A DNA stretch of 64,000 bases from Okamejei kenojei (Eukaryota). The position numbers and the translations under genes are program-made. Location of the stretch: assembly GCA_035221665.1 (NCBI GenBank), contig CM069145.1, positions 32,612,001 through 32,676,000 on the forward strand, read 5' to 3'. The stretch's first letter is position 1. Every line of letters starts with the position of its first letter. Under the pieces are notes generated by a model. The model saw nothing but the letters and a program-made list of their open reading frames with translations. It was not told where the DNA came from and made no database searches. Shown piece by piece: positions 1 to 64,000 of the stretch.

Positions 1-3000
1 TGGTTATGGCTGCATATTTGCTGTTATGTAAAATTAAAAGGAAGTGAAAACTTTTTAAAAATATTGTCACTCGTACTACCACATTAGTAATTTATTAGAA
101 ATACATATTGACTTTTTTAAATCTTTAAAATTACAGACAATACGTAGCCCAATATCTTATTAGCTACCAGTGATTCTCTAAATAGTGGCTGGTGATAAAT
201 TATGAAACAATAATTTGAAAAATCTTGAGACTTTTATTAATTCATGAAAGGAAATTGGTCTAAAAGTGATGTTTAAATTGAGTTAAATCTTAATAAAGAC
301 TACAAGGGTTTCTGCAGTGTGCTTTGATATTGTAATCCTGAGCACAGATGCTAAATTTTACCTACCTGAAACTCATTATTAATTAATTCATTTTTAATAT
401 AGATTGGATTTAATCATTTGCAAAAAGTGGAAGTATCCCTATTGATGTTAATCTATAATGCAGGTGGCTTGAATTTCACCAACCAGAGTTTAATCTGGCA
501 CTTTGTGCATCGCTAATCAAATCTTCAGTAACAGATGTGAAGAAGCTCAGTGTCAGTATGCACGTTGGAATCTTTAGTTTAATCAAATTACTCAGACGCA
601 AGATAGGTCAACACTGATCATCGTGCTGGTGGAAATTTATATTTCTCAGGCCCGCCCATTCTCTTTGTCTCAATAACAACCGTGCTCTATGCTTTCGCAC
701 GTTAAAGCAGAAATTGTGATGGTACCTGAATAATTTAAGAGTAGTCTATGATGTTGTGTGAATCTGATCAATGTCACCAAGTGGGAAACGTGACCACAGC
801 TGTGCTTGAAAAGTGTGTTCCCTACTTTGTTTTCTTGCTGTGTGTTGAAAAAACAATACTTACAGTGTTCACTTCAGTCCTTCCTGACCTTGCTGCAGGC
901 AGTAGTGTCACCAGCTGCACCAGTTAACATGGTCATCTTTTATTATTTTTTTTAAATGGTTTGACAAGGATGAAGCACATTTCATATAAACTAACATTTC
1001 CCACAGGTGTAGCAGACCTTGTTTGTGTGCCTTGTACTGTTTGTTTATTTAGCTTTTGAAGCAATTGGACTCATTCAATCTGGCACCCAATACCTATCTA
1101 TCTGATTCATCGCCTGCACGGCTCTGCCTATTTTCCTTCATTTCATTGACTTTTCAGGCAGTCAATTAAAGAAATAGATGAGAGGATTTTACTTCTCAAT
1201 TTCTTCCTGTCTATCATGACCTTGTTTCTTTTTTTTTCAAACTTCCTTAGTCCAGTTTCAGTAAATAGTTACTGAGTGCTATGCCACCTGCTAAAGGTAG
1301 TTGAGAAATTAGCTTTTCCTGAAATTACCCTGACCAATGACCTTTACCAACCCACCCTGGGTTTTTGGAAGTCTGTTCCAGCTTTCTGTGTGGCCATTTT
1401 CACTGCTCAATTTCAATGCCGGTGCGTAGCCTTTTAATTATTACATGCAAGTTTAATTCAATAAAGCTTCAACTGAGTCGAGAAACAGTTTATTTCTTTC
1501 ACTGGCTTGTATAGGACACTGCTCTTTACTGAACAAGACTGTTAGCTACTTTCACCACCAATCTTCTGATTTCTTTGTTCTGAAAGGAAAGACAAGATGA
1601 AGAAAAATCTGTGAAATCTGCACCACATACCACACAAGCTCCGATGTCAAAGGTCACTTCTGGAAGCTCGGGATTAGGAAGAGGTAAAATTATATTTTTA
1701 TCCTTAAGCTTTGATTTGTTGAGTTAATTAAGATTTTTTTTTTCATTGGGTCTGTGCAGCTAACAGGTGTTAGCCCTCAAGCATGGTCTCCCGGGCATGC
1801 AGTCTATACAGCAACTTGAGGGCGATATAATTCATTGTAGCCTTGAACGCATACAAATTGGTCGGGAAGACAACTCTTGAAGTTTTTTTCTCCAAGGCCA
1901 GATGACATGGGAACTTGAAATCCATGTCAGAAATCAAAGGAAATTTTTAACTGTCAAAATGCAAAACTTATCAACAACCACTTGACTCTTTTTTAAAGAA
2001 AAGAAGCTTTCTGTATCAGATTTCAATTCAGTCAGGTGGGAGGAACTGTGTCAGAAATTTGCAATACAAAGCAGAAATTGAGAGTGCATCAAAAATATCA
2101 GATGTAACACAAACCAACCTTCATCTCACTTGTCACATCTGCTCTGTCTAATTTAATTTTGAAACCAGAGGAGAAAAGGATCACAAACAATGTGTAGATG
2201 ATAATATTTCAATTTTTTTAATCCTGTCAAGAAAATTAACAGCTGCACGTTGGGTTAAGTGCTCACTCCAAAGCTGATTTGTATGAAACATGATGTATGA
2301 TACAATGAAAAATAATATTTCAAAAACCTAGATCGGCAGAGCCCAATACAATAATATGCTTCCAACCTTCTCACCTGATTCCATTGTTGGGATTAGTACA
2401 GTGAATTTTCTGTGAAGGGATAGCTCTTAAGCTGCGTTGAAGATGTGAAGTACAACAATAATGGTAGCAAAGAAAGGGTACTATGACATTAACTGTCTCA
2501 TTATTTACAGACCTTAAGCCACCCTATTACTTTGACATAAGGTTATCAAGCATTGCCTCAGTGAGTCTGACTCTATTGCTTTCTGTTTACTTTTCAATCC
2601 AAAGGTATGATTGGTGGTTTTTGAAGTGTTGTTCTTTATTATAGTCTTTATTTGTGTCATGTGTGATGTGATTAAAAATTTGAGAGTGGAGAAATGAAAG
2701 TGGATATCTGGTGCTTGCATAATGCCAAGGCACGACAGGTTAAAATGTCATTTGTATTTTATTCACATGAGAAATAAAGAAAGAAAACCATGTTTTTGAA
2801 ATGAGTAGATACCCTAAAAGGTAAAGAAGCTTTGCTTCATCCCAGAAAATAAGGAAATAATGCCACAGTGTAACTTGGGATCATTTTTATCCCCCCAGGT
2901 CTCAGAGTTTTGAAGCGGGAAGCGATGTTTTAATGATTACACCCTTTCATAACAACATGAATAAAACTAAAAATATTGGGACAATGGCAGTGCTGATGAA

Positions 3001-4949
3001 TGAAGTTATTGGATACAGTATATGTTCCTGGTGAAAATGCTTCAGGCATTATATTTCACTTCTGACTCTTTTTCATAAAAAAGCATTGTAGTGGATCCTG
3101 AAGCAATAATTTTATTAGCGCAAGTGAGTTCAGCATGGTCACAACACAAGCATAAAGGATTTTTATTAATTAAAAAAATAATAATAATTCAGCTTCATCA
3201 CCTTTGTAAATAAAATCTACTTTTTTGACAGAAGTGATCTACTCTGTACAGCTCATTCCTGACCCCTCTCTGGCCGGTTCCAAATTGCCTCCATAACCAT
3301 TTAAGTTCCTGTGCAAGTAGTTTTTAATCTAGATTATTACTTTCATTTTATATCTCAAGTGGCATAAACTATAGGGACTTTTAGACTCTCTTGTGGATGC
3401 ATGCATGTGTAGAGTAATGGTATTTGTAATGTACTGCTTAAAAAGTAAAGATCACATTGATGAGATGTACTCCACTGTGTGCCATGCCTATAAAACAAGG
3501 GACATTGAATCATCACAGCATTTATTAAATTTATTGCAAACTTATTTCAAATCATATCAAAATATGTTGAAGGCTATTTCAGTTGCAAGGAAGCCATTGT
3601 TACAATGGAGGTACTTTTACTGCTTGGTAAATAGACAATCCCATATGTTTCAGAATGGAGGTGGAAAAAATGTCTGTGGCTAAATGACCTCACAGCTCAA
3701 GTTACAGGTTCTGCAGGTTATTAACTCCATAAATCTTTTCCATATCCCACTCTGAAACAATTGGCACTCTGTTTTTACTCTTTATAATATTTATTGTATG
3801 CCCCCTTAAACAATATAATAAGCCATATGTTGGAAATATTTGAATAAACCACATTATAGATAATAAAAGATGTGTGCTGCGCAGCACAAGCTGAGACCTT
3901 GCTGGAAATGATAGACTTGTTCAACATGCCGTTGACTCTTAGGAATGGGATCTCTTCATATTTGTCTTTCATTGAAAAATAATTGGGTAAAAGGCCATTG
4001 ACTATATAGCCGGACACCACTGTGGTCAATTTGAGATGAACAGAAGATTAAATATAATGATGGATACTTTCCTGAGCAGGGACTACATTTTTTAGTCATC
4101 TGTTTTTGACTTGCATTAGCATAAGTCGTTGATATACACGTGAGTGCTTGTGGTATTGTTGAGGGGATTGTTTTGTGGCATGGAGCAGGTGCAGCTTAAA
4201 CCATACCATGTCACTCGCGAAGGAGCAGGATTAAGTGAGATATTATGGAACCTGCTAATTTAACCCAGTAGTTTTAGAATTTGTTTTGCTGTTTTCAGTA
4301 TTACCTCATTCGTTTCCCACATATGATGTGGCACTAGCAACATGGCACAGGAAAGTGTTAGGTAGCATATCCGGTTCAACTTCCACGCAATTAAAGAAAA
4401 AACACGTTGCTCTCCGACATGGGTTGTGTCAGCACACCTGTGACGATAATTAACCCATCCAAATTTGGACCATCATTCTGGAAGTATGATCAAAATAAGT
4501 TTAGTTGAAATAATGTTCCATAAAAGGTCGTTATGTAGCATTCAAGATTGCTTGTGGTCTGAAATTTGTTGTAATCATTTTGTGGCATGGATATAAAAGC
4601 ACCTTTAAGCAACACTAAAAAGAAATGCACACACAGAGAAGAATGCTTCATTATGCCCAAACACATTCATAACTTTATTCAGCTGTATCTTGATGTTGCA
4701 GCACCCATGGGCTGCATGAAGCAGAAGATTCTGAATGCTGTAGCAGAGTGTTACATGAGCAGTGGATACAGCAAAGGCTATAGGACCAGACAACATCCTA
4801 GGGTCTCAAACCAAGCTGTTCCAATACAGACTGCCATTTGCCCCAAAATATGGAAGGTTACTCAGAGGTAACACATTCACAAAGAGCAGAATAGATTCTG
4901 CTAAATCATTCTACTCTCAATGATCAGTTAATTCAGGAAAGCCTCATCA

Positions 4950-5300
4950 TCAATTGCCACTTACTCACCAGTAATTTCCTCACTGATGCACAGTTTGGGT
5001 TTTTCCAGGACAATTCAGCTTCACACCAAATCACAGTGTTTGTCTAAGCGTAGGCCAAAGAGCAGAATTCAAGAACAGCAATAATATTAATTTCCTGAAC
5101 ATCAAAGCACCCTGCCAAAATGAAAGTCAAGGGGATATCAAAGGGGAAACATTCCAGTGGCTGGAGTCATAACAGGTGGTTGTAGATGTTGGAGGTTAAT
5201 AATCCAGGCCTGAATAATCCTCAATATCACTGTAGGAGTTCCTCGAGTTATCGTCCACGGTCCAATTGTCTTCAGCAATTTCATCAATGACCTTCCTTCA
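4950..5300 (+). mobile_element. Old CR1-type LINE reverse transcriptase fragment (twin ~54200-54560)
   Basis: Degenerate reading QFGF... and NITVGVPRVIVHGPIVFSNFINDLPS resembles the CR1 RT motif GVPQGSVLGP..F..FINDL; frameshifted. Confidence 0.7.
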
Positions 5301-5934
5301 GAGGAAGGGCATGTATTGATGGACCTTGCCTTACCACTGTATGTGTCTGGCAAACATCCTGCATACAGGATGTCCTCAAGACTCATTCAGCCCCAGGATA
5401 TCATCTTAAATCAGATATTTAAAGGCAAATGTAAAAATACTTTTGTTTTTGGTGGAACTCTAATGAAGGGCACCATTATTTAGTACTATTGCTCGATCTT
5501 TTGCTCTTCACTCCTTACTTGTTCAATATGATCTCAGTAGGTGAAAGTGAGGAAAAGTGGTAGAACAACATTGAACATAAAAGAAGTACAACACAGACAC
5601 AGGCCCTTTGCCCCACATGTCTGCCCTGATCATAATGTCAAATTAAACTAAATAATGTGCCTGCACGTGGTTTGTATCCTGTAGTATAACCCAGGCAGTA
5701 ACTAGTCTTCCCTTTGCCATTGTACATAACACCATGGCCTCGTCATGTAGAGTAATGGAGTCAAGGAGTCACAGGGAAACAGGCCACTCAAGCTCACCAC
5801 ATCCATGCTGACCAGTGAGCACCCACCTGTAATAATCCCATTTTTCCAACACTTGTCTGATGGCTATCTATGTCCAAGCAATTCAAGTGCTCATCCAATT
5901 CAACAAAAATAGGAGATGCAACAACTACCCTTTC

Positions 5935-6265
5935 ACCCTTTTCCACCATTCAGGGCCTAAATAAACCTTCTGGATGTGGCAGAATTTCATTGCACTTCTT
6001 CTGTGTACTCTTTTCATTGTCCTCTCCAGCAGAGAAAAACAAACACAGATTGGATGGTCGCTTTGTGGAGCACCTGCCTTCGAGCTACAGGAACAACCTG
6101 AGCCTCCTGTTGCTTGCCACTTTAATACTACCCCCCACCCTTTCCCACTCTGGCTCTTCTGACGTGTTCAAAAGTGGTCCAATGACAGACTAAAAAGCAG
6201 TATCTCATATTCCAAGGAGCCACATTGCAACCTTATGAATTTAACATTGAATTGTACAACATAAT
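5935..6265 (+). mobile_element. Penelope-like element GIY-YIG endonuclease C-terminal remnant (twin ~55190-55515)
   Basis: Frame-broken peptides TIQG, KHRLDGRFVEHL, PEPPVACHFN and KQYLIFQGATLQPYEFNIE match the PLE endonuclease pattern ..TKRRLGDRF.EH..PVA.HFN..EQ.LI..L.TLQP.GLN. Confidence 0.8.
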
Positions 6266-6374
6266 GTAATCTACTTTATGTCAGAATGGACCATGTCAAA
6301 CTATCTGCATCTTAGTTTGACAGAGATGACTGAATATGTCCTTAATACATTAGAACAGTACAGCACAACAAACA

Positions 6375-7096
6375 GGGTGGCGCCATCAGCAGTGGCTGCT
6401 CCGCCAACAGTCTGTCTGTCCTTTCTTCTTTTTTGTTATTTTTCATATGTGTTAAAGACTAGGTTTAGTGTTCCTTGGTTTGTTTTATGTGGGGGAGGGG
6501 GGGGGGGGGGTTTGTGGGAACCTTTTTTTCAATCTCTTACCTCGATGGAGATGCAATTACCGTCCATATTGTATCTCCATCCCTACTGCGGCCTAACATC
6601 GTGGTGTTGACAACCTTTCCTGGAGACCGAGCCGGCGCTCCAAGCCGCGGGAGTCTGCGGGACTTTAACATTGCGGAGCTTGCGATCCATTTGCCAGGGA
6701 TTAAAGTTCCAACCGCGGGGCCTGTGGACTTTGACATCGTGAAGTCTGAGGTCTCTGGTAAGAAGAGGCCGACTCGGGAGCTCCATGCCGCGGAGAGAGT
6801 TTCAACTGCCCCAACGCGGGAGTTTCGATCACCCCAACGGGTACTCCGATTGTCGGCCGCAGGGACTTTGATCGCCCTGACTGCGGAGGGTTTGACTGTC
6901 TCGACCTCGGGAGAACAAGAGGAAGAAGTTTGAATTTTATTGCCTTCCATCACAATGAGGAATGTGGAATCCTCTGTGGTGGAGGTTTATGTTAACTTTT
7001 ATTTGGTTGTGTGACTTTTCACTTAGCTTTTCACTTAGTATGGATGTATGGTAACTTAAATTTCACTGTACCATAATTGGTACATGCGACAATAAA
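6375..7096 (+). mobile_element. CpG-rich ~720-bp non-autonomous retroposon with LINE-type 3' tail (twin 55626-56341)
   Basis: T-rich tract and G-run, then a GC-rich body with degenerate internal repeats, ending ttcactgtaccataattggtacatgcgacaataaa. Shares blocks (ggcgctccaagccgcgg; tgaggaatg..tgtggtgga) with 39515-40305. Confidence 0.75.
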
Positions 7097-7430
7097 GTGA
7101 TGCCAAGACTATCACTCATCTACCTGCACATTCTATCATTAATTTAAGCAACATTTATTTTCCTTGTGGATTTCATCATTTCTAACTTTAGCCTTAAATT
7201 TTAGTTTGATCTTGACGGAAGGGTCCACTGTTCTCAGATGCCAGCACATGCCCAAACTTACCTGGTCCACGTGTAGAGATAGTATCTTGCTGACCAACAG
7301 TGATAATGCTGCTGCAAGAACTCCAATCATTTACTGAGGAAGCCCTGCCTGCCCCAATATTAGATTTAATAGCCTGCAAAGCTGTTTTCTGGCTTTGCCA
7401 GCTATCAAAACTGTGAAGTCTTAATAAACT

Positions 7431-7685
7431 TTAGAGATAAAGTGCAGAAACAGTCCCTTCGGCCCATTGAGTACACACCGACTAGTGATCACTAGCGTAC
7501 ACCAATATTATCCTACATACTCTAGAGATAATTTTTACTGAAGCCAATTAATCTACACACCTGCACGTCTTTGGAATGTGGGACGAAACCCACGCGGTCA
7601 CAGGGAGAATGTATAAACTCTGTACAGACAACACCCATAGTCAGGATTGAACCCGGGTCTCTGGCACTGTAACTGCTGCACCACC
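7431..7685 (-). mobile_element. tRNA-derived HE1/V-SINE (twin ~56674-56942)
   Basis: Minus strand has a B-box (gggttcaatcc), a V-domain-like gagtttatacattctccctgtgaccgcgtgggttt and a CR1-like 3' tail (cccttcggccc on +). Confidence 0.85.
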
Positions 7686-7928
7686 CCTTTACTTTAAAAG
7701 TCTTTTAAATTAAATAATGAATGGGAAAAATGTAAACTAAATTTAACATAAATTAAATGCATCTTTTAAAAACACGGAGCGGTACTTGACCTTGCTTTAT
7801 TGCTTCAAAACACTGTGATCCACTTAGAAATTAATGGGGTCAAGGATTTTGCACGAGATCTGATCTGGGACAGGATCCAAGCATGAATATTCCTTCCACA
7901 AATGCTGGGATTTTCAACAAGGCATGTT

Positions 7929-8041
7929 GAAAACTGAATAAAGAAAATAGACTATATTGCTGGTCTTTTCGTGAAGCCAAACTTATTGTTTGGCTTCACG
8001 AAACGGCCAGCAATATAGTCTATTTTCTTTATTCAGTTTTC
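7929..8041. repeat. Near-perfect palindrome/hairpin, 54-bp arms, 5-nt loop
   Basis: Arms 7929-7982 and 7988-8041 are reverse complements with 2 mismatches; loop ttatt. Confidence 0.95.
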
Positions 8042-9430
8042 CAAGGCCAGCAGCTCAAGATTTTCTCACACCACGACTACATTCGGTTTGAGAGATTTCA
8101 CGCCCAAATTGTTCTGGTCAGTTGGCATCCATACTAAATTATTATTATTTTTTGCTTCAGTGCAAATGGTGCAGCATATTTGGTTTATAGGATACTTAAT
8201 GAAAACATTTCTGTGACAATGTCAATGCATTAACCTATGCCTTGTGACATGACCAGGTAATGGCCTTTGCTTAGTTGCTCACTGACTTCAATTAGCAGGA
8301 AATAGTAACAAGCAGTTTCTCACACACCACACGTCCGCAGCCAATCGTAATTTTCTTCTTGGTCCAAGGGGATAATAAAAATAGACACTAACAGATGTAC
8401 CATATGCTTTAAATCATCATTTAATTAGGCAATAATAAATGGAACGACAAACCGTACACAGATTGGGGTTTTACCACCCCAGGGATTGTTTTGGCATAAC
8501 GCAGCTGAGAGCTGAAGCAATTGCTGATGTGGCAGAAGCTCAGCTACACCTACTCTTGGTTGTTTATTATTGTCATTTGTTCACCAGGTTTCTTCATCAT
8601 ATCCTGACGCCATTTTAATGGAGTAAATTAATCAGAATTTAAGCTGTAAATTACAGCAGCCTTATCAAAGACTTCAACTAGGAACTTGTCACATCCTCAA
8701 TGTACAGATAGAGTGTGCATTTAGTAATTATAAGGGTAGGCTCAGTGTCACTACATTTTCTAATACTGACCCAACTAACAGGGTTCATTTTTAAGGCCAC
8801 TATGGTTGAAGTCTATCTACAAATATTGTCTTTTTTAATGCCATCCCTGGACATAACTTTCCTTGGCATTTATGCTTCATCAGGAAGAATCAACCAATGT
8901 ACCTACAACTCTTTACTAGTCAGTGACCTCTACTGAATCATGCAGTTGGGTGGAATTGATGAAAGTAAGGTTAAATTAGCTGTAGATGCAGCCCCTTGCC
9001 TACCCTGCCCATTGCCACCAAATCTAAAATTATTCACAAAGACAACTTGTAGGGTCTCAGGTTGATATCTAATGTGGACAGTCCCACCACAAATGTCGTA
9101 GCACTCCCTCTGTCCATCTTTTTCCCAGTGATTTGGAGATGAGAGTGTTAGCAATTAAGGCAATGCTCACATCTGTGGACTAATCATTCCCATAGTAAGC
9201 TACCCCAGCAAGAGTCAGAAGGTAAGATATATATCTCAGAGATAGGAATTCCAGCCTAAGGAGGCTCTCTTTAACCTGGTTGGATGTAGAGTCTTTCAAT
9301 TGTACCACTCGGAAGCTTGCCATACTGTGGGGTTGCAGGTGGCCTACACAATTTATAGCAAAGGAAATATTTTTCCTTAAAATTTTACAGTCTTATCTTT
9401 TGGTATTGGCACACCCAGTTTTACTGGAGA

Positions 9431-9692
9431 CACAAAGAATTGCAGATTCTGGAATCTTGGATGGAAGATAAAATACTGGAGTAAGTCAGCAGGTCAGGAA
9501 GCATCTCTAGAGTACATGGAAAGGTGACATTTCTGTTCAGGACACGTCTTCAGGCTCGGCCTTTGGGCCTGGAACCTTCCTCACCCTCTTCTTCTGATTC
9601 TGAAGAAGGGTCCTGATGTGAAATGTCACCTGTCCATGTCCTCCAGAGATGCTGCCTGACCTGCTGAGTAACTCCAGCACTTTTGTTCTACA
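9431..9692. mobile_element. Inverted pair of Penelope-like pseudo-LTR fragments with degenerate hammerhead motif (twin ~58691-58952)
   Basis: ctggagtaagtcagcaggtcaggaagcatctc mirrored by gagatgctgcctgacctgctgagtaactccagca; ctgaagaagggtcctgatgtgaaatgtc at 9600. Confidence 0.75.
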
Positions 9693-9949
9693 TGATTTAA
9701 CTGTCTGGAGACCCATAGTCTTCCTGCTCAGTGACTATTAAATGCCACAATCATTTAAATGAAGAATGTCAGTTTTCCACATGCATAGTTTATAAATTCA
9801 AAAATTATCGGAGCTGAAATCTGGCCTTTTGGCCCATCAATTCTACTCCACTATTCAATCATGGTTGATCTATCTTTCCCTTTCAATACTTTGCACCTTT
9901 GCACCATTGCAACGATGGCTCAATTCTAACACAGCTCTAGGTCAAATAA

Positions 9950-10265
9950 TTCTGGGTTCATCACTGCAGGAACCTCAATCTCAGATGCAGTCTAATGCAG
10001 TATTGAGATAATTCCACATTGTTGGAGGTACAGTTGTTTGAATTAGATGTTAAACATAGATATGTCTGCTCACTCAGATTAACCTGTAAAGGATCCCGTG
10101 GTCTAATTACCACTCAATCAGTGTTACCAAATTGCACCATTGCTGTTTGGAAGATATTGTGCAAGGAAACTGGCTACTTTGTGTTCAACATTACAACTAC
10201 AGCTGAATTCCAAATAGTACTTCATTAGCACTTTGGAATATCCTGATGGTATAATAAGAGATGAA
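9950..10265 (+). mobile_element. Ancient Deu-domain SINE (SacSINE/AmnSINE-like), degenerate (twin ~59210-59525)
   Basis: agatgttaaac..gtctgc..tgtaaaggatcccgtgg and cattgctgtttgg..acattacaac..tacttcattagcactttgg resemble the Deu-SINE core and 3' region as I recall them. Confidence 0.6.
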
Positions 10266-10616
10266 TGAATTACATCGGTATAATATGGGAGAGGGCCGGT
10301 GCAGAAAATCACACAGGAAACAAAATGGGACCAAGGGTAGGGTCCCTCAAAGCATTATTTGGAATAAAAGAAATTCAAGCAAACCACTCTTGCAGTAGGT
10401 GTAAAAGTAATTGTAAAAGTGTTTGTTTCTTTGTAATACTCATTGCTGTTGTTATAAACAAAGGACTACGTTAAGCAATCTGAAATAATGGTGTACAGGT
10501 GTAATTCAATTAAAAAATATATATAACTGGCTGTCATTTTAGTTACTTATAATAAATAAATACTCGTACAAAAATGTTAGTGAGTTGTTGGGAATAAAAG
10601 TGGGCAACTGGTTACC

Positions 10617-10635
10617 AGATACCACCTAGTGGACA
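10617..10635 (-). promoter_or_regulatory. Candidate CTCF site (twin 59877-59895)
   Basis: Minus strand TGTCCACTAGGTGGTATCT matches the CTCF core CCASYAGRKGGCA with one mismatch. Confidence 0.4.
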
Positions 10636-10762
10636 CAAAGGAATATATTCACCTGCTGCCTGGCGCATGGGTAGGATGTGAGTACTTGTGAAGTGCATCA
10701 CACTGAAGAATACTAACATTCGCAGAATTGCTTTGAACTGCTCATGTTTCATTTATGCACAG

Positions 10763-10956
10763 GTGCAAATCCTTCATCATTAACTGAGGCGGAGGGCCAA
10801 GGAGGATGAAACCCTGCACAAAGCTTTCTTGGATGCCTTTCCCGCAAATGATGTTGTATTGAACAAGTATTCCGCTATGCTTTACATCTCAGCAACGGTG
10901 GCGTCACCTACGAAGAAGTCAATGAAGCCACAGTGTGTTTGAACTGTGCAGAGAAG
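10763..10956 (+). other. Twin of the candidate exon at 60023-60216, with compensating +1/-1 indels
   Basis: Same sequence as 60023-60216 but with an extra G at ~10801, a missing C at ~10890 and a synonymous GGT/GGC difference. Confidence 0.35.
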
Positions 10957-11480
10957 GCAAGCACGAAATTAATCAATTGTTATGTGTAGCAGTGGAATGA
11001 TATTTTGTGTTGAAACAAATAATATATAATTGGGTATAAAGTTTGTCAACAGGTCAGAAACATAGAGCGAGGCAGGAGGATCTCTGGCATTTCTTTAAGA
11101 CCCAGTTTTTTTCATACACCTTGCAGGCCCATCAAGCTGCCCTGACAAGAATTGACAACATAAGGCTGTGAAGCATTGGCTCTCTAAACTGCATTATTGA
11201 AGCAAGGAAGAAGTCACAGTTTATTTCACTTTGAAATAATCCTTCCCTCTTCTTGTGGCTGGCATATGACCGACCTCAATACGTACTCTAGGGGAGGGCA
11301 TGGTACAGAGCCGCACAGTCCAGGAATTCCCAAGATTTCCTCTTCAGTCTTTGCTATTAATCAGCCTCAGTCAGCTGTATCTAAAGTAGGAAAAGGGAAA
11401 ACTGGTCCGGTCTCATGGTCCTGATCGCTATCTTATTAACCCTCCTGGTAACTCAGAACACAGAAGAGTACAGCAAAGGA

Positions 11481-11693
11481 ACAAAAAGCTGGAGTAACTC
11501 AGCCAGACAGGCAGCATCTCTGGAGAGAAGGAATGGGTGATGTTTCGTGTCGAGGTCTGAAGAAGGGCCTCGACCCGAAACGTCGCCCATTCCTTCTCTC
11601 CAGACATGCTGCCTGTTACTCCATTTTACTGAGTTACTCCAGCTTTTTGTGTCTATCTTCGATTTAAAATAGCATCTGCAGTTCCTTCCTACA
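11481..11693. mobile_element. Inverted pair of Penelope-like pseudo-LTR fragments (twin ~60741-60952)
   Basis: aaaaagctggagtaactcag..gcagcatctctggagagaaggaatgggtga is the reverse complement of cccattccttctctccagacatgctgc..gagttactccagcttttt; flanked by CR1 remnants. Confidence 0.85.
11554..11587 (+). ncRNA. Minimal type-I hammerhead ribozyme motif (Penelope-associated)
   Basis: ggu-CUGAAGA-a-GGG[ccucga]CCC-GAAAC-GUC-gcc: both core boxes, helix II, palindromic ACGU helix III, GUC cleavage triplet and a short helix I. Confidence 0.7.
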
Positions 11694-12667
11694 AAACAAA
11701 GGAACACGGCGGTGACCAGAACTGTACACAATATTCCAAATTTGGCCTAATCAAAGTTCCGTAGAGCTGTAACATGAGAAAACCATCTATATATTAGATG
11801 AGGACATGTTGGAGATCATCTTTACTAAGATTTTACAGTTAAGTTTGTACACTAAAGACAGTGCTTCAGCACACATCTGGAGGATGACTGCTTGGTTACA
11901 AAATACCAGAGAGCTGCTGAAACAAATCAAACAATAGGCATTATTAAACATGACTTCATGTTTTCTTTTGGAAATAGGAAAGGTACTAAGGTTAGAAACT
12001 TGCAAGGGATGAAGGCTACTTGGGAAATAATCTGTCAGGATAAAGTCTTGCTGGGAGCAGGAAAAATAATTTTAAAACGTTTTCTTCAAAGTGTACTTTA
12101 ATGTTAAATGCCCCCCCCCCCAATTGTTCAGAAGTGAGAGTGGCACACTTAAAATAAGGAATAGTAGTTCAAATCATTTGTCTCTGCAAAATATGTTTAA
12201 TGACAATAAAGAAGTCCCATAATTATAAAACAGAGGATGAAGATTTGATATTCTCACACTACTTCACAAAATAAGTGGTGAAATGATCCAGGAAGTTTAT
12301 TGAAAATAAAATTTTGACAAAAAAATTATTATTATTTTCAGTAAGAAAAAGAATGACCAAAATGATAAGAAACCCTACAACATACAGACTTCTTATTTCA
12401 TAGAAATATACCAGAAATAATTTTTTTTTGTGCATGTTTTCAGATGCCTTGCCAACAACAGTGCCATTACCACTGAGTTAAATTTAGTATTGGTAATCAA
12501 TGGTCCTATTGAAGCCTGGAAACATTAAGGAAACTGGGAATATCTGATAAGTCAGTCTGGAGAAAAGTAGTGTAGGGTGGGTCATTCCATTCGACATGTA
12601 CAGAGGTTCATTTCAGTTCAGATATACCTTAATTTCTTCTGTAAGGATATTAATTTGCTGACTAAAT

Positions 12668-12968
12668 GTGTAGGAGGGAACTGCAGATGCTGTGTTTGAA
12701 ACTGAAGATAGACACAAAATGCTGGAGTAACTCAGCTGTGGACAGGCAGCATCCTGGAGAGAAGGAATGGGTTGACGTTTCGTGTCAAAATCCTTCTTCA
12801 GACTGAAAACTCATGGGGAAAGGGAAAAGAGAGATACAGACCATATCTATATCTCTTGTTTCACTTTCCCGGGAGTTCAGTCTGAAGAAAGGTCTCGACC
12901 AATATGTCACCTTTCCTTCTTTCCACGGATGTGCCTGTACCGATACTCCCGTTTTTTGTGTCTATCCT
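12668..12968. mobile_element. Inverted pair of Penelope-like pseudo-LTR fragments, hammerhead motifs on both strands (cleaner twin ~61917-62215)
   Basis: Minus CTGAAGAAGGATTTTGACACGAAACGTC (12801-12774); plus CTGAAGAAAGGTCTCGACC at ~12882. Confidence 0.8.
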
Positions 12969-13309
12969 TATTTGCATGATGGTCTCTCAAGTGTTATTGT
13001 TGACTTATGCTTGGTGCAGGCTGTTATTGAGCTTCATTTGCTCTGGTGTAAAGTATGTTGTTTACAGGGACCAAGATGTGTTTTTTTCCTCACTGGAAAT
13101 ATAACATGGTTAAAAAGTATAAGATAACACATGTGCAGGCTTACCATCACAGTCATTGAGCTATGCCGATTTCCTGTGGCAGAATGTGGTAATACTATCT
13201 CTCTATGATGATATTGACCACCATTATGCCAATTGAACCCTAATAACGAATGGTCAGATTCACAATAAGCAGAAGTGACCCATCTAGACTTGGTGGAGAT
13301 AGATTCGGT

Positions 13310-13475
13310 TTTTTTTTTTTAGTTAGAGATTATGCGTGAAAGTAAAGGCCATCTCGCCCACCGGAGTCGTGCTGGTGACCAGCGATCCCTCACTTAACAC
13401 CATCCTACACACACAGGGGACACTTTTACCTTTACCAAGCCCAATAGCCTACAACGTTCTTTGGAGTGCAGATAG
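13310..13475 (-). mobile_element. 3' half of an HE1/V-SINE (cleaner twin ~62555-62705)
   Basis: tttagttagagat..gaccagcgatccc..ttaacaccatcctacacacacagggga..agcctacaacg, same family as 7431-7685. Confidence 0.7.
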
Positions 13476-13734
13476 ATCTTTGGGATGGGAAATATCATGC
13501 TCTTGAGATGGCAGAATCCTTGCCATCCTTCATGGATCTACGCCTTCTCAGGGGATCACTACCAGAAAAAGTAAGGAGAAAAGTATATTTTTTAATACTT
13601 AATTGTTTTGAATCCCTAAGATGACATGGAATTCTATCTCCTGCTGAAAAAGGGGGGATAGGTATTTTATCAAGTGGTATGAGTTTGGGACCATTTCCAC
13701 TTATGTAGAGTTTTTCTTAATCTGATTAAGTGTT

Positions 13735-13860
13735 CTTCAGAAGAAGGTTTTAGCCCGAAACGTTTGGCCTATTATTCGCTCCATAGATTGCTGCCTTCAC
13801 CGTGAGTTTTAGCATTTCTGTCCACCTTCGATTTTACAGCATCTGCAGTCCCTTCTTAAA
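13735..13860 (+). mobile_element. Penelope-like pseudo-LTR fragment, second subfamily (twin ~62972-63102)
   Basis: Twin reads agaagaagcgttttggcccgaaacgttgcctatttccttcgctccatagatgctgc..ccagcatctgcag; hammerhead-like GAAAC-GTT. Confidence 0.7.
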
Positions 13861-14223
13861 TGATATAAGTGTAGCGGTGGCAAAGAGGGAAGGTGCAGAA
13901 AATATGCAATCAGCTGTGGCAGCCACTTAATGCTGCCTTTGGTGGGGCGAGCCTAAAGATGCAATAAAGTCAGTAAAATTGGGGTGTGTTAATGCTCTAA
14001 AGAAATTACATGAAATTTTCATCGCCTGCTGGGTTTTATTTAAAAAAATAGATATATTATTAATATATTGTTTGATACTGGCCTGTACCTAATTTACCAC
14101 GGTGCAATAAGGGTTATTGTTTTATGTTGTGTTGTGGTTTTTGAGTTATTAGACAATTTCAAATAGGTTGAAAGCAAGCACTAATTAATGACAGTTTACT
14201 GCATTAATCATTAATGACTTAAA

Positions 14224-14723
14224 NNNNNNNNNNNNNNNNNNNNNNNNNNNNNNNNNNNNNNNNNNNNNNNNNNNNNNNNNNNNNNNNNNNNNNNNNNNNN
14301 NNNNNNNNNNNNNNNNNNNNNNNNNNNNNNNNNNNNNNNNNNNNNNNNNNNNNNNNNNNNNNNNNNNNNNNNNNNNNNNNNNNNNNNNNNNNNNNNNNNN
14401 NNNNNNNNNNNNNNNNNNNNNNNNNNNNNNNNNNNNNNNNNNNNNNNNNNNNNNNNNNNNNNNNNNNNNNNNNNNNNNNNNNNNNNNNNNNNNNNNNNNN
14501 NNNNNNNNNNNNNNNNNNNNNNNNNNNNNNNNNNNNNNNNNNNNNNNNNNNNNNNNNNNNNNNNNNNNNNNNNNNNNNNNNNNNNNNNNNNNNNNNNNNN
14601 NNNNNNNNNNNNNNNNNNNNNNNNNNNNNNNNNNNNNNNNNNNNNNNNNNNNNNNNNNNNNNNNNNNNNNNNNNNNNNNNNNNNNNNNNNNNNNNNNNNN
14701 NNNNNNNNNNNNNNNNNNNNNNN
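14224..14723. other. Assembly gap (500 N)
   Basis: Run of N; the round size suggests a scaffolding placeholder. Confidence 1.
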
Positions 14724-15400
14724 GCGGGTAGGGGAACAGAGAGGGATGAGCGGTGAGGGCTTAGGGAGAGGCGCAGAGGAGGGGACAATAGTGGGAATAG
14801 GAGGGATAGGGAGTGTTGGGAGAGGAGGGGGACCGAAGGGGAAAGAGGGGGGAGTGTGGTAAGGTAGGCGTGGGGAATGTGGACAGGTGCGGGCAGTGGG
14901 GCGGAGGTAGGAGGCTCGTGGGGGGGATAAGGAGAGGTGAGGAGTGGGGGAATTATAGGGGAATAGGAGGGAGGGTGATTGACAATCGTACTGTGCAGGA
15001 GTAGGCCCATGCCCTCGAGCCGGCAGCGGCGCCATTCACTTGTGATCATGGCTGATCATCCCCAGCACCCAAAAGGCGGGAGAGGGGAAGGGTAGGGAGG
15101 GAGCGTCTGTGGGTAGGGGAAAAGGATAGGAAGGGGGAGTGAGGGATATTAGCAGAGGGGGAGAAGGAGAGGGGACGAAACAGGGAGGTTGAACGGGAGG
15201 GGAGGAGTGCTAGGGGGTGATAACGAGAAATGAGCAGTTGCCTGCGCCTTTGGGGGTATGGGTGAGTGGTGGAAATATTGTGTTGTGACACAGGTTTCTT
15301 TGGGGGAACGGGTGGAGTGGGGACTTTGCGTTGGGGAACGGGTTGCTTTGGGGGACCAGCGCTCCCGTTTGACAGTGACCTGACGAGTCCCACTTAGTTA
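14724..15400. other. G/A-rich low-complexity, probably low-quality contig start, containing a noisy CR1 3' tail at ~14990-15070
   Basis: Purine-rich runs; gtgcaggagtaggcc..gccattcacttgtgatcatggctgatcatcc resembles 42272-42340. Confidence 0.6.
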
Positions 15401-15754
15401 GTATAAATAAAATCGAATAGGTGGGAAATACTCAACCAGTCAAGCCACATCGTGGGGAACGAAACCAGTTAGCCATTTCCTCAGCATGGGATCAGAACAT
15501 AGAGCGTCCTCATAGAGACTGAGCTATATGCTGAGTCTGTCTGCAGCAAAAACAATGAAACAGTGGAGGCTTTCGCCGCGACTTGCACCAGCCTCTGTCA
15601 GGGAAAGCGCAATTGGCCGATGTTCCCGTCGAGACACTGATCAGGACTGGACGTCGCGAGACCTAGCCCAAGCCCACAGAAGAGACTACTCTGACAGGTA
15701 ATCTCTGCACATCGCAACAAAGTAGCTGTCAGAAATATTTGAAATCACTTGAAT

Positions 15755-16510
15755 TCTGCTGCTGTAGTTTTATATATTATATTTAGCTTTGTATCTGTGG
15801 GGGCGGGGGACTTTTCAATTCTCATCCTGTCTGGGAGACCCGACCTTTCCCTGTTGGGTCTACGTTGTCGTTGGGGCAAGCACCATGGCGTGTCTGTCCG
15901 ACCGGAACGACCTGGGGGCTTCCAGTGCAGAGCCTGCGGTCTCACCATCGTGGAGCTGGCCGACTTCGGAGTGGTAGAGCTGTGGTGGGCGCGGTGCGAA
16001 CCCGAATTTGGAGCTTTGGAGGCTGCAACCACCAGGCCAGTGGGACGGTTGGACCTCGGGAGCTGCGGTCCCTGGTGGGAGTCTGGTGGCTTTTCCGCGC
16101 TCCTGCAACGGGCAACTTCTCCCTCTCGAATTAGTGGGTTTTTGAAAACGCCCCGAGAGCGGGGCTTTACTTCGCCTGTCGCGGCATATAATGGCGCTGG
16201 ACTGGCCCATCGCCCAGGGGGCTTCAACATCAAGCCCGGGGCAGGGCCTTACATCGCCCGGCCCGGCCTCTATGACGGGCCACGGGACTTGCCATCACCC
16301 GCAGGGGGCTACTTTTACCATCTGGAGCAGAATGGGCAAACCGGGGCGAGGGGACACTGAAATGATTTCTCATTCACCAGTGAGGAGGAGATTTACTGTG
16401 ATGGATGTTGGTGTGTAAACTTGTGGTAATTGTGGTCTTGTTAATTGTTTTTCTTGTTTCAACTTCATGTAGGTCAAATGACAATAAACGGTATTGTATT
16501 GTATTATTGT
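15755..16510 (+). mobile_element. CpG-rich LINE-tailed retroposon (related to 6375 and 39515)
   Basis: T-rich tract and G-run, gcctgcggtctcaccatcgtggagc, cagtgaggaggag..tgtgatggatgtt, ending tgacaataaa plus (attgt)n. Confidence 0.65.
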
Positions 16511-16587
16511 TTTTGTTATTGTTTTTTAGCATGATAGATTCTAGCTGATTCCATACATGTACTATTACCGGGTGTTTTAAGGGTCGC

Positions 16588-16930
16588 CCAAGCACAGGTG
16601 AAATGCTGCTATCTTGCCGCGCTGAGGAGACTGGTTTCCATCCAGAGCCTAGGGTGCTGACTGTGTGGAGTTTGCACATATTTTGTGACCATGTGTGTTT
16701 TCTCTGGGTGCTTGGCTTTTCTACCCCATTCAAGGTAGGTTTGTTGGGCTTGCTACAAAATGTTTACCCCTGGTGTGTGGGTGATGGTGGAATAAGGTGA
16801 CTTTCGCCGCAATATGGAGAGGCCCATCCAGTTGACTGTAGTAACTGTTTGGAATTTGTATCTGATGGATGGCTGATGGTCAACAGGCGCGTTCTTGTTA
16901 GTGCTGTTCGGTGTGCTGTCTTAAAGTAAC
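16588..16930 (+). mobile_element. HE1/V-SINE, noisy copy
   Basis: ctgtgtggagtttgcacata..tgaccatgtgtgttttctctgggtgc V-domain; downstream tail is error-rich. Confidence 0.6.
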
Positions 16931-19258
16931 GGTGGCACCACATTCTCACCGAACTTGTGGAATTACGCACGCGCCTAGTTTCAGATACCCACGTGAGCAT
17001 AAGAAATCGTGATGTAAGCATTTTGGACAGAGGATGAAATTTAAGGGCAGTGCTGAGGTCCAGAGCTGAGATTTAAGAGCAAGCGGCCTTGTTCCATTCT
17101 TCAGGTAGGATGCAAAAAGGACTAAGGAATGAGTCGTTACGAATGAGGAGAGTTCTCCTTTACATTTGATACTATTTGACACCCCGCCACTGTCATCAAC
17201 TTTCGATTGTCTGCTTATGTTTCATTAGACTATGGGTGTGGTTCGTTCTGTTGCTAAGTGGACTGCGGGGTTGTTTCTCTTGTATATTCGTGGTAGTTTT
17301 GATTACATTACACAGTTAGCTATTGAGATTTTGTTGTAGAAATGTAGAGTGCGATATAAACACATATGTGGAGTTTTCCATTATTTAGTTTGGAAACAAT
17401 TGAGCGGTGTGATGGAGTCCACGATTGATCAGTACAAATCTGTAAAGATTAATGTGCTAATTCCAGGTATTCTTAGCATTAAGTGGTATTCACCTCGAGG
17501 CTAGAACCATGAATGGTAAACTATTTCTGAAATCTAATGTCCCTGTCCCCCTTAGGCAACTGGAACGGAAACTCTGGAGACTTTGCGCCCCAACACGGTT
17601 TCCGTGCGGTTCCCGGCTGTTTATGTCAGTCTCCCTCATGGTGAAAGTGGTTTCCATTTTAAAAAACGGCAATTTTTAGTCGAAGCCGGTTGCGATGCTA
17701 GTTAAAGGTAGTTGAGGGCGGCTACAAACTCCAAGACCTCGGGAACGGCACGGAACCCTTGGGTGGGGCGGCAAGTCTCAAGTGAGGATACGTTCAGGTT
17801 TCTAATGGAAAGGGCCCATCAGTAATTTTAAGTCCTCATGCATAAAACAATGCAAAATATCCCCACTGCCACAACTAGCATAAAACTGGGCTTAAATCCA
17901 AATCAATTTCCTGGTCCAGAGGTATTCTAAGTGGAGTAGTTTAGGCTGTGAGTGTCTAAAAAATGTATCGAAGACTGGCCAGTAAAATGTATGTGCAAAA
18001 CGATCTTACATGTGTCGGTATGTCGCGCAGAATTACCTAGCAGGGACAAGCAGGAATTCTCACCTCGATGCAAGCGGAGACTTGGAGCTATCATTTTATA
18101 AATTATCCCCAACTTGTTCTTACTTGTCGCAGCCTCATAAATAGAGCCTTTAATTATTGTCTATGCATTCTCGGCCAAGCTATGGGCGCCTATAATGGGC
18201 CAGCAAGATGACCGATTTGAGGCTGGATAAACCTCTTCTCTGTCAAAAAGCAGGACAGTCTATTGTCAAGATAACGGAAAGGAAAGCTTTATGCGACGTG
18301 GATGAAGGTGGTGCGATATAGGATTATGTTCATCGAAGTTATTACGCGCCTAGGAAAAGGTGAAACAAGAAAATTCCTTCAGCTCATCGTCGCTAATCCC
18401 TCCAACTTTATGTACAACTTGCTATTGTGTAGGTTGCTTCCCCGCCATTTCTGTGTCTTCTGGGGAAGGGTGGTGGGGTTGAATGGCTACAAGTAAAACT
18501 TCAAAAAGATAAAACTTCAAAATTATTTTCTAATCCCCCAAAAATAATTGAACAAAATCTTCAGAGTATTAATCTGCCATAACTCAGCCTACATCAGCTT
18601 GCACATCTGCATTCCACAGATGACAATTCAATGGCTTTGACTGCACGTTAAAACAGTCACCACATAGATCAAGAACCTTTGCCTATACTTATTATTTTTT
18701 TACCATCTAATCCCATTCTTAAGCAGATATCTGTCCTAATGCTTTTCCAGGAGTTAATTGGACACAGTGTTCACTGGCTATCTATTCAAATTAGCTGGGC
18801 TCAACAGGGGATATTTTTTCCAATGTCTGTTCTTCTTGAAGCTTTGCAAATTTTGTATTCATGCCATCTAGTTAAGCTGCTAACATTCATTTATCTGTGC
18901 CATCCAGTGTTATAAAAACTTCGAAGCATATTAACCACCTTCATCCACATTTTCTCCAGCATAAACAAATTTTATTCTTTAAATATTTTTTTAATGTCTT
19001 CTTAGTGTCTTCAAATCTGTTTTTCCTCTTGCTAGTGCAGTATTCTTGTCAATATGTTCAAAACCAAAGCTGCATGTTATTCTAATAAAGACCTTATTAA
19101 TCAAGCATTAAAAATAAATTAATTAACTGGTAAGAAAATCTTTCAAATTAACAACAGTAATAGTTTTATTAACACAAGCTTCCCATTGTCTAATACTAAA
19201 CAGTCAATAATTATTGTGTATTTTTCCTTTTCAAATTTGAAATGAATGACCCTGCTTC

Positions 19259-19440
19259 ATAGAAACATACACATAGAAACATAGAAAATAGATGCAGGAG
19301 CAGGCCATTTGGCCCTTCGGGCCGCATTGCTATTCAATATGATCATGATGATCATCCAAAATCAGTATCCGCTTCTGCTTTCTCTGCATATTCCTTGATT
19401 CCGTTAGCCCTAAGAGCTATATCTAACTCTTCTCTTGAAT
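19259..19440 (-). mobile_element. CR1 LINE 3' end with (agaaacat)n tail
   Basis: atagaaacatagaaaatagatgcaggagcaggccatttggcccttcg..ccttgattccgttagccctaagagctatatctaactct, paralogous to 42255-42420. Confidence 0.85.
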
Positions 19441-20599
19441 ATATACGGGGGGGGGAATCACAAACATGTGTAATCTATGGGAATACACAATGTCTTTACA
19501 TATGCCTCTATTGATCTACTAGTCTTTTAGAACCCGTTATAGTACTTATATGGTCACTTGAATTGCCTGTGCAAATTTGATATTAAATGAAGAATCTTCC
19601 ACAACTTTTCTTTTGATTAAATCAATAGCAGATGGCCAGAACATAGCTCTGCAGAATTCCAACAATCATTATCTCTATGTGATGATCACCTTGTACATTT
19701 ATCAACATCTTTTGTTTCCAATTATCAAGCCACTGTTCAAAGAATAATTAATTTACTATTATTCCTTTTCCTCCTTTAAAGTTATATGCCAAAATATTAT
19801 TAAATGACTGCTGAGAATCCAAGTAATTTAAACCTAAATAGCAAACTCATTTGAAAATGATATAAATGGTATGACATTTATCGTCAGCGACAGTATGTTT
19901 TATTAATATCACATCTTTAAGGTAATAAAATGATCCATGGAGCGTTGATCTGATTTTAGTCAGTGCATATTATAGTAAAGACATGCAAAGAGAAAGGTTT
20001 GGTCACCCAAGATTTTAACAGTAGACGTGAAGGATAAGAGAGATGTAGAATTATAGAGAATGTAGTTACTTCTGTAGGATCAAATGATTAATTGATTTAA
20101 CTAATGTAGAATTAAGGAAATTAATTAAAAAATATTTGCATAAAAAGGCACAAGTCAATGTTAGCTCATTTTGTTTTATTTTTATTTCAATCAGAAACCA
20201 TATCATCCAATGACTTATATGGCAGTTGAATTAGTCTGCACCTTCCTTATTTCATTACTTTTTTTTTGCTGATTGTTGGTTAAATAAAGTCAACACTTTA
20301 GATTGTTTTATCAATCCCTCGCAACCCCGTTTATATTCCTTGTGATGCTTACATACTACCTAATACAACAATTCTACAGGTTCGAAGACATTTCTCCAGT
20401 AAACCAGTCACAATGCTCTTTTTTTTAATATATACCTTGCCTCATATAACGCCAACATTAACTTCCCTAACTTGTATATTTTGGAGAACTATGGCAATAT
20501 TTAACATTGCCCTATAAATAATTATGAAAATATTAAGAATGCATCATTGTTTTATGCTATTTTAGTTATAGTGCAATGATAAATAATGTAAGGTGACAT

Positions 20600-20750
20600 T
20601 AGAATCATCGAGTCATACAGCATGGAAACAGGCACTTCCGCCCAACCTGCCCATTACGACCAGGATGCCCATCTACACTAGTCCCACCAGACCCATATCC
20701 CTCCAAACCTTTCCTCGCCATGGACCTGTCCAAATGTCTTTGAAATGTTC
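20600..20750 (-). mobile_element. CR1-type 3' tail fragment
   Basis: gtcatacagcatggaaacaggcacttccgcccaac..ccatatccctccaaacctttcct, like 31170-31300. Confidence 0.65.
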
Positions 20751-22629
20751 ATATTTTCACGTGATTGTTACATTCTCACATTTTATAGTGAAGAACATTT
20801 TATTAAGAATATATTGGTATTTTCAAACCTTTTAGTAAAATATATGTACATAGAATTTAAACCAAATATGAAATAGGAATGAGAGTTCATATTGATACCT
20901 GCCATTTATAGGCGTTAATCATTTATATTACTTAACAGAAATTGAAAAAGCAGCTAATAAAAATATTAAGTTTTATATGTAAGCTTACTCATTTGCCACC
21001 TCTCCATGATACTATTGGTTTTGCCTTCCCCTGTCCCTCATTACCCTTTCCCATCCTGCCAGCTGAGTGCCTTAACTATTTTATCAAACTTTCCGTCTTC
21101 CACTTCCATTGGACATCTGTTTCCACCTTTATGATATAATTACATTTGAAATGCTAAATCAAAAAAATAAATTACTAGTATTGATGAACAAAGTCCAAAA
21201 TGGGGGGGTATAATTGTATAATGGGATAAGTAAATGTAATATAGAACTGCAGTTTTAACTGAGGATTTAGGTCATAATTTACTGAATATTTCTGGATTGG
21301 GAATGGCCACTGCAAATATATAGAAATGATTATAATCTACTGCAAATTAGCCCCACATTAATTTCCCATTCTCGCTGTGAATGTCAAGTGAGTTTTAAAA
21401 GAAATGCTATTTTGCGCTTCACCAGCTTGCATTCGAGTGGAAGATTTTAACACAAGAATTATAACTTGAGTGCATTTAATTTGCGTTATTAGTCTGCATG
21501 GTAGAATGTCCATATATTTTTGTTATTTGGTGATTGAAAAAAGACATGGATAGTGAGATGCGAAAGCCTACTGAGTAACTTAAGGAAATCCAATTGTCCA
21601 TGGAAATCTATCTCTGCAATCATTGCCTCACCTGAGAGTCCAAAAAGTTAACGAAAGCCGGTGTCCATACACCATCCATCACAAGAACATCAGGTATCAA
21701 GATTACCTTAGCCCTGAACTTTTATCTTTCTGACTCCTTCCAAATGGACAGAGACAATATCAGCAACGCCTCTTTCAAAAATATCGAGGATTTGTATTCA
21801 ATGAACAAATTGCAGCAAAATGAGGAACTACTTTTTTCCCCATGGTTTCTAAGACATTGTTGACAGTTGCTCCTGCAACTTTTTTAACTCGTACAACTCA
21901 ACTCTACACGTTGTAAACGGATAAGCGGAGTGAATTAAAAGTGAATTAAAACTGCTGGAAATACTCGAAAGGTTGGGTAGTATATATGGATAGAGAAAAC
22001 CTTCTCTTGCGCTGTTTGAGCTGTGGCTCGTGATAATTTAGAACCTGTCAGCATTAATTAACTGTCAGAGGCCAATGTATTTGATAGGCTCATCACTGAT
22101 TGCATGGTAGGCCTACTGATTTGGCGGTTCAGAAACAGGAATAGGAATTGTCTGAACTACAGATGGGCTAGGTTTCCAATGTCAATGCTGTGTGCTGTAA
22201 ACTGTATCGTTATTCAATCAGAGGAAGCAAACTCATAAGAGTAAGGTAAAAAGAGAGAAATCTGCAATTCAAGGTGTGAATTAGTGAGATGAACCGTGTG
22301 TGATTGAATCTGAACGTGACTGAGCAGCTCAATAAAAATGAAAGGATAAGTTGTGGCTTCCTGTATATGTATATTGCGTAATTTTGACTTTAACCATTTA
22401 ATATAATGTCATTTATTTTGACCATTAAATGGCAATTATGCAAAGTTGATAACCAAAACACTGGTGGGATATGGCATTGTATTTATACTTAACAGTTTAC
22501 TCACTCTCTGTCCTTATCACTCTCCGCTGATAGTGGTTTACAAAAATTGGGCAGTTTTCGAAGGCTGTTAATCTTTCAGGGTCAAGAATCTTCTGGGACA
22601 AATCTGTGATTAAACATATAGGTTGAAAG

Positions 22630-22755
22630 AACGAAGAAGGACCTTGTGGGGGGGTCTGCCTGGAGGGGGAGGGGAGAACAAAGGAGGACCTGGCGTGGAT
22701 ACTTTGTAACGCTGTCAGCACCATTTATGTGGCAACTCTTTGCATACCTTGGGTT
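22630..22755 (+). mobile_element. Short retroposon 3' fragment
   Basis: gggagaacaaaggaggacctggcg..actttgtaac..tttgcata is related to the reverse complement of 38795-39060. Confidence 0.45.
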
Positions 22756-23544
22756 CATTCATTACAATACTAATTAATACTTTCAGTGCTGATCCAAGGA
22801 TCCTTTGCCCAATGAGCACGTAATTTTAATGCTTATGATGAAACCTTGTTATTTTTGCTTGGTGCCAATTGCATCAATATTGTTCACTGGCTTTCTTTGG
22901 TGCATATGTTTTTATCATACATCATGCAAAGTTAAGCTGTGGCTTTTGAGGTACTGGGGTAGAGCGCTGCGTTTGTAAGTTTGTTGCAGTGCTATAAAAA
23001 TGAAAATATGATTGCGACCATTACCAAGTTGAATCACAGCACTTCAGCAACATGACTGGGGTGTTCTGCTTAGGAATTACAGTTATGTTATTAATAAGTA
23101 ATTTTCCATTGGGCATGCATAGGATACTGTCATCCTTATGAAAATGCAGTTTTAGAGTGTTGCCTGTACAAGTTGTTTCACATTATTCCAGATCATGTCC
23201 ATCCCTTGTAAGTCACAACTTTGCCATGTTCTATAGTGCTGTTTGGTTTATAGATTTATTTTGTTTTGTCACATGTACCTAGATACCAGTACAAAAACCT
23301 TGTTTACGTGAAATCCAGCCAATTCATACTGTACGTGAATACAAGTACAACAGATAGTGGAAAGAGAAAAAATACCACAATGCAGAATATAGTGTTACAG
23401 TTTTATAGTGTTGCAGTTACAGAGAAAGTGCAGAAAAAAAGAGCAATGGCTGCAATAAAGTAGGTTTAGGAGATCAGAACAACATCTTTAGCTTATGAGA
23501 CATTTGTCCAGTAGTCTGATGACATTGGGGTTGGGGTGGAAGAC

Positions 23545-23673
23545 TGCAACCTTTAGGTGGTCCACTCTGTTTCGACGAATGCAATCAACCTGGTATGCAC
23601 AAGCAAATAAAATCAAATAGAACAAGTTGTCCTACAACTTTAGGCTGTGCACGCCATACGAAAGAAGAAGAAG
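23545..23673 (+). mobile_element. ~130-bp retroposon fragment with (GAA)n tail nested in the LINE
   Basis: Breaks the LINE between atgacattgggg (23520) and gatgacattgggg (23675), a possible TSD; ends gccatacgaaagaagaagaaga. Confidence 0.6.
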
Positions 23674-24202
23674 AGATGACATTGGGGAGGAAGCTGTTCT
23701 TGAATCTGATGGTCCGTGGTTTCAAGCTTTTGTATGTTGTGCCTGATGGGAGAGGAGAGATGGACTGACCAGGATGTAAATGGTCCATGATTAGCTGCTA
23801 CTTTCCTGAGGCAGTATGTTATAGATGGAGTCTACAGGGGGATGGGAGGGACTGGCTAATGTGTTGGACTGGGCAACATGCACAACTCTTCAATTTATTG
23901 TAGTCTAGGGCAGGCATGGTTCCAAACTAAGCTGTAATGCATCTCGATAGGATGCTTCCTATAGTGCATCTGTAGAAGTTGGTGAGACTGAGAGTTAATG
24001 GACACATTCTAAACTTCCTTAGCCTTCTGAAGAACTGGTGTTTGTGTGCTTTCTTGGCTGTAGCTTCAATGTGGTTGGTTCAGGACTGGTTGTTGGTGAT
24101 ATTTACACCTTAGAACATGAAACTCTTGATTATCCTCTGCACAATGATGCTGACTGAGGCATGTACACCATCTTGTCTCCCGAAGTCAACAACTAATTCT
24201 TT

Positions 24203-24335
24203 TGTGTAGGAAGGAACTGCAGATGCCGGTTTAGACCAAAGATAGACACAAAATGCTGGAGTAACTCAGCGGGACAGGCAGCATCTCTGGAGAGAAGGAA
24301 TGGGTAACATTTCGGATAAGACCCTTCTTCAGACT
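24203..24335 (-). mobile_element. Penelope-like pseudo-LTR with hammerhead motif, nested in the LINE
   Basis: Minus strand CUGAAGA-a-GGGU[cuu]AUCC-GAAAU-GUU (24332-24306). Confidence 0.8.
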
Positions 24336-24869
24336 TTGTTTTGTTTTGTTCCTTTGTTTTGCTGACATTGAGGGAGAGGTCATTGTCGTGCTACTATGTT
24401 ACTAAGCTCTCTATCTCCTTCCTCTATTCTGCCTCATCATTCTTCGAGAACTGGCCCACGTCAGTGGTGTCATCTCAAAGTAGAATTTGGCCACACAGTC
24501 ATGAATGTATAAGGAATATAGTAAGGAGTTTGATCTGCAGCAATGCCATTTACTGGGTTATTTGCACAAAACCTTTTAACATCTTGCATTAATGATAACT
24601 CTGGAGGCTGACAGCTTAATTTGAAAGCTGCTTATATTGCGCAGTGAAGCTTTGACTTGCTTTTCAGCACTTTGATACTACTTAGGTGTGTCTGTGATGG
24701 TCCCACAGGCTGTATGTTATGATGGAAGCTGCAGACCAAGTGTCAGAGACATGAAGAGGCAGAGAAATGCCCGAGTTCAAAGACACTCTCCGACAGAGTC
24801 TATCGTAACCCCCTCCAAGGAACAATGCCCCTCAGGTTATTTTCAAGTTAGAAATACAGAGTCGTTGCG

Positions 24870-25245
24870 CAAAAGAGATTCAGCATGGAAACAGGTCCTT
24901 AAGCCCTGCAAATCCATGCCAAACATTAGCCATTCATATAAACTAATACTAAAATTCAGATATTTTTGTATTCTCCCCACGTTCCTCCCTCCCCCACCTC
25001 CCCCCCCACCCCTCCCCCAACCCTTCCAAATTTACCATTCATCTGCACATACAATGGCAATCTAGAAATGCCAATTAATCTACCAACCTGCATGGTTTTG
25101 AGATATGAGAGAAAACCAGAGCACTCGGAGAAAAGTCATGCACCAAGAACGTGCAAACTCCACACAAACCATGGCAAGGTAAGGTTTGAGCCCGGGGCTC
25201 TGGTGCTCTGAAGTATCGGATCGAGTAACTGTGCCACTGTGCGCT
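24870..25245 (-). mobile_element. Older HE1/V-SINE
   Basis: cagcatggaaacaggtcc tail, gccaattaatctacc, aacgtgcaaactccacacaaac, tttgagcccggg (B-box on minus), ctgtgccactgtgc head. Confidence 0.75.
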
Positions 25246-25935
25246 CTCTGATGTTCTGCAAAAAGTTATTGCCGCCTTGCTCACATGCCTGAATTGCCGT
25301 GGTGTGTGTCACATTCAAGTTCCCATCCTCAGGGTCATTCAATGTAGTGTTATTTATCTCAATTTTCTAAGTACTGTCATTGTGGACTTACCTTCAAGGT
25401 CAGCCCAACAGTGTTCTGAGATTTAGGACCTTCATCAATTACAACTGCTCCCTTAATTTTCAAGTCATATTTAATCAATAAAAACGTATTCATAGTCAGT
25501 GTCAAGTATCCAGGAAGCTCACGTGCTTTTTTCAGTCTGAAATAATCCACTTTTCCTACCATGCTTGAAGATGGCACTGCAGCAATAGCCCCGTCTTGAG
25601 GATAAGGGTGAACCTTTCCATTCCTGCCTTCGGATTCCTGGCTCTGCTCTTGTCAACTCCAGCTGATCATCATTACAATCACAGCACCACCGGAACCTGA
25701 CTAGAGAATGCCAAAGGCCTACTTAAAATAAGATATTGCTGTCTGCACTATAGGGAAACATGTTTTTTGTTCTCCTTTTCCAGAGACAATTTTCCATATT
25801 TTTTCTACATTTCAGATTGTCGCTTCATAATTTCCACTTTTAATTGTTCCCAATTTTTATCTTTGTTAATTGCTCCAATTCCCAGCTAAATGAGTTAGCT
25901 TTCAGATAATATAATTAACATCCTAGAAAAGTCTA

Positions 25936-26837
25936 AAGGGCCTGTCCCACCAGCATGCGACTGCATGCGGCGAGCGCGACCTAACGTGGTCGCTTGAGCC
26001 GTACGGCCTTGTGGGGCCGGTCCCACTTCGATCGCCGGAGCCGTATGGAATTGTGCGGAGCTGGTCCCGACATCACGCGAGGCTCCGATGTCACTTTTTC
26101 AAAAATGATGACACTGTTCAAAAATCCCGCGCGGCAGCGGCGTGTCAGCCCGCAGCCGCATTGAGGACGTACGCATTGTGAAAATCGCAAACCAATGCTA
26201 ATACAAATTATGCCCATATCATTGTCTCCAGAGGGAACTTAAATGTCTGTAAAGTTCATAAATAAAATGGGGAAGTTTGGCTACTTTTCCCCATGTCCCT
26301 GCAGTTTTCATGGGTTGAGCTTGGTAATTTTTGATCCCCTATGTTCTAATAAACTATCAATGTCTTTTTAGACTAATTACTTTCAATACAACAAATTTAT
26401 AGCAGTAATTATGGTTTACATAATGATAATGCATCTTAAATTTCCGTGTGATCGAATTAAGCAGGATCGGGTAAAAAGAATCAAGTAATCTCATAGCCAA
26501 TGTCATTAATAAAATAGAAATGTTAGAGCAGAGTCCAAGGATTTATCTGGCAGAATACTGCTATAAACAAAAATAACTTACTTGGTAAGGGAAATGGTAA
26601 AGCTGTGGAAATCCTAGACAAAGTTCATTGTGGGGAAAGTATTAATGTGCGCCACAGGAACTAAAGCCTGCAACCCCCGTTTATATGAGTAAAAATGATG
26701 TCACGCGCGACCTTCCCGCGGACTTCGCTCGAACTTCACGTCAACTCACTCGGGGATCACTCGACCTCCGCGCGAACCCCGCTTCCGGTTTTGTCGCGCT
26801 AGCCGCATACAGCCGCATGCTGGTGGGACAGGCCCTT
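25936..26837. mobile_element. Non-autonomous TIR element (MITE), PIF/Harbinger-like ends
   Basis: Left aagggcctgtcccaccagcatgcgactgcatgcggcgagcgcgac vs right-end reverse complement aagggcctgtcccaccagcatgcggctgtatgcggctagcgcgac. CpG-rich subtermini, AT-rich interior, TSD not clearly conserved. Confidence 0.88.
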
Positions 26838-29800
26838 GCTCTACATTATTTTCTAATGTCACACTGAATGAATCTAATCATTTCACATTTCATAAATTCC
26901 TGAAGTGCTGCAAAGACTTTCCTTCCATTTCAACTTTGACTTTATACAAAAATGGTCAATCTTCTTAATTGATTCTGGCCCTAGGGTCTTGGCAGCTCAG
27001 TTGAGGTGTTGTGTGAGAAATGGCCTAAAGAGAAGTGCAATATGTACATCACCGGGATTCGCACCTCATTATTTTGTCAACTTGGCAGCAGAATGTAAAG
27101 GAGTTTAGAGGCATTCCAAAACTAACAAAAATTAGGTCACAAAAAACTCTCCATTTAGATAGCCGAGCACATTGCACTAGTTCAGACTTTATCATTTGAC
27201 CTTATTGAAAGTTACAACGATCCAACAACTCCTGTGATGCAGACTTCTACCGTTACGATGTGGGTTCTTGTTCAGCGACAGTTAAGAGGTATCCCAGAGA
27301 TAGAGCAACAGATATTGATGAAACTAGCAAAAAGGCAATCATATTGAAGGAGTTTTAGTTTACAGGAAATTTGGCAGTACAAAGAGTAAGTTCTGCATAA
27401 CATTATACACATTTTACATAATGAGAAATAAAGATTGCAATACACATATACAATTAAGTTATGGGCTAAGATGTCATAAGCAATTGATTATTTGTTGTAA
27501 TCCATTGTGTGATTACAGTCCTCTATATTAAATTGTTTATTTTTAATTTTAAGAGACCAAGCTGAGTTATAATTTTGGATTACCATTAACATAATCACGC
27601 CTCATGTAACAAGTGTAACATTTTTTGATTGAATACCCAAGGTTTTCATCAATCAACTAATATCATATGATTGAAGTGATGAAATGTCTAAAGCATTCTT
27701 CAGAGAAGCATTGAATCATTGTCAATATCTTCAGGATATTTACAATAAACTAAGTATATACATTTCACGTTAATGATGATGAATTATGATAGTTGCACTA
27801 TCACTGCAGCTGCCAAATCCAGGCTAAATAACTCGTCGTATCTGAAGAATAGAGATTTTCAGGTATCATCACTATTCTTTTACTTAGAAGTTCTCTGGAT
27901 AAAAATAACATTTTTTGCAGCATGATGTATCTCAGGTGTAGGTATTTTCTACCAATGTGAATCTCCAGCTTTGTCTTCCCTTACAAATCAAAGCTGCACA
28001 CAACTGTCAAAAGCCAACTCATAAGGACAATAAAATACAAAGACGATTTCTTTAGTCCCCATTCAACAGATAGTATTTCAACATAATCCCTCAGCCCACT
28101 CCAAACGAGGTATTGTACTATTTTAATTATGTTCTATATACATACGCACAATTTGACACACTAAAGAATGCCATATTCTTACAGTACATGGATATTAATG
28201 GTTTTGGTGAATGAGCAGACTTTTGTTAAATTAAAATCAACATATGATCCACTTTCAACCATAAAAAAGGATGGATGAGCATCTTTCCTAAATGGTAATT
28301 AGCTGGAATCTGTAGGGATAGAATAAAACCTGTGTCAACCAATTCATGGGAGTTATATCAATCACTGCTACCAGTACAAACTCCAGAGAAACACGTACAC
28401 TCCTGGGGTCTCATTATAGTGACAATGATGACTGGAATTAAGGTCAAGGGACAACACGAATCTCCCTTTCAAAATATTATCATTGCTCTTCTTTGGATAA
28501 GCGGCTTACAGGCTCAGCCTTAAAAACCTGAAAGCTCAGTCATTAGTGAACATTGACATCATCACCTCAAAGCAGCTGACTTACTATATAGAGAAGTTCA
28601 TAGATACCACCTGCACTGGAATGATGGACATATCCTGGGGTGTGTGGCAGCTACAAGGTCATCTACAGAAACAAGCAGAGGCATTGGCCAGCATTGTAGA
28701 GCCAGCTGCCTCCTTTAGTTCCCAGATGTTGGCAGATTGGTTTGAGGTGTAAGTCCCCAAAGTCTTCATAGGTTATATCACTCTAATTGCAAACCAGCAT
28801 CGAATAACCAATACAAAGCAACAGAAAAATATTTAACATGAACATTTTAGAGGAACTAGATACGCTTTTGTGCTTAAGTATGTTTAATGAATTCTAAGTT
28901 GAGAAAGCAAAACTAAAGGATTAGGAAGAAACTTTCTGAAGTTAAACCCAGAAGGTGGTTAAAGAAACCAGGAAAAATAAATAAATGATAAAATAATTAT
29001 TTGCAAGTAATATCGAAGCCACTGGAGAAATGCAATGTAGTCTAAACCATGACACGTGGCTACGGACAATGGACCATACCTATGACCACCCACTGCACAG
29101 GAACTTCGCACATAAAAGGCCTGAGGGACATTTGCACAGCCTAAAAGCAAACCGATCTACTTAAGTGTGGAGTGATGCATCCATTTATCCAGCCTTGTTG
29201 ATATTGTAGGGATTTTCTCTTTTGGTACCAGGGAATATAGGATTAAAACAGATAAACAGTTTTTGAAATGAAAACTAGGTTCTAAACATATTAGTCATGT
29301 AGAGTGTTGTTGGTAAATGATTTCCAGTTCATAGACATACAATAGTCCATTGCATGGTGAAGTATTTTTGGCACTTTGTTATTGATAATTGAATATAAAA
29401 CAAACATCAGAGGATGGACATTTTTTATTGTTTCTTTCAAAATAATGAAAATTAATTAAAAGGCAAGTCAATTTTACAGCACTAACTATCTATTCTGATT
29501 CCACTACTACTTCAGAGACTCTAAATAAAGGCTTTTGCGCCCAGTCATTATTAGTAATTTGCATATATATATTAGACCAAATTAGTATAATTAATTTCTA
29601 AATTGTCCTTAACATTTTCATGATTACAATCTTCAAGTTTTATAAATATGGGACTTGCAGTTCTGATTTGTTGAAGAATGTCTATTTTCAAATTATCTTG
29701 TATTGGCTAATTAGATGTAATTTGCATTTTTAATTAATATGGTAACTCTTTTAGCATAATTATATTCTCTAAGTTTCACATTTTGATTTAATGAACACAT

Positions 29801-31159
29801 GACAGCTTCTCAAGATGATATTCCTTCTTTTGCCTTTTGTGTTCTCAATCCTGTTAAATAAAGTTTATGAACCAAACCTTTGTGAATTAAAATGATCGTC
29901 ATGAAATGAGCCATGCAAAGATTTTTCCTAGAGAATTTCATGAGTTTCAAGCCTGATGGTTTATCTCCCCTGGTACTTTTGGTAGTATGTGCACAGACAG
30001 CTCCAGAGTTCCACTTTCTTTCAAAGGAAGACCAGAACTCCATAAAGGGTATCCAAACTCAAGCACAGAATTATATTAGTAATTTGATGATTTAGTTCAT
30101 AATCACTCAGCTATTTCATGTATTTTCTGATGTTTGTCATTTAAAATTTCAGAGTTTTTTCCCTGAAACTTGGATTTTAAAGATAAAAATTGTTTGGAGT
30201 GTAAATCCAATGGAATCTCATGTCTAATGTTGAATTTGGATTCAACTCTAGTTTATATTCTGGTTACACTGCTGGGGATTTTACAGCTCTTACAGACACA
30301 TGTATACATGGTTCTTGGAATAAATTGTCATTAGAAGATGAAAGGTCACGTTCTCTTCTGCAAGACAAGAACAAGGTAAAGTAAAGGAAGCCAAAGAAAT
30401 GCAATTAATAAAGGGCTAATTCATCAAAATTTACAGATTATTTCAAAATTCAATATGGAATATGGTTTTGCTCCAAATAATACAGAAAGAAACCCCCCCT
30501 CAAATAACAATGTCCATTTATAGTTTAAAAATTAAACCATATTTTAATATACAGAAGTTCACAAAAACAGTACAAAAAATGATTTCAAAAATTGCACCTC
30601 AAAGAGGTCTCCTTCTTCGACTATGGTGGGTGGGGGAACAGCCCATTCTTTTGTTTGGCTAAAAACTGTTGATCTAGACTGAGATTGGGAGCAAGTTGGC
30701 AGCAGAGAAAAGGTATGGGTGATAATTCTTCTGTTGGTCAAACTCACGTACAATAGATGCAGCAAAGGAGAAGTTACAGAATACATTGTAGCATATAAGT
30801 TCCATTGGCAAAGTCCAATGTCCAGAATGAGTAGAGGTGAATTGGACAGTCACCTAGCTTATTGAATCTGTTGTGGAAATAGTGGATCTGTTTGGTACCT
30901 ATAAGTTGCCCTATTACCATGTGGCTATCTGCATGTGCTCAGAAAGCATTGTATCTTTAGTCAAGTTTAATAAATTGAGAGGAAACCGCACGGCACAGGT
31001 AGTTATCCCTAATGTTTTTATTGAGCCTCGTTTCGCAGTTCATGACACATATTCAGAAGCTCCCTCTTTACCAGGATATGGTATTTCTTCATTATTGTCA
31101 GTGTAGATGTAATTGATAACCCAGTATTTTTTAATACTTTTGTGATTTCACTTGTTTTA

Positions 31160-31745
31160 GAATTATGTAGACATACAGCATGGAAACAGGCCCTTCGGCC
31201 CAACTCGTCCATGATGACCAAGATGCTCCATCTGAGGTTGCCTCATTTGCCTGCTTTTGGCCCATATCTTGCTAAGCCTTTCCTATCCCTGTACCTATCC
31301 ATTTAAACATTTTAAAAAAAATGCTATTGTAGCACATGTCTCAACTTCCATCTTGATAGCTTGTTCCATATATCTATCACTCTCTGAGTGAAAAGTACCA
31401 CTGAGGTTCCAATTAAATCTTGCCTCTCTCAGCTTAATCCTTTGTTCTTGATTCTTATACCCTGGGTAAAAGACTGAATTTGTCATATGTATTCCCCTCA
31501 TTATTTTATACAACTCCACAATATCACCCCCCATCTCCTGCGCTCTAAGGAATAAAGTCCTATCATGCCCAACCGTGGGCCCTCATGTCTTGGCAATTTC
31601 CTTGTAAATCTTCGCTGCACTCTTTACAGCCTAATGAAATCTTTCCTATAGCAGGATGATGAAACTGAACACAGTACTCCAAATACAGTCACTCTAGCAT
31701 CTAATACAACTGTAACATGACATCCCAACTTCCATACTAAATTCC
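31160..31745 (-). mobile_element. CR1/HER1-type LINE 3' fragment
   Basis: Minus peptide GDIVELYKIMRGI (CR1 ORF2 GDLIEVYKIMRG); tail acagcatggaaacaggcccttcggcccaac. Confidence 0.85.
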
Positions 31746-32139
31746 CTGAATCTCAGGTGCTCGTGTTTTTTTTACTTTGTCAAAGTATGAGAAATGGCAT
31801 GTACATGTCCCCTTTTAAATGTATTTAAATTGATTAGTATTGAAATATCAACAAATTGGAACTGCTGCAGGGCTTAAGTTTTGAAGAGTGGAATTGGGAA
31901 TCAGCATCAGTGTATTAATTGAGGAGTGTACTGCAGCACCACCATTGCCGAGACTATGTATTACAAGCATTACTCTTTAGTCATTACTAGTGAACTGCAG
32001 CTGGTACGCTGCCGGTATCCCATTCATCCATGACCCCCTCCACACACACCCAAACCCTGTTGTTTGAGAATCTTTAAAATGCTGACAAATCCTTTATATG
32101 TGAGATGCCACATTAATTCTTCGTCCTTTCCTTCCCGGC

Positions 32140-32525
32140 TACCACTCGCACCCTGGTCATTCTCTCTTCTCCTCTCTTCTCCTCTCTCCTGTCAGAAAGG
32201 TATAAAAGCTGATAAGCGCAGGCCACCAAATTCAAGAACAGCTTATTCCCCTAATTTTATCAGACTCTTGAATAAACCATGCAAATTCTAAGGATGCATT
32301 CTTGAACTTCCAATCTCACTGGTTGCAGCCCTTGTACATTTTTAATCTGCACTTTTTCTGCAGCTGCAAAATTATATTGTGCGTTCTGTTTATTTTCTCT
32401 TTAGCACTAACTGTTGCACTCGTGCATAGTATGATTGCACCCACGTATGGCATCATCTGCCTGGATATCACGCAAAACAATGTTATTCACTTTATCTCAG
32501 TACATGACAATAATAAACCAATATG
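32140..32525 (+). mobile_element. Rex1/Babar-like LINE 3' end
   Basis: HPGHSLFS..RYKS..TKFKNS-type remnant; ends ttcactttatctcagtacatgacaataataaacc. Confidence 0.7.
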
Positions 32526-33340
32526 AATCAATAACAATACAAGAATTGACTGTCCTGCATATAATATATATTGCCAACTAGGACAAAACTGCTACCATCT
32601 ATTCAAACAGGAAAAACTACAGCTGTAGCATTAAATAAGCAGTTTATATTTGCTGTCTCATTGATTTCTACTGATTTACTTGTTGATTGGGAAAATTTAT
32701 ATTCCAATAAAAAATCCTTCCCTTTAGTGCACTTTTCTTTTAGGAGCTTTGTTGAATTTCCTTCATCCCCACTTAGTCAGATTTAAGTTGCAGATGCAAT
32801 TCGGGGCAAGTCTTCACAGTGAAAATAAAACCTTGTCCATCTCTGTATTTAAATTGTATGAGTGTAAAGCCGCCATTTTTGCCTTGTTCCTAATGAAACA
32901 TGAAATATTTCTCAGACCTGTTGCATCAAAGTAGCTCGGTGTAAAGAATATTGATCAAATGAAGTGATCCAAAGTAATATTTGGCTCTGATCAATTCTGC
33001 AAAAATCTGGTATACTCTGAAGAAAACTGAAGGGTTAACTTTGGAAACCCCTATTTTAACCAGCACAACAAGATCAGACCATATAGGAAGTCTTAAAATC
33101 ATTGTTCATCCTGTCACAAAAGTCTTTACTTAACTGTGCCGGCCATTCAGTGATGATTTAAGAGCGGTAAGCGAGTGCCTCGATGACCAACCACAGATGT
33201 CTGACTTTGCCTTTTAGATGCTGTCTATTGTATTGACCACCAGTTGTCTAGAAATAGAGGAGCAGGTCCAGAAAACCTACTTTAAAAAAAATCCTTGTAG
33301 GCAAAGTGAACCCGTAGTTAGGCAGTTATCAATATTTCAT

Positions 33341-33570
33341 GAAACACAAAAAATTGCAGAAGCGCTGGAGGAACACAGTGGGTCAAGTGGCGACTGGGGA
33401 GGCAATGGACCGGTGGAATTTCAGGTTGGGACCCTTCTTCAGACTGTTAGGAGTAGTGGGGGTATGAAAGCTGGAAATGAAAGGTGAGGGTGTGCAAAGT
33501 CTACTAAGTGATGGTTGGATACAGGTGAGTGGGGGGTCGATTGGTAGATGGGTGGAAATGGCAGAAGATT
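33341..33570 (-). mobile_element. Penelope-like 3' region with degenerate hammerhead
   Basis: atttcaggttgggacccttcttcagactg followed by a purine-rich extension. Confidence 0.65.
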
Positions 33571-33791
33571 TTAGGATATACGAATTCAATCCATAGGAAG
33601 GATGAGTGGAAGTAAACTTGAGGAAAGAACTAACATGATGAGAATAATAATGATTATTACAAAATACCATGCAGAAATATACAAAAGTCAGACATCTGCA
33701 ATTACTTTTTATTTACGTCAGGGTACAGCTCAAGGTCATCCAATGTCCCAGAAATTCTGTCTTCATAATTGCTTGTTTTTTCAAAAAAGAA

Positions 33792-33882
33792 CACAAACTA
33801 TTGGAATAACTCAGCAGGTCAGGTAGCTCTGGAGAACATGCATAGTTGACGTTTTGGGCCGAGACCCTTCTTCAGACTGATG
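33792..33882 (-). mobile_element. Penelope-like pseudo-LTR; hammerhead GAAA box mutated to AAAA
   Basis: Minus CTGAAGAAGGGTCTCGGCCCAAAACGTC (33875-33848). Confidence 0.75.
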
Positions 33883-35235
33883 TATGGTGGGTCAAATATT
33901 AGAAGGTTGAATCTACCAATTATCACGAGGGAGGATTTTTGAGGGTTGCTTGTGATCTATTAACTGAAGATCTCCAAATGTTTTAGCTTTTTACACTTTC
34001 TTTATGATTTCTGCTGGAATTTAGCTTTGTCTGAAGGAACATGTTTGAATGCCAATTACAGCACCAAGCTTGTAGGTAATCAAAGCAGAAACACTGACTC
34101 ATTTTCTGTCAGCTGCTTTCATTTACCTTTTCATCTTCATGACGTGCATTTTTTATCATGAAGAAATAATTACTAACTAGATAAAACCTAAATTCTAATG
34201 TTGCTGGGAGAGGACACAACACATGTGCTGACCCAAACCAGGAGAACAAAAGGCCACTTTGCTGGTTACAAGAAGAAAAGCTAATGATGGAAGAGAGATT
34301 TTAGATCATTGGTGACAAGTTTAACCTCCGGATATATGATGGAGTGAACTTTTGACAAGAGAACATTTAGCTGATAATCAAATTAAAGCACCCGAAAAGC
34401 TTTGTGTGGTGCATTAATACAGGTGCCAAAAGAGAACTCCCTAGGGCTATGCTGTAGGCAGAGGTTATAATAAAATAGCATGCTTTTCATACATAGGTGT
34501 GGTTTGCCAATGAAAACAAAAAAAATATTTTGTGAAATATGGTGCTTTTACTGGTATAGACTACTGATCAGAGTACAAGCTCAGGTACATAAGATGGGGA
34601 AGAGAACAAAGTAGTGGTGAAGAGGGAGGTAATTTTTACCTGAGAAATAGGAAGGCAGAAATTAACAATTAGGATACACTTTGTCAAGCCCATTGATGCT
34701 GGAGCCAAGGTTAATGGCAAAAATATAAACTGCCATGTGGTCTATTTAATTGTAGCAAGAGGGTGGCACTGGTTGTAGTAATTTTCATGTGCAGGTTTAC
34801 AAAGGACAACCAGGGATGTGATGTGATTATAATCACGAGTATTCCTTTCAAACAACCAGCAAGCATGTGATGTGTTTGAATGGCCTGCTTCATTGCTGTA
34901 AGGTCCTTTAACTCTCTCTGAATAGAGGGTGAGTTTTTAAGTCTTTAGTTATTTGTACTGTGTGTCAGTCTCCTCACTGTGGGTTTTGTGGTGAAGCTTA
35001 TACCACCTCGAAAATAATTTCAGGCTAGAGAGTAAGATTGTTAATAAAAGCAGAAAATGCTAGAAACACAACATGTGGAAAGATGTGGAAACAGTTAACT
35101 TTTAAAAATAAATTTTGAATACAATTTTCACTTATTTCACTTAGTTAACCCATTTATCACTTTTTTTCAGCCAAATGTTGTTCTATGTTCTGTGTAATGT
35201 TATTTATTGAACTTTCTTTTTTTGTTTGTTAATTA

Positions 35236-36758
35236 CAATGCATTCAGAAAGTATTCTGACCCCTTCACTTTTTCCACATTTTGTTATGTTACAGCCTTAT
35301 TTTAAAATTGATTAAATTCATTTTTTTATCATCAATCTACACACAATACCCCAGAATGAAGAAGTGAAAACAGGTGTTTAGACATTTTTGCAAAGTAATT
35401 AAAAAGAAATAACTGAAATATCACATTTACATAAGTATTCAGACCCTTTGCTATGTCGGCTGCCCTGCCAGCAACGTGTTCGTTATTTCGACTTTGTTTT
35501 TTTAGTGTGTCCAAATGTTTGTTTTAGTGCCTCTCGGTATGTCTTGTGCATGGGGGCGGGGGGGCGGTAAGGGGGAAACCGTTCACCAAAATTGAGCTTA
35601 GGTTCATCTGGTTTCCATTGATTATCCTTGAGATGTTCCTACAACTTGATTGGAGTCCACCAGTGGTAACTTAAATTGATTGGACATTATTTGGAAAGGC
35701 ACACACTTGTCTATATAAGGTCCCACAGTTGACAGTGCATGTCAGAGCAAAAACCAAGCAATGAGAATGAAGGAATTGTCAGACTGCCCAGCCAAACTGA
35801 ACAATCGGGGGAGAAGGGCCTTGGTCAGGAAGGTGACCAAAAACCCGATGGTCACTGACAGAGCTCCAGAGTTCCTCTGTTGAGATGGGAGAACCTTCCA
35901 GAAGGACAACTATATCTGCAGCACTCCACCAATCAGGCCTTCATGGTAGAGTGGCCAGATGGAAGCCATTCCTCAGTAAAAGGCACATGACAGCCTGCTT
36001 GATGTTTGCCAAAAGGCATGAGAAACAAGATTGAATTCTTTGGTCAGAATGCCAAATGTCACGTCTGGAGGAAACCAGGCACAACTCATCACCTGGCCAA
36101 TACCATACCTACGGTGAAGCATGGTGGGAGCATCATGTTGCCACCACCATGCAAAAACCTTGGGATGTTTTTCAGTGGCAGGAACTGGAAGACTAGTCAG
36201 AATTGAGGGAAAGATGAATGGAGCAAAGTACAGAGAGATCCTTGATGAAAACTTGCTCCAGAGCATTCTGGACCTCAGACTGTGGTGGACTTTCACCTTC
36301 CAACAGGGCAATGACCCTAAGCCAGGGCAATGCAGGAGTGGCAAGTCTGTGAATGTCCTTGAGTGGCCCAGCCAGAGCCTGGACTTGAACCCGATCAAAC
36401 ATCTCTGTGCATCGACTCTCCCCATCCAACCTGACAGAGCTTGAGAGGATCTGCATAAAAGAATGGGAGAAATTACCCAAATAAAGGTGTGTCAAACGTC
36501 ATACCCAAGAAGACTTGAGGCTGTCAAAGGTGCCTCACCAAAGTACTGAGTAAAGGGTCTGAATACTTATGTAAATGTAATATTTCAGTTATTTATTTTT
36601 AATTACTTTGCAAAAATGTATAAATACCTGTTTTCGCTTTTTCATTACGGGATATTGTGTGTAGATTAATGATAAAAAAATGAATTCAATCCATTTTAGA
36701 ATAAGGCTGTAACGTAAAATGTGGAAATAAGGTGTCTGAATACTTTCTGCATTCACTG
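35236..36758 (+). mobile_element. Tc1-family DNA transposon (IR/DR type), full borders, inactive DD34E transposase
   Basis: TA|caatgcattcagaaagtattctgacccc ... gtctgaatactttctgcattcactg|TA; ~210-bp TIRs with inner direct repeat aagtattcagaccc. Frameshifted peptides PTVKHGGSIM, GKMNGAKYREILDENLL, FQQGNDPK, LEWPSQSLDLNPIKHL. Confidence 0.96.
35454..35587 (+). mobile_element. 5' fragment of the CpG-rich retroposon nested just inside the left Tc1 TIR
   Basis: cgttatttcgactttg..gtgtccaaatgtttg..ggggaaaccg closely matches 39523-39620. Confidence 0.8.
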
Positions 36759-37299
36759 TATATTTTCTATTGAGGACTGTGTTTACAAACCTGTTATGCT
36801 GCTGTAAGAATTTCATTTCATGCATTGTTCCATGTTGGTATATTTGATAAAGCACTCTTGACTCTCTTGAATTTTGATGTCACAAACAGATAATATGATT
36901 CAGCCTTAATTTAGCATATTTTTCTAGTTTTGAAACGGAGGTTTCCAAATATTGTTTACTTGAACAGGTTTTGTCAAAGATTCAGAATTTAACTTTAAGT
37001 TTCACAGCCAAAGTTATTGAAATTGTTTCCTATGGATCATATAAAGAGTTTTAGCATCAAAACCAGGTGAAATAATGCTTTATTTGCCAGAATTGGGAGC
37101 CGAGATTTAAAAATGTTTTTCTAATGCCTATGCCAAGTTATTCTGACTATAAAGGTCAAATATATGGACAAATATGAAAACATTATCTGACAAATTTCTT
37201 ATTGTCATTGTCATTTCATTGTAAAGTTGTAAAGGACAGCTTCTTGCATTCGTTACCAAGAGTGCTCTCAGAATCTGACCAACGGGAGCATCCCCGGCA

Positions 37300-37919
37300 A
37301 TCTTCTGCCACTCTGTTCAGGGGGGTGCTCTCTAATTGGTGAATTGTCAGACTTTGATCCCACTCCTTGAGTGAGGTAGAAAGATGATCTCCTTGGAATG
37401 TAACTTTTTTTCTCTATCAATCCGGTAACTGTGTAAGACCTTTTGTAGAAGCCATTGAACTGATATATTTATAAAAATAAAAATAAAAAGGACAGTAATG
37501 GGATAATGTGGAATTCTCTGCCTCAGAGGGCAGTGGAGGCAGGTTCTCTGATTGCTTTCAAGAGAGAGCTAGATAGGACTCTTAAAAATAGCAGAGTCAG
37601 GGGATATGGGGAGAAGGCAGGAACGGGGTACTGATTGGGGATGATCAGCCATGATCACATTGAATGGTTTTTTTGAGTCACAACATTTTAATCAAAAAAT
37701 GTTTGGACTCACTCCATCCCCTCCTGTTCTCCTCACTCACCAACTGCCGCCTGGTGAGAAGTGTAAGATTAGCCAGCATTCTCACCTACAGTTACTGGAT
37801 TGATAGAGAAAAAAGTTACATTCCAAGGAGATCATCTTTCTACCTCACTCAAGGAGTGGGATCAAAATCTGACAATTCACCAATTAGAGAGCACCTCCCT
37901 GAACAGAGTGGCAGAAGAT
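37300..37919. repeat. Inverted duplication: ~132-bp arms (37300-37432 and 37788-37919), ~355-bp spacer
   Basis: atcttctgccactctgttcagg..tctctatcaatccggtaactgt is the reverse complement of acagttactggattgatagaga..cctgaacagagtggcagaagat, with about 4 differences. Confidence 0.95.
37508..37667 (+). mobile_element. Short CR1 3' fragment inside the inverted-repeat spacer
   Basis: WNSLPQRAVEAGSLIAFKRELDR followed by gatcagccatgatcacattgaatgg. Confidence 0.9.
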
Positions 37920-38007
37920 CACCTACAGTTAGCTGACAAATGTTACTGCAGGAGGTCTGCTGTTGTTTTATACATTTTGAGGCAACATGGCCTTGTTAAA
38001 TGTTATC

Positions 38008-38075
38008 AGTATGAAGAAGAATCCCAACCCAAAATGTTCTCCTGAGATGCTGCCTGACCTGATGAGTTATATTTT
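38008..38075 (+). mobile_element. Degenerate Penelope-like pseudo-LTR fragment
   Basis: tgaagaagaatcccaacccaaaatgt..gagatgctgcctgacctgatgagtta. Confidence 0.55.
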
Positions 38076-38794
38076 GTATACCCTTTGTATACCCTTGTTT
38101 TTATGGCAATGTTAACAAAATTTAAAATCATATTTCCAAGAAACTGAACAATGTTATATCCTTGGGATAAATTCTTTAAATGCATCACTTTTCTGTAGTT
38201 TATTTGATTGTATTTATTTTGTGCCACATAAAATAATTGTAAACAGGTATAATGATTTGTACACGTCATGTTTTTCACTGCAAGTACCTTGCCCAGTAGG
38301 ACCAGTGCGTTTTGAAAGGCATCAGAGGGTTTGCAATAAATGCTGGGCTTATCAATGACACCAATATCCCGAGAGCTTATCAGGTAAATCATTGATCCGT
38401 TTTTGTTCTGTGTCTGATGCCTGGGTGTCAGAGAAACAGATGGTTCTGCGCTAAAGAAAGGAAAATAAACACAATTTTCTGCATTCGGTGATGCCTGAGC
38501 TTGGATTTTGATTGTCCAATGGCAAAAAAGCCTGAAAATACTTATTTAAGTCTGTATTTGAAGAAAAATCAGTTCACTTGGATGAAAAAGGATTGGTGAT
38601 ACCAATGGAATCAAACACAAGAACAAACTATTATATTTAGAAATGGATGAGATCATGAGGGATATGCAATCTGATCAGTGACAAGTGTTTACAATATACA
38701 CATTTTTCTTTAAGCTTCTTGAGTTTTTGGAATGACCTGTGACATTTAGTTTTGTTTTATGCTGCACTTCCAAGCTTAATCAAAACAAAATGGT

Positions 38795-39060
38795 CCAATG
38801 GTTCTTTATTATCACATGTACCCAGGTACAATAACATTCTTTTTTTGCACACAGACCAGTAAGATTATTCCCATACATAAGTAAACACACCAAATGTATA
38901 GAAACAGCTCACTGAATCCATATGCAAAAGACGCCAGGTTTTGGCGCTATTTTCAAAGTCCCAGCTGCAGGTGGCCATTAAGGCCAATTGCAGCCATTGC
39001 CTCCATCCAGATCGTCCTGTGAACCATTGTTCCTCTCCTCGTCCGGCCACCTTAACCTTT
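38795..39060 (-). mobile_element. Short LINE-tailed retroposon fragment
   Basis: tttattatcacatgtacccaggtaca is the reverse complement of the shared LINE tail; GC-richer body follows. Confidence 0.5.
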
Positions 39061-39514
39061 ATGTTCCTGAGCGCCTCCCAGTCAACCTGGAGGTTTGGAT
39101 ATTTTGGTTATTTGGATTGTATAATCTTCCCCACTAGTTATTTGATACCCCCATAAATATTGACAATCATGTCATTCAGAAAAAATAATTTATATTATTA
39201 TTGATAGATAATAATGCTGAAAAATATGTGCAACAATGTTTTAAAACTCAAAATATAAAAATCATTGGCTCAGCATTATATTTATAAATAGTGGTGAAAT
39301 AATATTGCAACTACATTATCAAAATTCTATTGTAATTTGAAATTAATTACGTTTCTTTCTTTAGAATTTAAGGTTCATTTGATTTGAATTTTTATTCACC
39401 ACCTGGCATAAGTCTGCAGGCAATGTTTGAAAACTGCGTCATGTCTGAATTTAATTCAGTACAGTCCCAATAAGTGCTAAACTAGTGGTTTTAGACATGT
39501 TGGTAACATTTTCT

Positions 39515-40305
39515 GCCAAAGTCGTTATTTCGACTTTCTTTTAGCGTGTCCAAATGTTTGCTTTAGTGTCTCTCAGTATTTCTTGTGTAGAGGGTGGTGG
39601 GGGGGAAAAGGAGGAAACCGGTCTTCACTCACTTCCTCGACTGAGAGGCAATTATTTTCGCGTAGCTTCTCCACCTCCCTCGCGGGCCTAACAGCTTGGA
39701 TTGGAGTAGCCTTTCCTGGAGTCGGGCCCAGAGCTGCAGCAGCAGGCGCAGCATGGACTTTTCAATCGCGGGCCCTTGCCTGGGGTCACCAGAAAGGAGT
39801 GCTCCGATCGCTGGCCTGATGAATTTGGCATCATGGGGCTGTGGTCTGCGGAGCTTATATCCATGGGCGTGGCATGGATTTACCATTTGGAGTCTGGGAT
39901 CCCTTGCCGGGGATCGCCGGAGAAGAGCTCCGACAGCCAGCCTGCGGCCTATAACATCCTGATGCCGCGGTAGGAAAGTGGCCGATTCGGGCGCTCCAAG
40001 CCGCGGAGTGTGTTCGACCGTCCCGACGTCAGAGTTTTGGTCATCCCGACGAGAGGGCCTGTACATCTGGCCGTCCGTAGTGGCGACTACGGAGGGTTTA
40101 TGGCTCCGACCACGGATGAATGGGGGAGGAGGACTGACTGAACTTTGTTGTCTTTCACCTCAGTGAGGAATGCTGTGGTGGATGTTTGTGTTGAATTCTA
40201 TTGTGTATTGTGTGTTTTTTTAAGTGTATCGCTGCATGGCAAATTCATTTCACTGTGCCTTCGTTAGTACATGTGACAAATAAATTTGACTTTGACTTTG
40301 ACTTT
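39515..40305 (+). mobile_element. CpG-rich LINE-tailed retroposon with (TTTGAC)n tail
   Basis: Same architecture as 6375-7096; ends ttcactgtgccttcgttagtacatgtgacaaataaatttgactttgactttgacttt. Confidence 0.78.
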
Positions 40306-42254
40306 GGAAACAAAGAAGTATCAGGAAAATGGGTAAATGAGAACATAGAGCAGGACTGCACAGATACAGGCCCTCCAGCCCACAATGGCTGCGCCAAACA
40401 TGATGCCAAGATAAACTACTCTCATCTACCTGCACAATGCAGATCTCTCCATTCCCTGCACATCGATCTGCCTTTCCAAAAGCACCCAACACTCCTCCAG
40501 CAAATTACAGGCATCCTTCACGCTCTTTGTAACAAAAACCTGCTCTGCCAAATGTAGGATAAATGGTTTAACAGAAGGTCTTTTGAAAATTGCCATAAAA
40601 AGTTTTATTGTCTAAGATGTGCAAAGTTTAGCATAGCCTACATGTTGTTCATAATAGGTTTCCTTCTTGTTATTCCTTTTCCAGACCTATCCTTTGTCAT
40701 TCCCTAATCCCGTTACAATTCTGTCACACCACCCTTTTGACATTTCATTTCTTTGACTGCCCTATCTCAGTCCTCCCTTCCTACTTTGTCTGCTTCTTAC
40801 AACCTGTTTATCAGCAACTGTTTATCAGTAACTGTTCTGATGAAACATCATTGGCTTGAAACATTCACTCTTTCTCTGTTCACAGACCTGCAACTTTCCA
40901 TCTCATTCCATATTTAGATAAGGTATACAGGAGGACATACAAATAACATATTGAGTGATATTAATTTATGCAAGTATTTTGGCATTTCCTTCATGCTGTT
41001 TTTAAAGTAACTGTTGGGGAGAAATTTGAAAGACGTACAAAACAGTCTTTAATGCAACACTAGTTTTTACTTTGAGAGCTGCCTTGGCCTTCCAAATATT
41101 GATTGAACTACTCCACAACAGAGGTAGCCAGTGTATACAGATCTTGGATTAAGTTTGTTTTGCAATTGTTGAGCCATTCTACAGAAACACTGTACAGCTG
41201 CATTTATAAAGTTCCTGACATTTTTTTCCAGTTACATGACTCAAAGTTGTTAAACTGTTAAAATGTTTTCTTCGAATGCACACTGATAGACTGCTGGTTT
41301 GTCATTATTGCCAAGACCATCAATTTTTCAGGAAGTGTGCATTTCCAGACTACAGATTAATTCAGGTTTCAAACTCGGATGAAAAGGAACATGTTTCTTT
41401 ATTTTGGCAAATTGCACAATGTAGCCTTGCATGCTTGAAAACATTTTTCAGATGAATCTGGAATTGTAAAATAATTTACTCTGAAGTTTTAGTGAACCAG
41501 ACTTTAATTTCAAATATTTACCTGAGAAATACATTCCTTTTCAGCTTCAATAAAAATGGGGAATAGAAGCCACAATTTCTGTCATAATTAAAAAAAAATG
41601 CTGATTGGCACTTATAATGTTATCAATGAGTCTGGCTTTTTTTGGTGCAGTCAGCATGCATTAGCCCAATCAGCTTCGTATGGATAGCAACATATGGACT
41701 AAACGTTTATTACAAGGCAGATTAAATTGTAAGCTCCACCAACGTTTGTGGGTTGGATTATCTTTCTATTGGGGTGGAATTTTGGTAGAGTTTGTTTCTT
41801 GGCCATTCCTCTGACTCTGTCCTGGACTTCCATACATTGTTTTGGGCTGGGTGTTATTGACCAACATAATGGGTTCTTTCCTGGATTTTCACTCTCATAG
41901 AGAAGCGATCTACAGTGGGTTAGACTTGGTGAAACAGTTGAATGTGAACAAGTTGAATGTGAACAAGATTAATAAACTTGTGGGGAACAAAATCTATACA
42001 GGAGGTCAAGGAAAATCATTTTGGAGCTATTGAAACCTACATTGGGTAGTGGTTCTGAAGCCCATTGCTGGCAATTACTGGGACCTACTGTCATTCTCAG
42101 CAAGTACAGGGAATTGAGAAGTTCAAGTTAAGTCTTACAGGAGACTAAACATCGTGTATTTTCTAATTCATGTACCAGTTAGAAAATGATGTGATGCCTG
42201 ATACCCTAAGAGGGTATCATATGATGACTTTTATACCAAACTCTGTCCAGTAGA

Positions 42255-43050
42255 TAAATAGATAGAAAATAGGTGCAGGAGGAGGCCATTCGCCCCTTCA
42301 ATCCAGCATCGCCATTCATTGTGATCATGGCTGAACGTCTCCGATCAAAAACCCGTGCCTGCCTTCTCCCCATATCCATTGAGTCAACTAGCCCCTAGAG
42401 CTCTATCTAACTCTGTCTTAAATCCATCCAGTGATTTGGCCTCCACTGCCCTCTGTGTCAGGGAATTCCACAAATTCACAACTCTCTGGGTGAAAAAGTT
42501 TTTTCTCACTTCAGTCTTAAATGGCCTCCATTTTATTCTAAGACTGTGGCCCCTGGTTCTGGACTCGCCCAACATTGGGAACATTTTTCCTGCATCTAGC
42601 TTGTCCAGTCCTTTTATAATTTTATATGTTTCTATAAGATTCCCCCCTCATGCTTCTAAACTCCAGTGAATACAAGCCTAGTCTTTTCAATCTTTCCTCA
42701 TATGACAGTCCCGCCATCCCAGGGATCAATCTTGTGAACCTACGCTGCACTGTCTCAATCACAAGGATGTCCTTCCTCAAATTAGGAGACTAAAACTGTA
42801 TGCAATACTCCAGATGTGGTCTTTCCAGAGCCCTATACAACTGCAGAAGAACCTATACTGAAATCCTCTTGTTTTGAAGGCCAAAGCTTTCTTCACTGCC
42901 TGCTGTACCTTTCAGTGACCGGTGTACAAGGACACCCAGATCTCGCTGTACCTCCACCTTACCTAACCTAACCCCATTGAGATAATAACCTGCCCCCTTG
43001 TTTTTGCCACCAAAGTGGATAACCTCACATTTATCTCTAGTATACTGCAT
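42255..43050 (-). mobile_element. 5'-truncated CR1 LINE (ORF2 C-terminus and 3' UTR)
   Basis: Peptides DKCEVIHFGGKN..VQRDLGVLVH and GESRTRGHSLRIK..RKNFFTQRVVNLWNSL..FKTELDRAL. Confidence 0.95.
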
Positions 43051-43061
43051 CAGTAGTAGCA

Positions 43062-43420
43062 TGTTAATCAGAAGGTCTTGGATTTAAACTTCATTTTAGA
43101 GATATGAGCATGTTGGCACATAGGAAAGTTGAGAATGTCCTGTCTCAAATAAGATATTAAGCAGAAACTATGTCTCTGGGTGCACTACAGAGATGGTATT
43201 TGGAAGAACAGGGACTTCTGGCAATTAATTTCCATCATGAACAATACCATCACTGAAATATATATTACTTAGTCATGTATGTAGTGAGACTTGGCTCTGT
43301 CCAAATTGATTCATCTTGTTTTCTACATTACAGTGATTACAATGTAAAATTCACTTCATTGATCGTAAAATAGTTTAGAACATCCTAATATCGTGAAGAG
43401 CTGTTTATAAATGTGAATCC
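43062..43420 (+). mobile_element. Ancient Deu-domain SINE, degenerate
   Basis: tcagaaggtcttggatttaaac head; aaattgatt..ctacattacagtgattaca..cacttcattgatcgtaaaa..catcct..cgtgaagagctg..ataaatg 3' block, like 10140-10260. Confidence 0.6.
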
Positions 43421-44706
43421 TTTTCTTCCCATTCAGAGTAGAATTCTGGTGGTGAATATACAGTAGCCCAGTAGGTCTGAAATCTGGAAACTGCCTTCAA
43501 TTTTGACAAAAAAAGGAAAAAATATTTCAAACTATAGTGGATTAGAAATTCTATTGCACAGCACATCTTTACAGCATGTTAGGATTATTACACCTTAGTA
43601 ATGCCTTAAATATTTGTAGTTTTGCATTTCTAATCATTTTCTCAATAGTGACTATTCATCAATTAAATTTGGCAATCCAATATTGATTTTGGATATGGCA
43701 GGTAGGATTCCCTCATGGTAAGGATAATATCCCACTGAGTTTAAACACAATTACAATTTGTACAGTACTAGTGAATCTGAAATTTAAAGAATGTACCTTA
43801 GGTATGTATAAGGCCTGTGAATCTTGTTTCTTTATTTTATTCTATGTATTATTATAATATAATCTTTGGTCATAACCCATTCTGATTGAATTCTAAAATG
43901 TATTCATTTAAATAGTAACACTAAAGCTCTTGTTATTTTGATACATAGTCCAATACAAGGATCATCGGAATCATCTTAAAGTTTCCACCTTCCAAGCCTC
44001 ATGCCATCTGCAGTATCAGAGTACAAGCTTGTAGCCCAGGCAGTGAATTATATCAAAAATTAGAGGAAAACTTGCTTTATTTTTGAGCAATAAAGTTTAA
44101 CTGGCAAATGGGTGGCGAGGGGGAAGAAGATAAAAGTAATATCTCAAGTACTTCCACAGGTCTAAATATGCTGGTGCTTATATATTCATGATATTGCCAT
44201 TAATCTGCACACTAACGTATTGGTAAATAGATTCAATTGAACCTGGTCCTGTGGGTACCCAAAATTAGAAAAACAGAAACAAAGTTAGGCAGCACCTGCA
44301 GAAAGAGAAACTGACTAAAACCCCTGTCTCACGGTGCGAGTTGACCCATGAGTGACCCCGACTTGTCACTCGCGGTAATCACGTACACTAAACGTAGTGG
44401 GAACATGTTTGATTTTTTCCACGAGTCAAATTTACAGTTCAAGTTAAAAATTGAACCATTTTAAACTCGTTTATAACGTGGTGGCCCGTGCGTTTACCTA
44501 AGTGATTCGTGAGTCTACCGTGGGAACTCTTTTAACTCAGCGGGCAGGCAGCATCTCTGGAGAGAAGGAATGGGTGACGGGATGACATTTCCAAATTTCT
44601 CCAGCCCCATGTGTTCACTTTTTTCAACTAGCAGCTGCCCTTTCTTGTGTATGGCATTATTTGTATCTACAGTGCCTTGTGTCTTGGCAATTCATGATTC
44701 ACACAC

Positions 44707-44840
44707 NNNNNNNNNNNNNNNNNNNNNNNNNNNNNNNNNNNNNNNNNNNNNNNNNNNNNNNNNNNNNNNNNNNNNNNNNNNNNNNNNNNNNNNNNNNNNN
44801 NNNNNNNNNNNNNNNNNNNNNNNNNNNNNNNNNNNNNNNN
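44707..44840. other. Assembly gap (134 N) within a CA-rich tandem array
   Basis: Run of N flanked by acacac. Confidence 1.
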
Positions 44841-45205
44841 ACACACAATGCTGAAGTAACTCGCACACACACACACAATTCTGGAGTAACTCGCACACAC
44901 ACAATTCTGGAGTAACTCGCACACACACAATGCTGGAGTAACTCACATACACACACAATGCTGGGGTGACACACACAATGCTGGGGTAACTCGCACACGC
45001 ACACACACAATGCTGGGGTAACTCTCTCTCTCACTCACACACACACATACACACACACACACACACTCACACACACACAGCTGGAGTAACTCGCACACAC
45101 ACACACAATGCTAAGGTAACTCACACACACATACACACAATGCTGTAGTAACTCACATACACACACCAACAATGCTGGAGTAACTCTCACACACACACAA
45201 TGCTG
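44841..45205 (+). repeat. Minisatellite: (CA)n + ATGCTGGAGTAACTC units
   Basis: About ten units of cacacaatgctggagtaactc with variable CA spacers, running into a Penelope-like fragment at 45200. Confidence 0.95.
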
Positions 45206-45357
45206 GTGGGACAGGCAGCATCTCCGGAGAGAAGGAATGATGATGTATCGGGTCGAGACCCTTCCTTAGACTACTACCCAGAGATGCTGCCTGTCCCGCT
45301 GAGTTACTCCAGCATTTCGTCTATCTTTAAACCAGCATCTGGACTTCCTTCCCACAC
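45200..45357. mobile_element. Inverted Penelope-like pseudo-LTR pair
   Basis: gggacaggcagcatctc..gggtcgagacccttc, then gagatgctgcctgtcccgctgagttactccagca. Confidence 0.8.
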
Positions 45358-45526
45358 AATAACCAATGAGATTCCCCACTAAACTTCCGTGCCCTCATTG
45401 TTCCCCTCTCTGTCTTCCCCAGACCTCGGCTGCAATGTCACCGCTGGCAAATCAGTTCATTCTCGTTCTACTGCACCCGCTCCTCGGTGAAGCGGCTAAC
45501 TTCATTCAAAAAATTGGAATGTCACA

Positions 45527-45630
45527 TTGGCGGCGCAGCAGTATTGTTGCTGCCTCACAGCGCCAGAGACCCGAGTTCAATCCTGACGACTGGTGCTGTC
45601 CGTATGGAGTTTGCACGTTCTCCAAGTGAC
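45527..45630 (+). mobile_element. 5' fragment of an HE1/V-SINE
   Basis: A-box-like tggcggcgcagcagta, B-box gagttcaatcc, V-domain ggagtttgcacgttctcc. Confidence 0.8.
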
Positions 45631-45911
45631 CTAGAAACACACCTGTCCAACTCGCCCGGAGTTTCGTTCGGTTCCAGGGTGCAGCCTTGCAACGAGGGGA
45701 AGAGCAGGTTCCATCTCGACCAGCATCAAAAACTCACGGCTGAGCCACGGTAATGATGATGCCCAGCCTGGAAGGTATCCCGATCCCAATGGGAGGCAGT
45801 CATGAGATAATGCTTGGCTGTTGTGCTCGGGGAGAGATTTGCTCTTTAAAAAATTTGAATCGAAATTCTACTTATAGTGAACTACACACATGAAAGGGAT
45901 AAGATGGTATA

Positions 45912-46337
45912 GTGTCTGAAGAACCGACCCGAAACCTCATCTATTTCTTTTTTCCAGAGATGCTGCCTGAGCTGCTGTGTTACTCCAGCTTTTTGTCTAT
46001 CTTCGATGTAAACCAGCATCTGCAGTTCCCTTCCCGCACAATATAGTATGAACGTCGGGTTTCTAATCTGATACACAATAGATAGGGCACCATCCTCGGG
46101 CTAACCTGGTGACAGGCTGTAGGAAGCAGCTGCAGATGCTGCTTTAAACCAAAGATAGATGCAAAATGCTGGAGTCACTCAGCGGGACAGGCTGCCGTCG
46201 TCCATATTCTAGTGACACGCAACATATTGGTGTTCCCGTGCAGCTCTACACCAGAACAAACACTGAAGAAGGGTCTCGACCCGAACTGTCACCCATTCCT
46301 TCTCTCCAGAGATGCTGCCTGTCCCGCTGAGTTACTG
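45912..46337. mobile_element. Cluster of Penelope-like pseudo-LTR fragments in both orientations
   Basis: ctgaagaaccgacccgaaac (~45915), tgtaggaagcagctgcagatgctg (~46118), ctgaagaagggtctcgacccgaactgtc (46263). Confidence 0.8.
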
Positions 46338-49300
46338 TCACCTAGTCCCATCTACCTGCACTCAGACCGGAGTGTGGCAAGTGGGTTACTGACCCCAATC
46401 CCCTCCTTCACAACGCCAGACTCCCCAAACACTGTGAACGGAGCTCTCCCCCCACCCCGGGAAATACAGTATTTAAAAACATAAAACACGAAGAAATGCA
46501 CTTACCACGTTATTGGTTACTGGAGGGTGCGCATTTTCCCTTTGTAATAGGGAAAGTGCGCTGAAATAACTCAAAGCCACGGGATGGAGATGTCTTCTTT
46601 AACATTATTGCTTTATTAAAACATACCTTCATTCACGAATAACGGGAGAGGACTTGGTAACTCGGGAGAGGAAGTTGGAACATTGCAGGAATGACATACC
46701 CATGGGAACTCGGTTAAACACTTGGTCATAAACTTGAAGTCTTGTACATAACCACGAGTCTTTCACTCGGGGCACCTCGTGGGTCAACTTGCAGCGTGAG
46801 ACAGGGCCATTATTGTTTCACATTGAAGCCCCCTTGTCAGAACTTGGTGTGCATTAAATTTCCAGCATCTGCAGTGTTTTGTGGATCCTATTTCAGTGCT
46901 TCAGGTGTAAGCTCCCTAAAATCATTTGGCCAAGCTTGCTTATTTTGCTGTTAGAATCGTTGGCTGAATGGTAAGAGCCTGCCATCTGTGGCTTCTCTTT
47001 GATATTGAAATCTATAAGCATAAATGCATCACACGAGAACATCTTTCAATCATTCTCTTTAATTAATATTTCGAAGAAATATTAATTTAGATTGATACTG
47101 TTAATTTTCATTCAGTGTCATTATTTATGTTTCTCCCTTTTCCATGTTGCTCCAGAAAATGTTTAATCAAATATTAAGAGGCATTCACTACTTTGTTTTC
47201 TGTTTTCTCAGCCAAACACATTGGAGTGTTTGCCACCAATTTATTAATCAAGGAAATTCAACATTTCAATTTTGTTTCATTTTTCCATATAAATTAGTGG
47301 TCAAACAATGTATGATTCCTAAAAAGAGCAAAAAATGTGGCCGATAGAATTATTGCTATTTCCCAATTCTTCCATTACCTTCAGGAATGTTCTCAGCTCC
47401 CTTGAGGCTAGCAACCCCAATATTTTATTAATGCTAACCCCGATATTTTATATCCAATTCTGTTTACATTTGTGTAGATTATTTAAAATTGATGTAATCA
47501 TTAATTGTATATTACACTAAATGACTGTTTAGTTTGTTGTTCTTCTCAGTAATATTAGGTTTTTTGCATATCTTTGCACTGTGACACTTATTCTCAAATT
47601 GCTTTCCACTCCAACACTCAACAGAGGCTTCCTCTGTACCCAAAGACTTTCATGTAGCTGCTACAAATTATCATATCAAAATACTCATTCTCAGCTGCTC
47701 CTGTAGCAGTACAATGCATTATGTTCCATAATCGTCAGTTAAATGACATTAGGAAAAACAACAAAATGTATTTATTTATTCCAGTGGCTACATTAAATTA
47801 CTCTCCCTAAAGTCATTGGGAACATAATTGTACTTTTTAAGCATCTTTGTTGAAATCAGGCAATGTAGCTGAATGGTTCATGATATGAACAAAGGAGATT
47901 TTGAGTGGCTGCACAGTGAAACAGGCAATAAGTATGTATTTTGGGGAAGTCCGAACCAGCCATACTGCTTTGAAGAATTTGTTTTTGTGGTTTTGCTTTT
48001 TATCCTTTAACATTTCCACAAGAAAGGTAAATTGACAGAAGAAGGCTATTAACATTTCATAAATGTAAAGTCATGTCACCAAATGATTATTTATGCATAT
48101 CAAATGTTGGAGATAGTCAGCGATTTCAAATTCGAGGATGTCAGTAGTGTTGTTAACGGCTACAAAACTCAATTCAATTCAATGCTAAATGGCCTTTTTG
48201 TTGCTGCCTCAGTGTCTTCAAACTCCTTTCACACAGAATAGTTTGAAGTTGTGGAAAGATTCACAGGCCATTGGGGGAACTACTCTTCCATAACCCGAGT
48301 CATCTTTCTGTTAACCAAGAGGATGATAGGTACCATGCACCAGGAGGGGCTTACATATCAAACACACAAAATAATTTAGAGAGGTAGCATCCATAGTGGT
48401 GTGAGTATACCGCTACTCTATTCTCTCCTCCTTTCAGATGCTGTTTAAATGCTATGTTTGCGATCATCTATCCTAGCATTTCTCAGCACATTATGATGTC
48501 AATATTTGTCTAATAACACCGTTGTGGATTATTTTACGCTGTTAAAGGTCTAATATAAATGATGCCCACTGCTGCTTTGTTGGGCTTTACCATTGCAGCT
48601 GTGGAACAAACCACAAAATGAACAGCATAGCTTTCTACACATTCTAATATATTTCTGCTGTAAGCGCATTCCCCTGATGGCTAGCAGTTATTGATAAATT
48701 ATGGCTATAAATTGCTAAACCAACACATTCTATCTTCAGTTTTTTTTCCTCTTACTTCCTTAGTTGAAGCTGTAAAAAGGCTACATGCCACTGTTTGTCC
48801 TTGCAGCAATGTAACTTACTCACCTCCACGTTTACCTGAATCTCATATTCTTACTTCACCTCCTTACCAGAAATATTATCAAAAAAACTAATTGACTTTA
48901 AAGATGAATTTAAAATACATCTTATCTTAATCTGATAAAAACACAGAATGAAACCAATTGGCCCATTGGATACGTGCCATTTAAAATCATGTTTTCTCAT
49001 CATATTTGCTCTGAAATAATATTATTTTTTCCCCTTGCTGTACCATTTAATGTTTTAACAGCCGTGCACCTAGAGACGCTCCGAGCTGCTCTGTGGCTTA
49101 CATTTTTGTCATGCTAGATGTGAGATATTTAAGTTGCTTTGAGAATGACTAAAACACATAAGCGAATAAACCATTACAAAGAGAACTTTACCCTCTTGTA
49201 ATATATGAGTAGGACTATAAAGCACAAAACAGTATAGTCTGAACACTGGTTATGGCTGCATATTTGCTGTTATGTAAAATTAAAAGGAAGTGAAAACTTT

Positions 49301-52300
49301 TTAAAATATTGTCACTCGTACTACCACATTAGTAATTTATTAGAAATACATATTGACTTTTTTAAATCTTTAAAATTACAGACAATACGTAGCCCAATAT
49401 CTTATTAGCTACCAGTGATTCTCTAAATAGTGGCTGGTGATAAATTATGAAACAATAATTTGAAAAATCTTGAGACTTTTATTAATTCATGAAAGGAAAT
49501 TGGTCTAAAAGTGATGTTTAAATTGAGTTAAATCTTAATAAAGACTACAAGGGTTTCTGCAGTGTGCTTTGATATTGTAATCCTGAGCACAGATGCTAAA
49601 TTTTACCTACCTGAAACTCATTATTAATTAATTCATTTTTAATATAGATTGGATTTAATCATTTGCAAAAAGTGGAAGTATCCCTATTGATGTTAATCTA
49701 TAATGCAGGTGGCTTGAATTTCACCAACCAGAGTTTAATCTGGCACTTTGTGCATCGCTAATCAAATCTTCAGTAACAGATGTGAAGAAGCTCAGTGTCA
49801 GTATGCACGTTGGAATCTTTAGTTTAATCAAATTACTCAGACGCAAGATAGGTCAACACTGATCATCGTGCTGGTGGAAATTTATATTTCTCAGGCCCGC
49901 CCATTCTCTTTGTCTCAATAACAACCGTGCTCTATGCTTTCGCACGTTAAAGCAGAAATTGTGATGGTACCTGAATAATTTAAGAGTAGTCTATGATGTT
50001 GTGTGAATCTGATCAATGTCACCAAGTGGGAAACGTGACCACAGCTGTGCTTGAAAAGTGTGTTCCCTACTTTGTTTTCTTGCTGTGTGTTGAAAAAACA
50101 ATACTTACCCTGTTCACTTCAGTCCTTCCTGACCTTGCTGCAGGCAGTAGTGTCACCAGCTGCACCAGTTAACATGGTCATCTTTTATTATTTTTTTTAA
50201 ATGGTTTGACAAGGATGAAGCACATTTCATATAAACTAACATTTCCCACAGGTGTAGCAGACCTTGTTTGTGTGCCTTGTACTGTTTGTTTATTTAGCTT
50301 TTGAAGCAATTGGACTCATTCAATCTGGCACCCAATACCTATCTATCTGATTCATCGCCTGCACGGCTCTGCCTATTTTCCTTCATTTCATTGACTTTTC
50401 AGGCAGTCAATTAAAGAAATAGATGAGAGGATTTTACTTCTCAATTTCTTCCTGTCTATCATGACCTTGTTTCTTTTTTTTTCAAACTTCCTTAGTCCAG
50501 TTTCAGTAAATAGTTACTGAGTGCTATGCCACCTGCTAAAGGTAGTTGAGAAATTAGCTTTTCCTGAAATTACCCTGACCAATGACCTTTACCAACCCAC
50601 CCTGGGTTTTGGAAGTCTGTTCCAGCTTTCTGTGTGGCCATTTTCACTGCTCAATTTCAATGCCGGTGCGTAGCCTTTTAATTATTACATGCAAGTTTAA
50701 TTCAATAAAGCTTCAACTGAGTCGAGAAACAGTTTATTTCTTTCACTGGCTTGTATAGGACACTGCTCTTTACTGAACAAGACTGTTAGCTACTTTCACC
50801 ACCAATCTTCTGATTTCTTTGTTCTGAAAGGAAAGACAAGATGAAGAAAAATCTGTGAAATCTGCACCACATACCACACAAGCTCCGATGTCAAAGGTCA
50901 CTTCTGGAAGCTCGGGATTAGGAAGAGGTAAAATTATATTTTTATCCTTAAGCTTTGATTTGTTGAGTTAATTAAGATTTTTTTTTTCATTGGGTCTGTG
51001 CAGCTAACAGGTGTTAGCCCTCAAGCATGGTCTCCCGGGCATGCAGTCTATACAGCAACTTGAGGGCGATATAATTCATTGTAGCCTTGAACGCATACAA
51101 ATTGGTCGGGAAGACAACTCTTGAAGTTTTTTTCTCCAAGGCCAGATGACATGGGAACTTGAAATCCATGTCAGAAATCAAAGGAAATTTTTAACTGTCA
51201 AAATGCAAACTTATCAACAACCACTTGACTCTTTTTTAAAGAAAAGAAGCTTTCTGTATCAGATTTCAATTCAGTCAGGTGGGAGGAACTGTGTCAGAAA
51301 TTTGCAATACAAAGCAGAAATTGAGAGTGCATCAAAAATATCAGATGTAACACAAACCAACCTTCATCTCACTTGTCACATCTGCTCTGTCTAATTTAAT
51401 TTTGAAACCAGAGAGGAGAAAAGGATCACAAACAATGTGTAGATGATAATATTTCAATTTTTTTAATCCTGTCAAGAAAATTAACAGCTGCACGTTGGGT
51501 TAAGTGCTCACTCCAAAGCTGATTTGTATGAAACATGATGTATGATACAATGAAAATAATATTTCAAAACCTAGATCGGCAGAGCCCAATACAATAATAT
51601 GCTTCCAACCTTCTCACCTGATTCCATTGTTGGGATTAGTACAGTGAATTTTCTGTGAAGGGATAGCTCTTAAGCTGCGTTGAAGATGTGAAGTACAACA
51701 ATAATGGTAGCAAAGAAAGGGTACTATGACATTAACTGTCTCATTATTTACAGACCTTAAGCCACCCTATTACTTTGACATAAGGTTATCAAGCATTGCC
51801 TCAGTGAGTCTGACTCTATTGCTTTCTGTTTACTTTTCAATCCAAAGGTATGATTGGTGGTTTTTGAAGTGTTGTTCTTTATTATAGTCTTTATTTGTGT
51901 CATGTGTGATGTGATTAAAAATTTGAGAGTGGAGAAATGAAAGTGGATATCTGGTGCTTGCATAATGCCAAGGCACGACAGGTTAAAATGTCATTTGTAT
52001 TTTATTCACATGAGAAATAAAGAAAGAAAACCATGTTTTTGAAATGAGTAGATACCCTAAAAGGTAAAGAAGCTTTGCTTCATCCCAGAAAATAAGGAAA
52101 TAATGCCACAGTGTAACTTGGGATCATTTTTATCCCCCCAGGTCTCAGAGTTTTGAAGCGGGAAGCGATGTTTTAATGATTACACCCTTTCATAACAACA
52201 TGAATAAACTAAAAATATTGGGACAATGGCAGTGCTGATGAATGAAGTTATTGGATACAGTATATGTTCCTGGTGAAAATGCTTCAGGCATTATATTTCA

Positions 52301-55300
52301 CTTCTGACTCTTTTTCATAAAAAAGCATTGTAGTGGATCCTGAAGCAATAATTTTATTAGCGCAAGTGAATTCAGCATGGTCACAACACAAGCATAAAGG
52401 ATTTTTATTAATTAAAAAAATAATAATAATTCAGCTTTATCACCTTTGTAAATAAAATCTACTTTTTTGACAGAAGTGATCTACTCCGTACAGCTCATTC
52501 CTGACCCCTCTCTGGCCGGTTCCAAATTGCCTCCATAACCATTTAACTTCCTGTGCAAGTAGTTTTTAATCTAGATTATTACTTTCATTTTATATCTCAA
52601 GTGGCATAAACTATAGGGACTTTTAGACTCTCTTGTGGATGCATGCATGTGTAGAGTAATGGTATTTGTAATGTACTGCTTAAAAAGTAAAGATCACATT
52701 GATGAGATGTACTCCACTGTGTGCCATGCCTATAAAACAAGGGACATTGAATCATCACAGCATTTATTAAATTTATTGCAAACTTATTTCAAATCATATC
52801 AAAATATGTTGAAGGCTATTTCAGTTGCAAGGAAGCCATTGTTACAATGGAGGTACTTTTACTGCTTGGTAAATAGACAATCCCATATGTTTCAGAATGG
52901 AGGTGGAAAAATGTCTGTGGCTAAATGACCTCACAGCTCAAGTTACAGGTTCTGCAGGTTATTAACTCCATAAATCTTTTCCATATCCCACTCTGAAACA
53001 ATTGGCACTCTGTTTTTACTCTTTATAATATTTATTGTATGCCCCCTTAAACAATATAATAAGCCATATGTTGGAAATATTTGAATAAACCACATTATAG
53101 ATAATAAAAGATGTGTGCTGCGCAGCACAAGCTGAGACCTTGCTGGAAATGATAGACTTGTTCAACATGCCGTTGACTCTTAGGAATGGGATCTCTTCAT
53201 ATTTGTCTTTCATTGAAAAATAATTGGGTAAAAGGCCATTGACTATATAGCCGGACACCACTGTGGTCAATTTGAGATGAACAGAAGATTAAATATAATG
53301 ATGGATACTTTCCTGAGCAGGGACTACATTTTTTAGTCATCTGTTTTTGACTTGCATTAGCATAAGTCGTTGATATACACGTGAGTGCTTGTGGTATTGT
53401 TGAGGGGATTGTTTTGTGGCATGGAGCAGGTGCAGCTTAAACCATACCATGTCACTCGCGAAGGAGCAGGATTAAGTGAGATATTATGGAACCTGCTAAT
53501 TTAACCCAGTAGTTTTAGAATTTGTTTTGCTGTTTTCAGTATTACCTCATTCGTTTCCCACATATGATGTGGCACTAGCAACATGGCACAGGAAAGTGTT
53601 AGGTAGCATATCCGGTTCAACTTCCACGCAATTAAAGAAAAAACACGTTGCTCTCCGACATGGGTTGTGTCAGCACACCTGTGACGATAATTAACCCATC
53701 CAAATTTGGACCATCATTCTGGAAGTATGATCAAAATAAGTTTAGTTGAAATAATGTTCCATAAAAGGTTGTTATGTAGCATTCAAGATTGCTTGTGCTC
53801 TGAAATTTGTTGTAATCATTTTGTGGCATGGATATAAAAGCACCTTTAAGCAACACTAAAAAGAAATGCACACACAGAGAAGAATGCTTCATTATGCCCA
53901 AACACATTCATAACTTTATTCAGCTGTATCTTGATGTTGCAGCACCCATGGGCTGCATGAAGCAGAAGATTCTGAATGCTGTAGCAGAGTGTTACATGAG
54001 CAGTGGATACAGCAAAGGCTATAGGACCAGACAACATCCTAGGGTCTCAAACCAAGCTGTTCCAATACAGTCACAAGACTGCCATTTGCCCCAAAATGTG
54101 GAAGGTTACTCAGAGGTAACACATTCACAAAGAGCAGAATAGATTCTGCTAAATCATTCTACTCTCAATGATCAGTTAATTCAGGAAAGCCTCATCATCA
54201 ACAGTGCTGCCAATTGCCACTTACTCACCAGTAATTTCCTCACTGATGCACAGTTTGGGTTTTTCCAGGACAATTCAGCTTCACACCAAATCACAGTGTT
54301 TGTCTAAGCGTAGGCCAAAGAGCAGAATTCAAGAACAGCAATAATATTAATTTCCTGAACATCAAAGCACCCTGCCAAAATGAAAGTCAAGGGGATATCA
54401 AAGGGGAAACATTCCAGTGGCTGGAGTCATAACAGGTGGTTGTAGATGTTGGAGGTTAATAATCCAGGCCTGAATAATCCTCAATATCACTGTAGGAGTT
54501 CCTCGAGTTATCGTCCACGGTCCAATTGTCTTCAGCAATTTCATCAATGACCTTCCTTCAGAGGAAGGGCATGTATTGATGGACCTTGCCTTACCACTGT
54601 ATGTGTCTGGCAAACATCCTGCATACAGGATGTCCTCAAGACTCATTCAGCCCCAGGATATCATCTTAAATCAGATATTTAAAGGCAAATGTAAAAATAC
54701 TTTTGTTTTTGGTGGAACTCTAATGAAGGGCACCATTATTTAGTACTATTGCTCGATCTTTTGCTCTTCTTACTTGTTCAATATGATCTCAGTAGGTGAA
54801 AGTGAGGAAAAGTGGTAGAACAACATTGAACATAAAAGAAGTACAACACAGACACAGGCCCTTTGCCCCACATGTCTGCCCTGATCATAATGTCAAATTA
54901 AACTAAATAATGTGCCTGCACGTGGTTTGTATCCTGTAGTATAACCCAGGCAGTAACTAGTCTTCCCTTTGCCATTGTACATAACACCATGGCCTCGTCA
55001 TGTAGAGTAATGGAGTCAAGGAGTCACAGGGAAACAGGCCACTCAAGCTCACCACATCCATGCTGACCAGTGAGCACCCACCTGTAATAATCCCATTTTC
55101 CAACACTTGTCTGATGGCTATCTATGTCCAAGCAATTCAAGTGCTCATCCAATTCAACAAAATAGGAGATGCAACAACTACCCTTTCACCCTTTTCCACC
55201 ATTCAGGGCCTAAATAAACCTTCTGGATGTGGCAGAATTTCATTGCACTTCTTCTGTGTACTCTTTTCATTGTCCTCTCCAGCAGAGAAAACAAACACAG

Positions 55301-57189
55301 ATTGGATGGTCGCTTTGTGGAGCACCTGCCTTCGAGCTACAGGAACAACCTGAGCCTCCTGTTGCTTGCCACTTTAATACTACCCCCCACCCTTTCCCAC
55401 TCTGGCTCTTCTGACGTGTTCAAAAGTGGTCCAATGAGAGACTAAAAAGCAGCATCTCATATTCCATGAAGCCACATTGCAACCTTATGAATTTAACATT
55501 GAATTGTACAACATAATGTAATCTACTCTATGTCAGAATGGACCATGTCAACTATCTGCATCTTAGTTTGACAGAGATGACTGAATATGTCCTTAATACA
55601 TTAGAACAGTACAGCACAACAAACAGGGTGGCGCCATCAGCAGCGGCTGCTCCACCAACAGTCTGTCTGTCCTTTCTTCTTTTTTGTTATTTTTCATATG
55701 TGTTAAAGACTAGGTTTAGTGTTCCTTGGTTTGTTTTATGTGGGGGAGGGGGGGGGTTATGTGGGAACCTTTTTTTCAATCTCTTACCTCGATGGAGATG
55801 CATTTACCGTCCATATTGTATCTCCATCCCTACTGCGGCCTAACATCGTGGTGTTGACAACCTTTCCTGGAGACCGAGCCGGCGCTCCAAGCCGCGGGAG
55901 TCTGCGGGACTTTAACATTGCGGAGCTTGCGATCCCTTTGCCAGGGATTAGTTCCAACCGCGGGGCCTGTGGACTTTGACATCGTGAAGTCTGAGGTCTC
56001 TGGTAAGAAGAGGCCGACTCGGGAGCTCCATGCCGCGGAGAGAGTTTCAACTGCCCCAACGCGGGAGTTTCGATCACCCCAACGGGTACCCAGATTGTCC
56101 GCCGCAGGGACTTTGATCGCCCTGACTGCGGAGGGTTTGACTGTCTCGACCTCGGGAGAACAAGAGGAAGAAGTTTGAATTTTATTGCCTGCCATCACAA
56201 TGAGGAATGTGGAATCCTCTGTGGTGGAGGTTTATGTTAACTTTTATTTGGTTGTGTGACTTTTCACTTAGCTTTTCACTTAGTATGGATGTATGGTAAC
56301 TCAAATTTCACTGTACCATAATTGGTACATGCGACAATAAAGTGATGCCAAGACTATCACTCATCTACCTGCACATTCTATCATTAATTTAAGCAACATT
56401 TATTTTCCTTGTGGATTCATAATTTCTAACTTTAGCCTTAAATTTTAGTTTGATCTTGACGGAAGGGTCCACTGTTCTCAGATGCTAGCACATGCCCAAA
56501 CTTACCTGGTCCACATGTAGAGATAGTATCTTGCTGACCAACAGTGATAAGGCTGCTGCAAGAACTCCAATCATTTACTGAGGAAGCCCTGCCTGCCCCA
56601 ATATTAGATTTAATAGCCTGCAAAGCTGTTTTCTGGCTTTGCCAGCTATCAAAACTGTGAAGTCTTAATAAACTTTAGAGATAAAGTGCAGAAACAGTCC
56701 CTTCGACCCATTGAGTACACACCGACTAGTGATCACTAGCGTACACCAATATTATCCTACATACTCTAGAGATAATTTTTACTGAAGCCAATTAATCTAC
56801 ACACCTGCACGTCTTTGGAATGTGGGACGAAACCCACGCGGTCACAGGGAGAATGTATAAACTCCGTACAGACAACACCCATAGTCAGGATTGAACCCGG
56901 GTCTCTGGCACTGTAACGCAGCAACTCAACTGCTGCACCACCCCTTTACTTTAAAAGTCTTTTAAATTAAATAATGAATGGGAAAAATGTAAACTAAATT
57001 TAACATACTTAAATTAAATGCATCTTTTAAAAACACGGAGCGGTACTTGACCTTGCTTTATTGCTTCAAAACACTGTGATCCACTTAGAAATTAATGGGG
57101 TCAAGGATTTTGCACGAGATCTGATCTGGGACAGGATCCAAGCATGAATATTCCTTCCACAAATGCTGGGATTTTCAACAAGGCATGTT

Positions 57190-57302
57190 GAAAACTGAAT
57201 AAAGAAAATAGACTATATTGCTGGTCTTTTCGTGAAGCCAAACTTATTGTTTGGCTTCACGAAAAGGCCAGCAATATAGTCTATTTTCTTTATTCAGTTT
57301 TC
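57190..57302. repeat. Near-perfect hairpin, 54-bp arms (twin of 7929-8041)
   Basis: Only one non-Watson-Crick position, which is a U-G wobble on the + strand RNA. Confidence 0.95.
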
Positions 57303-60022
57303 CAAGGCCAGCAGCTCAAGATTTTCTCACACCACGACTAAATTCGGTTTGAGAGATTTCACGCCCAAATTGTTCTGGTCAGTTGGCATCCATACTAAAT
57401 TATTATTATTTTTTGCTTCAGTGCAAATGGTGCAGCATATTTGGTTTATAGGATACTTAATGAAAACATTTCTGTGACAATGTCAATGCATTAACCTATG
57501 CCTTGTGACATGACCAGGTAATGGCCTTTGCTTAGTTGCTCACTGACTTCAATTAGCAGGAAATAGTAACAAGCAGTTTCTCACACACCACACGTCCGCA
57601 GCCAATCGTAATTTTCTTCTTGGTCCAAGGGGATAATAAAAATAGACACTAACAGATGTACCATATGCTTTAAATCATCATTTAATTAGGCAATAATAAT
57701 GGAACGACAAACCGTACACAGATTGGGGTTTTACCACCCCAGGGATTGTTTTGGCATAACGCAGCTGAGAGCTGAAGCAATTGCTGATGTGGCAGAAGCT
57801 CAGCTACACCTACTCTTGGTTGTTTATTATTGTCATTTGTTCACCAGGTTTCTTCATCATATCCTGACGCCATTTTAATGGAGTAAATTAATCAGAATTT
57901 AAGCTGTAAATTACAGCAGCCTTATCAAAGACTTCAACTAGGAACTTGTCACATCCTCAATGTACAGATAGAGTGTGCATTTAGTAATTATAAGGGTAGG
58001 CTCAGTGTCGCTACATTTTCTAATACTGACCCAACTAACAGGGTTCATTTTTAAGGCCACTATGGTTGAAGTCTATCTACAAATATTGACTTTTTTAATG
58101 CCATCCCTGGACAATAACTTTCCTTGGCATTTATGCTTCATCAGGAAGAATCAACCAATGTACCTACAACTCTTTACTAGTCAGTGACCTCTACTGAATC
58201 ATGCAGTTGGGTGGAATTGATGAAAGTAAGGTTAAATTAGCTGTAGATGCAGCCCCTTGCCTACCCTGCCCATTGCCACCAAATCTAAAATTATTCACAA
58301 AGACAACTTGTAGGGTCTCAGGTTGATATCTAATGTGGACAGTCCCACCACAAATGTCGTAGCACTCCCTCTGTCCATCTTTTTCCCAGTGATTTGGAGA
58401 TGAGAGTGTTAGCAATTAAGGCAATGCTCACATCTGTGGACTAATCATTCCCATAGTAAGCTACCCCAGCAAGAGTCAGACGGTAAGATATATATCTCAG
58501 AGATAGGAATTCCAGCCTAAGGAGGCTCTCTTTAACCTGGTTGGATGTAGAGTCTTTCAATTGTACCACTCGGAAGCTTGCCATACTGTGGGGTTGCAGG
58601 TGGCCTACACAATTTGTAGCAAAGGAAATATTTTTCCTTAAAATTTTACAGTCTTATCTTTTGGTATTGGCACACCCAGTTTTACTGGAGACACAAAGAA
58701 TTGCAGATTCTGGAATCTTGGATGGAAGATAAAATACTGGAGTAAGTCAGCAGGTCAGGAAGCATCTCTAGAGTACATGGAAAGGTGACATTTCTGTTCA
58801 GGACACGTCTTCAGGCTCGGCCTTTGGGCCTGGAACCTTCCTCACCCTCTTCTTCTGATTCTGAAGAAGGGTCCTGATGTGAAATGTCACCTGTCCATGT
58901 CCTCCAGAGATGCTGCCTGACCTGCTGAGTAACTCCAGCACTTTTGTTCTACATGATTTAACTGTCTGGAGACCCATAGTCTTCCTGCTCAGTGACTATT
59001 AAATGCCACAATCATTTAAATGAAGAATGTCCGTTTTCCACATGCATAGTTTATAAGTTCAAAAATTATCGGAGCAGAATCTGGCCTTTTGGCCCATCAA
59101 TTCTACTCCACTATTCAATCATGGTTGATCTATCTTTCCCTTTCAATACTTTGCACCTTTGCACCATTGCAATGATGGCTCAATTCTAACACAGCTCTAG
59201 GTCAAATAATTCTGGGTTCATCACTGCAGGAACCTCAATCTCAGATGCAGTCTAATGCAGTATTGAGATAATTCCACATTGTTGGAGGTACAGTTGTTTG
59301 AATTAGATGTTAAACATAGATATGTCTGCTCACTCAGATTAACCTGTAAAGGATCCCGTGGTCTAATTACCACTCAGTCAGTGTTACCAAATTGCACCAT
59401 TGCTGTTTGGAAGATATTGTGCAAGGAAACTGGCTACTTTGTGTTCAACATTACAACTACAGCTGAATTCCAAATAATACTTCATTAGCACTTTGGAATA
59501 TCCTGATGGTATAATAAGAGATGAATGAATTACATCGGTATAATATGGGAGAGGGCCGGTGCAGAAAATCACGCAGGAAACAAAATGGGACCAAGGGTAG
59601 GGTCCCTCAAAGCATTATTTGGAATAAAAGAAATTCAAGCAAACCACTCTTGCAGTAGGTGTAAAAGTAATTGTAAAAGTGTTTGTTTCTTTGTAATACT
59701 CATTGCTGTTGTTATAAACAAAGGACTACATTAAGCATTCTGAAATAATGGTGTACAGGTGTAATTCAATTAAAAAATATATATAACTGGCTGTCATTTT
59801 AGTTACTTATAATAAATAAATACTCGTACAAAAATGTTAGTGAGTTGTTGGGAATAAAAGTGGGCAACTGGTTACCAGATACCACCTAGTGGACACAAAG
59901 GAATATATTCACCTGCTGCCTGGCGCATGGGTAGGATGTGAGTACTTGTGAAGTGCATCACACTGAAGAATACTAACATTCGCAGAATTGCTTTGAACAG
60001 CTCATGTTTCATTTATGCACAG

Positions 60023-60216
60023 GTGCAAATCCTTCATCATTAACTGAGGCGGAGGGCCAAGAGGATGAAACCCTGCACAAAGCTTTCTTGGATGCCTTTC
60101 CCGCAAATGATGTTGTATTGAACAAGTATTCCGCTATGCTTTACATCTCCAGCAACGGCGGCGTCACCTACGAAGAAGTCAATGAAGCCACAGTGTGTTT
60201 GAACTGTGCAGAGAAG
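60023..60216 (+). CDS. Candidate internal coding exon of an unidentified protein
   Basis: Acceptor tttatgcacag|G; open frame ANPSSLTEAEGQEDETLHKAFLDAFPANDVVLNKYSAMLYISSNGGVTYEEVNEATVCLNCAEK; possible GC donor AAG|GCAAGC; more GC-rich and codon-like than flanks. I do not recognise the protein. Confidence 0.4.
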
Positions 60217-60813
60217 GCAAGCACGAAATTAATCAATTGTTATGTGTAGCAGTGGAATGATATTTTGTGCTGAAACAAATAATATATAATTGGGTATAAA
60301 GTTTGTCAACAGGTCAGAAACATAGAGCGAGGCAGGAGGATCTCTGGCATTTCTTTAAGACCCAGTTTTTTTTATACACCTTGCAGGCCCATCAAGCTGC
60401 CCTGACAAGAATTGACAACATAAGGCTGTGAAGCATTGGCTCTCTAAACTGCATTATTGAAGCAAGGAAGAAGTCACAGTTTATTTCACTTTGAAATAAT
60501 CCTTTCCTCTTCTTGTGGCTGGCATATGACCGACCTCAATACGTACTCTAGGGGAGGGCATGGTACAGAGCTGCACAGTCCAGGAAGTCCCAAGATTTCC
60601 TCTTCAGTCTTTGCTATTAATCAGCCTCAGTCAGCTGTATCTAAAGTAGGAAAAGGGAAAACTGGTCCGGTCTCATGGTCCTGATCGCTATCTTATTAAC
60701 CCTCCTGGTAACTCAGAACACAGAAGAGTACAGCAAAGGAACAAAAAGCTGGAGTAACTCAGCCAGACAGGCAGCATCTCTGGAGAGAAGGAATGGGTGA
60801 TGTTTCGTGTCGA

Positions 60814-60847
60814 GGTCTGAAGAAGGGCCTCGACCCGAAACGTCGCC
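60814..60847 (+). ncRNA. Minimal hammerhead ribozyme motif (twin of 11554-11587)
   Basis: ggtCTGAAGAagggcctcgacccGAAACGTCgcc, identical in both duplicated copies. Confidence 0.7.
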
Positions 60848-63800
60848 CATTCCTTCTCTCCAGACATGCTGCCTGTTACTCCATTTACTGAGTTACTCCA
60901 GCTTTTTGTGTCTATCTTCGATTTAAACTAGCATCTGCAGTTCCTTCCTACAAAACAAAGGAACAGGCGGTGACCAGAACTGTACACAATATTCCAAATT
61001 TGGCCTAATCAAAGTTCCGTAGAGCTGTAACATGAGAAAACCCATCTATATATTAGATGAGGACATGTTGGAGATCCATCTTTACTAAGATTTTACAGTT
61101 AAGTTGTACACTAAAGACAGTGCTTCAGCACACATCTGGAGGATGACTGCTTGGTTACAATACCAGAGAGCTGCTGAAACAAATCAAACAATAGGCATTA
61201 TTAAACATGACTTCATGTTTTCTTTTGGAAATAGGAAAGGCTAAGGTTGAGAAACGTGCAAGGGATGAAGGCTACTTGGGAAATAATCTGTCAGGATAAA
61301 GTCCTTGCTGGGGAGCAGGAAAAATAATTTTTAAAACGTTTTCTTCAAAGTGTACTTTAATGGTAAATGCCCAATTGTTCAGAAGTGAGAGTGGCACACT
61401 TAAAATAAGGAATAGTAGTTCAAATCATTGTCTCTGCAAAATATGTTTAATGACAACTAAAGAAGTCCCCATAATTATAAAACCAGAGGATGAAGATTTG
61501 ATATTCTCACACTACTTCACAAAAATAAGTGGTGAAATGATCCAGGAAGTTTATTGAAAATAAAATTTGACAAAAAAATTATTATTATTTTCAGTAAGAA
61601 AAGAATGACCAAAATGATAAGAAACCCTACAACATACAGACTTCTGATTTCATAGAAATATACCAGAAATAATTTTTTTGTGCATGTTTTCAGATGCCTT
61701 GCCCAACAACAGTGCCATTACCACTGAGTTAAATTTAGTATTGGTAAATCAATGGTCCAATTGAAGCCTGGAAACATTAAGGAAACTGGGAATATCTGAT
61801 AAGTCAGTCTGGAGAAAAGTGAAGGGTGGGTCATTCCATTCGACATGTACAGAGGTTCATTTCAGTTCAGATATACCTTCATTTCTTCTGTAAGGATATT
61901 AATTTGCTGACTAAATGTGTAGGAGGGAACTGCAGATGCTGGTTGAAACTGAAGATAGACACAAAATGCTGGAGTAACTCAGCTGGACAGGCAGCATCCC
62001 TGGAGAGAAGGAATGGGTGACGTTTCGTGTCAAAATCCTTCTTCAGACTGAAACTCATGGGAAAGGGAAACGAGAGATACAGACCATATCTATATCTCTT
62101 GTTTCACTTTCCCGTGACGTTCAGTCTGAAGAAAGGTCTCGACCCAAAATGTCACCCATTCCTTCTTTCCACGGATGCTGCCTGTCCCGATACTCCAGTA
62201 TTTTGTGTCTATCCTTAATTTGATGACTGGTCTCTACAAGTGTTATTGTTGACTTATGCTTGGTGCAGGCTGTTATTGGGCATCATTTGCTCTGTGTAAA
62301 GTATGTTGTTTACAGGGACCAAGATGTGTATTTTTCCTCACTGGAATATAACATGGATAAAAGTCATAAGATAACACATGGTGCAGCTTACATCACAGTC
62401 CCATTGAGCTATGCCACCCTGTGGCAGAATGTGGTAGGCTGAGATAATGCTATTGCCACATTAAAGCCCAAAGAACCCTAATAACGAATGGTCAGATTCA
62501 CAATAAGCAGAAGTGACCATCTAGACCTTGGTGGGAGATAGATTTGTTTTTTTTTTAGTTTAGAGATACTGCGTGAAAGTAAGCCCATCAGCCCACCGGG
62601 TCCGTGCTGACCAGCGATCCCCACACATTAACACCATCCTACACACACAGGGGACACTGTTTACATTTACCAAGCCAATTAGCCTACAAACGTCTTTGGA
62701 GTGCAGATAGATCTTCTTGGATGGGAAATCTCATGCTCTTTGAGATAGGCAAGAATCCTGCCCATCCTCATGGATCCTACCTTCTCAGGGAACACTACCA
62801 GAAAAGTAAAGGAGAAAAGTATATTTTTAATACTTAATTGTTTCCTGAATCTAAAGATGACATGGAATTCTATCTCCTGCTGGAAAAAGGGGGATAGGTA
62901 TTTTATCAAGTGGTATTGAGTTTGGACATCTTCACTTTTGTAGAGTTATTCTTAATCTGATATAAAGTGTTCTTCAGAAGAAGCGTTTTGGCCCGAAACG
63001 TTGCCTATTTCCTTCGCTCCATAGATGCTGCTTCACCCGCTGAGTTTCTCCAGCATTTCTGTCCACCTTCGATTTTCCAGCATCTGCAGTCCCTTCTTAA
63101 ACTGATATAAAGTGTAGCGGCTGGCAAAAGAAGGGAAGGTGAAGAAAATCTGGCAATCAGCTGTGGCAGCCACATAATGCTGCCTTTGGAGGGGCGAGCC
63201 TAAAGATGACAATTAAAGTCAGTAAAATTGTAATGCTCTAAAGAAATTACATGAAATTTTCATTGCCTCTGGGTTTTATTTAAAAAAATAGATATATTAT
63301 CTAATATATTGTTTGATACTGGCCCTGTACCTAATTTACCACGGTGCAATAAGGGTTATTGTTTTATGCTGTGTTGTGGTTTTTTGAAAGGTTCATTAGA
63401 CTATTTCAAATAGGTTGAAAAGCAAGCACTAATTAATGACAGTTTACTGCATTACTCTTAATGACTTAACTAAGAGATTTTCAATCTAAATAAATCTAGT
63501 GGTATTTAGATTATAATGATAAATGTTTTAGCTAATCACAACCCAATATTTTCCATTATTATAAGGATATCAGGAAGATCATTGTTTGTGCTTATGGGTC
63601 AGACAGTATGTTAATGTTTGTTAGATTTGACGTGGGGCAATTAAGACATAGCCTCGCTTGAGTACTTTTTTCAGCAAATTACATTTGATTTCATGCAACA
63701 TGGTCGCAAATTCTGCCTCAAGTACACTATGTTATCGCTTAATCTTATGGAGGAAGTGGTTAACTGAAAACACGAGGTTTAGTAGAATTGGAAAAGAAAC

Positions 63801-64000
63801 TTTGCCAGAGCGGACATGTATTAATCAGTGTCACAGGTGCTTATAATAGTCCAGCTAATTACTTCATTACTTCCCTCCACTCAACAGACCAGCTTGTTCA
63901 TACTGAACAGCATAAAGTTCCATTACCAGTGCTTACTGTGATGATTCTAACCAATCTGAGAAATCTCTGCAGGCCAGAACAAGTAGTTGCTTGTTTCTCA

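Follow-up and report, generated by a model that had tools for sequence, protein, structure and literature searches.

A head-to-head insertion of Penelope-like retrotransposon ends with a minimal, likely silent hammerhead motif in the genome of Okamejei kenojei

The insertion at 11481-11693 and its surroundings

The window, by which we mean the whole 64,000-nucleotide stretch analysed here, contains at 11481-11693 two head-to-head 3' ends of a putatively Neptune-type Penelope-like retrotransposon, which together form one insertion with a 10-bp target duplication (Table 1). The long arm matches positions 1-131 of a profile derived from 29 copies of this 131-nt segment in the genome (E 2e-42), and the same segment follows the ends of GIY-YIG reading frames in loci L111-L119. 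The inverted short arm pairs with the long arm in the predicted fold. A sequence-only reading of this DNA had described the motif CTGAAGA-A-helix II-GAAAC-GTC, which we found at 11557-11584 on the plus strand and again at 60817-60844, and had assigned it to the minimal type-I hammerheads with a palindromic helix III, in agreement with the core and the ACGU that are both present at 11557-11584. This candidate core follows the pattern CUGANGA ... GAAA ... NUH with a bulged base before helix II and consists of CUGAAGA (11557-63), the bulged A (11564), helix II (11565-67/11574-76), GAAA (11577-80), and the palindromic ACGU at 11580-83, which would form helix III without loop 3. Helix I and helix II measure 2 bp and 4 bp as a rule of the family. 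In the 11557 copy, helix II is just 3 bp, with C11568 and A11573 mismatched, and helix I is 3 bp, its third pair being supplied by G11554 at the inversion junction; this third pair is unpaired in 42 of the 53 rows of the family alignment. The palindromic helix III pairs are present across the family (A-U in 47/53 rows, C-G or U-G in 43/53). An Rfam search of the 64-kb window at gathering threshold returned no matches.

The profile search of the window yielded 28 matches, of which the 21 outside a regional duplicate resolve into ~12 insertion loci with five head-to-head pairs. Controls were clean, with no profile matches in a reversed genome sample and no descriptor matches in three block shuffles. 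Ten further variant sites had been listed from the letters of the sequence, and a family arm lies at or beside all ten, but only 24332(-) passes the strict descriptor and the rest are decayed. In the whole window this strict minimal descriptor accepts just 11557, its duplicate 60817, and 24332(-), i.e., 2 of the 12 loci. Roughly ten independent loci had been suggested, and the profile search gives ~12; the 60817 copy is a duplicate and not independent. Sub-motifs of the element have also expanded to short tandem arrays, at window 44841-45170 and at L071:1581-1869.

Table 1. Coordinates of the insertion, the other family copies, and the probable host exon in the window
Feature	Position	Strand	Remarks
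Older head-to-head pair	9434..9699	long arm -, short arm +	cores decayed; fails descriptor
Probable host exon	10763..10956 (duplicate 60023-60216)	+	AG acceptor, GC donor; ~520 bp upstream of insertion
Left target-site duplication	11474..11483		10 bp; last 3 bases overlap end of inverted arm
Inverted short arm	11481..11553	-	antisense of element positions ~15-97; ends at short 3' site; without CUGAAGA box
Long arm	11554..11693	+	pseudo-LTR 3' end, from hammerhead to long 3' site, including ~35-nt tail
Candidate minimal type-I hammerhead core	11557..11584	+	sequence and descriptor match; predicted cleavage after C11584
Right target-site duplication	11697..11706		10-mer identical to left one
Head-to-head pair	12669..12969	long arm -, short arm +	~76 bp separates arms; cores decayed
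Solo arm	13738..13858	+	decayed; profile match
Solo long arm	24205..24334	-	passes descriptor via wobble pairs, GUU triplet
Solo short arm	33360..33444	-	decayed; profile match
Solo short arm	33781..33877	-	without G12; profile match
Solo arm fragment	38010..38070	+	decayed; profile match
Arm fragment	44533..44579	-	without CUGA box; profile match
Head-to-head pair	45169..45356		left arm continues into tandem expansion of element sub-motif, 44841-45170
Solo long arm	45914..46031	+	deletion within helix II
Head-to-head pair	46118..46336		~67 bp separates arms; right arm minus one A of GAAA
Duplicate of 11481-11693 insertion	60741..60952		inside regional duplication, not independent

Positions 1-14222 of the window recur at 49247-63469 with 97.6% identity, as part of a ~34-kb region that is present twice at 97.7-99% and reaches ~20 kb before the window. 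Because the first copy of this region stops at a 500-N stretch, after a last 2 kb that is indel-rich and falls to 91% identity, the two hammerhead copies were counted once; the duplicate may be an uncollapsed assembly overlap. Given the probable exon ~520 bp upstream, the insertion is probably intronic, with the hammerhead on the sense strand. A contig from a sequencing run, RNA by guess, matches 60078-60216 with one difference, and its remaining 135 nt lie off the window. The probable exon carries an Asp-box-like motif and occurs in the genome only at its two positions in the window. A Pfam search for the host gene gave nothing above the cut-off, and Sortilin-Vps10, a high-confidence lead from Atlas, was not confirmed as host gene, as none of ten PF15902 matches lies at the locus. 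The word AAAGGAAC, which resembles the reverse complement of the element's tail end, stands in the flank 11474-11483 and just upstream of 24334 (-); with two cases only, this recurrence may be chance. Downstream of the window, at ~87,300-90,600 in window numbering (L152), there is a tandem array of ~3.3 kb with a unit of ~64 bp.

Parent elements, abundance and insertion mode

The Penelope-like origin claimed for the motif is supported by RT and GIY-YIG reading frames directly upstream of it. Longer copies of the arm segment come after the end of a GIY-YIG frame, at L112 also with an RT frame, and the same RT-then-GIY-YIG order is found upstream of the subfamily that contains the 11557 copy. 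A very young family with an open 1185-aa ORF is present at L133:2051-6902 and also at L134, L137, L141, L143, and L147. Its member L133, a young relative of the window copy, is complete, with the ORF between two pseudo-LTRs that are 99.8% alike and both contain the hammerhead; across L133, L134, and L137, these direct repeats span 495-898 bp, are 99.8-99.9% alike, and have a hammerhead inside each. In Pfam, the L133 ORF matches RVT_1 at 669-839 (E 5e-6) and GIY-YIG at 1089-1122 (E 0.004), both below the curated cut-offs, and a PDB sequence search with the ORF returned no matches. Genome-wide, a first look gave 38,767 RT candidates, and open frames of up to 1197 aa occur among the 150 that were scored. 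This young Neptune-type family is likely to have been active recently. At L147:3323-6946, a young element is nested in an older stub of its own family.

A C-x4-C-x2-C linker precedes the GIY-YIG region in L133 and in L111-L119. The assignment to Neptune, which we take to be the clade found in vertebrates, rests on this linker together with that occurrence and is a probable one, Nematis having the same linker. According to PMC8557442, a CX2-5CxxC linker between RT and endonuclease marks both the Neptune and the Nematis clades.

Abundance was extrapolated, with a genome size of 2.76 Gb, from a sample of 1,199,500 bases: the 36 largest contigs were sampled at round coordinates in 120 pieces of 10 kb each, evenly spread rather than formally random. 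Arms of the family occur in 108 of the 120 pieces and number 525, against none in the reversed control, which extrapolates to ~1.2 million arms (bootstrap 1.03-1.38 million) and 4.1% of bases. With pairs merged, the sample holds 424 insertions, equivalent to about a million genome-wide. The descriptor accepted 71, 57, 10, and 7 matches at a helix I of at least 0, 2, 3, and 4 bp (none in three shuffles), from which ~163,000, 131,000, 23,000, and 16,000 intact cores, respectively, are extrapolated. The very large genome-wide load envisaged from the density in the window is thus borne out as a number, but not as a load of active self-cleaving motifs, since the 525 arms compare with 71 descriptor matches and helix II is rarely predicted.

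Neighbouring arms within 40 bp of each other in the sampled 1.2 Mb are arranged head-to-head in 82 cases, tail-to-tail in 8, and on the same strand in 19. Two sites account for the 3' ends of the arms, one near positions 95-105 and the other near 125-131. The published insertion signature combines an inverted truncated copy, a one-sided 30-40-nt tail, and a target duplication (PMC8557442, PMC3846280), and all three, the inverted copy being 5'-truncated, were found in the family. The expectation that these elements often insert with an inverted terminal copy agrees with this signature and with the five head-to-head loci of the window. Head-to-head geometry, short plus long arms, and flanking duplications indicate that a pair is one insertion, and such pairs are likely a by-product of the element's insertion mode.

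This mode could resemble that of the Penelope-like element of the anole, whose protein cuts and extends both DNA strands in vitro and begins reverse transcription on uncleaved RNA at two adjacent sites that bound the tail (PMC11167929). By analogy, the skate protein would nick both DNA strands, and reverse transcription would begin, also on uncleaved RNA, at two neighbouring sites that follow the hammerhead at distances of ~95 and ~130 nt. An inverted pair would then represent two cDNAs joined by their 3' ends, and a solo arm one cDNA. Short and long arms are combined in 48 of the 69 classifiable pairs, as compared to 34.5 expected (p=8e-4), and a flank word of at least 7 is common to both sides in 24/68 pairs but in just 7.7% of mismatched flanks. 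The 21/69 pairs that are not short plus long and the 44/68 pairs lacking a common word of that length count against the model. Young inverted elements combine a short and a long arm in three of three cases, with target duplications of ~14-32 bp. One of them, L143:2935-7440, has a target duplication of ~32 bp (read by eye), which is longer than the 8-10 bp quoted for Penelope-like insertions (PMC3846280).

Predicted folds and host selection

The insertion 11481-11693 is predicted to fold as a single hairpin (-132.8 kcal/mol, z -18.3, 0/200 shuffles), in which the GAA box has an unpaired probability of 0.001 with the antisense arm and 0.996 without it. The antisense arm had been supposed to pair over the ribozyme, and in the prediction it does cover the cleavage site of the 11557 core. 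Both arms span the cleavage region in 54 of the 82 close pairs, and in the head-to-head geometry the antisense arm would be transcribed first in either direction and would pair over the cleavage site. For the 11557 core without the arm, helix II has a predicted probability of 4e-5, and helix II is predicted at P>0.5 in 2/84 solo and 2/30 paired cores. Because solo copies are also predicted to favour a non-hammerhead fold, the antisense arm would be unneeded for silence. In the young family, at L133:2850-2978, predicted folds join a purine run in the first half of the hammerhead to pyrimidines of the long 3' end site; alternative pairings of this kind, there and at window 11554-11693, would exclude the hammerhead fold. 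For the window copy, a dimer restricted to helix II and an intermolecular helix III scores -10.5 kcal/mol, and the best co-fold scores -27.4 kcal/mol, a weak comparison, as nearest-neighbour energies ignore tertiary contacts and protein.

Covariation in the hammerhead helices across copies was not above shuffles in the one family aligned here (0.179 vs 0.169, 61/500 shuffles as high, 53 distinct rows). From this alignment, 7 of the 58 candidates, a cluster with an internal deletion, had been omitted, and five rows were added. Helix changes are mostly one-sided wobble, and a single closely related family gives low power.

The idea that active ribozymes burden the whole genome and that selection keeps the antisense arm as a protection of host transcripts is highly improbable on the present evidence. 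It draws on the ~130,000-160,000 intact cores obtained by extrapolation, on the predicted burial of the cleavage site in the fold-back hairpin (z -18), and on the 11557 locus itself, which probably lies in an intron and has its core in sense orientation. Introns were represented by 40 stretches (400 kb, possibly with small exons) between collinear exon matches of 19 ion-channel and myosin genes, 20 per strand, and their 224 arms divide into 114 sense and 110 antisense. Within this set we found neither a sense depletion among solo arms (66 vs 62 antisense, p=0.79), nor a deficit of intact sense cores among them (15/48 vs 13/44 antisense, p=1.0), nor an enrichment of pairs (48/176 insertions vs 101/424 genome-wide, p=0.41); with 28 intact solo cores, the test rules out only strong depletion or strong effects. 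The proposed protection of host pre-mRNA by the inverted arm was therefore not upheld by the introns, and the 400-kb sample gives no sign that inverted pairs are selected as a safety switch. Paired arms are also not more often intact than solo arms (17/121 vs 47/236), and helix I has just 2 bp. In PMC4209133, minimal hammerheads did not cleave as single units and cleaved little as dimers, with which the review PMC6765202 agrees, and the hammerhead of the anole element cleaves only with protein (PMC11167929).

The slightly higher conservation of the core relative to downstream sites is a further point in favour of active ribozymes. G12, which is part of a CpG, is changed in 55/241 arms, compared to 62/305 for downstream CpG guanines (273 arms), and hence decays at the CpG rate. 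Changes at the eight non-CpG core positions amount to 124/2063 (6.0%), compared to 905/10776 (8.4%) for a set of 42 downstream positions that are invariant (p=2e-4). The two sets do not differ in their rates for G and T; A changes less in the core, and a few downstream A positions vary by lineage. These rates leave room for weak constraint on the cores, and unresolved subfamily variation could also explain the lower change at A. The 11557 hammerhead is likely a silent, decaying passenger. We consider it quite probable that the locus as a whole is best explained as a Neptune-type head-to-head insertion, one among roughly a million stubs, in which the hammerhead is likely such a passenger.

5' ends of the arms and comparison with known systems

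Unpaired arms (n=338) rarely begin at the cleavage site (3 of the 279 at risk), and we rejected hammerhead cleavage as the source of the 5' ends on this count. These counts suggest that the RNA copied in vivo is uncleaved, like the template of the anole element in vitro. The 5' ends pile up before CUGA: of the 239 arms extending as far as the hammerhead start, 157 lack any detectable parent sequence beyond it, and the other 82 run on into parent upstream sequence, where truncation amounts to 0.003-0.004 per base. Template bases are retained in 135 flank-joined arms at frequencies of 0.76 at -1, 0.47 at -3, ~0.3 at -4/-5, and 0.08 at -6, and the width of the boundary rests on this base composition, upstream extensions of less than ~25 nt being invisible to the BLAST step. 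The same 5' boundary is seen in 55 intronic flank-joined arms. Contigs of another organism's run have unrelated loose ends at L133:2850 and 2851 (357 and 404 records), to which divergent subfamily sequence contributes. Every upstream subfamily variant is pyrimidine-rich and ends in YCAGT, which we take to fit the initiator consensus.

The simplest reading of the pile-up suggested by these sequences is run-off at the RNA 5' end. Most cDNAs would be short, beginning in the 5' pseudo-LTR copy and running off the RNA 5' end, for which the initiator-like YCAGT that directly precedes CUGA would be the place; we judge this account about evenly balanced. Combined into one proposal, in which the RNA starts at the first hammerhead bases and strong-stop-like cDNAs of 95 or 130 nt integrate singly or as head-to-head twins and so fill ~4% of the genome, the reading is tentative, falling somewhat short of even. 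The Penelope promoter of D. virilis is internal, with Inr and DPE (PMC2377424). A DPE-like reading of the GAAACGTC stretch was discarded, as it matches the motif given there only in part. Likewise, we rejected a cap-derived extra G before AGT, a post-hoc signal (10 of 18 non-C bases, p=0.0075) that gave 3/14 vs 27% expected in a replicate specified in advance, where pairs had 0/5.

The sharp 5' boundary would also be expected if the stubs were a SINE- or MITE-like non-autonomous family, themselves transcribed and copied in trans by means of an internal promoter at YCAGT and the RT start sites. Such an origin, which we consider unlikely, would be in line with the internal Inr/DPE promoter of D. 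virilis Penelope, with the mobilisation of a host gene in trans by pseudo-LTR sequences alone (PMC3846280), and with the summed contig depth of run X17, a rough measure by which the hammerhead-tail segment is a few hundred times as deep as the ORF start. However, the 82/239 arms that extend into the parent upstream sequence do so with a low and even truncation rate, and variants of the short copies also occur, by eye, on ORF-linked copies.

Instead of two reverse transcriptases and a transcript end, self-priming or snap-back at local palindromes, either helix II or TCAG/CTGA around the first T, could alternatively give rise to both the pairs and the pile-up. For inverted junctions, Arkhipova et al. 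propose self-priming from palindromes (PMC3846280). Many junctions lie at positions 1-20 with overlaps of few bases, and the boundary coincides with a 4-bp inverted repeat, which makes this a possible, if doubtful, origin. Against it, solo arms have the same 5' boundary without a fold-back, and their 3' ends are divided between the short and the long site (123 vs 91), which is what a pair of fixed start sites would produce. The in-vitro extension of both strands by the anole protein (PMC11167929) is a further point against it.

Finally, a pyrimidine tract followed by CAG is what a 3' splice site would look like, so that the stubs could be copies of spliced RNA. A pyrimidine-rich stretch closed by YCAG is common to all upstream subfamily sequences, and in D. 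virilis the 5' end of helix I is where an intron ends (PMC4209133). We nevertheless regard splicing as improbable, because the 135 flank-joined arms have no common first exon and their composition is at background by -6, and a GT..AG joint ending here was not found among the 15 joints listed of more than 200. If the pile-up reflects run-off at the RNA 5' end, a million junctions would map the transcription start and both priming sites of Penelope-like elements.

In a literature search of mostly openly accessible main texts, we came across no paper that deals with hammerheads of elasmobranchs or with the 5' pile-up; the supplements of PMC4209133 and bioRxiv 10.64898/2026.07.22.740005 may list related fish or chondrichthyan motifs. 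By the features tested at the sequence level, the family segment belongs to an endonuclease-bearing Penelope-like element, of which it forms the pseudo-LTR end, and contains a minimal type-I hammerhead motif. It shares with the metazoan Penelope-like hammerheads of PMC4209133 the CUGANGA box, one bulged base before helix II, G10.1-C11.1, the palindromic 15.2-16.2 without loop 3, and the location inside pseudo-LTRs, mostly as scattered singles. For S. mansoni, Cervera and de la Pena (2014, PMC4209133) had already described neighbouring hammerheads on opposite strands. Helix II and helix I have 4 bp and 2 bp in the skate family, in contrast to 7-8 and 4-5 bp in S. mansoni; the D. virilis variant has a helix I of 2 bp (PMC4209133). 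The skate motifs are extrapolated to 16,000-160,000 by stringency, compared to ~4,000 in coelacanth and ~9,000 in Xenopus (PMC4209133), counts obtained by another descriptor and thus not strictly comparable.

In the order of RT, Zn-finger-like linker, and GIY-YIG, as well as in 5' truncation, the adjacent inverted copy, the 30-40-nt tail, and the target duplication, the family resembles endonuclease-bearing elements with the Neptune/Nematis linker (PMC8557442, PMC3846280). Most skate insertions are cut to the last 95-130 bp, with 5' ends at the 5' edge of the hammerhead, a feature not found in the accessible parts of these two papers. The anole element PAc (Poseidon, Anolis carolinensis; Frangieh et al. 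2024, PMC11167929) likewise has two adjacent 3' end sites that bound a tail downstream of the hammerhead, and its genomic copies also pass uncut through the cleavage site. PAc belongs to another clade, and its ORF starts in helix II, whereas the first ATG of L133 lies ~165 nt downstream of the hammerhead start. Like the animal non-LTR retrozymes, the stubs are non-coding, Penelope-derived, and equipped with a type-I hammerhead motif (bioRxiv 10.64898/2026.07.22.740005). We rejected an identity as tandem retrozymes, which form head-to-tail arrays (same preprint), whereas the window has solos and head-to-head pairs, and neighbouring arms are head-to-head in 82 cases vs same-strand in 19. The ribozyme and its suggested role in host protection matter little here: both the ribozyme class and the inverted pairs are known from earlier papers, and what host protection would predict was not borne out when first examined in the introns. 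The tail and the target duplication have likewise been described before, and the pile-up of 5' ends before CUGA is a detail unreported in the sources accessible to us. With about a million insertions and many near-identical young open ORFs, the skate family is good material for studying the integration of Penelope-like elements and the role of their hammerheads.
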